Shown here: piece after piece, positions 1-64,000 of the stretch
Layout of the letters: each line of letters starts with the position of its first letter
Position numbering within the stretch: the first letter of the stretch is position 1
Assembly (NCBI GenBank): GCA_010909165.1
Contig: MU008178.1
Location: 880,369 to 944,368 of the forward strand
Length of the DNA stretch: 64,000 bases
DNA from: Anthoceros angustus
Taxonomy: Eukaryota > Plantae > Anthocerotophyta
Reading direction: 5' to 3'
Program-made: the position numbers and the translations under genes
The notes under the pieces: generated by a model
What the model saw: the letters and a program-made list of their open reading frames with translations, nothing else
Told to the model about the DNA's origin: nothing
The model's database searches: none

Positions 1-197
1 GTACCGAGGCGTTGATCACACCACCACGTGGGCAGCGGCCACCTACTTTCTCTGCCTTCACGACATGGTCCTACAACTCCCGCTCAAAAGGAGCAAAAAT
101 TTCCTTGCATGTCTTCACCAAACCATTTCTAGCAAAGAGTGTGGGCTGTTCAAAGCAAACTCATTTAAGCTTGTTGCCCAAACTTTTGCGTTCCACA
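1..197 (-). mobile_element. Start of the 3' LTR of Gypsy element 1 (runs off the window)
   Basis: On the minus strand the integrase end is followed by the purine tract GAGGAGGGGAGTA (211-198) and then TGTGGAACG at 197. This is the same PPT|TGTGG junction as at 45690-45706. Confidence 0.7.
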
Positions 198-239
198 TAC
201 TCCCCTCCTCACTGTTTGCGTCCTGAACAACTCTCGGTG

Positions 240-3200
240 AAGGTACTTCTTAACCTTCCACCCATTCACTCTAGTTGGCGCAAATCCCCATCCACCGTAG
301 TTGCGGATCCATTCTCATACTGCCACCACCTCATAAGGTCCCATCCATCTCAACCTAAGCTTCCTAAGTCCATATATGGCTATCATATAGAAGAACCAAA
401 TCCCGGCCATGATAGCTTCTTGCTTCCTCAACTTCCCATCATGCCTATCCTTTCTAAGCTCACAGATTATGAGTTTCTTCTAAAGCATCTTCCCTCGTTC
501 CTCATGCTCTATGAAAGATTCTAGTCTAGCTACGGCTATCTTCTAGTCATCGCTCATCCTCCATGATTCTATAGGTAGGTACTTCAAATTCTCGGCATCA
601 CGGAGACATGCCATATGTTAAATAATAAGGGGTCTTCTTGGTTGTCACCTTCTCTGTCATCTGTAAGCCCATAGCAGAATGTAGCTTAGTGTCCCAATCA
701 TACATGTGAGTCACGATTACCTTGGTCAAGATTGTACACAGCCCATTCGTTTTCTCAAATCAAACCATTCGCTTTGGGATTGTAAGGAGTTGTCTTTCGA
801 TGCCGAATGTTGAAGTAGGTGGTGAGAGTCTCGATCAGTTGAGGAAATGAGTTCCCCATCGACCAACTCAAAAGGACATCCATACCTCGTTATAATGTTC
901 TCAAAGAAACTTCTCTGCGGTCGTCCTTCCTTGTTGCTTGACCTCCACCATCTTTGTACAATAGTCCGTAGCCACCAAGATATATTGCTTCCTTGTCCAT
1001 TGTGTGGGTGGCTTGATTGGACCTACAAAATCTATACCCACTTCTCAAATGGTGCCAAAGGTAGTATGTAGGTGAGAGGCCCTTTGTGTTGACAAAGTGG
1101 GCCTTCCAACCCTCGACACGCATCACACCTCCTAATAAATTCCACACATCCCTCTGCATTGTAGCCCACGAGCTGCATCCAAGACCTTCTTCACGGTGAT
1201 TTGCGTCGAATAATGACCACCAGCCTCTTACGCATGTAAAACACATGACCAAAGCGCTTCTCTAATTTCCGGACATCGCCGAATCTTCTCGTCTGGACCA
1301 AGCTTACAAGACCCCATCCGTAGGCAATAAGGGGCTGTCTTGTGGAGAAAAACAGCTCGCCCTCCCTAGACAAACCATCGGGCATGATTCCATGCTCTAG
1401 AAAATTTCGTACCTCACCATTCAAGTATCTTGGGCATGAACGCCCCTCACGTTCTAATCTCCTCCTTCCACGCATACCACGTCGCCTCCTAGCTCGCCCA
1501 CCAGCAGCCCTGACGGCGTTGTTCCATCCACAAATCCAGTTTCTCCCGCTTTGTCCATGCAAGTTTTGAGCTGCGTTTGCATGCTCCTCCAACAACGTTC
1601 GGATTTCTTCCATTCCTGCTGGTCTAGCCTCGTGTCCAGGTCCAGCTCGTGCTCCCATGGCGACCTCCTCCTGTTGCACCCCATGGCCACCTCATGAGTG
1701 ATTTCCCATGAATCGCCATTTTCTTCTCCTGCTTTTGCTCAAGCTTCATGGGATGCATCTCCTTCCTCGCCCTCTGGCGCACCTACCTCCCTAGGGCCTT
1801 CTCCTCCGGCCCCATGGCGCCTGGCCTCGCCAAGTGGGGCGCCTTTTCTTTTGCTTGAACCGGCGCTCCCATATCCGCTTCTTTCTTTTGCCAACGCTGG
1901 CCTCCACTTGCAGCCCTCCTGACTGCTCACCCTTGAGGAGCATTCCAGCCTCCTCCTCGCGCCCATACTGGCGCCCTTTTATCCCTCTCGGTTCCAGTTG
2001 TCTGCTGCGCCTTTCCTGCACAACGCCCTTCTTGCTCATTTGACCTCTGGCAACAAGGCTTGCTGATCAATGCTTAGGCCGCCCACAACATGCTCACGTC
2101 CTCCCCTTGACCCGGCCGTGGCAACCAACTCCTCGTCAGGAAATCGGTCATCTGTGGCTTCAAGTCGCTCTCCAGTTTTCAGACGAGAAATGAAATCGAT
2201 TCGATGCGCTTCCCTGGCCTAGTTTCTACGTCATAATCAAACTCTTGCAGCAGTAGTACCCACCTGGCAATCCTTCCTGACAACCGCTTGTTCACAAGGT
2301 ACTTCAACGCAAAATGGTCAACATGAAGCGTCACTTTGCAAGCAAGATAGTGCCTAAACTTCTTACGGAGTAAATGATACCAAGACCCTCTCGCTCGTGG
2401 TTGAGTAGTTCTTCTCGCATCCGTGAGATCTACCGCATAGAAAATCGGATGGTCCCGTTTCTTCTCGTCCTTACGGCTTAAGATGGTCCCAATGGCATAA
2501 GCGGACACATCCACGTATACATGAAACGGTTTCTCCCAATCGGCGAATGGTGCGCCACCACGCCCTTCACCCTGAAAAGCCTCTGCCTTGCGTCCATTCG
2601 AAAGGTGTATCCTTCTTGGTCAATTGGGTCCTTCTTAGCAAAATCCTTGATGAACCTGTAATATCCTACCGTCCTACAAAGGCACTGCCTCACCGTTTGG
2701 GGTGCGTCCATCTCAGCTATAACTGCCACCTTCTCCTTATCTACCTGCAATCCTCTTACTGAAACTCGATGTGCCAACAAAATACCTTCCGTCATGCCAA
2801 AATAACACTTCCCTGGATGAAGCTTCATGTTGGACTCCCTGCACTTCTGAAAACACTGTCTTAGGTGCCCTAGGTGCAGCTTCCTCCTGCCAAACACGCA
2901 AAAATCATCCAGAAATACCTCCATGAACTTCCGCAGAAAATCTCGGAAGATAGCATTCACCACACGCTGAAAAGTGGCAGGAGCGTTGCACAAGCCGGAA
3001 GGTAGCTTGGAATAAGCGTAAGTGCCCCAATCGGTTGTGAGCGTAGTCTTGTCTGGTCCTCCCTCCTCAACGAAATCGATTGTAACCCGAGTACCCATCT
3101 AGAAATACATTTCATGGCCACCGTGTCAAAGACTGTCCATGAAAGGCAAGGTGGTGGTCCTTCTTCGTTGCTTCATTAAGCTTCACGAACCGACACACCG

Positions 3201-4200
3201 TACCTTCCCTGTTTCTTAGGTACAATTACAATGGGGCGACCCACTCGGTAAGCACCGGATAAATCACCCGGCTTCCAAGTATTGGTCCGGTGATCCTTGA
3301 CCATAGAATACTTGGGATTCAGCTGTATTGCTTGATCCTTACAGTCTGCCCTCCTTCAAATCGATTGTGTATCCCCAATTCTTCCGAATTCACATGTCGA
3401 ATCTTGAAGGCAAACACATCGACATATTCTCTAAGGACCCTACGAAATTCTTCTTTTTCTACCACTCCTAGATGCCTGGAGATCTTGACCACCTTGCCGG
3501 GTTCTAGCTCCAAGTCCTCTACTGCGTCTGGATCTACATAAGTCCCTTCCGGACTGCTACCTGCACTATTCCCTGATCCTTCGTCGGGGAAATCGCGATC
3601 ATAGGCTCTACCCTTCCAGAAGGCTACTCCTTCTCTATGTGCCTCGTCCTCTGACTCCTCCTCTACGACACCATCTACTTGTAGGCAGGTGTACACCAAC
3701 TCAGATTTTATGCCACCTCAGCGGGGTCCTCGGCTCGGTCACCCCAAGAGCTCACCCCGTACTACCGAGGTGTACCCATCGGATGAGCGGACTCCCCTTC
3801 ATAGGGTGCCTTGCTCCATGACACAAGCGACCTCGCAGCCCTACCCTACATGACTTAAATGTAATGCAGCGGACCAAATCAAAGACACAAGCGATACAAC
3901 CAAGGCACGCCTATCAAAACCTTGTAGCCTAGATCGACATCGGCCTCATGACAATGTAGGTAAGATGGAATGTGAGACCACCAATCACGGTTGGCACATT
4001 TCGGCACCCCAAAGGTTTCCTCCTTGTTTGATCGCCATCCTCAAGAACACTCGGATTGGGTTAAACTTGGTGAAACCAAGGCGATGGCTGTCTCCTCTGT
4101 CATCAAGTTGACTCGAACCCGAATCTAATGGCACATTAGGCACCAAGCGACTGCAATCTCAATTTCAATCTCGGCGCTCCCAAATCAACAAGTTCAACCA
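240..4200 (-). pseudogene. Ty3/Gypsy (non-chromovirus, Athila/Tat-like) pol, frameshifted: PR-RT-RH-INT
   Basis: RT ORF 2478..3098 contains YAYSKLPSGLCNAPATFQRVVNAIFRDFLRKFMEVFLDDF. RNase H ORF 2179..2514 contains DVSAYAIGTILS...HVDHFALKYL...IARWVLLLQEFD. Manual translation gives protease LDSG (~4110-4130) and YKVLIGVPWL (~3900), and an integrase C-end LRLRWMGPYEVV...VNGGRLKKY (~240-370). The domain order is Gypsy type. Confidence 0.9.
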
Positions 4201-5750
4201 CATTTACCTCCACCGGCCTCCTTCGTCCCCATGGGTTGAGGATCCCCTAATCGCTTCCTTCACAATTTTGCGGGATCTTGGACTCACATAAACAATTGTC
4301 TCAAGTGACCACAAATTCTCGGTCAAGCAATGCATCGTGGCGGAGATCTTGTCCGGCAATGTTTCCTCCCCGTTTGTAGCCTTGATGCTGGTCGACTCCG
4401 ACCTTATTGGTAAACTCCTCACACTCTTGGTCCCTCCAAAGCAGCCCGATTCAGTTCGCCCATGTTGGCCAATGCACAACTATGTCATGGAATCGCGGAT
4501 CGGTGGTCCCAGGTCTCAAAAGTTGAGTCTGGTGAGGCACGTACTACGGTGCGGTGTGGCCAGGTATTTGGCCCACTCATGTGGCGATCCAGTGTCATGT
4601 TTGGGGTTGGCTCCTTTGGTTGATCAGATGCCTCTCACGTGGCGACTTCTTTGTTTCGGCCCCAGTTTTGATTCCACTCAGCGACATGGGTCGGATTGGT
4701 GGTGGCCACAAGGTGGGCACCCATGTGTGGCTACGGCTCAACAAGGCCGACCTACAACTCATTGTGTTGAAGATCGCAATGCGGTGGAAGAGGATACCCG
4801 AGGCGGTGGAAGAGGATACCGAGCGGGAGGATACCGGGTTTTCTACACGAGACTCGAGGTCGTGCGGTGGACACCACCTTGTGCATGATGATGAAACTAC
4901 GGGCATCAAGAATGACACCGCTTGTGAGACGAACCACGCAACTAGAACTTGTGTGCCGTCTGTGGAAGTGACCACGGATCAGAGCGGAAGATGAGGTGGA
5001 GGTGCCCGGCAAGGATGGGGAGGCGTGACCACTATGGCGGTGGCTTTGCAGTGGTATGGATGTGGCCACTTGTCTTTGTTCAATGGCGATTCTCGCGGTG
5101 AAGCGGCCACTATGTGTCGAGCCATGAAGTGGCTATTGTCATTCATAAGGATGCGGAGAAATCGCCACTTCCGCATCGCACGAAGTGGTGGAGGTATCGG
5201 TGGGCGTCGGTCTTTGCGTAGAAAAGGCAAGCGGGCAGACTCAGAACTTTGAAGCGGAAGGGTGCCTCAAGTCCGGGAGACCCGTCCCAAGAAAGCTTCA
5301 CAAAGTGCCATGGTGGAACAACCGGCGGGTTTGGAATTTGGTCGTCACATGTGAGATAACTTCATGGTGCGTTCGAGGCACGGTAATAAAGAAAGTTACA
5401 TGGTATGTATTGCGTTGCTGAGCCCATGGTCACATTAGCGCAAGCGAAGATCCAGTGGGGTGGTGAGATTTTTGCGGTGAAAAGGTTGTGAAAGGTTACT
5501 ACTATGAGCGGTGCCTCGACAAAGTGCCTACCATCGGATTCGAGGCCACGTGGTGACCCAATAATGAAGGCGCATCACGACCACGAAGTTTCCAATGGTA
5601 GCTATTCCGGGGCCAATGAGAAGAACAAGAACACTCCAGACTCGGCTCTCTGCTGGATATAGAACATGGTTGGATCAAGTTGTGGCGACATAGCGTAAAG
5701 GGAGGGTCTGCTGCAAAATATACATGGGCTTGCTTTGTTCTTAGTCCAGT
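4200..5750 (-). pseudogene. Probable gag remnant of Gypsy element 1
   Basis: Lies directly upstream of the protease on the same strand and gives only fragmentary ORFs (4204..4479, 5502..5756). No clean motif; no 5' LTR or PBS was found. Confidence 0.4.
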
Positions 5751-6366
5751 GGTCACTTTTTGTCAAGGCTTGAGACGTGTGTAGGATCTTGTGGATGGAC
5801 AGTGTGTGCAAGCATCCATAATTGGCATAGATGTGAATCCTTGCACTTTTGACAATCATGTTACTTGTGGGAGAATGCACCTGGTTTTTGTGGGTCTGTG
5901 AAGCAATTCTCCGTTTGTAGTTCTTAGCAACGTTGGGAGGAAGCTACCGGTTGTAATTGCTCAATTACGAGCAAACCCGGCGAGAAAAGAGGGCCTCGGA
6001 TGGTCTCTAAACAATGCCTCAGGCCGATCCGATTCGAGCTCGTGGCGGACACATATGCAATTCCAATGACACGATTAGTTTAATGACACGGCCATGTAGA
6101 CATTTTGTGGGAGAACACACAACAAAGAAAGAGCTCTTGAGAACCAGCTTTAACATGAAACCAAAGATCCAAAATATGCCACACCACCGATTTCACCGCC
6201 ACCCTCGTGGCCCAAAGTCGATGTAATGTACAATGCCACAAAACAAGCATCAAGGGATGCCTCCGCCATCCACCCATTGTCACACAACCTATCTAGTGTC
6301 GTGGATGTGCGAGCTAGCCAGACGGAAGGAACTTGTTGCCCGACCTCGGGTGGCGCCCTCAATCTA

Positions 6367-7515
6367 TCACATCGCCTGTCCTCCTCGCTTGAGTCCCCCT
6401 GAAGCTGTGCGGTCGGTGCCTTTGTCAAACCACCTCCATGATGTGCGGCGTGCAGCGGCGGTGGAAGGCTTGGCATATGGGGCCACACGATCTCGGACCT
6501 TCTTCCGATGGCGCTTGCGTGCCTTGGCCCGTTCCATTCGATGCAAGTAGTGTGCGGCCAAGGTGACTAGCGACTTTCATCATTGACAAATGGTGATACT
6601 CACCTCCCGGCGAAGAGGGTGCCTGGGCCAGCTTGCCTAATCCGGCTTGAAGATTCCATGTCCCTCCCCACCAACCACCTCCTCCCAAGTGCGCTTCCAT
6701 TGCATACAAGCGAAGTCCGCCGTCAGTCTCCACAAAGGACAAAGGCGGGCTAGCTTGCGTGGTCTCTGAAGTGCTTGCGGCTTTAAATTGCCAATCGGAG
6801 GCCACTCGTGTGCATAAGGCCACCGAAGGGTGGGTGACATGATTACTGTAACATGCCCAAGTGTAAGGAAAGCAAGGCAGATGGCCAATCATTGGCGATA
6901 GATTTTGAAAATTCGACCTCGATCCTTTCAACTTATCGAAGCATAGGGGACCAAAGATTTTGAGGCCAACGTGACCAAGAGTCCGACATGAAGAGTGCAT
7001 GGAGTCCTTTGTTTGCAATGATTGAAAATGGGAAAACTAGGGCCATTTACCCAGAGATAAAGAATTTCACAACAAGCCGGTGAGCGATGGCAGGAAGCAA
7101 TGTCAAACACATCCACAAAGTTCTTAACGCCGGCTTCATGCTTGCTATAGCCCACTACAACTTCTCGCAGCGTGTTGCTGTCTTCAAGGACAACACATGA
7201 ACTTGAAACCACTGGTATCGCTTACCACCGCTGGCGTCCTCTTTCGTGTTTTCAAACCTATTTGTTATTGCCGTTAGAACCTTCAACATGTGGACAATCA
7301 ACCTCTTGGTCGGGGTTGCAAGTCACCCAGCCTCCCGAGTCATAGACATTGTCTCGGTTTAGGCGGATCACGCACCAATGTTTGAATTTTGTCCAGAACT
7401 CCTTTTGCACCTTGAAGGCCTCGAAGCTAGTAACCTTGAATGTCATGCTCCAACTTGAATTTGCACATAGGCGCAGTGCGCTATGCGTCCACGACACCCA
7501 CCGGCTCGGAAGCAC
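6367..7515 (-). pseudogene. Unidentified degenerate coding-like region
   Basis: Four ORFs (7258..7515, 6928..7212, 6637..6888, 6367..6561) share one minus-strand frame. No recognised family. Confidence 0.3.
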
Positions 7516-7989
7516 TCACGGATCCCGCGGCACGCCAGCAAATTCTAACGTGCCTTCATTAGCATTCCTACGGTCCTAGATACCCCAACTCCCAAGTCGG
7601 ATCGGTGCTTTGAAAGATCCAAAGGATACAAGCTTGACATTCCATGCGGAATCACAACATGCACGGCCTGCGTGCCTCCTTACGAACCATTATCCTCATC
7701 AAGCACAAGCGTGACGTGAATCGAAAAGCATCCTCCTCACATTCAACGTCTTGATGCAGGGGAAGGTGAGTAGACACTTCTGGCCGGTCGCCGTCTCCCC
7801 TCCTCCCGAAGTTTGGTTTGCCATGGACCCTCACGCCCCGGCCCCGGTGTGAATGAAGAGTCCACGTCCGTAACACCGCGCATGCACTAACAACGCCGCA
7901 CTAACCCGGACTGTCCGTCAAAATAAGCGGTAAGAAGGATTGTGAGAAAGCGGCACGTCTGGAGTAACCTAACAAGCGGAGTAACCTAA

Positions 7990-8465
7990 CCATCCCCATC
8001 ACCACATCCCACATCCCCACATCCCATCCCATCCCATCCCCACATCCCACATCCCCACATCCCACATCCCATCCCATCCCCCATCCCATCCCACATCATC
8101 CCATCCCACATCCCACATCCCCACATCCCATCCCACATCCCATCCCATCCCATCCCCACATCCCACATCCCATCCCACATCCCACATCCATCCCCACATC
8201 CCATCCCCATACACATCCCACATCCCACATCCCCACATCCCCACATCCCATCCCATCCCACATCCCCACATCCCATCCCATCCCACATCCCATCCCCACA
8301 TCCCATCCCCACATCCCCACATCCCATCCCCATACCCACATCCCATCCCACATCCCATCCCCACATCCCACATCCCACATCCCCACATCCCACATACCCA
8401 CATACCCATACCCACATCCCACATACCCCTACCCACATACCCACATACCCACATACATACCCATC
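7990..8465. repeat. Irregular C-rich/G-rich simple satellite built from CCCAT, CCCACAT and CCCCACAT units
   Basis: Directly visible ~475-bp run. Units drift to CCCACATA/CCCATA at the right end. Confidence 0.95.
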
Positions 8466-8534
8466 TGAGTTTTATCAAACTTGAGCTCCCACTCCCGCAC
8501 ATCTATTAGGGCATGAGCATATCGACAAAGCGAG

Positions 8535-9030
8535 CGTTATAGCACGAATTTGGGTCACAAGTCTTGAGCCAAAAACATTTTGTAAAGCATGCCTGACCTT
8601 GCCTGCAGTGTGACAACATAGTCTAGTAAACTCGGCACCCGAAGCGGTGACAACATAGATCGAAAACGCGGCCCCGGGCAATGTGAAAATAGAAACCTGG
8701 GGCACGGCGGCTTATTAATTCGTTGTCCTCCTCGCGATGCAGTGTTCATCCAATCGGGTTGTGCTCATCTCAAGACGCAGAATGAACATGATCTATCAGC
8801 GAAACATATATCGGCAAAACCACTAGCACGAATTTGGGTCACAAGTCTTGAGCCAAAAACATTTTGTGAAAGCTGACCTTGCATGCTGTGACAACATAGT
8901 AACCGAAGCGGTGACAACATAGCGGTCGATCGCGCGGCCCGAACAATGTGAAAATAGCATCATCGGGCACGGCGCATTGGCGTTCTCCGCGCGATGCATT
9001 GATCGAATCGGGTTGTGCTCATCTCAAGAC
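8535..9030. repeat. Imperfect tandem duplication (~290-bp period)
   Basis: AGCACGAATTTGGGTCACAAGTCTTGAGCCAAAAACATTTTGT...ATCGGGTTGTGCTCAT occurs at ~8540-8770 and again at ~8825-9022, with many indels. Confidence 0.85.
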
Positions 9031-9226
9031 CACGCATTGATCATGAACCACGAACTTGACTTCGGTAAGAGTACTCACCTTCCTCGGTTGCTTTCATAGA
9101 CATAGGCGTGACTTGTTCACAGGCTGGTTAGCCTATATGGACTTCTCCATTGCCCATGTGGTGCCATTGTGAACTTGCATGTCCGAACAATTTGGTAAAA
9201 TGCATTCCTCCGGATCCCAAGGCAAG

Positions 9227-11699
9227 CTATACAGACTCGGGCAAATGCTTTTCCAACATATAGTATTGTCCGACAACCACCTCCTCCCACTGGAATTCTC
9301 TTTTACTCCAAGGGCAATACAAGACTCGATGCGTGTGCTTGGCCTTAGTGCAAGTCACAGTAAAAATCCAGCCCTTCATGCAGTGCAAGACAAGGAAGTT
9401 ATCTCCAACTTCCAAGATATCGCCATCTCGAGACATCATCAACATCATCATCCTGCTTCAATTGTTGGAAGTGCGATCAATCATCGGTCGAGGACTTGCG
9501 TCAACCGCTTGTTTATGCAGGGCCGGCTGTCCATGAGGTGTGATTCGCGACCTCAAAAGCCGCATGAGGCACCATTTCACCGAATGGTTGCTCTCCATAC
9601 ACTGCGAAACATGCAAGGCTCCGCATTCGCATTGCGTGGGGTCATGCATGTCACAACCCCTCTGTGCATTTGCTTGGATCCGGTGTGGGGTCCAAATTTG
9701 TTTGGTTTACCTCTGTCTTTCCAATGAGCCAAAAAAACGGTGAAGCATGATCAGCACTTGCATAAGAGTGGTTGCAAGAGAGATGTTTTGTGCAGTACTC
9801 CACCACATCTGCATTTTCCATCCCGGATGGGGACGACTCTGCATCAGCACGCTTCAAGATGGCACACCATCGTGCTCCCCTTCCGTGCCCACTTCCAAAA
9901 TAAGACCAAAGCATGTTGCACCACCGTGATGCTAGGATACCGAGCAATGAAGTAGCTAGGTCGACACGCTTTGAATTGGCTAGTATCGGCCCGGCACCGG
10001 TGTTCTCGAGGTTGAGGGAATCCGCATCCGCATCCACGCCACGCTTTTGTAAGCAGTGTTGCACAAATAGAGTGTCATGGACCATGTCATCGCTAATATA
10101 AAAGTGATAGTACTTCTCAATTGATGCGGTCCTCTGCATCAACGGGCCATTGCTAAAAACCAACACCAAAATAGTAACTCTCGTTACGCGGTGCATGGAT
10201 TGAATCTCATTCGGACCCCAAATGCATAGTTCGATCGAAACCACAACATCCTGTGGGAACCATTCGAGACAATGTCGAACTCTATCCCACCGCCTGGATG
10301 TAATCATGAAGAAACTCCTTCACCTTATACTCCACAAACACGGAAGGATGTGTTTCCCTAAACACTAGTTTGATCCTTTTCTTGTCGTTGCCATCGCATC
10401 CTTTCCGACTACGATATTGAAAGCAGCCACTTAAGAAACATTTGCGAATATCCAAACATGTCTCGAAGGCGGAAGGAAGTGTGTTGACACCACACACATG
10501 TTCCTAGCAAGCATGCGAGAATGCCAGCGCATCCTCACCCTTTGCACAAAGAACACGCTCACATAGTGTCCGACTAAGCCAAACAAGTGGAGGCGTTACA
10601 ATGAAGCTCTTAGCCAAAAGGATGAGCACACACAGAACAATGACGCGGGTGAACCACAGGCTGCCGGAGGTTATTGAAGGCATCTTTAAGGAGCCATTTC
10701 CACATGGTAAATGCAAGCCGAGATTGCGCTCTTGCAAGCTCTTAACAAAGAACTTCAACTTCTCGAATGACCGTTGCCCAACTTGTATTTCCGGGTGTTC
10801 TTGGCGAGCGAAGGTAGAACTCCGTCGCACATGTCACGAAGAACACACCAATAAGAAACCTCGGTAAAAGCAACACCAAACCCACAATGGAGGCCACATG
10901 GAGTCGCGGATCATATGTGAGCATAGGACATTGGGGTCAAACATGCAAGCTTGGGTCCCGGTGGCGTAAGCACAAACATGTAACACACTCGGTTCCATTT
11001 GTCTTTGTTGGCGCAGGTCACCACTTAGTTGCCCAAGGAAGACACCCTACGGTTGTATGAGGAAACACAAGCGGTTAGAAGGACCCAAGACCGTCCTTGG
11101 ATCGGCAACAACCTAGACACAAATCTCGAAACCTAGCAAGCCAAACTTCACATTCGTCCTTGAGAAGAACGACCTACAATCAACACTTCAAACTCAAGTC
11201 GGACAATTCCACACATACGAGTCGTGATATGTTTGATGAACGTTTTGTGCTATTCGCAACCGCTTGGTATCTTTTGTGTTGGATGAAGGGGCGGGATTCC
11301 CAAAAGTGGACGATGGTGGCCTTAACATGTGGCGAAAGGATGTCGATCTTGATCTCCTTCCATCACCCAACCAGATCTCACGGAGGCATGCCCTCCCGCC
11401 TTGTGCTTAGGCTCGATGGATCGCCTCCTGCGACTCCAATGTGGTGGGAAAGCGTAGCAACAAGGTGATTGTCTTGGAGATCTTGAGATAAAATGACGTT
11501 GAACAGGTGTTCCTTGCTCGCAAATGGTCTCCAACTTGAACGCCTTCAAGTTTGTGCAAGCCTCACGCACATTCTTCAACAACAATGCTCCTAGTTGGAT
11601 CTCTTTTGCATCCTTTGTAGGGCCTATACAACTTGAGAAGTGGTAGGTGACTAAACACCTCCAAGATGTCTCTCGACTTTCGCCGTGTATGCGAGGCAT
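9227..11699 (-). mobile_element. Degenerate DDE/DDD DNA-transposon transposase, Sola2-like
   Basis: Fragments in order: EHPEIQVGQRSFEKLKFFVKSLQERN (10504..10830), KRIKLVFRETHPSVFVEYKVKEFLHDYI (10282..10497), then NEIQSMH...KYYHFYISDDMVHDTLFVQHC...LWSYFGSGHGRG...ILKRA (9651..10307). The GHG-x-G motif matches my recollection of the Sola2-type F..SHGKG..DG motif. TIRs were not found. Confidence 0.6.
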
Positions 11700-12184
11700 A
11701 AAAGCGATTGGCTAGTGTGAGCCACTTCTTGTTCGACGAGCATTCCCTAATACGAGTGGTGCAAGAGCCGCTCTATGCTACATGTTGATGTTTTGACGCC
11801 TCTCCTTCAACTCTCCCGGAGCATCCTCCTCTCCTTGGCGCTGCTGGAGGACGTGACTCCTCGTTTAACGCTCTGTCCACCTCCGGGATGTATCCCTGCC
11901 TTCTTCTTCCACACCACGGACACCACTTCACGTGAAGCACCTTGGTGTAGTGCTTCACGCCGTTGTGGCGACGTTTGGCTGCGCCCATCGACTCCGTTGT
12001 TGGGAAGGTGACCGAGCCATAGCCGTCCCAAAAACAGCCAAGGGTTTGGCACCACCTCAACGCCACGGCACTATCCACCGTGTTGAAGACACCGCCCCGC
12101 ACTATCCACCAACCCAGTAGCGGACCTACTTGCAACTTGGCGCCGTCCGAACGATCCTCCTTCCACCACGTCCTCCACATGTAG

Positions 12185-12290
12185 CCAGAGCTTGTCACGA
12201 TTACCGGCCTAGCCGAGTTCAAGTTTGAGCTCCGGAGCTTGTCACGATTACCGCCTAGCCTCTGAGTTCAAGTTGAGCTCTACACCTAGG
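12185..12290. repeat. Two-copy ~50-bp tandem repeat
   Basis: GAGCTTGTCACGATTACC(G)GCCTAGCC..GAGTTCAAGTT(T)GAGCTC occurs twice. Confidence 0.85.
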
Positions 12291-14206
12291 TCATTTGCCG
12301 GCTAGCGGTATGCACGTACTCGATCCCTTTGCACCACATAATGATATTCTATGTTGATTATTAAACTCGGAGCATTTGAAGGCGTGCGTTGGCGGGCCCG
12401 TTCCTGGGCCACGAGTTCGTGAAATGAAGCGGCAAAAGGTCAGCTATGTGGGGACATTGTCCTTAAACAAGTTGAATTTTTTAAAGCATATTTTAATATA
12501 CCATTCTTTATTAAATTTTAATCCTAGATAAAAATAGACATGACTATAACATGTAAAAAAAATCAGACAAGTTGGAAAAGAAATGAATTTTTCATAATTG
12601 TAAACATTGCGTGAGGACAAATTAAGAGCGTTTCAACCGTTTCTAACTAAAGTGAGCACCCAACCATGCTTATACCCCACATCATTTTGAGTTAAAGCGT
12701 CACTTACAACGGGTACTTTTTATGGAGTTTACAACACAAATGATGGGGCTTACAATGTGACCTACAACGGACATAATAACGGATTATAATATGAATTTTA
12801 CCATAGTTAATCTAACCAAGATATTATTAACCATGGATAAGTAACCATAGTTTAATTATCCATGGTTACCTAACCAAGGTTAGGATAACCATAGTTAAAT
12901 ACTAGTTAAGTTAGTTACTTAACTAAATTGCATTGTAAAATACATTGTGGCCCATTGCTATAAGCTACGTCATAAAGTAAGCTTGTATTTCCTATTTTTT
13001 GGTTTTTAGGGTTTAGGGTTATTATAGGTAAATACTGATAATATTATAGATAAATACTGAAAATACACTGAAAAGCTGAATATTATGTATATTGGAAAAA
13101 TGGAGGGCACAATATAGCAGACGTAGAGCTACGCCTATCTAAAGTGGAGATGTACGTTCACGTTTTACAGATGCTACTAACATGGAACTGTAAGCATTGA
13201 GGTATCCAATGAAATATAAGCCCCTAAGCCACAAAACAGGAAGGGCGGTGCATCTGTAGTTCAATGCTTGTTTCACTCCTGATACAACATTCAAATACTT
13301 GAGTGCCCCAAGCTCAAAACTAGGCCACAACCAGACCATCTGGCTGTGTATAGCCTGTATTTTTTCTGCACAAAACAGCAGCATGAGTGCTTGACAAACT
13401 TTGAAAAACAAGCAAACCAGAAGGTAGACGATCAGACCATCTAAGCTGAATCTCCTGCCCTGTCTACATTGTGCTGCTTACCTTTCCTATGGTGCTCTTT
13501 AAATTTCAGGCCAATGGCATACCACCACTCGTTCCTGAGTCATGCACATGAATTTATGAGCAACAATTCAAGCTATCCAAACCACGAGTGACAACGACAA
13601 AACGAGTATGCAAACATTGCATTGAAGCCAACAAAGAATAGATGCAAACCGGCGGGAGCTCCACTAAATTTTGTCGTGATGTCCATAATTAGTCCCTCCA
13701 CTCGCTCCTGTATCATGACAAGAACTTGATTAGCAACCAAAAATGCTTCCCAAATATGTCAGTAGCATAACCAGGACTGACTTTAGACTCGAGATCATAA
13801 AGAATTCCACAGATGCCCACCAGCAGTGCAGGCTCCACTAACAATGTCATGCCGTACCCCTATTGCTCCTCCACTTGTCCCTGCATATCAAAAAAGTCAA
13901 GTCAGCATCAACACATAAACTTTACAACAATTGTTAACAAGCTAATTGTGAACTATAATCATCATAACAAGCTAACATCGAACTGGTAACAGCAAGTTTA
14001 GCTTAAGCTAGTAAAGAGACAGATGCCGGCGGTCACAGGCTCCACAATGTCATGTCATGTCCTATAAGCTCTTCCACTTGTCACGCATATCAAAGTCGGT
14101 CAGCATCGGCACATGATGCTTACAATAAATTGTTAACAACAACTTGTTCACATCTTGGCTAGATTTTTTGAAGCCAAGAACTATCTAGCACGTAGCGATG
14201 TTCACT

Positions 14207-14560
14207 TCAATGACGAACCACCTTAGTCATAACTTGATTAACTATTTTGCTCAGCTCCCAAGGCCCTCTAATTTCTGCCCTTACGGTCGACTCAACCAAC
14301 CTCTTAGTAGATTCAGGCTCTTGCCAAAAATTCCTAATGAGTGGGTTTATAAATTTACACATGGCCCAGTGCAGCCTCTTCTTGAGCCTTTTGTGCGATA
14401 GGGTCCTCTCCAATACCCAACCTGTATGCAAAGATTACACTTATAAGAACCCATATGAAATGAAATCAGAGTAGGCCCTTCGAAAATTACGAGTGTTCTC
14501 GTCCGTCCAACCGGTACTTCATGGTAGTGACATGTCGGCCGAGTCTTCGTCCATCCTTGG
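14207..14560 (-). pseudogene. Possible Myb/SANT-like DNA-binding ORF remnant (PIF/Harbinger accessory type)
   Basis: Manual translation gives WTDENTRNFRRAYSDFI near 14460-14510, followed by Trp-spaced fragments (ORF 14207..14431). Motif-level resemblance only. Confidence 0.3.
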
Positions 14561-14961
14561 CGAAGCAGCCACCCCATCCCCATCCAAGCCATGCAGGAAG
14601 CATCATCGCCACTTGTACACCGGTTTACTCTTATTGCCAGCCGGCTTTGAATCGAACTTCGATCACGGGCACTGTTGGGACTCTTCATGAAGGACATGGT
14701 CATCATCAATCAATAGCTCATCAGCCTCCAAGTTCTGACCAGCCTCCACAGCATGATTGTCATACTCGTTGACAGTGTCCTCTTCTAGGCGATGAGTGGC
14801 CGTATCCTCTGCAAAACTATCTACCACAAAAGATGGAGTTGGGCTATTGGGCACAATAATGGATGGGCTCGCACAAGTGGGTGGAACGGACCAAACCCTC
14901 CCACAGATTACAGGAGACTCCTGACTCCACCTCTCCAACGACATCTGATGATGAGTGGCAA

Positions 14962-15126
14962 GGCATGCTGTCAAGGCATCTCCTCTACACAAAGCGAAAG
15001 AGTGGCAACTTAGTTTGGCATGCTGTCAAGGCATCTCCTCTACACAAAGCGAAAGAGTGGCAACTTAGTTTGGCATGCTGTCAAGGCATCTCCTCTACAC
15101 AAAGCGAAAGAGTGGCAACTTAGTTT
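14962..15126. repeat. Three perfect 55-bp tandem repeats
   Basis: GGCATGCTGTCAAGGCATCTCCTCTACACAAAGCGAAAGAGTGGCAACTTAGTTT starts at 14962, 15017 and 15072. Three degenerate copies recur at ~16727-16875. Confidence 0.95.
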
Positions 15127-18100
15127 GGCAAAGGATGGTAGTCCCCGATGCTCAGTTTGGACCTTCCCGTCCTTACAAGGGATCCCACCTGCAAAATCTG
15201 AAGAGGTGCCATGCTCTCCCATCGGGAGAACGCAAGGCTCCGCACTCGATTTAGGGACTCGCCATAGCTTGTTTAGCATGACGAGAAGCCTCCCATTGTT
15301 GTGCCGCCACTAACTTATAATAGTGCATTTACAACACACCGTTTGATGGTTTTATGGGGCGACATCGATTGCACAAGTTCCTCCACCCATGCCTTTGGAA
15401 AAGGTGAGGCTTGCAATAGCATCCACCTTTTCGGTGATTGTCTCCGCCAACGCCCCACAAGGTGATATTGGGATGTCCAAAGGGGAGGCATCCATTGAAC
15501 CCGGCTTCTTCTCCTTGGGCAGCTTTCTGGGGAAGGAGGAGATCCAGCTGCCCCTTTTCCTTTCCGCTTCTTCTGCAATTCCCATTTCTCCACCAAGTCA
15601 TCCGCTCCATCTCGCCACGGCTTGTACGCCACATACCTACTCCACAACCACCTCTTCTCCCGTGATGATTCCTTCGGACGGCATCAAGCATGCGAGTCCA
15701 TATAGAATTCCTGCCGTTGCAAGCTTCGGGTGTCTTTGTCGGCTCGTACGCTTAGGATCTCACCACCGTGCCTTCTTCCCCTCCTTTGGCATCCGAGAGA
15801 ATGTGGTCGCGGATGAGTTCCTAGTTTCCACTATAGGAAGCCGCAGTTGGTGGGAAAAAGATGGCTCATAAAGGCGCTGTGGCGAATCCTGTCTACATAT
15901 TTGCGGTGCTATGCATGCGAAGTGTGAGAAGCCAACACCTCGTCTCGAGTTGCTCGGCTTTTATCCCAAGCTTGCTTTTTGTCTTTAAGCGCTCGAAATC
16001 GGATCTTCACGATTCATCAGACTCTCCTGGCTCCAAACACATGCCATAAGGACCAGCAGCAAGCTTTTTATGCGCGCTAAGGTTAGAGATGAGCGAGTCC
16101 CTTTGTATTCATATACAGTGCAGGTATGATGGCTTGATCAGCCACCATTGCCGCTTCGTCTTCACCTAAGACCACAGCTCATTGCCCCCTGGTCACCCCA
16201 GCGCGTATTCTCACGACTCTTATCGCCTGTTAAGGTATGCATTTTGAGGTAATCTTGTTCCATGTTGATTGCAATTTGGCCACTATGAGTTTGTAGGAGT
16301 GTCGATGCATCCCTTGACCACAACCACCGGTACCTATGCTTCCAGATGCCAAGGAATAAGCAGGCAATGCCTTCGAGAACCCTCTCATTTCATGCGAGCC
16401 AAACAAGAAGACCAAAAACTAGCTACCCACGGTATTCTATATGGGGAGGATGCCATCGATGCGCGATGGGGAGTGCATCACGCCGAGAAGCGGTGGATGT
16501 GGTCGATAGGCTCAAGGTCCAAGTACATGCGATTGGGTGAAGGGGTGAGAAGTCAAGCGAGTGGGAAGATGTCAAGATGAGTGATGAAGGAAGAAGACCG
16601 TCACCCGCTCCTTTACCTAGGAAGTCTACTTGATTGAATAGGAGTGCGGCCCACGAATGACACCAACCAAGTTTCGGTAGTTGATGACCTTGTAATTGGA
16701 AGTGATGTGGATGGACAATCGATCAGAGGCATCTCCTCTACACAAAGCGAAAGAGTGGCAACTTAGTTTGGCATCACAAGGCATCTCCTCTACACAAAGC
16801 GAAGAGTGGCAACTTAGTTTGGCATCTTTGTCAAGGCATCTCCTCTACAAAAGCGAAGAGTGGCAACTTAGTTTGGCAAAGGATGGTAGTCCCCGATGCT
16901 CAGTTTGGACCTTCCCGTCCTTACAAGGGATCCCACCTGCAAAATCTGAAGAGGTGCCATGCTCTCCCATCGGGAGAACGCAAGGCTCCGCCACTCCCGA
17001 TTTAGGGGACTCTGCCATAGCTTGTTTAGCATGACGAGAAGCCTCCCGCTGTTGTGCCAGCCACTAACTTATAATAGTGCATTGCACAACACGCGCACCG
17101 TTTGATGGTTTTATGGGGGCAGCATCGGTGCACAAGTTCCTCCACCCATGCTGGAAAAGGGTGAGGCTGCACCAATTGCAATAGCATCCACCTTTTCGGC
17201 TGATTGTCTCCGGCCAACCCGCCCCACAAGGTGATATTGGGATGTCAAGGGAGGCATCCATTGAACCCGGCTTCTTCTCCTTGGGCGGCTTTGCGGGAAG
17301 GAGGAGATCCATTGCCCTTTCCTTTCCGCTTTTACGCAATTCCCATTTCTCCACCAAGTCATCCGCTCCATCTCGCTTATACCAGCCTACATACCTCTCC
17401 ACAACCACCTCTTCTCCCGTATATGATTCCTTCGGACGGCAGATCATCAGCTGTAGCCCCATATAAATTTCGCAGCTTGCAAGCTTCGGGTGTCTTTGTA
17501 TGCGGCTCAGTGAAGCAGGATCTCACCACCGGTGCCTTCTTCCCCTCCTTTGGCATCCAGAGAATGTGGTCGCGAGCGGGATGAGTTCTGAAGCTAGTTT
17601 CCACTATGAGGAAGCTGCAGTTGGTGGGAAAAAAGATGGCTCATAAGGCGCGAAATTTGGCTGGCAGATCCTGTCTACATATTTGCGGAGTGCTATGCAT
17701 GCAGAGGTGTGGGAGAAGCCAACACCCTCGTCTCGAGTTGCTCTGGCTTTTATCCCGAAGCTTCGGCTTTTGTCTTTAAGCGCTCGAAATCGGATCTTCA
17801 CGATTCATCAGACTCTCCTGGCTCCAAACACATGCCATAAGGACCAGCAGCAAGCTTTTTTATGCGCGCTAAGGTTAGAGATGAGCGAGTCCCTTTGTAT
17901 TCATATACCTGGTGCAAGGTATGTTACTATGGCTTGATCAGCCACCATTGCCGCTTCGTCTTCACCTAAGACCCTGACTCATTGCCCCCGGTCACCCAGT
18001 AGTATTCTCACGACTCTTATCGGTAAGGTATGCATTTTGAGGTAATCTTGTTCCATGTTGATTGCAATTTGGCCACTATGAGTTTGTAGGAGTGTCGATG

Positions 18101-18540
18101 CATCCCTTGACCACAACCACCGGTACCTATGCTTCCAGATGCCAAGGAATAAGCAGGCAATGCCTTCGAGAACCCTCTCATTTCATGCAGAGCCAAACAA
18201 GAAGACCAAAAAACTAGCTACCCACGGTATTCTATATGGGGAGGATGCCATCGATGCCGCAGTGGGGAGTGCATCACGGCCGGGAGTAGCGGTGGATGTG
18301 GTCGATAGGCTCAAGGTCCAAGTACATGCAGTTCTGGGTGAAGGGGTGGAGAAGCTGCAAGGCAGGTGGGAAGATGTCAAGATGAGTAAACGAAGGAAGA
18401 AGAAGACCGTGTCACCCGCTCCTTTACCTAGGAAGTCTACTTGATTGAATAGGAGTGCGGGCCCACGAATGACACCAACCAAGTTTCGGTAGTTCGGTAC
18501 TGACCTTGTAATTGGAAGTGATGTGGATGGACAATCGATC
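14962..18540. repeat. ~1.75-kb tandem segmental duplication (14962-~16725 vs ~16727-18540) containing a Harbinger-like Myb/NAM-associated ORF remnant on the minus strand
   Basis: The copies are co-linear: both begin with the 55-bp array then GGCAAAGGATGGTAGTCCCCG, and both end with GGAAGTGATGTGGATGGACAATCGATC. The minus strand encodes KLQSTWNKITSKC (ORF 16230..16415). The Myb-like assignment is tentative. Confidence 0.8.
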
Positions 18541-18939
18541 AATGTGGCTTCAGTGGCTGGTCTAGGTATGTGCGTGCCGAAGATAAATTCAAAACCAGTT
18601 CAAGTCTGCGAGGCAACGAGTATTTGAGCGTGGCTTGCACTGTGAGCAATGAGGCCGGAGGCGGTCTGACATGATGTGGTGTTGGGATGGTCGCAGAATG
18701 TGACATTGTTGTGCCCAATAGTCCGGCTCCGTCTTTCATTATATAGCAAATAGTCTGCCGCGCTCGCCTGCTCATGATGGGGAAGGGGCAGCATCGTAGA
18801 TGATTTTGATTCTGTTCTTGCCCATGCTCCTAACCTCGAGACGCACGTTGTGGCATTGATGTCTCTGAGCTTGGCCCTGAGCAGGCACTCCATGGCACTT
18901 ATCAAAACCTGGACCTGGGATCACTCACCCTCAAACAAA

Positions 18940-19112
18940 TGCGCCTCGCGCCTAGCCTAGCCTCGCACCTCACGCCTAGCCTAGCCTCGCACCTCGCGCC
19001 TAGCCTAGCCTCGCGCCTCGCGCCTAGCGCCTAGCCTAGCCTCGCGCCTCGCGCCTAGCCTAGCCTCGCGCCTAGCTATAGCCCTATGGCGCCTCGCGCC
19101 CTAGCCTAGCCT
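18940..19112. repeat. GCCTC/GCCTA pentamer array (hAT-like subterminal repeats)
   Basis: Repeated CGCGCCTCGCGCCTAGCCTAGCCT. The same array occurs at 28059-28150. Confidence 0.7.
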
Positions 19113-19116
19113 CCAA

Positions 19117-19680
19117 TACTAGGAAAGTATCCTTTTATAACGGTTTAGCAGTTTTTACAACACTTTACAGCGACATAAAATTATTGTTGTAAACAGCCCT
19201 TAGTAATATACATTGTAAAAACGTTAAACGTATATACTACATAAACATATACGTCCTTCCGTATAGTATACGAGCATGGTGTACACTGTTGTAAACTGGA
19301 CCGTTGTAAATATTCTAAATCCTTGTAAATTCTACCATTATAAGTTACGTATGCCGTTGTAAATATGGACGGTCCTGTTATTGAACCATTGTAAATCGAA
19401 CTGTTGTAAAAACTTTCTACCGTTATAAATATTTTCACAAATTCAAACTATTATAAATAACAATAAATTAACCCATTACAAACTCCAATATTTTCAATAA
19501 CATATACCTATTAAAAAGTTTCCCACCCAAATTCAAATCCTTGTAAAAATGTATACCATTTATTTGTAAATATTTTCCCCCAAAATTCAAATCATTGTAG
19601 ATAATTCAACCCGTTGTAAACTTTGCTGTTGTAAAGAGTTTCTGCCTTTGTAGGTTTCTCCCGCCAAAATTCATACCTAT
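19117..19680. mobile_element. CACTA/EnSpm-like transposon end (TACTAGG variant) with a TTGTAAA subterminal array
   Basis: Begins TACTAGGAAAGTATCCTTTT, followed by about a dozen same-orientation TTGTAAA motifs plus inverted TTTACA(A/G)C near the tip. This is the typical layout of a CACTA subterminal region. Confidence 0.5.
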
Positions 19681-19684
19681 ATTA

Positions 19685-19850
19685 ATAGTAAATAGTAAAT
19701 AGTAAATAGTAAATAGTAAATAGTAAATAGTAAATAGTATATAGTATATAGTAAATAGTAAATAGTAAATAGTAAATAGTAAATAGTAAATAGTAAATAG
19801 TAAATAGTAAATAGTAAATATTAATAGTAAATAGTAAATAATAAATAGTA
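19685..19850. repeat. (ATAGTAA)n 7-bp microsatellite
   Basis: About 20 consecutive units, with ATAGTAT variant units near 19735-19750. Confidence 0.95.
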
Positions 19851-21622
19851 AATATAAATAAATAGTTTGGGCTATTGTAAAGTATTTCAAAATTATCCTA
19901 TAAAACAAAATTGCCAACATTGCTATATTTACTAGGCAAAAATCCTACAGACTCTACTACAACACTACCATAGTAGTCTCTGTAATTAATTTATAATTGC
20001 TAACTTTCAACCATCTCCAATTCATAAGAGGCACGAAAAATACTGACATCAAAGAGGTGTTCATCATTAGATTGAGCCCTACTTAATAGCTTTGTACAAT
20101 CAAGGCGTTTAATAGACCATTACCTACAATCATGCGGAAGCATTATTCTTACGCATGAAGGAAGCATATGGTTTTAGCATAAAACCATCATCTTCAACAA
20201 TGTTGTGATAGATAGCCTCCATCACCTTGGCATCGACTCTTCAATTCCATACTACTGCGGCAATCAAGTCGTTCCACATAGTTAAAGCCTTCATCTTCTT
20301 CCCATTTGAGTGCTTGTTGTTGAACCATCCGAGGAGGCGGTGTCCACTCTCCTTCCAATATGCATTCAACTCTTGACCATGAACCTAGTTTGGGCCATAG
20401 TAGCAATCTCTTTGTGGGGCTCTTACCAAACCTACCTTCATCACAAGCCACAAAGGCCTTTTGGCCTCCATTGCCAAAATGGCGATAAAGGTTTGATCAT
20501 GTTTGTTGCGGCACCTTACCTTTGGGATGGGGCCACTACCCCATCCCTCTTGTCATTCCTCCTTCAAGAAAATGCGCTGCTCCTCCTTCACAGTTGGGCC
20601 TCACCTTCTTGACTCGTCAAAAGGTTCCTAGCTTCCCTCACATTGTTCCTCCAAAACTTAATATTCGAGAAAAGCGCATTACAATGGCATCCATAGTCCA
20701 AGGACCGGATATCAATATGCGAATGTTAGATTCACAAGGAGTCTACCCTGGTCTCATCCCAAAAGCTTTGTACCAATGGATTGCAAAAAATCTCATGCTC
20801 CGGCAACCTTTGGTCTCTCATGTGCACCCAGGAATTGGTGTCATGCTTGATGAATCCTACAGCCAGCGAAAAAGCAATACAACCATAGTTAGAATCTAAC
20901 AATGAAACACTAACCACTCAAAGCTTGAAAATCAAGCTCACGAATATTCGAGGCTTGAACAACATGCCTAAATCTTCAAGCTTGAACATGCACGAATATT
21001 TGAAGCAGAACAACACATATTCAGCTTGAACACAGATATTGAGGCTTGAACATACGATCTAAACAACGAGCGATGACACACTCCTATGGTACACGGAACT
21101 ACCCGTAGGAAAAGAAGACGGTGGCACTCAAATCTACTTGTGTAAAAGGAGAACAGAAATTAAATCAACTTACCTGACACAGGACATATATCCTCTTCGG
21201 GAATATCATACTCCACATCAAAATTTCTTCAACGCTTCACGGAAGGGCGAAGGACGATCTCGCCGACATCTTACGACGACATCGCCTCACCCATGTCGCA
21301 CACGGCTTTAACCTCTTGCTCACCGGTCCTCTTCAATACTTGGGAATGGGGTCCTTTGACCTCTGGAAGGAGTGGAGCTTCCTAGGTCCTTCATGAATCT
21401 CACATCACAAGGGGAATCGCCGCCATCGACTTGACTATCACACACTTCAAATACCTCATCATAAGGCGAGACATTCGAATGGATGGACACAAGGGTTTTC
21501 GGGCATTGTACAGTTAGGCATAGACCCCGAGGCACAAAATCAACATGAGGCATGGTGGGACCAAAACGTGGAATTTGCTGCAGGATCTTGGGAGACACCC
21601 TGCATAATGTTTACCGTGGTAT

Positions 21623-24600
21623 TGTGGCGTGACTTTTGCTGATGGCCTAGGCGCGCACAATCCGTGTCGTTGTAGGAAGAAGTCCGTTCCCAAAGGAATG
21701 ATAGGCCCGTTTACCGCGTTTGGTGATTCTTTCCTTAGCGCTCGTTCGGTCTCGCACACACGCTCTAACTACTCTAGCGTTCACCGTCTCGGTATGGCCA
21801 AGCGTTTGAGACCCGTTCGCGTCCGTATCGTTCACGCCATCCCTCACGCATCGGTCCTTTCCTCTCTCCCTCACGCTCTCTTGATCTTAGAAAAAAGCGC
21901 GGTTCTGTGATCGGACCTCCTCAAATCGTTCGCGGGCCTCTCGTCCGGGCTCTACACGCCCTCCGGGTTCCTCCGGCTCACACGTTCCGGTCATTCGGTG
22001 TCGGACGCGGCTCTCGAACGACACGGATCACCCTTCCACACGCACACACCAGCGTTAAGTCTCACGGGACCTTGATCAATCTCCCGGGCGCCGTGCACCT
22101 TTCGGTGACTCGGGACTCACGTTAGCAGAAGACTCACAAGGTGCAGCAGCATCAACACCAAGAAAGATGCTTTACTAGGCTCGGCCCTCTTATCTGCGCC
22201 CAAGGTGGCGTCTTTACACCCCTATTACGGCGATAGCCACGGTATACCTAATCGGCCGCCTACCGGCCTATCCCCCTATCTCCTTCCATTGGGGTGGGAA
22301 GGTCACAGGCCCGCCTCGGAATGGGTGGTCAATCCCCGTCACAGCGGTTGTGGTGCACCCAATCGGATGATCCGTGGCGGGCCCCTCCTCTCCCGGAATC
22401 ACAGTCGGGTTGGGCTGGCGGCGGTCGACAGCCGCCCGTTACCACGGCGTCATCCTCCCTGGCCTCCACAGGTCCTTGCGGTGGGGCCACCGCTATCGGC
22501 TCCCCTAAGCGTAAGTCGAAGGGGCTCCTCCTTCTTGCGTCGGTCCTCGAGGTCTGTCTCGACTCCACGAACTTGAGTCAAACTAGGTCCCGGCTAGGTC
22601 ACCTTGTCTCAGGGTCCGGACCTCGGGGTCGGTTATTAGTCGGACTTGGTCGGACTTATTCTGGTCCGGACTTGAGTCGGACTTATTCAGTCCGGACTTG
22701 GTCCGGCCTCCCCTCAGGTCCGGACAAAGTCGGACTCACGCCACCGGGTTTCCTCCCTCACGGGACTCCTCAGTGGCTCTCCCTCGAAGTCCTCCCCGAT
22801 CCTTGACTCGCCGTTGGCCCCTCCTTCCATGGTGAGGTCTCGGGGTGCTTACCTCGATCGCATCGCGCTCCCTCGTTACGCTCCTCGGTTGCTCCTCTCC
22901 GCGCTCCGTCATCTCAAGCAGGGGCCACTAGGGTCCCTGTCTTGTCCCCGTGGCCTTCATCTCCTTGAGCCTTCCGGTCCGTCCGTTTCTGACGTCGAGA
23001 GGCTTCTCGCCTTGGGGCTCGGCGTGGTAATAGGCAAAATGCAGATCGACTTGTTGGTGCCTCTTCCACGTGTGCGGGCACCGATACTCCCTCGCCATAA
23101 GTGTTTGGGCGTCTTTGCCCGGCTTGTTGGGCCACCTCTCCTGCCCGGTTGTGGTGGGCGCGTATCACGCGAGGCTACAAGGCGGCCTCGGTCACCTCCT
23201 GCAGTGCCATTGTTGCTCCCCTCGGCTCCGTCGTTTCCTCCATTGACTTACCGCCATAGGCGGCGTTCCCTTCCGCCTTTCTCGGTGGACCCGGCTTCTT
23301 TTACGCTTCCGATTGCGCTCCTCCGTTCATTACGGCCTTTAGCTCATGACTCCCTCTCCAGTGATCGGATACCTCCGTCAGCTCGGGACTTCCTCCGGCT
23401 CATACAGCAGCAGCGTCCAACTCCTTGGATAGTCGCGATTTTCCTCCGTCTTGAGGCCGGGGGCACTCTGTACATGCTTTCGAGTCGTGGATTCTCTCGT
23501 TGAGAATCACTGCTTTCAAGCGCATCTTGGGTTGTAGCTCCGGCGTGTCCTTCTTGTCCTCCATCTGCTGCGCCTCTCCTTCTACCTCCTGCGGTTGTAC
23601 TCGGAGATCCTCTATCTCCCGTCTTGGCCTTACACTCCATAGCCCTTTGTCGGCCTTGAGTAACCTCATTTTGCTGGCTCTCTCCACGGTTCGATCACGT
23701 GCAGTGATCCGGTCGCTCTTCGGCTTGAGCTCCTTCGCCGCCTTTACAGGCCTCGCCCACTTGGCCTGCTCTGGCGGGCCGCCTCCGCGGTCCGAGCTCT
23801 CTCTGCTTGTGCCGGGGCCTCTTCCGCCTCTGCTGCGCTTCCCTCTTGCACCAAGGTCCTCCGCCCGCTTGGGCCTCTGAGCTTGCTTGTGTTCGCCTGT
23901 GAAGAACCTTAACCAGTCTGCTTGAACCGGGCCTCGCGCTCCGCCACCGGCGTTTCCCTTCCTCGATCCGGCGAGGGACTCCGCCTTTCCTTTGCCCCTC
24001 AGGCGCCTTCACTTGCTCTTGGGTTCCACCATCCTCCTCGGGTGGCCTCCACTTCACAGGTCTTCTCCTGTACCACGAGACCCCAAAGCATTCCGTCCAT
24101 ATGTGGCAGGACTGTGTTTCTTCCACGCGGTGAGGCCCCACAAAGTCCGTAGTGGGGCCGGCATTTCTCGATCCGAGGACCTCCATACCTTGATCCGGAG
24201 TAAGTCGGTTGGGTTCTCGGACCTAATCGGGACCCTCGGGTCACAGTGGTGGTCAGTCTCACCCTCTTTGGCCCTCTTGGCCTCTAACTCCTTTGTGCCC
24301 TCTTTCTCACAGGGCTCGGAGGAGGTGAGGGGTCAGGAGCAAGCTCTTTTGCCCCTTCACAGCCGGGGCAGGACCGGCTCGAGGTGTGCGCGTGACCTCC
24401 ACTCCTTGGGCCACGTCCCTTTCTGCCCTCCTTAGCCTCTTGACCTCTTGCCACTCGTGGGCGGGGTAAGAATCGGCACCTCCCGAGGTCTTTGCGTTGG
24501 TAAGCGGCCGTCTTCCGCCTCTTGGCTCCCTGAGTTCGTCGGGGCTCGGTCGTGGTTGTTGGGCATTGTTACTGCGGTCGGGCCCGCCCTCGGCATCGGC

Positions 24601-26025
24601 TCCCTCTGTGCTCGGAGGGCACCAAAGGAGGAAGGGAATCGCCTCCCAAACTTCACAGGTGGTGAGGGGTTCGCTCGCGTATGGAGTCAGGAATCCTCGA
24701 TCGTCCTCCTCCGAGTCAGCTTGGTCTTGAAGGGCGACCCCCACCTCAGGCGCCCTTGCGCTCTACGCGGGGCCTCCGGCCCCTTCCGGGCGCCCTCAAG
24801 CTCTCCCTCCTTGAGCTCGAAATGTCCCCATACATGAATCGGTATGGGGTCGGCGATAAGGCTTCTCGCTCCTTAGCTTCGTGCCTCTGGACAGGCGAAG
24901 ATAATCCTTCCCAGTCCGCTCTCTTCCCATTGGGCGCGAGAATACCAGGTTATCACCAAGGTGATCCACCTTGGTGGCGAGTTCAATGGACAATGATCCG
25001 GGCTACCGCCCTTACTCGTATCCGGCGGATCGGATATCAACCATCCGTTGGTTGTCATGCGTTCGAGCCTCGGCCGCGTGGCGGCCCTATCTTCCCGCCT
25101 TAAGGGGCTCGCGCCCCTTCTTCCTCCTTGGGCGGTTGTAGGCCATCCTCGGGACCTCAAGGTCCGCCTCGGGTCCTCCGGAGGTTCTTGGATCGGACCT
25201 CCTTGTTGATCGCCTTGACATCTTCGGGCAAACTCCGGACTAGAGTAGCGTTGTCAAAGGTCCGGACCATTTGGAACACGTCCGGATACTCCTGCACCAA
25301 TTCCTGCTTCCTCCGGCCGGGGCCGAAGTCCGGATAGCGCGGGTCACAATGTTGCGCTCCACGAGGTCCATGGCTCCCAGTTTCCGGCTTTTGGGTGCCA
25401 TTGCTTCTCCTCCTCTTGTTCTTTGTAGGCTGCTGGCGAGGTCCGGCAGCGATGTTCCTCCTTCGCCCGCGTTGCTCCAACCTTGCGGTGCGCGCTCTAA
25501 GTGGCGCCCAATAGCGCGAGCGGATTGCGGGCGCAAGGGGATGAGGATTGCAGGCTGCGTGAGACCTCCCTCCTTGGCGCTTGTGGAAAGTAGCTGGCGG
25601 AAGGCGCCTCTTCGTTGTCTAGCGCGAGGTGCATGGCTTACTCGACCCTCGCTTCGCTTACTCGGCCACCGCCGCGCGGCCAGGCGTGAATACTATGCGG
25701 CCTGCAGCAGGTTACGGTCTGGCCTCTGCATGCCCGACCTCCACTCGGGGCCGTCCACGTGGCGCCGCCTCGTCATCCTCACGCCTCGCTCCTGGGTTAC
25801 TTTCACTGGCGTACTTATCCTATTTTGACACTGGGTGGGTTCGGACTTATCCGTTACTCGGCGTGGGAGCTTGCCATAGTGTCGGGGTCCGTTGTTCACT
25901 CCAGTCGGAGTATACTCGAGCCTCGTCCGGCGCTACCCCAATTTATTCCTCCTTTTAGCCTTATTTATCCTTCAATCCTAAAAACAAACCCTACTTATTT
26001 TAACTCCTGCAGTGCATAGCCCACA
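21623..26025 (-). mobile_element. Solo LTR (4403 bp) of Gypsy family 2
   Basis: Termini are TGTGGGCTATGCAC...GTCACGCCACA, flanked by GTAT at 21619-21622 and 26026-26029. Co-linear with both LTRs of the 34079-51284 element. Confidence 0.93.
22730..25401 (-). pseudogene. LTR-embedded accessory ORF (frameshifted in this copy), solo-LTR copy
   Basis: ATG at 25401 (MAPKSRKLGAMDLVERNIVTR), then YPDVFQMVRTFDNATLVRSLPEDVKAINKEVRSKNLRRT, SIELATKVDHLGDNLVFS, GRIIFAC, VILNERIHD...SKELDAAA and NTYGEGVSVPAHVEEA in successive ORF fragments. The end is approximate. Confidence 0.65.
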
Positions 26026-27480
26026 GTATCCTGACTGCCTGCAGCATCCCATCTCCACCAGCTGAGGGCATCTGATTACATGCTTGTTTGGATATCTCGC
26101 CATGAAGAGGATACCTGGCCATCTCAATGACCCACTCTGGCATTTCCTTCAATTTCTCACCCCTAGATGCGTGTTCAGGCTTCAATTTTGATCGAGGCAC
26201 CTCATGGTACGGCGATTGTGGCACCCTGGACACCTCTGAGTCTTGTCCAGATGTTGGCAGCAGCGATGCAAGGGGCTCACGTCTACATCTCACTTGCCTC
26301 ATCACGGCCTGCATCTCGCCAGGGACAGCAGATGTCGTGAAAATCGACATGGGGGCACTTCCCCCGCAAACGCAGCCAGGAGTTCGTCCATCCCCATGCG
26401 CCGAAGTGACGGCTGATGCAATCCCATCCCACTGTCTTGCAGCCCTCCCAGAACACGGCGCACTGCGGCGGCGCCATCCCATCCCCACGCCACGGGTGCG
26501 GCCGACGCCCATCTCTTTGCTTGGCCCTTTGCCCCTACCACGTGACCTGCCACGAGAAGATTCCCTTGCCCCTTTCCCACGCGCCCCACGTCCAGGGTCC
26601 TCCTCCTCTACCACCCTGCACGGTCCTGAATGATTTCTTGCTAAAGATACATAGGGAGACTTCCCACACTTGCCTCATCCTCGCACAATACTGCTAGTGC
26701 ATTCGACGGCATATTGGCTCTCGGAATCTGCATCAGATAGCTCTTTCTCGAGAACGTGAGTTGCCTCCATCCTTCTGGATTTGAGCTTGCTCCATTTCTC
26801 CCTCAAGCGGCGCACCCAACATTGCTTTTGCACCCAACAAGTTCACCGCTATTCACACCTTGTGAGTCCTCGAGCCCCATACCACCGCGTACGCAGCGCT
26901 GGCGTCTCCACATGTGAGCTGTTGTTGCCAAGCATAATGTCACATGTTGCCTCGCTTGAAATATCGGCTTCTGTGTTTGGGCATCCGAACATGAGCGAGT
27001 AGCAGATTGCGGCAAAGACACAAATCAAGATATGCAGCCATGCCTGAGAAGCAAGCAAAAAGCAACAGACAAAGGTGGAGTATTGTGTTGTAGTTCTGTC
27101 TCCTGTACCTTGACCTCACTGTACAATGTCGCGACTATCCGCGCTGTAAAACCCGGGTCAGATGCGCTATGAAGTGGCTGCTGTAAACCTAAAGGCAAAG
27201 ACGTATCGATTAGGAAGACGGGGTAACGGCTACCTGGCCACGGGCGGGAATGCAACCGAGGTACTAGACCCCGCTCAAAGCTTTGGCGGGAAAGGACGGG
27301 CTCGGAACGCAGTTAAGTTTTAGCTGTCGGTTTTGTACAATGGTGGCAGCCGGAGAGCTCCCGTGAAAAAACGCGTTGCTAGCATATACAGTACAAAGTA
27401 TGAGAAGCATTCAGTCTGTTGCTTGCAGGAATGCCAACACTGGCAACACAATTTTGTTTCCGTCTGACATCTTGAAAACA

Positions 27481-27565
27481 CGGAAAGGCAAAAGGCTCGG
27501 AAAGGCAGAAAGGCTTAGGAAAACAGAATGGCTCGGAAAACCTGTAGAATGGCTCGGGAAAGGCA
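27481..27565. repeat. Four degenerate ~18-22-bp repeats (GGCTCGGAAA core)
   Basis: AGGCTCGGAAAGGCAGAA / AGGCTTAGGAAAACAGAA / TGGCTCGGAAAACCTGTAGAA / TGGCTCGGGAAAGGC. Confidence 0.75.
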
Positions 27566-27613
27566 TGAGGCAACCTTTAGTCACAGTTTAATGATGGCTT
27601 TATTGCAACAATG

Positions 27614-27663
27614 AGACTCGTAAGTTTCCGACTGGCAATTGCCAGTCGGAAACTTACGAGTCT
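27614..27663. repeat. Perfect 50-bp palindrome with no spacer
   Basis: AGACTCGTAAGTTTCCGACTGGCAA|TTGCCAGTCGGAAACTTACGAGTCT; all 25 pairs checked. Confidence 0.97.
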
Positions 27664-28047
27664 TCCTAGCCAAGTTTGCTGCAGCCTGTTTGTTTCCATC
27701 TGAACCACAAGAGAAAAGTAAACACGTGCAAATTGTAACGGCTGAGTATCCTGACCAAGGTAGATTGCGAAATCCTAAAAAAGTATAGCACATCACCATC
27801 ACTGGTGCGGTTTCGTTTGGTCTACTCGTGATTAATTTAATTTAGCCAGCGCTCCAAGAACACAAAGTCTGCAAGGCATAATTCTAGCAAATCAAGCCTC
27901 ACGGCAGAACTTTGATAAGATTGCGGAAGAGCGGAGTGCAAGTCGTTCGATTAAGGTCCTCCACACTCCAGACAGAGGAATCACCACGCCTCCTCGCGAG
28001 AGCTCCAAGTTCAGTGGGAATCACCACGCCTCCTGGTGACAGCATTC

Positions 28048-28150
28048 CAAGGTTTTTAGAGGCGCGAGCTCGCGCCTCGCGCCTAGCCTAGCCTCGCGCC
28101 TCGCACCTAGCCTAGCCTCGCGCCTCGCGCCTCGCGCCTCGCGCCTAGAT
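28048..28150. mobile_element. hAT-like element end: CAAGGTTTTTAGAGGCG followed by a CGCCT array
   Basis: CA..GTTTT terminus, a 20-bp palindrome GAGGCGCGAGCTCGCGCCTC (28059-28078), then GCCTC/GCCTA repeats. The partner end was not identified. Confidence 0.4.
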
Positions 28151-29089
28151 CTGAGGCCCTAGACCCCATATATCTAAGCCGACACATTTTCTAGTACAAC
28201 CCAGAGAAACATGTCGACCCATGGCCCCAACAGTCCCCGAAGCTGTAAGGTCACTTGTCCTCATGACAATGCGGGACCTATCCCTTGGTGAGGCTACTAC
28301 AGATAAGGTAGTTTCTCAGATTTGTAAAGGCTGAAATCAATTAAAACTTACAATAGACAGTGAATATTCCCCGAGTGCGCACTGTGACCTATCTCGTGAG
28401 GATGATATTGGGGCCGAGGTATGTTAACCCCAAAATGTTGAAGGGGGTTTTCCCTTGTTTTGAGGGAATTACTGTTTATAAGTAATAAGTAATTGAGGAA
28501 ACACCCCTTCCATATGTTCTTGCACTGTAACTAGTTGGTGATCCTAGTCAGGAAGGGAGGGAGGGTGCTAGCTAAAGCCTATAGCTACGTGGCACCGAAT
28601 TCGAAGCTGGGTATGGAGCTGGTCCGGAACAAGACGTTGGTGAAGATTTGGAGTCTACCACGTGGGGCGAGCTTTTCACCTCCTTCTCTATCCTCGATCG
28701 CAGACTGATGGCCATCCTATAGGAGCTGTACATGTGGAAGTGCATAAAAACAAGCTTGGCACATATGAGAAGATTATCATTCCTGACCTAGTGAAGGCGA
28801 GTGTCAGAAGATGAGGCCTGCAGATGGCGTAACATCCTCGTGGTGTCATGGAAGGCATTGAGGAGATACCAAATTAGAACCCTTTTTGCAGCAGGACCTA
28901 GATGACTCTTCCTCGAATGCCAATTTGGAGGCAGTGCAAGTGCTGAGAGCTGCCTTGCTAGCTTCAATTGAATCAGTGGTTGCTGCTGATAACTCAATTT
29001 GTGTAGGGTGTTGTGTGGATTCGGAAGGTGCCCGCAGATCTGAAGAATTGGTGAAAGCTCTGTTGGTTGCGGGCTCATCATAGGTACGT

Positions 29090-29708
29090 AGTCAAATGAC
29101 AGACTTGCAACATACAAAAACTTGAAGATGAAAGAAGGAGAATCCATTGAAAAACACGACTACCTTCGGATCCCTAAGTCTCCAAGTTTGAAAGTCTGCC
29201 GAGGATAGTGTGAAGGACCAGCTCTCATTCATTTCATGATGTCACTCCACGAATCTTGGGCACATTTTGACCTCATTCAACACCTCTACAAAACTACGGA
29301 AGATTGCCCAGTGCGGTGTTGATCTCCCAAAACAACATTTGCGTGGTGGGAGCTCTTCTTCGTGAAGAAGTCACAAGAGGACAATTCAAACGTCGTCCGT
29401 AAACAGCAAGCTTTGTACACTAACAACAAAGGAAAGGGCAAGAAGCCCAACTTGAGGTAGACAAAATACCTCGGTGCTAGTAGCTCAAGGAGCCTCTACA
29501 CCAAGAAGCCCAAGAAGGCTGGAAAGTGCCACGTGCCAAATTCCGAGGCCATTGGGAGTCCGAGTGTCGAAAAAAGCGGTCAGTACCTGAGGAGGGCAAC
29601 TCCACTTCGAGACACATGTTGTGGTGACTAACAAGGCTGGCTGCACCCCTCACGTAGGGACCAGGAGTTTTCCTACCCTCTTGCTAACCCCATGCTCCAA
29701 ATACTCAA
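29090..29708 (+). pseudogene. Displaced duplicate of the Copia gag segment (matches 31045-31679)
   Basis: Near-identical sequence from AGTCAAATGACAGACTTGCAAC to CTCTTGCTAACCCCA. Confidence 0.9.
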
Positions 29709-29737
29709 TTGGTTTGCACCATTTCCATATTTCGTAA

Positions 29738-29748
29738 TGGTATCGAGC
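29738..29748 (+). promoter_or_regulatory. Primer-binding site, tRNA-iMet type (one base missing)
   Basis: TGGTATCGAGC versus the canonical TGGTATCAGAGC, immediately after the LTR end. Confidence 0.8.
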
Positions 29749-30759
29749 AATGCTAGGTGCGATTGCATTCACAAGAATGCACATTAAATTGTGCACATGT
29801 TGATGTGCATAAATGTTCTTTGTGTTTGTTTCTTGATTAGAAATTAGTTTCTAATAAGAAATCAAGAAAATGTTTGAGAAACCTTTTGTAGCTATTTTTT
29901 TGATTTGTTAATAGAAATTTTGCATTTCTAGGAGCCGTTCTAAGCGCATCTCGATTGTTGCAAAGCAATCATCATCGACACGCTAGAACGATGCAAATAT
30001 CTTTATAAAATCATATAAAATTACAATATGTTTCTTGGAATTTTCCAAAACACAGAATTCGCCAAATGAATGGCCGATCCTCGGGCAGGCGGAGGCTGGA
30101 TGGCGCCAAATACAACATGGTGCAAGAGAACGCGTGAGAAGAACTCTGCGATCTTCACCATCGCGCGCCCCTCGAGGACTCCACAATCTCCCAAATGTGC
30201 AACCGCCATTGTTGGTAGCGCAATCCTCGGGTTTCCTAACCACAAGCGTAGCACCACATACCATCACACATTTAAGTTCTAGACTAGAATCACAATGACA
30301 TGTAGATGACGTTTTGAAACATAAGTCGAAAGCTTGTCTTTCGAGGACTTACAATCGTTCTTTGGATCAGTTGGTCACTTGGATTCAAATTGCTTGCTTT
30401 GTTGAGGCTGCTCTTCTTGCTAACCACGCAATCGGAGGGACACTTGTAAGCATGCTACAAAAACTAACAAGCATCACAAATTTGAGAATCCAAACTCGTG
30501 TCCATCCATGACCTATTCCTTTAATCGGAGATTAGGAAACACAACATAAGGGAAAAGGTAGATAGGAGTTGGTCAATTTGCAGGTGACCAACGATCGAAC
30601 CCATCTTACCTCAGAAAGCTGCATTTGCAGCCCATCCTGATACGCGTGCATCATCACTCTTCTCGAATCCTCACACTGTTAGCTTGCACAGTCACAGTGC
30701 ATTAGAAATTCATCCATAAAATCCTCCGTGAGGGGACTAACATCCTAAACATGGGTGAC

Positions 30760-33700
30760 TCTAATTTAGCGGGAGGATTCAAAGAGAAGGATAGATTCAT
30801 GAGATTATGACATCTGGGTACTTAGAATGCGTGGTGCCCTTCAAAACAAGCGAGTGGCCTTGGGTTCATGGGACGTCAAAGTCTCCCAGATGGCACCCCT
30901 CCGATCAGGCACTTGATGCTTGGACCACAAAGGATGAGGGCAGTTCCTCCTACGGAGTGGTCTCGGCCCGACATGTTGAGACAGACCTCAGTTCAAAACC
31001 TCATATTTGGACGGCTCCAAAGTCTATTTTTGGGCGATGACACAAGTCAAATGACAGACTTGCAACATACAAAAACTTGAAGATGAAAGAAGGAGAATCC
31101 ATTGAAAACACGACTACCTTCGGATCCCTAAGTCTCCAAGTTTGAAAGTCTGCCGAGGATAGTGTGAAGGACCAGCTCTCATTCATTTCATGATGTCACT
31201 CCACGAATCTTGGGCACATTTTGACCTCATTCAACACCTCTACAAAAACTACGGAAGATTGCCCAGTGCGGTGTTGATCTCCCAAAACAACATTTGCGAA
31301 TTAGTGGGAGCTCTTCTTCGTGAAGAAGTCACAAGAGGACAATTCAAACGTCGTCCGTAAACAGCAAGCTTTGTACACTAACAACAAAGGAAAGGCAAGA
31401 AGCCCAACTTGAGGTAGACAAAATACCTCGGTGCTAGTAGCTCAAGGAGCCTCTACACCAAGAAGCCAAGAAGGCTGGAAAGTGCCACCGTGCCAAATTC
31501 CAGGCCATTGGGAGTCTGAGTGTCGAAAGAAGCAGTCCGGAGTACCTCGCAAGGAGGGCAACTCCACTTCTCAGACACATGTTGTGGTGACTAACAAGGC
31601 TACCGCAGCCCTCACTGTAGGGACCAGGAGTTTTCCTACCCTCTTGCTAACCCCACATGCTTGTCTCGCAAATACTCAAGGCAAACCCATACAGAGTGGT
31701 TCCTTGATACAGTAACAAGACATCTGCTTTTAAGTTCATTCGTACATACAAAGTTAGTTCACAATGATTTGTTTACCTAGGTGATTTATAGTAGGCTTGC
31801 GTGCTCGGTGTTGGCACTGTTACCGTCCCTTCGTGCATCACACTCTTGCTTACGATGTGTATCATGTGCCCGAAATGACAAGAAACTTGATTGTTAGAAG
31901 GTTGAACATGGATAATCAAAGTCACATCCTCTTCACTCCGGCTGAATGTAGGATTATAGATGCTTTTGATCATCGCAAAATCCTAGCCTATGGATCATCC
32001 GACCATGATCTCTTTAGACTACACCACATGCCAAGGCTAGCCTAGCTTCAAGGTCGCTCGAGAGCAAAGCAAGAAGAACAAGCTAGGTTATGGCATGCAC
32101 GCTTAGGTCACCCTCACAACAAAGTTGCAAAAACTAGCTAGTGACTGTGACTGATGGTAAAATTGGCGCTTGCCATCCTTACCTCTCCGTGAAGCCTGTG
32201 CTGTCCAAACGTCATCAAGCAGCCTTCAAGAACAAGACTCCTCACGAGCTTCCAAGTGCTTGAACTTGTGCACATCGACATATGTGGGCCACTCTCGCCC
32301 TCAAGGTGGTGGCCGATACTTCCTTACATTTGACAAGACGAGATTTGTCATGGCTTACATCTTGAAAGCTAAAAGTGAATGCTTCTCTCGCTCAAAGACT
32401 ACATGAAACTTGCAGAGATGGACAGGAAAATCACCGAAAGTCCTACGCCCGCATAATGGTGGAGAATTCACATCTAACGAATTCCGCACTCACCGCAAGG
32501 ACCGAAGGATAGGCGTACAACTTACGTTGTTGCCGCAGCACGTGGCGCCGAGCGCTTGAATGACACCCAGCAGAGATGGTCTCCTCTATGCTCACCAAGC
32601 CTCCCACCATCTCATCGGGTCAAGCCCTGAGTTTGTATGTAAGCTGAATAATCTCAGATTGGATGCATCGCCGCCATCCCTAAGGCGCTTTAACAACCGT
32701 TAGCTGCTAAGGCCAAGAAGTACCTCATGATAGGATACATCAAGGTATAAAAGCTTATGATGACGCACTTTAACAAGGTGGTCTATGCACGGAGTGTGAC
32801 CTTTGATGAAGGTCGAACTTGGCGACAAGTGGGAGCTACTCCCCACAGAGGACTTGATCTTTCCGCCTTTGCCCCGACGCCACTGCTTTTCGATGATTCC
32901 GCTCTTGCGGAGATTGCTCCCGCAGGGGGAAGAATAACAAGAAAATGATGCTCATGAGCAAGGAGATGAACCCGAAAAATTTTGGTCGAACATTTGCAAA
33001 GTAAGAACCTCCTCCAGCCTGCGTAACCTCAACCAACGTGACCTTTTACCCGATCCACTGACTCGATCCACATTGAGGAGGATGAGGTCAAGATGCTCAT
33101 CTTCGACATGAGAGGTTGAACTTTGAGATTCAATCTCAAGCCCACCACAACCCCGAGCCCGTTATCCCTGCAAGAGATAGACGGCACCAGACATTACCAC
33201 CATGTGGACTTTAGAAACTAATACCAATGCAGCCACTGGATCCTATCGAACCTCAATCCTACGAAGAAGCTCTTGGCACAATCGATGTTGCAGAGTGGAA
33301 AGGCAATTCAATTAGAATATGATTCACTGATCAAAATGGAACATGGGAACTAGCTAAGTTACCTCGGACGTAAGGTGGTGTTGCAAGTAGGTCTTCAAAT
33401 AGAAGGTAAAGGCGATGGAAGCTTTGATAGGTACAAAGCACGACTTGTAGCTCGTGGCTTTGCAAGTGCCCCAGTCTCGATTATCAAACATATGCTCTGT
33501 GATGAAGCCGGGCCACCTTTCGTTAACTGCTGGCAAAAGACATCAAGACTACGAGTTAGACATGTTTGATGTAAAGACCGCATTTTACATGGCAAGTTGG
33601 ACACCAAATCATGCAGAACTGTGATACGTAAGTAAAAGGCAAGGAAGATCATGTCTTGCGCTAATAAAACCCTCTATGGCTCAAGCAATCAGCATTAGAG

Positions 33701-34078
33701 TGGAATTCCGGATGAAGAATCATGGCACTTGGATTCGTGAAATGTGTTTTGCAGTTAAAGAACCTCAATGTTTATGATCCGTGATTAGCTATCTCGCAGT
33801 TGTATGTTGATGATTTGATTCTATCCTCGCAATAGCCCCACATTCATCACCAAAGTTAACAAGTCGCTATCTACCAAGTTTGAAATGACTAACCTTGGAG
33901 CACTTCGTGAGCCTCGGAACTTATTCAGAGGGATAGAAAAATGATCTATATCTCTCACATACCGACACTGTTAGAATGTCTTTCTTGGCTTGAAGGATGC
34001 AAATCCAACAAGCGACTCCACCGCCATCCGACTGAAATTTAAAGTCCATGTGTCCTAAACCAAAAAGGACATAGAAGA
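30760..34078 (+). pseudogene. Copia gag-pol, 5' part (gag, pre-integrase, integrase, RT N-part)
   Basis: Manual translation gives YKNLKMKEGESIEK (gag, ~31065), ARLWHARLGHP (~32083), LELVHIDICGP (~32261) and EPQSYEEAL...GDGSFDRYKARLVARGF (33245-33465). Many frameshifts. Confidence 0.9.
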
Positions 34079-37000
34079 TCAGGGCTATGCACTCTGGGAG
34101 TTAAGAAACAAGTAGGGTTTGTTTTTTGGATTGAAGGATAAATAAGGCGAAAAGGAGGAATAAATTGGGGTAGCGCCGACGAGGCTCGAGTATACTCCGA
34201 CTGAGTGAACAACGGACCCCAGACCACTATGGCAAGCTCCCGACTACGCCGAGTAACGGATAAGTCCGAACCCACCCAGTGTCAAAATAGGATAAGTACG
34301 CCAGGAAAGTAACCTAGGAGCGAGGCGTGAGGATGACGAGGCGGCGCCACGGACGGCCCCGAGTGGAGGTCGGGCATGCAGAGGTCAGACCGTAACTTGC
34401 CGAGGCAGAGTATTGTATTCACGCCCGCGGCCGCGGCGAAGGCCGCAGCGGGCGTAGGGTCGAGTGCATGCACTGGCGCATGGACAACGAAGAGGCGCCT
34501 TCCGCCAGAAGCTTTCCACAAGCGGCCAAGGAGGGAGGTCATGGCCGCAGCCTCCGCAATCCTCAGCCCCTTGCGCCCGCAATCTCCGGGCGCCATCTTT
34601 TGGGCGCCCTTTAGAGCGTGCCATGGTTGGAGCAACAACGCGCGAAGGAGGAACATCGTGCCGACTCGCCGCCAGCCTACAACAAGAGGAGGAGAAGCAA
34701 TGGCACCCAAAAGCCGCGGAAGTCTGGGAGCCATGGACCGTGGAGCGCAACATTGTGACCCGCTATCCGGACTTCGGGCCCGGCCGGAGGAAGGGAATTG
34801 GTGCAGAGTGGCATCCGGACGTGTTCCAAATGGTCTCGACCTTTGACACTAGTCCGGAGTTTGCCCGAAGATGCCGGCGATCAACAAGGAGGTCCGATCC
34901 AAGAACCTCCGGAGGACTGAGGCGATGGACCTTGAGGTCCCGAGGATGGCCTACAACCGCCTCAAGGAGGAAGAAGGGCGGTGCCGAGCCCCTTAAGGCG
35001 AAGGGAAGATAGGGCCACGCGATGCCGAGGCTCGAACGCAGGGACAACCAACGGATGGTTGATATCCGATCCGCCGGATACCGAGTAAGGGCGGTAGCCC
35101 GATCATTGTCCATTGAACTCGCCACCAAGGTGGATCACCTTGGTGATAACCTGGTATTCTCGCATGCGCCCAATGGGAAGAGAGCGACTGGGAAGGATTA
35201 TCTTCGCCCGCCTGTGAGGCACGCAAGCTAAGGAGCGAGAAGCCTCGCCATCGGGCCGACCCCATACCGATTCATGTATGGGGACATTTCGAGCTCTAAG
35301 GAGGGAGAGCTTGAGCGGGCGCCTAAGGGGCCGGAGGCCCCGCTGGCAGAGCGTGCAAGGGCGCCTGAGGTGGGGGTCGCCCTTCAAGACCAAGGACTGG
35401 AGGAGGACGATCGAGGATTCCGACTCCATACGCCGGAGCGAACCCCTCACCACCTGTGGAAGTTTGGGAGGCGATTCCCTTCCTCCTTTTGGTGCCCTCC
35501 GAGCAGCAAGACAGAGGGAGCTGGCGGAGGGCGCTCCCACGCAACAATGCCAACAACCACGACGGCCGAGCCCCGACGAACTCAACGGGAGCCAAGAGGC
35601 GGAAGACGGTGCCGCTTACCAACGCAAAGACCTCGAAGGTGCCGACTTACCCCCGCCCACGAGTGGCAAGAGGTCAAGAGGCGGTAAGGAGGGCAGAAGG
35701 GACGTGGCCCAAGGAGCAGGAGGTCACCGCGCAGCCCCACCTCGAGGCCCCTGCCCCGGCTGTGAAGGGGCAAAAGAGCTTGCTCCCGACCCCTCACCTC
35801 CTCCGAGCCCTGTGAGAAAGAGGGCACAAAGGAGTTAGAGGCCAAGAGGGCCAAGAGGGTGAGACTGACTCACCACTCAGACCCGAGGGTCCCGATTAGG
35901 TCCGAGAACCCACCGACTTCCCGGATCATATGGAGGTCCTTGGCGGACGAGAAATGCCGGCTCCCACTACGGACTTTGTGGGGCCTCACGCGGCCGTGGA
36001 AGAAACACGGCGAAGTCCTGCTACATGGACGGAATGCTTTGGGGTCTCGTGGTACAGAGAAGACCTGGAAGTGGAGGCCACCCGAGGAGGATGGTGGAAC
36101 CCAAGAGCAAGTGAAGGCGCCAGGGGCAAAGGAAAGGCGGAGTCCTCGCCTGATCGAGGAAGGGAAACGCTGGCGAGCGCGAGGCCCGGCGGTTCACAGA
36201 TCGGGTTAAGGTTTCACCGGCAAATCAAGCAAGCCTGGGAGGCCCAAGCGGGCGGAGGACCTTGCAGCGGAGGGAAGCGCAGGAGGCGGAAGAGGCCCGG
36301 CACAAGAGAGAGCTGGACCGGAGGCGGCCCAGAGAGCGCCAAGTGGGCGAGGCCTGTAAAGGCGGCGAAGAGGGGTCGCAAGAAGAGCGACCGGATCACT
36401 ACAGACGGATCGGAACCGTGGAGAGAGTAGAAAATGAGGCTAAGGGCCGACAAAGGCCATGGAGGAGTAAGGGCCAGACTGGAGATAGGATCTCCGAGTA
36501 CACCGCAGGAGGTAGAGGAGAGGCGCAGATGGAGGACAAGGACACGCCGAGCTACAACCCAAGATGCGTAAAGCAGTGATTCTCAACGAGAGAATCCACG
36601 ACGAGCACGAAATAGAGTGCCCGGCTCAAGACGGAGGAAAATCGGCATCATCCAAGGAGTTGGACGCTGCTGCCATGTATGAGCCGGAGGAAGTCCGAGC
36701 CTGGACGGAGGTATCCGACCGCCTGAGAGGGAGCCGCGAGCTAAAGGCCGTAATGAACGGAGGAGCGCGAGCACGGAAGCGTAAAAGCCGCCGTCCAAAA
36801 AAGGCGGAAGGGAACGCCGCGCTATGGCGGTAAGGCAATGGAGAGGAAACGACGGAGGAAGTGGAGCAACAGGCAGCAGGAGGTGACCGAGGCCGCTAGC
36901 CTCGCGTGATACACCGGCCCACCACAACAGAGAGGTGGCCCAACAAGCCGGGCAAAGACGCCCTCCCTAACACTTATGGCGAGGGAGTATCGGTGCCCGC

Positions 37001-39042
37001 ACACGTGGAAGAGGCAATTCAACAAGTCGATCGACTTTGCCTATTACCACCGAGCTCCCAAGAGAAGCCTCGACTCACGAAACGGACGGCCCCCGGAAGG
37101 CTCAAGGAGATGAAGGCCAGGGACAAAGACAGGACCCTAGTGGCCCCTGCTTGAGATGACGGAGCGGAGAGGAGCAGGAGGAGAACGAGGAGCGCGATGC
37201 GATCGAGGTAAGCACCCCGCACCTCACCATGGAAGGAGGCCAAGGAGTCACTGCGATCGAATGGAGGACTTGAGGGAGAGCCACTGAGGAGTCCCGTGAG
37301 GGAGGAAACCTGGGCGGAGTCCGGACTTTGTCCGGACTGAGGGAGGCCGGACCTCAAGTCCGGACTCGAATAAGTCCGACTCAAGTCCCAGAATAAGTCC
37401 GACTCAAGTCCGGACCGAATGTCCGACCCCGAGGTCCGGACCCCTGACAAGGTCGGACCTCGACCTGAAGCCGGACTCAAGTTCGAGTCGAGACAGACCT
37501 CGAGGACCGGATCACGAAGAAGGAGGAGCCCCTTCGACTTACGCTTAGGGGAGCCGAGAGGTGGCCCAACAAGCCGGGCAAAGACGCCCAACACACTTAT
37601 GGCGAGGGAGTATCGGCGCACACGTGGAAGAGGCAATTCCAACAAGTCGATCACTTTGCCTATTACCACGCCGAGCCCTCAAGGCGAGAAGCCTCGACGC
37701 CGAAACTGACGGCCCCTCGGAAGGCTCAAGGAGATGAAGGCCACGGGATGACAGGACCCTAGTGGCCCCTGCTTGAGATGACGGAGCGCGGAGAGGAGCA
37801 AATGAGGAGGTAACGAGGAGCGGATGCGATCGAGGTAAGCACCCCGCACCTCACCATGGAAGGAGGGCCAACGGCGAGTACCGGGCGATCGGGAATGGAG
37901 GACTTCGAGGGAGAGCCACGAGGAGTCCCGTGAGGGAGGAAACCTGGTGTGAGTCCGGACTTTGTCCGGACCCTGAGGGGAGGGACCAAGTCCGGACCAA
38001 TAAGTCCGACTCAAGTCCGGACCAATAAGTCCGACCAAGTCCGACCTGAATAACCGACCGAGGTCCGGACCCTGCAGACAAGGTCGGACCTAGCCACGGA
38101 CCTGTGAATAAGCCGACAAGTTCGTGAGAGAGACCCCGAGGACCGCAAGAAGGAGGAGCCCCTTCGACTTACGCTTAGGGGAGCCGATAGGGGTGGCCCC
38201 ACCGGGCGAAGGACCTGGGAGGCCGTGGAGGATGACGCCGTGGTAACGGCGGTCGATCACCCGCAGAGCCCAACCCGGCTGTGATTCCGGGAGAGGAGGG
38301 GCCCGCCACGGATCATCCGATTGCGCACCACAACCGCTGTGACGGGGATTGACCACCCATTCCGAGGGGGCCTGTGACCTTCCCACTACGGCAAGGAGAT
38401 AGGGGGAAATAGGGGTAGGCGTCGATTAGGGTATACCGAGCTATCACCGTAATAGGGGTGTAATAAAGACGCCACCTTGGGCGCAGATAAGAGGGCCGAG
38501 GTCGCCTAGTAAAGCATCTTTCTCTTGGTGTTGATGCCGCTCTGCACCTTTGTGAGTCTTCTTGCTAACGTGAGTCCCGAGTCACCGAAAGGTGCAGCCC
38601 GGGAGATTGATCAAGGTCCCGTGACGACTTAACGCTGTGGTGTGTGCGTGGAAGGGTGATCCGACTGCTCCCGAGTCCGCACCGAACGACTGAACGTGGA
38701 GCCGGAGGAACTCCGGAGGGCGTGTAGAGCCCGGACGAGAGGCCCGCGAACGACGAGGAGGTCCGGATCGAATCGCGCCTTTTTCTAAGATCAAGAGTGT
38801 AGCGTGAGGAGAGAGGAAAGGACCGATGCGTGAGGATGGTGAACGATACGGACGAACGGGTCTAAACGCTTGGCCATACCGGCCCAGACGGTGAACGCGA
38901 GTGAGTAGGGAGTATGAGACCGAACGAGCGCTAAGGACGAAGAATCACCAAACGCTAAACGGGCCTATCATTCCCTTTGGGAACGGACTTCTTCCTACAA
39001 CGGGATTGTGGCGCTACCGCCATCAAGAAAAGTCACGCCACA
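34079..39042 (+). mobile_element. 5' LTR (~4.96 kb)
   Basis: Starts TCAGGGCTATGCAC (variant of TGTGGGCTATGCAC), ends GTCACGCCACA, followed by the PBS. Confidence 0.9.
34700..37340 (+). pseudogene. LTR-embedded accessory ORF, 5' LTR copy
   Basis: ATG at 34700 (MAPKSRGSLGAMD). The same peptide blocks occur in the same order as in the solo LTR (ORFs 34376..34846, 35022..35231, 35274..35687, 36564..36833, 36906..37154). Confidence 0.65.
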
Positions 39043-39046
39043 TTTT

Positions 39047-39062
39047 TGGCGCTGCTGGGGAA
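39047..39062 (+). promoter_or_regulatory. Primer-binding site of the Gypsy element (duplicated at ~40193)
   Basis: TGGCGCTGCTGGGGAA follows LTR-end CA plus TTTT. TGGCG starts are typical of Athila/Tat-type PBSs; the tRNA was not assigned. Confidence 0.75.
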
Positions 39063-40462
39063 TGAAATCGGTCTGGTGCCGCAGCGCGCCCTTAGGAAGA
39101 GAAGGTAAGTGAATGCGTCGGTCGAGCGACTCACCAAGAGTGAACTGGGAGGATCGGACGTGGTCACCTCGCTCCTCCGAGCCGTGAGAGGGAGAGACGC
39201 CAAACCCAACGAGAGCACCGCCGATCGAGGAGGGAGAACGTGTCGAATTGACCAAGACGAGTACGGGTACAAGGGACGCCAACGGAAGAAGGTAGGACAG
39301 CCACGCCTAACCCATGGCGGCAGCATGGCCCCTACCGACCAAACAAGCATCTATATTCGGAGGAAGAAGGAGCGGATGCGAGACCTTTGTGGAGGACTTC
39401 ATGTCCAAAGCCAACTTCAACGGAGAGGGAGTCGACGCAGCCATCCAAATTTTCCAAGGGGTTCTCCGAGGACACCGCTCAATGGTATCGGAGAAAGTAC
39501 CGACCACGGAGAATGCCCCACCCGCCTCGCTTGAAGCTTTGAAAATGCCTTCTTAGAACGGTTTCGAGGGATCGACCAGAGGGGTATGTATTATCAAAGT
39601 TGGAAAATCAAGCGAGGAAGAAGGAGAAGCCGGGCTCAGACATCGAGCGGTTCTATGCCCGAGGGATCGATCCAACCCATACCACGATGCAAGCGACGGT
39701 GGTTCGCGCGGTCTAGCCAAACCCATGCACGCCGCCGAGAAGGACGTGGGCAAGAGCGGCCGAAAACTACGAGGAATCGCTACATCGAGGATAAAGAAAT
39801 CCAAGGAGGCAAGAAGAAGAAGAAGAAACGGGTTCGACCGAGGAGGAAGAGTCTTGAGGAGGAGGAAGACCAATCGAGGTGTCTTCGGAGGAGGTCCGGA
39901 AGAACCGCGGCTTTTCTAAGATCAAGAGTGTAGCGTGAGAGAGAGAGGAAAGGACGATGCGTGAGGATGCGTGAACGATACGGACGCGAACGGGTCTCAA
40001 ACGCTTGGCCATACCGGCCCAGACGAACGTTGTGAGTAGTTAGGAGTATGTGTGTTGAGACCGAACGAGCGCTAAGGACGGTAAGAATCACCAAACGCAG
40101 AACGGGCCTATCATTCCCTTTGGGAACGGACTTCTTCCTACAACGACACGGATTGTGCGCCTACCGCCATCAAGAAAAGTCACGCCACATTTTGGCGCTG
40201 CGGGAATGAAATCGGTCTGCAGGCCGCAGTGCGCCCTTAGGAAGAGAAGGTAAGTGAATGGCGAGCGACGGCCAAGAGTGAACCGTCGGAGGATCGGACG
40301 TCACCTCGGTCCGAGCCGTGAGAGGGAGAGACGCCAAACCCAACGAGAGCACCGCCGATCGAGGAGGGAGAACGTGGTCGTTTTGACCAAGACGAGTACG
40401 GGTAAGGGACGCCAACGGAAGAAGGTAGGACAGCCACGCCTAACCCAATCGATGGCGCACCC

Positions 40463-43400
40463 ATGGCCCCTACCTCGACCAAACAAGCGCTCCATATTCG
40501 AGGAAGAAGGAGCGGATGCGAGACCTTTGTGGAGGACTTCGTGTCCAAAGCCAACTTCAACGGAGAGGGAGTCGACGCCACATCCATTTTCCAAGGGGTT
40601 CTCCGAGGACACCGCTCAATGGTATCGGAGAAAGTACCGACCACCGGAGAATGCCCCACCCGCCTGCTTGAAGCTTTGAAAATGCCTTCTTAGAACGGTT
40701 TCGAGGATCACCGTGAGGGGTATGTATTATCAAAGTTGGAAAATCAAGCGAGGGAAGGAGAAGCCGGGCTCAGACATCGAGCGGTTCTATGCCCGAGGGA
40801 TCGGCATCCAACCCATACCACGATGCAAGCGCAGACGGGTTCGGCCGGTCTAGCCAAACCCATGGCTGTGCACGCCCCGCCGAGAAGGACGTGGCAAGGC
40901 GGTCGAGCGCCAAAACTACGAGGAATCGCTACATCGAGGATAAAGAAATCCAAGGAGGCAAGAAGAAGAAGAAGAAACGGGTTCGGGATCGAGGAGGAAG
41001 AGTCTTCGAGGAGGAGGAAGACCAATGAGGTGTCTTCGAGGAGGAGCAGTCCAAGAAGAGACGGAGGTCTCTAGCGAGGAAGAGTATCCCGCAAGAAGAA
41101 GAGCAAGAAGGCCCCGCTAAAAAGAAGTGGTAAGAAGGAGGTGGTGACACCAAGACCGTCCGAGAAGCTCCGCCGACCCGACTCCCTCAAAGGAGGTAGC
41201 AGTCCGCGGGAGGACCCGGAAAAGTGATAAAGAGAGTAGAGGACCGCGATAAACTGTTAAGGACCGAGCGCGGAAAACACCGACTACGCGAACGTGTGCC
41301 AAGAACACGGCCATTCAAGTCCAACCGCCTCAAGGCCGGCATCAAGTGGACTACGAATACGAGGAGGAGGCCGAGGAGCAATGGGAAGAGGCCTATCGTG
41401 CATGTGAAGCCCCTCCGGGCCGCGATATCCCAAAACCATGTATCCGCCAACCGGAGGTCCACAATACAACGGGCCCCACCGATGCAAAGACCGCATGGGA
41501 GCCCCTTCGTATCCTCCGACGGCCGTGGTCTGGAACGGGAATCTCGCCATTACTCCAACGCGTGTCCGCACTCAACGAGGTGGTAATGGGGACTTCGAGC
41601 GTGGTGGCGATCGCAAGGTGCATATGACAGCAAGACGCTATGTCCCAACCCCGCACAAGGACGACGATATGCCACACCAAGCGGAGAACTCGACCACCAA
41701 CGCCACCTCCTAAGATCACACGGCAAGTCAAGATGCTGGTGAGGGAAGAGATTCCCAGGTACGCGAGATGGAAAAGAACAAGAAGGTACGTGGGGTGTCG
41801 AAAGGAAGGGAGTCGTGGAAATCTTGAGGTGTCTACTGTGAGTCAAGGAAGGAGCGACGAGAAAGGCGCCATGAAGAAGAACAAGATCGAGGAAGCGCCA
41901 CGACGCCGAGGAAGGCAATCAAACCAAATGCAGAGGATCCGACCGATGAAGGAGGGCTGGACGGCAGCTCACGGGAGGGATTACCCAAGGAAGTTCTCCG
42001 CAGATGTGGAGAAGGAACGGTGCCTCCCGCGACGCATTTCCACCGGACGTAGTCCGGAGGTGACCGAGATGTTGCAGGAGGAAATGCGCAAGCATCCGGA
42101 GAATACCGTAATGGCGTGACCGGGAGAGGATGAGGACGCAGCAGGATCCTCGATTGGGGTAGAAGCCTCGCCTTTAATGTGGCGGACCGATGATGAATCG
42201 AAGACCTTGTGTCCTTTCGACAACCGAGGGATAACCCAAATACCGGCAAGAGGTCCGCTGGCCGTTAGGGAAACCCAGCCCCGAGCACCAAAGCCGTGAA
42301 GGGTAGCACAGTGAAGTGAGGGTGGTGTCCCATACGACCTGTGGGCGCCAGTGGTACAAGTGGAGATTGGATGTATCATCAAGGATGTACTGCTGGACAC
42401 GGGTCCGAGTCAACCTCATCACCGCCACGACGAAAATTGGGCTTCACATCCTTCAACCTCAACGAAGACTCGAGAATGGCGTATATGTCAAGAAGAGATC
42501 CGGGGAGTTAACCGAGTCTTGGCCACCATAGCGCACCCTACAAACCGGATTTTGTTGTGATCAAACCGCCGGACCATTAGGGTATGAGGTGTTGTCTGCG
42601 GCCGGGTTGGCCTGCAAAGCTACACTTTGGAAGGAAGGAGATTCACTTCAAGCCACTGGGACCCTAAGGTGCGAGAAGGGAGGGTTGCTATCACCGGAGC
42701 AAGGACACCTATTGTGGGGAAACCGTGAGCACAAGGGTATACCGGAGGACTCCACGGCGACGAACAAGATAGTTCCGAGGAGGCGACTTTCGCCAAGATC
42801 CGCCGGTCCGAGGAGGAGATGGACTACCGCGGATGCCTTTGGTGCGGAAGTGGTTGATTGTTTTGAGTAAACGCCACAACGGGCCGGAGGAAGTGAAGAG
42901 GAGGTCGGACAAAGACAAGGGGAGACAACAAGAGTCGGACCAAGGAAAAGACATCAAGGAGTAACACGATTCACCTCCGACGAGCTCTTCAGAATGGGGA
43001 TGCGAGAGGACGATCCCGAGAGGAGGACGAGGGGTTTGGACGCAGCGAGGCAAAGACGAACGGAGACGGTGAACCCGGACGACGTGGAAGAAGTGGAGGT
43101 CCGCCAGCAAATTCTCAAGTTTAAGAAAGGCATGCCTCCTGACCAAGGAAGGACTAAAGCAACTGGGGAGTTTTATGAGGTGTTCGCCTTCAAGGTCACG
43201 ACATGAAGGGCATTCAAGAAGTGGGAGAGCATAAGATCGATTTGAAGCCGTGAGCGTGCCACCGAATCCGACAATACAAGCTCAACCCCAAGTATTCGAT
43301 CAAGGTGAAGGAGGTCCTTGATAAGTACCGGAGGCAGACATCATTTTCCCCATCGTCAGTGGGTCACCGATTGTGGTGGTTCCCAAGAAACCAGACAAAT

Positions 43401-45662
43401 TCGGTATGCCAAGATTGAGGAAGCTCAAGAACGAGAAGGACCACTTCCGATGCCATTCAGAGACGACATTTTGGACAAGGTGGACGGACTACTTACTCCT
43501 TCCTCGGATGGCTACTCCGGATACAACCAATTGCACCTAAGGGAGTTTGACCGGGACAAGACGACCTTCACTACGAGTGGGGTACGCTTGCCTACAAGAG
43601 AAGTGCCTTTGGGATGACCGAGCGCCTGTGGTCGCTCATGCGATGGTGACCAACGCCTTCCGTGACTTCGAGGGACTTCATGGAGATATTCCCGGATGAT
43701 TTTGTGTGCATGGGGAGCGGACAAACACCTTGGGCATCTAAGAAGGTGCTTGAGCGCCGGAGACTCCAATTGAGCCTACACCCGAGAAATGCTACTTTGG
43801 AATGACGGAGGGAATCTTGTCGACATCGTGTGGCTGGAATCGAGGTGGACCAGACAAGGTCCGGTCATCCGCCTCCACCGACGAACCTAAAGGAGCCGAG
43901 AGGTTTCGGAATGGTGGGATACTACCGTTTATTAAGGACTTTGCTAAGAGGGCGCTAAGTTGATGTAACCATCGCGAAGGAGGAGGTTTGGACCGTCAGT
44001 GGAGCGAGAGGAGGCCTTCGGATTTACGTAACACCTTGGTAAGCGCACCGTTCTAAGAGGACCGGATCGAGCAAGAAATTTCATGTGTATGTAGACGTGT
44101 CCGCTTTTGCTATCGGAGTAGTGCCGAGCCGTATGACGAAGGGATTATCCCGTATACTACCGGACGATCACCCACGCTGAACGAAAATACACAACTACAG
44201 AGCGGGTAATCGGGTATGGTATATGCCGTCAAGAAATTCGACACTACCGCTACCCAAAGTGAGTTTGTGTTCTATGTAGACCACTTTGCGTCAAGCATCC
44301 GTGAATAAGGCGGACCGTCCGGACGGATAGCAAGGTGGATATTGTTGCCGCAGGAGTTCACGTCAAGTGGAAACAAGACAAGGGAGGCAGACCAAAATGC
44401 GATTTCCCACGATTGAAAACAGGTGTTGAGAGATCGTGAAGATGCTCCTGGATGAGACATTGGTTGCCGCAAAAGTACAACCGGAGGAGCCCATGACAAC
44501 CCCAAGCTACGAGAACGCAGCCTTAGCGGAGAAGGGAGGTCCGCCGCCGTCCGACCCACGAAGAAATAGAGCGACCTCAGGGAATGGAGCTTCCAAAATC
44601 ACTCGTGGATGAGGGAGGCATTCGCACTATGCTCGACCCTTCGTAATGTACAACGGTGTGTGTTCAAATTAGGGCCTGACGGAGTAGAACGAAGGTACTT
44701 GCAACCGCAGACAGAGCCAGGGAATGCACGAAGGATTGGGGAGGACACTACGCAAAGACAGTCACCACCAAAAGATTTTGAAGCGGATACCGGCCAACAA
44801 TGTATGGGGACACCCACCGCTTAGAAGAAGTTGTCACGGATCGGAAAGCCAACCCCGACGACGCTTACCGATTGGCACCGCACCTTCAAAAGTGGGTATT
44901 GACTTTGTTGGACCCATATCCCACGACAAGACACACACAAAGGAGATACATCCCGTGGCAACACCACTGTGTGGGTAGAGGCATGACAAGAACGGACTCG
45001 CAAATACCGTGGCCAAATTCTGACGAGAACATCATAACCCGACGGATGTCCGCCGCTGGTAAGTGATAGGGGAACCCATTTCCTTAATGATGTGGTGGCC
45101 GCCATGACGGAGTATTTCGCATCAATCATCGCAAGACGGCACCCTACAATCCTAAGGCCAATGGCCAGAGAAGACAAATGGGCTCATCCGCAGGATCAAT
45201 AAACTCACAGGAACTACGCCCATGATCGATACTAAGCCGCCATCCGACTGTATGCCCGACAGAGAAGGTGACCACACAACGGACCCTTACTTGACCTACG
45301 ACACCTCCCGTAATGCCGAGAGTTTGAAGTGCCCACTTTTCGAGTAATGATGGAAGGAGACCGACAAGAGGAAAGCCACCGAGCGACTCTTTTGCAAGAC
45401 ACGAGGATGTGGAAGAAGCTCACAAGATGCAATGCAAAACCAAATAAAGATTTGGCACGATCGCCGATCATGGAATCGAGTATGTAAAGGAAGGGACCGC
45501 CCTCCTTTATGATAGTCATACATGCATTTTCCGTGCAAACTTCACCGAGATGGATGGGTCCGCATCAAGTGGTGCAAGTATATGACAACGGGTCCGGTCC
45601 GCCCACGACCTAGATGGAGAGTCGCTGCCCACTGTGAACGGGTGGCGGTGAAGAAGTATCAT
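40463..45662 (+). pseudogene. Gypsy gag-pol (frameshifted); the gag N-terminus is also duplicated at 39314-39900
   Basis: Gag FVEDFVSKANF...FQGVLRG, protease VLLDTG (~42385), RT DGYSGYNQ...DRDKTTFTT...FMEIFPDDF (43505-43705), RNase H HVYVDVSAFAIG (~44085), integrase GIDFVGPI (~44895) and a C-terminal GPHQVVQVYDNG. Confidence 0.9.
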
Positions 45663-45689
45663 GCTTAGTGTTGGCGAGACGCCAATGAT

Positions 45690-45701
45690 GAGAAGGGAGT
45701 A
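45690..45701 (+). promoter_or_regulatory. Polypurine tract
   Basis: GAGAAGGGAGTA immediately before TGTGGGC, about 30 bp after the integrase end. Confidence 0.85.
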
Positions 45702-48700
45702 TGTGGGCTATGCACTCGGGAGTTAAGAAATAAGTAGGGTTTCGCTTTTTAGGATTGAAGGATAAATAAGGCGGAAAAGGAGGAATAAATTGGGGTAGCG
45801 CCGGACGAGGCTCGAGTATACTCCGACTGGAGTGAACAACGGACCCCTACTATGGCAAGCTCCGACTACGCCGAGTAACGGATAAGTCCGAACCCACCCA
45901 GTCAAAATAGGATAAGTACGCCAGGAAAGTAACCTAGGAGCGAGGCGTGAGGATGACGAGGCGGCGCCACGTGGACGGCCCCGAGTGGAGGTCGGCATGC
46001 AGAGGTCAGACCGAACCGCGAGGCCGCAGGCAGTATTCACGCCCGGCCGGCGGCGCGAAGGCAGTAAGCGCGAGGGTCGAGTAAGCCATGCACTCGCGCT
46101 GGACAACGAAGAGGCGCCTTCCGCCGAAGCATTTTCCACAAGCGCCAAGGAGGGAGGTCATGCGCAGCCTCCGCATAATCCTCACACCCTTGCGCCCGCA
46201 ATCCGCTCGCGCTATCTTTTGGGCGCCCAGAGCGCGCACACAAGGTTGGAGCAAGAACGCGCGAAGGAGGAACATCGTGCCACGGACTCCGCCACAAAGA
46301 ACAAGAGGAGGAGAAAGCAATGGCACCCAAAAGCCGGAGTCTGGGAGCCATGGACCGTGGAGCGCAACATTGTGACCCGCTATCCGGACCGCCCGGCCGG
46401 AGGAAGCAGTGGAATTGGTGCGGGAGTGGCATCCGGACGTGTTCCAAATGGTCTCGACCTTTGACAACCACTCTAGTCCGGAGTTTGCCCGAAGATGCCG
46501 GGCGGCGATCAACAAGGAGGTCCGATCCAAGAACCTCCGGAGGACCCGAGGCGATGGACCTTGAGGTCCCGAGGATGGCCTACAACCGCCAAGGAGGAAG
46601 AAGGGGCGTGGTGCCGAGCCCCTTAAGGCGGGAAGATAGGGCCGCCACACGGCCGAGGCTCGAACGCAATGGACAACCAACGGATGGTTGATATCCGATC
46701 CGCCGGATACCGAGTAAGGGCGGTAGCCCGGATCATTGTCCATTGAACTCGCCACCAAGGTGGATCACCTTGGTGATAACCCTGGTATTCTCGCATGCGC
46801 CCAATGGGAAGAGAGCGACCGGGAAGGATTATCTTCGCCTGCTCGCCAGAGGCACGCAAGCTAAGGAGCGAGAAGCCTCGCCATCGGGGCGACCCCATAC
46901 CGATTCATGTATGGGGACATTTCGAGCTCCTCAAGGAGGGAGAGCTTGAGCGGGCGCCTAAGGGCCGGAGGCCCCGTAAGTAGAGCGTGCAAGGGCGCCT
47001 GAGGTGGGGGTCGCCCTTCAAGACCAAGCGACTGGAGGAGGACGATCGAGGATTCCTGACTCCATACGTCTGAGCGAACCCCTCACCACCTGTGGAAGTT
47101 TGGGAGGCGATTCCCTTCCTCCTTTTGGTGCCCTCCGAGCACCAAGACAGGAGGGAGCCGATGCCGGAGGGCGTTGGCGGCCCGCACCTAACAATACAAC
47201 AACACGACCGGCCGAGCCCCGACGAACTCAACGGGAGTCAAGAGGCTAAGACGGTGCCGCTTACCAACGCAAAGACCTCGTAGGTGCCGCATTTACCCCG
47301 CCACCTGAGTGGCAAGAGGTCAAGAGGCGGTAAGGAGGGCGTAGGGGACGTGGCCCAAGGAGGGAGGTCACCGCGCAGCCCCACCTCGAGCCGGCCCCTG
47401 CCCGGGCAAAAGAGCTTGCTCCTGACCCCTCACCTCCTCCGAGCCCTGTGAGAAAGAGGGCACAAAGGAGTTAGAGGCCAAGAGGGCCAAGAGGGTGAGA
47501 CTCTGACTCACCACTGTGACCCGAGGGTCCCGATTAGGTCCGAGAACCCACCGACTTACTCCGGATCATGGATGGAGGTCCTTGGCGATCGAGAAATGCC
47601 GGCCCCACTACGGACTTTGTGGGGCCTCACTCACCGGCCGTGGAAGAAACACGGCGAAGTCCTGCCACCGCCATGGACGGAATGCTTTGGGGTCTCGGTA
47701 CATGAGAAGACCTGTGAAGTGGAGGCCACCCGAGGAGGATGGTGGAACCCAAGAGCAAGTGAAGGCCCAGGGGCAAAGGAAAGGCGGAGTCCTCGCCGGA
47801 TCGAGGAAGGGAAACGCCGGGTGGCGGAGCGCGAGGCCCGGTTCACAGATCGGGTTAAGGTTCTTCACAGGCGAACAAACAAGCTCAGAGGCCCAAGCGC
47901 TGGGCGGAGGACCTTGCAAGAGGGAAGCGCAGCAGAGGCTAAGAGGCCCGGCACAAGCAGAGAGCTCGGACCGGAGGCGGCCCGGCCAGAGGGCCAAGTG
48001 GGCGAGGCCTGTAAAGGCGGCGAAGGAGCCTGTCACAAGAAGAGCGACCGGATCACTACAGACGTGATCGAACCGTGGAGAGAGTCACAGCCGAGAGGCT
48101 CAAGGCCGCACAAAGGCTATGGAGCAGGGCCAAGACTGGGAGATAGGGGATCTCCGAGTACACAGGAAGTAGAGGAGAGGCAGCAGATGGAGGATGCAAG
48201 GACACGCTGAGCTACAACCCAAGATGCGCTTGAGCAGCAGTGATTCTCAACGAGAGAATCCACGACTCGAGCACGAAGTAGAGCCTCTGGCTCAAGACGG
48301 AGGAAAATCGCGACTATCCAAGGAGTTGGACGCTGCTGCTGCGTATGAGCCGGAGGAAGTCCGAGCCTGGACGGAGGTATCCGACCGGAGAGGGAGTCAT
48401 GAGCTAAAGGCCGTAATGAACGGAGGAGCGAGCACGGAAGCGTAAAAGAAGCCGGTCCACCGAGAAAGGCGGAAGGGAACGCCGCGCTATGGCGGTAAGC
48501 CGGGCAATGGAGAGGAAACGACGGAGCCGGAGCAGTGGAGCAACAGCCGGTACCGCAGGAGGTGACCGAGCCTCAGGATTGTACCCCGGCCCCACCACAA
48601 CCGGGCAGAGAGGTGGCCCAACAAGCCGGGCAAAAGACGCACCCCAACACTTATGGCGAGGGAGTATCGGTGCCCGCACACGTGGAAGAGGCACCAACAA

Positions 48701-51284
48701 GTCGATCTGACTTTGCCTATTACCACGCCGAGCTCCCGGCGAGAAGCCTCTCGACTCACAGACGGACGGACCCCGGAAGGCTCAAGGAGATGAAGGCCAC
48801 GGGACAAAGACAGGACCCTAGTGGCCCTGCTTGGAGATGACGGAGCGCGGAGAGGAGCAACCGGAGGAGCGTAACGAGGGAGCGGATGCGATCGAGGTAA
48901 GCACCCCGACCTCACCATGGAAGGAGGGCCAACGGGGAGTCACCGGGCGATCGGGAACAGCTGGAGGACTTCGAGGGAGAGCCACGAGGAGTCCCGTGAG
49001 GGAGGAAACCCGGTGGGCGTGAGTCCTGACTTTGTCCGGACTCAGGGAGGGACCAAGTCCGGACTAATAAGTCCGACTCAAGTCCGGAGCCCCGACTCAA
49101 GTCCGGACTGTGACAACTGACCGAGGCCGCCTTGTAGCCTCGTGATACGCCCGGCCCCACCACAACCGCAGGAGAGGTGGCCCAACAAGCCGGGCAAAAG
49201 ACCTCCTAACACTTATGGCGGAGGGAGTATCGGTGCCCGCACACGTGGAAGAGGCAATTCAACAAGTCGATCTGACTTTGCCTATTACCACGCCGAGCTC
49301 CCGGCGAGAAGCCTCCTCGACGCAGAAACGGACGGACCTCGGAAGGCTCAAGGAGATGAAGGCCACGGGACAAAGACAGGACCCTAGTGGCCCTGCTTGG
49401 AGATGACGGAGAGGCGGAGAGGAGCAACCGGAGGAGCAGTAACGAGGGAGCGGATGCGATCGAGGTAAGCACCCCGACCTCACCATGGAAGGAGGGGCCA
49501 ACGGGGAGTCACCGGGCGATCGGGAACAGCTGGAGGACTTCGAGGGAGAGCCACGAGGAGTCCCGTGAGGGAGGAAACCCGGTGGGCGTGAGTCCTGACT
49601 TTGTCCGGACTCAGGGAGGGACCAAGTCCGGACTAATAAGTCCGACTCAAGTCCGGAGCCCGACTCAAGTCCGGACTGTGACAACTGACCGAGGCCGCCT
49701 TGTAGCCTCGCGTGATCTGACCGGCTCCAGTATCCGTCTGGCGGGAGGTGGCCCAACAAGCCGGGCCCCTCGGAACACTTATGGCGGAGGGAGTATCGGT
49801 GCCCGCACACGTGGAAGAGGCAATTCAACAAGTCGATTCGGACTTTGCCTATTACCACGCCGAGCTCCGAAGGCGAGAAGCCTCTCGGCCCGCAGACGGA
49901 CCTGGAAGGCTCGAGGAAGGAGATGAAGGCCACGGGACAAAGACAGGACCCTAGTGGCCCTGCTTGGAGATGACGGAGCGCGGAGAGGAGCAAGGAGGAG
50001 CGAGCGAGGCGGCGGATGCGGCGAGGTAAGCACCCGCACCTCACCATGGAAGGAGGGCCAGCGAGTCGAGGCGATCGGGAACAGCTGGAGGACTTGAGAG
50101 CCACGGAGGAGTCCCGTGAGGGAGGAAACCGGGTGGGCGTGAGTCCGGACTTTGTCCGGACCCCGGAGGCCGGACCACAAGTCCGGACCTCGGTAAGTCC
50201 GGACCACAAGTCCGGACCCCGTAATAAGTCCGGACCACAGTCCGGACCCGTGTCGTCGGACCGAGGTCCGGACCTGAGACAAGGTCGGACCTAGCCGACC
50301 GAATAAGCCGGACTCAAGTTCTGTGAGTCGAGACAGACCTCGAGGACCGGATCGCAAGAAGGAGGAGCCCCTTCGACTTACGCTTAGGGGAGCCGATAGC
50401 GGCCCCACCGCCAAGGACCTGTGGAGGCCAGGGAGGATGACGCCGTGGTAACGGGCGGTTGTCGACCGTCACGAGCCCAACCCGATGTGATTCCGGAGAG
50501 GAGGGGCCCTCACGGATCATCCGATTGGGTGCACCACAACCGCTGACGGGGATTGACCACCCATTCCGAGGCGGGCCTGTGACCTTCCCCCACAATGGCA
50601 AGGAGATAGGGGGGAGATGGTAGGCGGCCGATTAGGTATACCGAAATGGGCTATCACCGTAATAGGGGTGTAATAAAGACGCCACCTTGGGCGCAGATAA
50701 GAGGGCCGAGGTCGCCTAGTAAAGCATCTTTCTCTTGGTGTTGATGCTGCTGCGCACTTTGTGAGTCTTCTTGCTAACGTGAGTCCCGAGTCACCGAAAG
50801 GTGCACGATGCCCGGGAGATTGATCAAGGTCCCGTGACGACTTAACGCTTGTGGTGTGTGCAGGAAGGGTGATCGTGACCGCGTCGCCCCGAGCCGCGTC
50901 CGCACCTGACCGAACGGTGAGCCGGAGGAACTCCGGAGGGCGTGTAGAGCCCGGACGAGAGGCCCGCGAACGACGAGGAGGTCCGGATCACAGAATCGCA
51001 AGGCCTTTTCTAAGATCAAGAGTGTAGCGTGAGGGAGAGAGGAAAGGATCGATGCGTGAGGGATGTATGAACGATACGGACGCGAACGGGTCCTTAAACG
51101 CTTGGCCATACCGGCCCGTTTGAACGGTGAGAAGTTAGAGTATGTGTGTGAGACCGAACGAGCGCTAAGGACGGTAAGAATCACCAAACGCGTAAACGCC
51201 TATCATTCCCTTGGGAACGGACTTCTTCCTACAACGACACGGATTGTGCGCGCTACCGCCGCCATCAAGAAAAGTCACGCCACA
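45702..51284 (+). mobile_element. 3' LTR (~5.58 kb)
   Basis: TGTGGGCTATGCAC...GTCACGCCACA, followed by TSD AAGA. Confidence 0.93.
46320..49050 (+). pseudogene. LTR-embedded accessory ORF, 3' LTR copy
   Basis: ATG at 46320 (MAPKSRSLGAMD). GRIIFAC...DPIPIHVWGHFELLKEGELE (46795..46983), SKELDAAAAYEPEEVRAWTEVSDR (48194..48445) and NTYGEGVSVPAHVEEA (48535..48840). Confidence 0.65.
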
Positions 51285-51288
51285 AAGA

Positions 51289-51935
51289 CATGAGGTCGGT
51301 CCCCATGTAAAGGAGTTGGCAAACTTATCTATGCCGCCAACACTACACTTATGATGTAGCTTACACCATAAGTGTGCTCGCAATACCGAGAACCCCGTCA
51401 AACGACCGGATCAGTGTTAAGAGGGTGGTTAGGTATCTCAAGGAACATCCAACATTGGGATTCGATTCGACACATACCGCACACCACTTGAGCCGGACGT
51501 ATATCGACTCCGATTATGCCGGTGACATAGATACACGGAGGTCGTTGTCCGCACGTTGTCATGGTGGCAGGAGGGCCCATATGCTGGTCAAGCAAGAAGC
51601 AACCAATGCTGTAACTTCCAAAGACCGTCAATATCGGGTCCTCACATCTCCGCTAAAGAAATAGCTTGGCAAGCTAATGTTTAAGGAGCTGATTGCCACC
51701 CTACTTGCACCACTATTAGAACCGACAACCAAGGATCCATGAACTCGCTAAGAACCCTGCTTTTCACTCCCAAGACAGCATGTGGAAGTGGAATACCACT
51801 TCATTAGGGATCTTATCAAATCGTCCGATTACACCGAGTATGTACCAACAGCATAATCCAAAGCAGATTTGTTCACAAAAGCCCCGAGTAGGGACGCACA
51901 ACAGCACATGAAGAGTTTAGGCATGGGCAGCCACG
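51289..51935 (+). pseudogene. Copia pol, 3' part (RT end and RNase H)
   Basis: MRSVP...GVGKLIYA, DRISVKRVVRYLK, YIDSDYAGDIDTRRSLS (ORF 51374..51664), VEVEYHFIRDLI (~51782) and ADLFTK. Confidence 0.9.
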
Positions 51936-52035
51936 AGGGCTACCCAGAGGCCAAGCAAAACCAATCCTAACCTAGCCTATGAGCTAGAATGCCCCAATCA
52001 CACTGTCACATCGGATCATCATAGCTTGGGAGAGA

Positions 52036-54830
52036 TCAGAAGGACCTCCCACTCAGAGTAGAGGAGTCTCAAATCTTCTCCCAAGATGCATAGCTGTCCG
52101 ATGAAGTAGAGAATGTCTCACCACCTTAACGAGGGAGTTTCTTCTCTTTCTCTCCTCGTAGGAGATCCTCTCCTTGGTGCCCGGCTCTCCTCCTCGCCTG
52201 CTGCCTCGATCCCGTGAGGGGCGAGTGGAGTCATAGGAAAAGGTAGTGAATTCATGCCGGCTGCACTGCAGGGGTTTAGGAAAAATTGGCAAACTAAATG
52301 TGGCAGAAAGGATTCTGCCCAAACAGGAAGAGTAATACTTACTATAGAAGCTTATGATGTGGTTATCAAAGCCTAGACAGTTCTGGACACGGACTCTCAC
52401 CATCTTCAGGCCTGTGACCAAGCACCTGTACCAAATAGGGCTGCCTGGGAACCGAGCACAACCGAGGGTAACAATTTTCGTCTCCGACGACTCGTTCTTA
52501 GGCTCGGGGAACTTGGGTGGTGCAGGAGGATGTGGCTCGCCAGATGAATACTTGAACTCACCCTTCTCGCACTGCGCATCAAAGCTCGAGAAAATAAGCG
52601 GCTTACAGTGCTGGGGTGCGAGGCGGCGAGGTGGAGCTCCCATCTCGGGTCTTCCCGCAGGGGCTCTTGCTCCACTTGCAGTGCGGTGCCGGCGCCGCCT
52701 CAAGCACGGCGTTCGTTGTTCCGGCTGCCCTAGGGCCCGCCAAGACCCAGTGGCCGCTGAGTGGTTACTCCCTTTGCCTCGGCTCGGGAGATGGAGGCGT
52801 CGTTCTAGCTGCAAACCTACCTAGAGCATCCTCCGGTAGACACGGCGCGGTGAGGACAGTCCACAGACTCAAGATGAAGACATCTTGCCTAGGAGCTTGG
52901 TCGCTCTAGAAGGCGAAAGAATGAAGACCGGAACGTAAAGGCAAGCTATTATGCTTATGGCACACCTGCAGGCCGCCTTCTGCAGGCATTCCATTACGCT
53001 CGGTTGGGGCTGATCGCTGGGCATCAAACGAAGCTCGAGAAAATAATCGCTTACAGGGTGCAGGGCGACGAGGTGGAGCTCCCATCTCGGGTCTTCCCGC
53101 AGGGGCTCTTGCTCCACTTGCCGCACTGCCGCCCCGCCTCAAGCACGGCGTTGTCCTTTCCTCGCCCCTGGGCTGGGCCCGCCAAGACTGGCTCACCGAG
53201 TGGTTACTCCCTTTGCCTCACCGGGAGATGGAGGCTGCTCTAGCCGCAGCGCAAACCTACCTAGAGCATCCTCCGTAGACACGGCCAAGGTGAGGACAGT
53301 CCACAGACAAGATGAAGACATCTTGCCTAGGAGCTCACCACGCCTAGAAGTCGTGGAAAGAATGAAGACCGAACGAAAGGCAAGCTATTATGCTTATGGC
53401 ACACCTGCAGGCCGCCACAGTAGCTGCTCCATTACGCCTGGGCTGGTCGCCTGCACAACTGTACACACACGCACTCAAGCTCAACGCTGATGCCGCAAGG
53501 TGCTCGCGGAGAAGAAGACACTATGCAATAATCAACAAGTGGGAGTATTGAAGATAGAGTGTTGAGTTATTACTATAGTTATTATATCTAGTGTATGTGT
53601 GTATATAGCTTTAATTTATTTAGCTTACCCTTTCATTAGGTTACGTCCCTAGGCCAAAGGTCATGTCTCTTGGCTACTAGAATAAGTCTAGTTGCTACAA
53701 TCAATTTACTAATGCTTTCTTGTATATCTACAATAATGTAATTGATAAATACTCAATTGGTTTGCACCATTTCCATATGTAATTTCACCTTAATCTGAAC
53801 AGAAGAGTAATACTTACTATAGAAGCTTATGATGTGGTCATCAAAGCCCGGACGGGATGACCTGACTCACCATCTCAGTCGTGACCAAGCACTGCACTAA
53901 ATAGGGTCACGGGAACCGAGCACAACCGAGGGTAATAATTTCGCCTCCGACGACTGCTCTAGGCTCGGGAACTTGGGTGGTGCAGAGGATGTGGCTCGCC
54001 AGATGAATACTTGAACTCACCCTTCGCACCCGCGGCATCAAACGAAGCTCGAGAAAATAATCGGCTTACAGTGCCGGGTGCGACGAGGTGGAGCTCCCAT
54101 CTCGGGTCTTCCCGCAGGGGCTCTTGCTCCACTTGCCGCACTGCCGCACTGCCGCACGCCGGCGCCGCCTCAAGCACGGCGTTTGTCTTTTCTACCGCCT
54201 AGGGGCGCTGGGCCCGCCAAAGACCACGGGCCACCGAGTGGTTACTCCTTTGCCTCACCGGAGATGGAGGCATGTTTCAGCGCAAACCTACCTAGAGCAT
54301 CCTCCGTAGACACGGCGCTAAGTGTGAGGACAGTCCATGCATCAAGATGAAGACATCTTGCCTAGGAGCTTAAATACGCCTAGCTTGAAAGAATGAAGAC
54401 CGGAACGAAAGGCAAGCTATTATGCTTATGGCACCTGCAGGCCGCTTTCACATGTAGTGCTCCATTACGCCGGGGCCGGCCGTCACTGGGTCAAAACCTG
54501 CACACACGCACTCAAGCTCAATCACATACCTCGCACAAGGTGCTCATGGAGAAGAAGATCGAATTATGCAATAATCAACAAGTGGGAGTATTGAAGATAG
54601 AGTGTTGAGTTATTACTCATAGTTATTATATCTAGTGTATGTGTGTATATAGCTTTAATTTATTTAGCTTACCCTTTCATTAGGGTTACGTCCCTAGGCC
54701 AAAGGTCATGTCTCTTGGCTACTAGAACAAGTCTAGTTGCTACAATCAATGTACTAATGCTTTCTTGTATATCTACAATAATGTAATTGATAAATACTCA
54801 ATTGGTTTGCACCATTTCCATATTTCGTAA
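52036..54830 (+). mobile_element. Copia 3' LTR region with internal tandem duplications (start approximate)
   Basis: The end matches the 5' LTR tail. 52321-53782 and 53797-54830 are tandem copies (both start GAAGAGTAATACTTACTATAGAAGC), and a further inner repeat (~52580-52990 vs ~53030-53420) sits in the first copy. Confidence 0.7.
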
Positions 54831-55635
54831 TTCTCACTGTGAATCTTAGCTGTAAGAAAAGGAACTCACCTCGGAGTTGATGAGCGTGGAAAGTTCTTTT
54901 TGTCACTACCGTATCCTGAGGGGTGATTCGGCATTAATTAATTAAAATTAGTAAAATTGAAAAATCTAAAATTATTATACTTGAAATGCTGAATATGTAA
55001 AAAATTACGAGTCTAAGATGCTGAAAACAAGGAAACTAGGGTTTGTGTGGAAAATTAGGGCTTGTTTAGGGTAGGTCTATACATATCCATTAGTTCTATA
55101 TAGATACCTATGTATTTTAATAAAATTTGAAATTTAATAAATTTATTTTTCATAAATATTGAAATTTTAAAAAATATAAATATTTATGTTGGACCTTATT
55201 TCTTTCAAAAAATAATTATTTCGGCATTATCCAGTTGAACAACCCCTCGGGGTACGATATGAACCTTAGCTGTGACATCTAAAAGTACACACATGTATCC
55301 ATTCTACTTTATGTACTCCGGGGGTAGCGTATCAGTATGGTGGGAACCCTTAATGGGACAGTGTAGTTCCAGGTTTTGGGGCCGAGACTTATTGTTGTTT
55401 TAGAGGAAGAGAACCGATTCTTATCCCATTTCCATTTCCAACTCACTTACCTAGTCACGAGGAGAACGTGTGATGACACTTTTAATTTACTTTTAATTTT
55501 TAATTTTTATAATTAAATAAAAATTATGACTAAGACAACTCATTTCAGTAGTGATTCACTCCAAAGAAGTTCGATTACGAAATTAAAAAACTTTATTGTC
55601 TAAAGAACTTCAATAATGTTCTTAACTTTGTATAT

Positions 55636-56555
55636 TTGGTATGTCCAAACTGTCCTTTTATACAAGATTCACTGCCCAGTATTCAGGCGTTCTGCTTCGC
55701 ACCAACAACTTTTTCTACTGCGATGCGTTTTTGCCTAGGCTTGGTCCATCCTCTGGCTTGCTCTCTTTCAACTTGTAGCAGCAGGGCTCCTCTCGATGAC
55801 TCCAGGACGTACTTGGCTCGCTGTCCTGCGGGTTGGCAGCGTATCGCCATGCATGACGCCTTCCGGAACGTCATGTTCTCTATTGCTAGGGAAGGTGGGT
55901 TCCTTCTATTGAGGGAGCGTCCTTACACCCTGCTCACCGGGGTTTCGCTTAGGGCTGATCTATTTTTGACCCGGCGGGATCAAGTTCCGGTTGCTAATGT
56001 GGTTGTACCAGACCCCACCCGGGAGATTGTCTGCGAACATGCTATCCTTAACCCTCCAAGTTGGGCGGCGGAGGGATGCGCGATAGCTAAGGTCCACAAG
56101 TACTCTCCTAGGCAGGACGACCACGCCTTCGTCCCTCTTACCATTGAGACTCACGGAGCCATGGGCAAGGATTTCTCCAGGTTCGTCAAGGCCTTCTCCA
56201 AGGCTTATCACAGCCGCAAGAATGGGGTTGGCCTCCCCCTTTCTTGTATTGTTGCTTTCTTCCGGCAGAGGGTTTCCGTCGCTTTGTAGAGGGCATTGGT
56301 CAACGCAGTGTACAGAACGACAATGAGTGCGGGAGATGCAGCTTCTTCGACACCGATGGTAAGTAGGTCTTTTTCACATCCCAGACCACAAAGTTCTTCG
56401 GGCGGTTGGTAGTTTTGAAATGCGTGATCATGGGGGCTAATCCCCCTGGCATGGTGCTCTTCATTGGGTTTTTCCCCCTTTGTTGGGGTGGATGGTTTTT
56501 CCCATCTCTTTTTTGTAGTAAAGTCTCCTTTTCTTCTTTAAGACAAGAAAAAAAC
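55636..56555 (+). mobile_element. 5'-truncated CRE-clade non-LTR retrotransposon (zinc-knuckle plus restriction-like endonuclease plus 3' UTR)
   Basis: ORF 55636..56289: FSTAMRFCLGL...RCPAGWQRIAMHDAFRN...RADL...VVVPDPT...AKVHKYS...FVPLTIETHG...FRQRVSVAL. These are the HD, PD-like, D-x-x-x-D-P and K..KY motifs of the REL domain. Confidence 0.85.
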
Positions 56556-58860
56556 AGGTTTTTATTGAGGTGAAAAACCGATGGGAAAAGCCCATCCAGA
56601 AGGGGACAACCAAAGGGGACCAGGGGGTCGAGGTGGAGAGGAGCAACTAAACTCCCTACCTAAAGTCACCTACTGCACCGACAATGTCATATGCAGGAAG
56701 AATAAACGGCCTGCAAACCGCGGAGGTAGAGGAAGATGCGTCACCTACTGTCGCCGCCTTGTGGAGGATCGCTGTTGAGAGCGCCCGTTGCAGGGCAATT
56801 GAAACCGCTGTCAAGTATGCCGAAGTACGAGAGGACAAGCACTGCAGGTTCATACAAGAGCATGGTTTTGCACAGGACTTGACAAATTTGTCAAAGTCCT
56901 CAGCCCAATGTTGCCCCATACATTTCTAGTGCAAGCAGAATAAAGAGGTGGCCCGCTTGCATCCCGCTATATTTATGACCTTGAGAGTGCCGGCGGCAGC
57001 CCCAACCTCGGACGGTTAGTGATGACCGAGCGAGATGGTGTCTCATGTAGGATCAAGAACCACCACATCTCGCCACGAAACCGTCGCCACGGACAAGGCT
57101 GGGCCACCGATTGAACGACCAGTACGGAGAGTATGCACCCGTTCCCTCTAGGCCATGTAGCTGCTTTCACGAGCGATGGCGAACATGACATCGCTGGATG
57201 GCATCGTGAGTGGCAATGCGATGACTGTGGACGAGCAAGGTGTACCCTGTAATCATCGAGGCGAGCCGCACTCGCAAGTAAGGAACGAAGCCACAGTCGA
57301 GGCCAAGACGGAATCGCATTGCAGTAGTGAAGGTGGTTGGTGCGATGTGAAAACCCCATATGCATGGGCGGGCCAGTAGCCAAGCATCGCCATTGCTCAC
57401 TATAGGGCGATACACAGGTGGCCTTTGGAATTCTTTCCTCCTGTTTTGCTAGGCGCCCTCGTTACCTCATCCGTACGCTACCTCCGTCCCCAACCCTTTT
57501 GTCCCGGCTGCGGCGGTTTGATAGGAAGATTATGGATACTCTTGGGGACATCCTGGGCTCAGGGGCTTTTGAGTGCCCTATGGGCGATCCGCCCGGCAGC
57601 GCCCCTACTGCAATTTGGAGGCACAGTCTACTCGTTGGAGGTCTCTTCCGGCGGCTTTCGGGCAATTGGGCCTCTTTGCCCTCGCTGGCTCGATTCATCC
57701 TCCATGTGCCCTTTCGGAGGATCTCGACTGTGTGGAGGAGGGAACCTTCTCCTCCAAACGTCCTGAGGCAAGCTTAGGACATGTTATGGATGCTCGGCGA
57801 CTTCCCTCCTTTCTCGACATTTATTACTAATGGTTTCAGGGGTTGTGCATCCTCGCCGAGAAGCAACTGGCTTTCAGCCTCCAAGACCCCTCCATCCCCA
57901 GGTCCACAAGAGCGCGGCTCCCCTCTTGTTCTAGGAAGGGCGCACTCCTAGAGATGGTATTGAAGGCATTCTCGACATCTACCTGTAAGACCACCCACTC
58001 CGGGTGGGTATAAAGGCATGCCTTCACTCCAAGCACCACAGACTCACAGCCCCCCGGAGTGGCACTGCCAAATTGAAGGGGGTTGAGGTGCTGCTGGAGA
58101 AGGGAGGGGCACTGAAGGGCAATAGTGCGGCTGAGTAGCCGCATGAAGGCTTCCCCGACCGCGAGTGGGCGCACGCTCGAGCTTGGGGCAAGCTTGTCCA
58201 TAGCGACAAGCCTGTTAGCTGCAAGAACATGGGAAATCCGGTGAGGCATCTCACCCCGAGCCACCGCAGCGGCCAGAGAAAAGAGCTTTGGGAAGCCACT
58301 AGATGAATCTTCGGGGAGAAAAAGGTCCCTAAGGTGTTCAAACACCATTCGTGACAACCCAGCAGATGAAAGACGTGGGGTCGTAGAGAGTGCCAGAGCA
58401 AAAGCTACCCGATCCATGGAGAAGGGATCCTCCAGGGCATAGTCGGATATGTCCGGGGGGATGCCATCCTTGGGTGCTAGATGGAGGGCACGGAGGGCAA
58501 CAATGGTCTCTTCAGAAGCGGGGCCGTGGGAGGGTCAAGAGCCTCGGCAACATGAGCATATTCACTGCTGCCAAGCAACTTGCAACGAGGCAAGTTTGTT
58601 GCATTACCGGGACTGTTCCAACCGCCAGGCGGATTCCGCCCAGCCTTACAAAGACGCAAAGCCTCCTCCTGGAGGGATGCCCAGTCACCAGCCCAAAAGC
58701 GCCGAAGACGGCTAACAACTTCCCAATGCCCAGAAGCCCCACCCCTAGTACACTGAAGGCGCCACCGGGGGAGAAGCAGGAGGAGGCACCAAGCTGAAGA
58801 GGCTAAACCAATTCTCTCGAATGTTTCACGAACATCGGGTCTTCGACGTTCCGTGAACAT
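56520..58860 (-). mobile_element. Second CRE-clade non-LTR element, rearranged (RT N-part and REL on minus; post-RT segment inverted)
   Basis: RLRRFWAGDWASLQEEA (58477..58860); RT VRPLAVGEAFMRLLSR...LQFGSATPGGCE...LQVDVENAFNTISR (57836..58417); FTTAMRFRLGL...HDAI (57167..57415); VSIALQRALSTAILHKA (56656..56919); AATAAA at 56566-56561. Confidence 0.85.
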
Positions 58861-59226
58861 ATGGCATTTATATGACTCGTGAAATGTTTAGGAATATGTG
58901 TGTTTGAGTGTTATTGTTCATGATATCTTTAGTTTTATTTTCAAAACTTTTAAAAAATTGGTATGGATATGGACAAGTTTGTTCATGATTAATGATATTA
59001 AAAATAAAAAACTTAATTCGCTTGATGAAATACATGATGAAAGACTCAACATGAGGGGATGCGTGGTTCGGAAGTTAAACATTTTGCTAGCTGAGGTGAG
59101 CTCTTTATTTATCTCAATTTTATGAGCTCTTTATTTACACTGAGTCGGAGGCCTAGATGCTGCTTTAACATTCCCATGGCCAGAGAGAGAGAGCGAGAAC
59201 CATACAACATCGTTGGTGCATAAAAA

Positions 59227-59466
59227 CTAGCCAGCATTGTAACAGTTCCCTTCTAAATTCTATTAATTTTTGGAACCTTTTAGCACGAGATTGTTCTCCG
59301 TTTTTCAGCAGATCATTTTTCAGCAATTGCAGAATATCTTCAACACTTGCCTTGGCTGAGGCAAAGCTTCATTGAACAATGATTTCCTCCAAGACGGAGA
59401 ACAACCTCGTGCTAAGAGGTTTCAGAAATATAGAATTCAGAAGGTAACTACTACAATGCTGGCTAG
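59227..59466. repeat. Long imperfect foldback (MIR-precursor-like or MITE)
   Basis: The left arm CTAGCCAGCATTGTA...TTAGCACGAGATTGTTCTCCGT (59227-59301) pairs with ACGGAGAACAACCTCGTGCTAA...TACAATGCTGGCTAG (59394-59466). The inner region also partly pairs, with apex TTGCCTT-GGCT-GAGGCAA. Confidence 0.8.
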
Positions 59467-59669
59467 CTTTCACGCACACGATGACGTGTACATCTGTGTC
59501 TTAGTGTCGAGAGCAGATTGCTCAAGCTGCAAGGAACAGTAGTATGGAGCAGTGTGCGACCTTTCAAACTCTCCCAATCCTCCACAGAGGCGAGGTCATT
59601 GCCTGAGTACCTACTGTGCTCGCAGCAGCCTGGGAAAATCCTACTCAGGTGATGGAAGTCTCACTTCGC

Positions 59670-62600
59670 TCACCGCTTTTGGAAGTTGAGGTACTTGATG
59701 CTGTAGGCGAAGACAAATGCGAACAACACAACAAGCCCAACATGCACCAGGGCGACCCACCCGAGGAAGTCATGATGGAAGCCAAAGTGCTCCACAAGGT
59801 AATCTTTGACACTTGTGTTATTATCTTCTAATATCACAAGAACGTCACCCAGCTGGGAAGTGATCACTCCATACAGAGACCAGGCAATTGGGTTGGCCCA
59901 GTAGTACCACCTCCACCATATAGGCAGTTGCTGCACAAGAATCAGAGCATCCATGTTAGCAGATAAAACAGTACAGCTCAGCCTCATGTCCTGATCATTG
60001 CACACCTCGGGGCATTCGGCTCTCAAATTCAAACCTCTGGCAGCAGACAGAGCTCAAGCCTCTCAATGATTGGAAGCTTACAGGACGGGTGATGATGAAG
60101 CCTGAGAAAAGGTTCCAAAGCATATAGAACGCTGAAGATGATATAGCAGCAAGTTGATGGTTGGGAGTAAAAGACACTGTCATCATCCCGTACATTGTCA
60201 TGTACAGCAGAGTGCAGTACATGAAGAACGTGAACCAGAGAAACTTGACTGCAGTCCATTCGAAGTTGATCATCGAGTACACTATTAGAGTGTAGAAAAG
60301 AGTTTGCACTAACACATACGGGAGTTCAATTACCACCTGCAAGCATGATTGCCGTTCACAAATGACCATCAGTAACATCTTCCAAAATTCCGACAGCTCA
60401 ATATCAAACGTTGCAGATACATCTAGCACAAGTGGTGGTGCTAAAGGAACCGATCATCAGTCATGTGGTGAACCTCTTACCTGACCAAAAGCGTAGGGCA
60501 GTGCGGAGTACATTCCAGCTGCTCGTTCTCGGTAAAACACAGTTCTCTCAACTCCCACAATCGGCTGTACCGTGTTGGCGTTGTTAACCCCAATGAAGAA
60601 AACAGCAGCATACATGGCGCCCATGATATTGAAGATGTCTTGAAAATTCTTACTGAAACCAAGATGCCACCACCAATGACGAACGATCAGAAACAAACTA
60701 TCACTTGGGTAAAACCTGAAGCTTGAAGAGGTAAGACATTCACCGTTTCTGGCCAAGATCCCAGAAAATGCTGCCAAACAGTAGCGCACACACAATCGTA
60801 AAGAACATCCGGATGACATTGTAATGTGGGTTCCGCCAGTACGACTTGTGCTGCTTCCACAAGCAAGCTTGACATTGGGTGAGGAATGTCTGTGAGTATT
60901 TTGTCGGGAAATGCAGGTCCTTCGAATCGGGTGGTGGTGAGCTCAGCTGCTTGATTAGCGCCTCATTACGTCTGCAAACGAGAGAAAGGTTAGCACGTCC
61001 AACAATCCATTTCTTTCTCGTACTTGGAGGTACGCTCATTGGTCAGGTAGTACAACGTCGCGGAAACTTACTGATACACTTGAGATTCCCTGAAGACCTG
61101 TGCAAAATCAACTCCAAGGCGAATTTCCTGAGATGTTGACGTGACGTCCAACATCCAAGTAGCTGGATTGTAGCCAGGCTTGATATTCGGAACTCCTTCA
61201 ACACTCTGCAATTAAGAGGATGGAAGTGTAAGAAAAGACAGGCCAAGCCCATTCGACATCCAGCAAGCAAATTAGGGATTAAGATTCACTGAAGTGTTGG
61301 CCAAACCTGAAGATACTCCACGAGCTTGTGAGAGTGTTTCCCCAATGGACCAGCATACACCACTTGCCCTCCTCTTTTCATCAGCAGAAGCTGCATGGAG
61401 TATAAATACCAGCATTAGTGTACGATGAAATAGATGGAAACAACAGCTTGGTACAACTTGTGTGGAAACAAAACACATCTACAAGGAAGACTCAGTACCT
61501 CATCAAAAGCTTCGAAGATGTCAATGCTGGGTTGATGGATGGTGCACACAACCGTACGACCTGTGTCAACAGTGTTACGAACTGTCCTCATAACAATAGC
61601 TGCAGCACGTGCATCCAGCCCAGAAGTTGGCTCGTCCATGAATATAATGGAAGGATTTGCAACAAGCTCTACAGCAATTGTCAGCCGCTTTCTTTGCTCG
61701 GTTGAGAGACCCGTAACCCCAGGAAGACCCACAAGTGCATCTCTCAATGGACCAAGTTCAACCAGTTCCATCACTTCCTCTACAAACGACTGCAACAAGA
61801 CGCCATTGTTAGTAACGCAAGCCATAGACAATGGATCATAGGAACTGACACCCTTAGATGTAATGTCCAGCTAACTCACCAACCGAGTCTTCCGATCAAC
61901 GTCCTTCGAAAGTCGGAGCCAGGCTGAATAAACGAGTGACTCATAGACAGTGACAAAGGGTGAATGAATGTCATTCTGTTCACAGTATCCTGCAATACGG
62001 GCAAAGGTTTCCTGGTTTTTCGGGTAGCCAGAAATACTTATATCCCCCTCAATATAACCTCCAGTTTTCCGTCCTGCCAGAACGTCCATCAAAGTAGTTT
62101 TTCCAGCACCACTGACACCAACCAGTGCAGTAAGCACACCGGGCCTGAAGGCACCACTGACTTCATGAAGAAGCTGAAGCCTGTCTTCAGTGACACCTTG
62201 TTGTTTCATTTCCTGCAGTCCAATCATGTTCAGCATGTTCCAAAGCGTAAGCATTTGAGATCATGAAATCCTGCACACAAAGCTCAGCGGCAAAGCCAAA
62301 TGACTTACCAGGGGCATGTCCACAAAATAGCTCAACTTATGGAAAGCTATTGCAAGCGGCTGGAAAGGCAAAACCATTCCTCTCTTTGGAGCCAAGCCTG
62401 TTGCCTCAGCAATTGCATCAAGGCGGTCTGATGCTGCAGTTGACACACTAGAACGCCTGATGGCGGCATCATTTCCTGTGTCATGGAAGTTGAGGCTGAG
62501 TAACACAGCACCACGATCTAGCAACGACATCACCACCTCAAAGACAGTTCACTTACCATTCACATGCTCAGACAGCGATATTCTGTGCTCAGGTATTTCA

Positions 62601-64000
62601 ATATTGGGCAATTCTCCGCCAGTCAGGTTTGCTCGTTTCTCCTCAAGCACCTCTTCGGAAATGATTGCTTGAGGCTTCCCCAGGGCTGTATATCAACCAC
62701 AAATGGATCGAAGTTAAGTACATGGCAACAAAGTAGCGCACATTTTTAACCTGTAACCAAATGTGTTGTCAAACGCACACATATGAATACTTACGGTTCA
62801 AGTAAGTGAGTGCCCAAATGAACAAGACGTTGAAGAAGACCATAAAACCAATGAGAGCACAAACTCCCGTCCAATACCAACTACTTTCTGCAAAGATCCC
62901 ACGGCTCTTGAGGACGTGTATGCCAACTGTGGACCCATTGTATGGCTGCAATTTACAAGAGCAGCTTAGGTGAGTCCATGGGTCCAAGGAACTCCCAGAG
63001 AGGGGAAGCGAAGTTGAGACACAAGAGTTCATGCCTTACCGTCTGCCAGCGTGGTGCAAAAAACTCGTTCACAGCCACAGCATTTTGGCCATAAGTTAGA
63101 GGAGAGATCCAATATCCCCAGATCCACCATGGATGGATGTTTTCTGTGAGCATAATACACGTCAGGTCACTGCATGAACTCTACAAATCATCTCAAGGAG
63201 AACAGAATCAAAATAAGACACCCAACCCACTCTGTACCTCTGGATACGATGAAACCACCCAGGACAAAGACGACCAGGAGCGCAAATGAGCCCCATGTGT
63301 TTGCAATGATCATGGTGCGACCCATGGAAGCAATAAATCGGAAAAGCCCTAGCGACATTTGATGAACCCAGAAAAATAGGAACCATTGGCGGAAGAACCT
63401 GCGGATGCACCACAGCACATGCAAGAGATGAAAGTAGTCAGAGAGCAGCGTCTGGAGGGACGTGTAGGGAAACTTGCGAAAGTTGGGCGCAACATACCTT
63501 GTTGCTTCAGGTGCATATCCGATGGTGTAGTAGGTTAGAATGATCCAAATGGTCGACTCGAAAGCCGAAAGGGGAACCTTCAGAAGGAAGGCAGGCAGCC
63601 CAAAAGCCCAAGCGGGATAAAGGTACAAGTCTCTTTGCTTGAAAAAGACAGGGAGCCTGACAATGGTCATCGATAGTTCCGCAAAGCCATTGAACATGAC
63701 GTTAATCAAGCCAAAAAACAGAGCCCCCATGTAAAGGTTTCCATCATCCACATTCCTGTGATGCATCTCTGTCCGAAGGAAAACCGTGACAGTAATGGTG
63801 GCCACAATAGATATCTGCCACAACCGAGTGCCAGCAGTGAGGTCAGGGATGCAAAATGGATAGAACCCTTCGTCAAATGCTACTCGACTGATGAGAAGGA
63901 CTTGCCTACCTGGACTGTCTTGAAGACATATATAAAGGAGTTGCGCTTCACCAGAAGCGCCTCCCTGTCCAAGCAGGCCTTGAACAGTTCCCAATTGTTC
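59670..64000 (-). CDS. Full-size ABCG (PDR-type) ABC transporter, 3' half; the gene starts beyond the window
   Basis: GT-AG exons (minus): 64000-63910, 63814-63498, 63398-63238, 63143-63040, 62945-62795, 62685-62557, 62475-62309, 62212-61880, 61789-61499, 61390-61307, 61205-61072, 60971-60744, 60652-60481, 60336-60082, 59930-59670. NBD2 Walker [21 protein letters not shown], signature [33 protein letters not shown] and C-terminal LNFQKR are all present. Confidence 0.97.

Follow-up and report, generated by a model that had tools for sequence, protein, structure and literature searches.

A putative accessory gene inside the giant long terminal repeat of a Ty3/gypsy retrotransposon from Anthoceros angustus

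Reviews of plant retrotransposons treat long terminal repeats (LTRs) as regulatory DNA and put extra open reading frames (ORFs) in the internal region; their available text agrees with the initial annotation of the present locus on this placement for Athila, Ogre and Retand (PMC6317226, PMC7264820, PMC11963269). Can an LTR itself hold a gene? The question is raised by a 64,000-nt stretch of the Anthoceros angustus genome (hereafter the window), in which the initial annotation described a ~2.7-kb ORF within an unusually long LTR. Here, we examine that repeat, its putative gene and the readings that compete to explain it.

The ~4.4-kb repeat is confirmed as a genuine LTR. Three collinear copies, A on the minus strand and B and C on the plus strand (Table 1), are 84–87% alike and differ by many gaps of 1–2 nt. 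Copies B and C are the 5' and 3' LTRs of one Ty3/gypsy element (34079–51284, plus strand) of ~14.3 kb without duplications; a primer-site-like motif directly follows B and a purine tract directly precedes C. Neither flanks copy A, which is therefore a solo LTR. Both insertions have 4-bp target duplications (GTAT/GTAT around copy A and AAGA/AAGA around the B–C element). The coordinates, target duplications, primer site and purine tract given by the initial annotation hold, as does its ~5.5 kb for the de-duplicated internal region (5526 nt measured, or 6659 nt with the duplication). Its TG..CA termini apply to copies A and C, copy B beginning with TC, and its LTR size of 4.4–5.6 kb needs correction: the true unit is ~4.4 kb, the remainder of B and C being local tandem duplications. 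At the 3' end of the ORF, a 0.57–0.63-kb unit occurs twice in B and three times in C, with borders that differ between the two. A short-read joint from 49716 to 48591 was rejected as proof of the tandem junction in C, as one of its sides spans only ~31 nt, all within the unit.

Table 1. Features of the LTR family in the window (positions are those of the window).
Feature	Position	Strand	Remarks
Solo LTR, copy A	21623..26025	-	4403 nt, unduplicated unit; target duplication 21619–21622 and 26026–26029
Short tandem array	22633..22703	.	Period 26; just past the putative ORF end in A, similar arrays in B and C
Putative LTR ORF, copy A	22726..25401	-	~890 codons, 38 breaks; 3' end approximate
5' LTR, copy B	34079..39042	+	One extra 0.63-kb tandem unit (36930–38202)
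Putative LTR ORF, copy B	34700..37370	+	40 breaks; 3' end approximate
Likely polyadenylation region (R/U5 border)	38462..38540	+	AATAAA, then U/GU-rich tract; same in C at 50672
Tandem duplication, ~1135 nt	38755..41044	+	Repeats the LTR end through to the gag start, primer site included; may be real or assembly-made
Candidate primer-binding-site-like motif	39043..39060	+	
gag-pol	40300..45668	+	Frameshifted; gypsy-type domain order RT, RNase H, integrase; adjoins purine tract; start approximate
Polypurine tract	45684..45701	+	
3' LTR, copy C	45702..51284	+	Two extra 0.57-kb tandem units (48585–50235); target duplication 34075–34078 and 51285–51288
Putative LTR ORF, copy C	46320..49020	+	37 breaks; 3' end approximate

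The order of reverse transcriptase (RT), RNase H and integrase between the LTRs, together with the primer site and purine tract, identifies a Ty3/gypsy LTR retrotransposon. Its polyprotein is collinear with the retroelement polyproteins compared, with scores weakened by frameshifts, and the closest relatives compared share 36–59% identity over short RT pieces. The pol frame stops 16 nt short of the purine tract, and no chromodomain follows integrase, as expected of the non-chromovirus lineage. Athila differs in two respects: its target duplication is 5 bp (95%), against 4 bp in 2/2 insertions here, and its extra ORF lies between pol and the purine tract, where this element has no room. The span from RT to integrase (~612 codons, against 666 residues in the compared polyprotein L030) leaves no room there for the additional RNase H that is a feature of Tat elements. 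Pfam matched no piece of the protease–RT spacer, the true RT pieces being nearly silent too, and Rfam had no match in the window, hence no host tRNA there. Phygy and Selgy, as described in the available text of PMC6317226, resemble this element in the 4-bp target duplication, the lack of a chromodomain tail, a polyprotein filling the internal region and a non-seed-plant host. The same source gives mean lengths of 8.6 kb for Phygy and 5.0 kb for Selgy, neither with an extra ORF, against ~14.3 kb here, and gives Phygy the target NCGN, against GTAT and AAGA here (PMC6317226). The primer site of these two clades corresponds to tRNA-Trp or tRNA-Ala.

The proposed gene begins, as annotated, at an ATG ~620 bp into the LTR (positions 625, 622 and 619 in the three copies); each copy has A at -3 and G at position +4. 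The putative ORF, whose openness we infer, has the sense orientation of the element and lies wholly inside the LTR, between the purine tract and the LTR end; its length is estimated at ~880–910 codons, the position of the stop codon not being fixed. Its placement downstream of the purine tract and its presence in the solo LTR agree with the initial annotation, as do its span and strand; an uninterrupted frame is found in none of the three copies (37–40 breaks each), and the longest sense stop-free stretch over the span is 202–252 codons, partly out of frame.

These breaks look like long-read errors. Short-read contigs disagree with solo copy A at 118 indel places and 11 substitution places, and private differences over the ORF span comprise 263 indel events versus 154 substitutions, with transversions exceeding transitions. 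The element's pol is as broken as the LTR ORF, and host ABCG exons are unbroken. Two observations count against the proposed gene: among the frame-shifting short-read indels listed, 2/7 fall within 9 nt of inferred breaks, which is the chance level, and independent decodings of the three copies agree at only 44–51% of codon starts. Clean substitutions among the copies number 10 over ~4330 nt, with 4 in the 2751 nt of the ORF span, 2 of these silent (a three-way MAFFT alignment overcounted substitutions and was not used for counts); these are too few for dN/dS to be computed. The peptide blocks reported previously do occur in the same order on the sense strand, but their apparent conservation carries no weight as evidence of selection because, indel noise aside, the three copies are almost the same sequence.

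Does the stretch nonetheless carry a coding signal? We observe one of moderate strength. Sense stop triplets number 21.7 per kb in the ORF span versus 41.2 in the LTR flanks at about equal GC (P = 0.0004); the same comparison on the antisense strand gives P = 0.32. A frame-tolerant coding score, evaluated against trinucleotide-keeping shuffles (under a less strict shuffle, non-coding controls had scored as high as z 2.7), yielded z 3.0, 3.0 and 1.7 on the sense strand, the lowest for copy C, and 1.7, 1.2 and 0.3 on the antisense strand. As the three copies represent one sequence, their three scores are not independent. Controls gave -1.6 to 1.2 (LTR flanks, sense), 1.0 (pol) and 1.9 (host exons with 3.5% added indels), and one non-coding control reached 1.7. 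Triplet periodicity is highest in copy A (z 2.5–3.3), followed by B (1.6–2.7) and C (0.3–0.9); the signal in A comes mostly from one 600-nt block (3.4–4.3), the N-terminal part scoring 1.1–1.9 and the linker -1.0 to 1.0. Periodicity is absent when each copy is read through the majority gap pattern (z 0.3, 0.0 and -0.6), and stops shared by the three copies require 11 frame switches, against 12.5 at random. Lag autocorrelation has too little power here, and codon-position bias on the decoded path is circular and was left out of the evidence.

Short-read data bear on the spread of the ORF across the family. Contigs cover 30/30 bins of copy A, and the ORF body is skipped at none of the four listed joints, so the ORF is no insertion confined to a minority of copies; skips at the listed joints of run X1 are at most 74 nt. 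In the window, no short version of the LTR is present, the LTR start and middle each matching only the three copies. The initial annotation had named a separate mobile element or captured fragment inserted into a short LTR in only some copies as a finding that would overturn its proposal; that arrangement, for which we see no direct support, is largely refuted for this family and is highly improbable. A diverged relative is represented in RNA run X2 by a 1635-nt contig that matches three short pieces of the ORF. Contigs of this run contain spliced host ABCG exons, which argues against much DNA in it, and they cover only 4/30 bins of copy A, not as close matches (one sample, contigs only, and thus not evidence of silence).

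The more serious alternative to a gene is that the stretch is GC-rich non-coding LTR, or a long-dead remnant of captured coding DNA, and that the protein is an assembly made by eye across three noisy frames. At 61% GC stops are rare, the read-through tests are blank, the signal is weak outside one block, and agreement between copies is mere identity. Against this stand the halving of stop triplets, which is strand-specific and confined to the ORF span, coding scores that equal or exceed what genuine coding DNA yields with comparable noise, and the X2 relative, which differs from copy A at three positions over 8 codons, all silent third positions (a small sample, compared by eye with the frame chosen afterwards). 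Weighing these, we regard the non-coding reading as unlikely, though still deserving attention, and an accessory gene borne by the LTR as probably real. Granted a gene, its place within the LTR matters. A polyadenylation-like signal lies ~600 nt before the LTR end, downstream of the ORF (in copy A the hexamer can be read by eye at the equivalent place, in a loose end of the short reads at 22216), so the ORF is assigned to U3 or R, and a U5 location is rejected. A very long R would follow if a promoter in the AT-rich first 100–200 nt started all RNA: RNA polyadenylated within the 5' LTR, or within a solo LTR, would serve as the gene's mRNA, and gag-pol expression would depend on read-through with splicing or on a second start. 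The first 200 nt are indeed 50% AT versus 36–40% afterwards, with AATAAA-like hexamers at 61–83; no second promoter would be necessary; and for rice Retrosat2, PMC3485330 predicts a 3.3-kb LTR with 244 nt of U3 and an R of 2 kb. On the other side, five ATGs common to all copies lie upstream of the ORF ATG, and such an RNA would carry four of them (between LTR positions 149 and 392) ahead of the ORF; the standard replication scheme would further imply ~4.3 kb of minus-strand strong-stop DNA and a gag located downstream of a 900-codon ORF. We consider a long R rather improbable. For the U3 placement, the same five upstream ATGs are unfavourable, as is the lack of a canonical TATA box anywhere in the LTR.

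What might the protein be? Homologue searches used short, partly out-of-frame pieces and are weak for that reason. None of 15 such LTR pieces matched a Pfam family at E 0.1 (among them PF04195, PF10536 and PF03078, the domains of Retand Transposase_28, the Ogre plant mobile domain and Athila ORF-1), none of 387 matched 80 retroelement loci, and none of 285 stretches matched metagenome contigs. A protein collection limited to longer proteins returned 0/291 candidates, and 0/7992 with a poorly tiled fragment alignment; the ESM Atlas gave no usable match for two pieces (recognition 3346 and 1320), and PDB sequences gave one match at E 0.74. A HMMER search of 1.84 billion representatives with one 153-residue piece returned two matches, which were rejected as tandem-repeat proteins aligning upstream of the ATG. 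Single-sequence models of 75- and 58-residue pieces are helical (pLDDT 68 and 71); Foldseek gave no match at E 0.001, the best structural Z is 3.9, and no new fold is shown. With 19-residue hydropathy of at most 1.15, the protein has no hydrophobic segment. It is predicted to be soluble and partly helical and, being without a detected relative, could form a new family.

We propose that this is a young Ty3/gypsy family whose 4.4-kb LTRs hold a ~900-codon accessory gene, probably in U3. The gene would originally have been an ordinary extra ORF, situated after pol and ahead of the 3' LTR, that came inside the LTR when plus-strand priming shifted upstream of it; reverse transcription would then copy it into both LTRs, and a solo LTR would keep it whole. 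It would be read from a start site inside U3, with a transcript ending at the polyadenylation signal ~600 nt before the LTR end, and its product may work in the nucleus, regulating the transcription or the RNA of the element itself, and could do so in trans. Among the readings considered, this U3 model has our slight preference. Provided that the gene is real, a nuclear regulatory role, suggested by analogy with Grande GENE23 and the Retand extra ORFs (PMC7264820, PMC11963269), is about as probable as its opposite. It is doubtful that the fuller version applies, in which gypsy elements of non-seed plants would have moved the whole gene into an LTR where it has its own promoter, making every solo LTR an autonomous expressed gene whose product, from a new protein family, regulates in trans or counters silencing, with a diverged sister family that has the same gene transcribed in the host.

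If real, a 2.7-kb gene inside the LTR would explain its giant size, and solo LTRs could retain coding capacity. Solo-LTR formation, usually viewed as deletion by the host, would then leave the element's regulator behind, which raises the question of whether the process removes or spreads that regulator. A gene so placed also suggests that a class of genes escapes ORF surveys restricted to the internal region.

Among plant elements, the closest parallels are the extra ORFs of non-chromoviruses, for which the available text of three reviews lists the Athila env-like/ORF-1, the Ogre plant mobile domain and Transposase_28 in Retand and Grande (PMC6317226, PMC7264820, PMC11963269). The element described here shares with Athila, Ogre and Retand a long, family-wide accessory ORF in a non-chromovirus-like element, and the LTRs of that group reach ~5 kb. 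Their ORFs, however, are internal, and Retand's is antisense; here the internal region holds only gag-pol, the ORF is sense and in the LTR, and its protein, unlike this comparison group, lacks a transmembrane segment. The rice elements Retrosat2, RIRE3 and RIRE8 likewise combine LTRs of >3 kb, an orphan extra ORF (ORF0) and many solo LTRs, but the available text describes ORF0 as upstream of gag-pol, does not place it inside the LTR, and regards the LTR as lacking coding sequence for the replication enzymes (PMC3485330). In the open-access literature, as far as its searchable text extends, the exact phrase for an ORF within an LTR led to retroviruses only, and broader queries returned no plant LTR-internal ORF. 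The retroviral precedent is mouse mammary tumour virus (MMTV), whose sag/naf ORF lies in U3 with a U3 promoter, P2, according to the accessible part of PMC9412291. Between a vertebrate betaretrovirus and a plant Ty3/gypsy element we claim no homology. The sag gene is about one third of the length of the LTR ORF and encodes a membrane protein. What the two systems have in common is a sense ORF that lies wholly inside the LTR and is duplicated with it, to which the model proposed here would add a promoter internal to U3.

Comparison of the window with itself shows three collinear copies of a long repeat where the initial annotation had set LTRs, here called A (the solo copy), B and C (the 5' and 3' copies of one element). 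They are 84–87% alike, with 140–180 gap openings per 3.5 kb. As claimed, the repeat is the LTR: a primer-site-like motif directly follows B, a purine tract directly precedes C, reverse transcriptase (RT), RNase H and integrase lie between B and C in gypsy order on the + strand, and 4-bp target duplications, each matching by chance once in 256, flank both A and the B-to-C unit. Beside A, neither a primer-site-like motif nor a purine tract was found.

Features located in the window
Feature	Position	Strand	Remarks
Copy A, solo LTR	21623-26025	-	inverted relative to B and C; flanked by GTAT
Ty3/gypsy retrotransposon	34079-51284	+	flanked by AAGA
Copy B, 5' LTR	34079-39042	+	
Copy C, 3' LTR	45702-51284	+	
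RT remnant	~1000-3700	-	
RT remnant	57839-58534	-	
Copia-like remnant	~29000-34078	+	broken; includes 620-nt direct repeat
Local tandem duplications	36930-38202, 38755-41044, 48585-50235, 14974-18541		identity at noise level
Simple tandem arrays	7990-8456, 18941-19113, 19684-19860, 28069-28146		one 24-nt unit family in arrays at 18941 and 28069
ABCG (PDR) full-size transporter gene	59673-64000	-	unbroken exons, introns 80-150 nt

The LTR length of 4.4–5.6 kb first proposed holds for the unit, which is ~4.4 kb, but the surplus of B and C consists of tandem copies of a 0.57–0.63-kb piece whose borders differ between B and C and which found no confirmation in short reads. Because the 5' and 3' LTRs of one element carry different tandem duplications, these arose after insertion or were made by assembly. 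The LTR/gag duplication joins at a short purine-rich stretch common to both sides.

The B-to-C interval measures 6659 nt, or 5526 nt once a tandem duplication is removed, in agreement with the ~5.5 kb previously given. The pol frame ends at 45668, adjoining the purine tract, which leaves the 3' part of the internal region without room for an extra ORF. In lineage the element resembles a non-chromovirus; the RT remnant at the start of the window is closer than this element to the gypsy polyproteins used for comparison. The copia-like remnant, recognised by eye from integrase and RT motifs, seems to be the sequence into which the gypsy element inserted.

The ORF span, a putative LTR-internal ORF starting at an ATG common to all three copies, is interrupted in every copy. 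In an exact three-way alignment the private differences within it comprise 263 indel events and 154 substitutions; just 4 substitutions are bordered on both sides by four identical columns, and 10 when the whole LTR is counted. X1 and X2 are two runs of one sample. Short-read contigs from X1, which may come from the very sample that gave the window and so adds an independent technology but no independent organism, cover A in 30 of 30 bins; at a share of at least 30%, they depart from it through indels at 118 places and through substitutions at 11. The element's pol is broken to the same degree, whereas the exons of the host ABCG gene in the same window are unbroken. This gene is expressed: contigs from the RNA run X2 include spliced host exons, and those of ABCG match without differences; among 120 listed relatives, identity is highest to a hornwort protein (79%, with 56% of the query aligned), and on this one gene the host is probably a hornwort-like non-seed plant. 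From these sequence comparisons we infer that the copies are of very recent origin and hardly differ, the frameshifts being long-read errors that polishing did not remove from repeats. Between copies so alike, agreement of peptides carries no information on selection, and the shared peptide blocks earlier read as conservation are uninformative. Summed contig depth (2000–3200 on single parts of LTR C, 900–1030 on pol, 12–15 on most of ABCG) does not equal copy number and serves solely to show that there is a repeat family with the ORF span inside its LTR.

Sense stop triplets common to at least two copies number 21.7 per kb in the ORF span vs 41.2 in the LTR flanks (p 0.0004) at about equal GC; antisense stop triplets show no change over the span (p 0.32). 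A frameshift-tolerant amino-acid score, built on average residue frequencies and set against a null of trinucleotide-keeping shuffles, gave sense z values of 3.0 in A, 3.0 in B and 1.7 in C (not independent of one another), 1.7, 1.2 and 0.3 in antisense, and −1.6 to 1.2 in sense flanks; on known coding sequence it gave 1.0 for pol and 1.9 for host exons with 3.5% added indels. Most of A's coding signal is confined to one 600-nt block. In each copy the ATG is preceded by A at −3 and followed by G at +4. Codon periodicity, a point raised in the initial annotation, appears in A (z 2.5–3.3) and B (1.6–2.7) but hardly in C (0.3–0.9), and not in a read-through by the majority gap pattern, which needs 11 frame switches vs 12.5 at random; errors common to all copies could account for this blank. 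Of 7 listed short-read indels that shift the frame, only 2 lie near inferred breaks, and independent decodings of the copies agree at 44–51% of codon starts. For the ~2.7-kb gene proposed for both LTR and solo LTR, stop depletion and sense scores speak in favour and the blank read-through against. We consider a real gene in the ORF span fairly likely; the giant LTR is real, and its probable orphan gene of ~900 codons is retained entire in the solo copy A.

With an X placed at every one of its 37–40 breaks, the ORF runs 917–935 positions to the alignment end in the three copies. This is of similar order to the ~880 codons first estimated; the stop itself is probably located slightly upstream of that end, ahead of a short tandem array. 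Glutamate, arginine, alanine and glycine abound in the predicted protein, whose linker frame is uncertain, and two short pieces model as helical. Its reading contains no membrane segment, which rules out an env-like identity. Homologue searches with short, partly out-of-frame pieces of it were blank, and no function is legible from the sequence. A 1635-nt X2 contig (record 9, depth 14; window 23970–24290) matches three short pieces of the ORF span, with 3 differences from A in 8 codons, all silent as read by eye in a frame that was chosen afterwards and differs from the decoded path there. This diverged relative of the LTR ORF hints at a second, transcribed family.

In B and C, a U/GU-rich tract comes after an AATAAA hexamer placed 580–612 nt upstream of the LTR end; the hexamer also stands at A's equivalent place, at a short-read loose end. 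Read as the R/U5 border, this motif would put the ORF in U3 or R. In the standard scheme of replication, both LTRs receive a copy of whatever lies downstream of the purine tract, and recombination between the LTRs leaves it in place, as A illustrates. Placement in a long R is the rival reading, and a long R is predicted for rice Retrosat2 (PMC3485330). As in the mouse retrovirus MMTV, we favour an ORF in U3 with an internal start site, which, given five upstream ATGs common to the copies, would best lie past LTR position ~460. The first 100 nt of the LTR (45702–45790 and equivalents), directly after the pol stop, are AT-rich, with AATAAA at position 79–83 in all three copies; this stretch may serve as a promoter or, alternatively, as an early polyadenylation site at which gag-pol mRNA would stop short of the LTR ORF. 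For origin and role, as for the promoter, we infer: the likeliest origin would be an ordinary 3' extra ORF brought into the LTR by shifted plus-strand priming; analogy with Grande GENE23 and Retand proteins would make a nuclear regulator the likeliest role (PMC11963269, PMC7264820).

Plant LTRs of up to about 5–6.5 kb are known and described as non-coding (PMC6317226, PMC6431247), and extra ORFs of plant elements are placed in the internal region (PMC7264820). In the open-access literature searched, no plant element was found to carry a gene within its LTR. By the data of PMC6317226, the element resembles Phygy and Selgy in its 4-bp target and gag-pol-only interior but differs in size and extra ORF, and its target departs from the 5-bp target of Athila. 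The mouse retrovirus MMTV, whose U3 holds sag/naf and promoter P2, offers a likeness in layout (PMC9412291). Our verdict is that the giant LTR and its probable orphan gene together represent the plant accessory-ORF theme in a new, MMTV-like layout.
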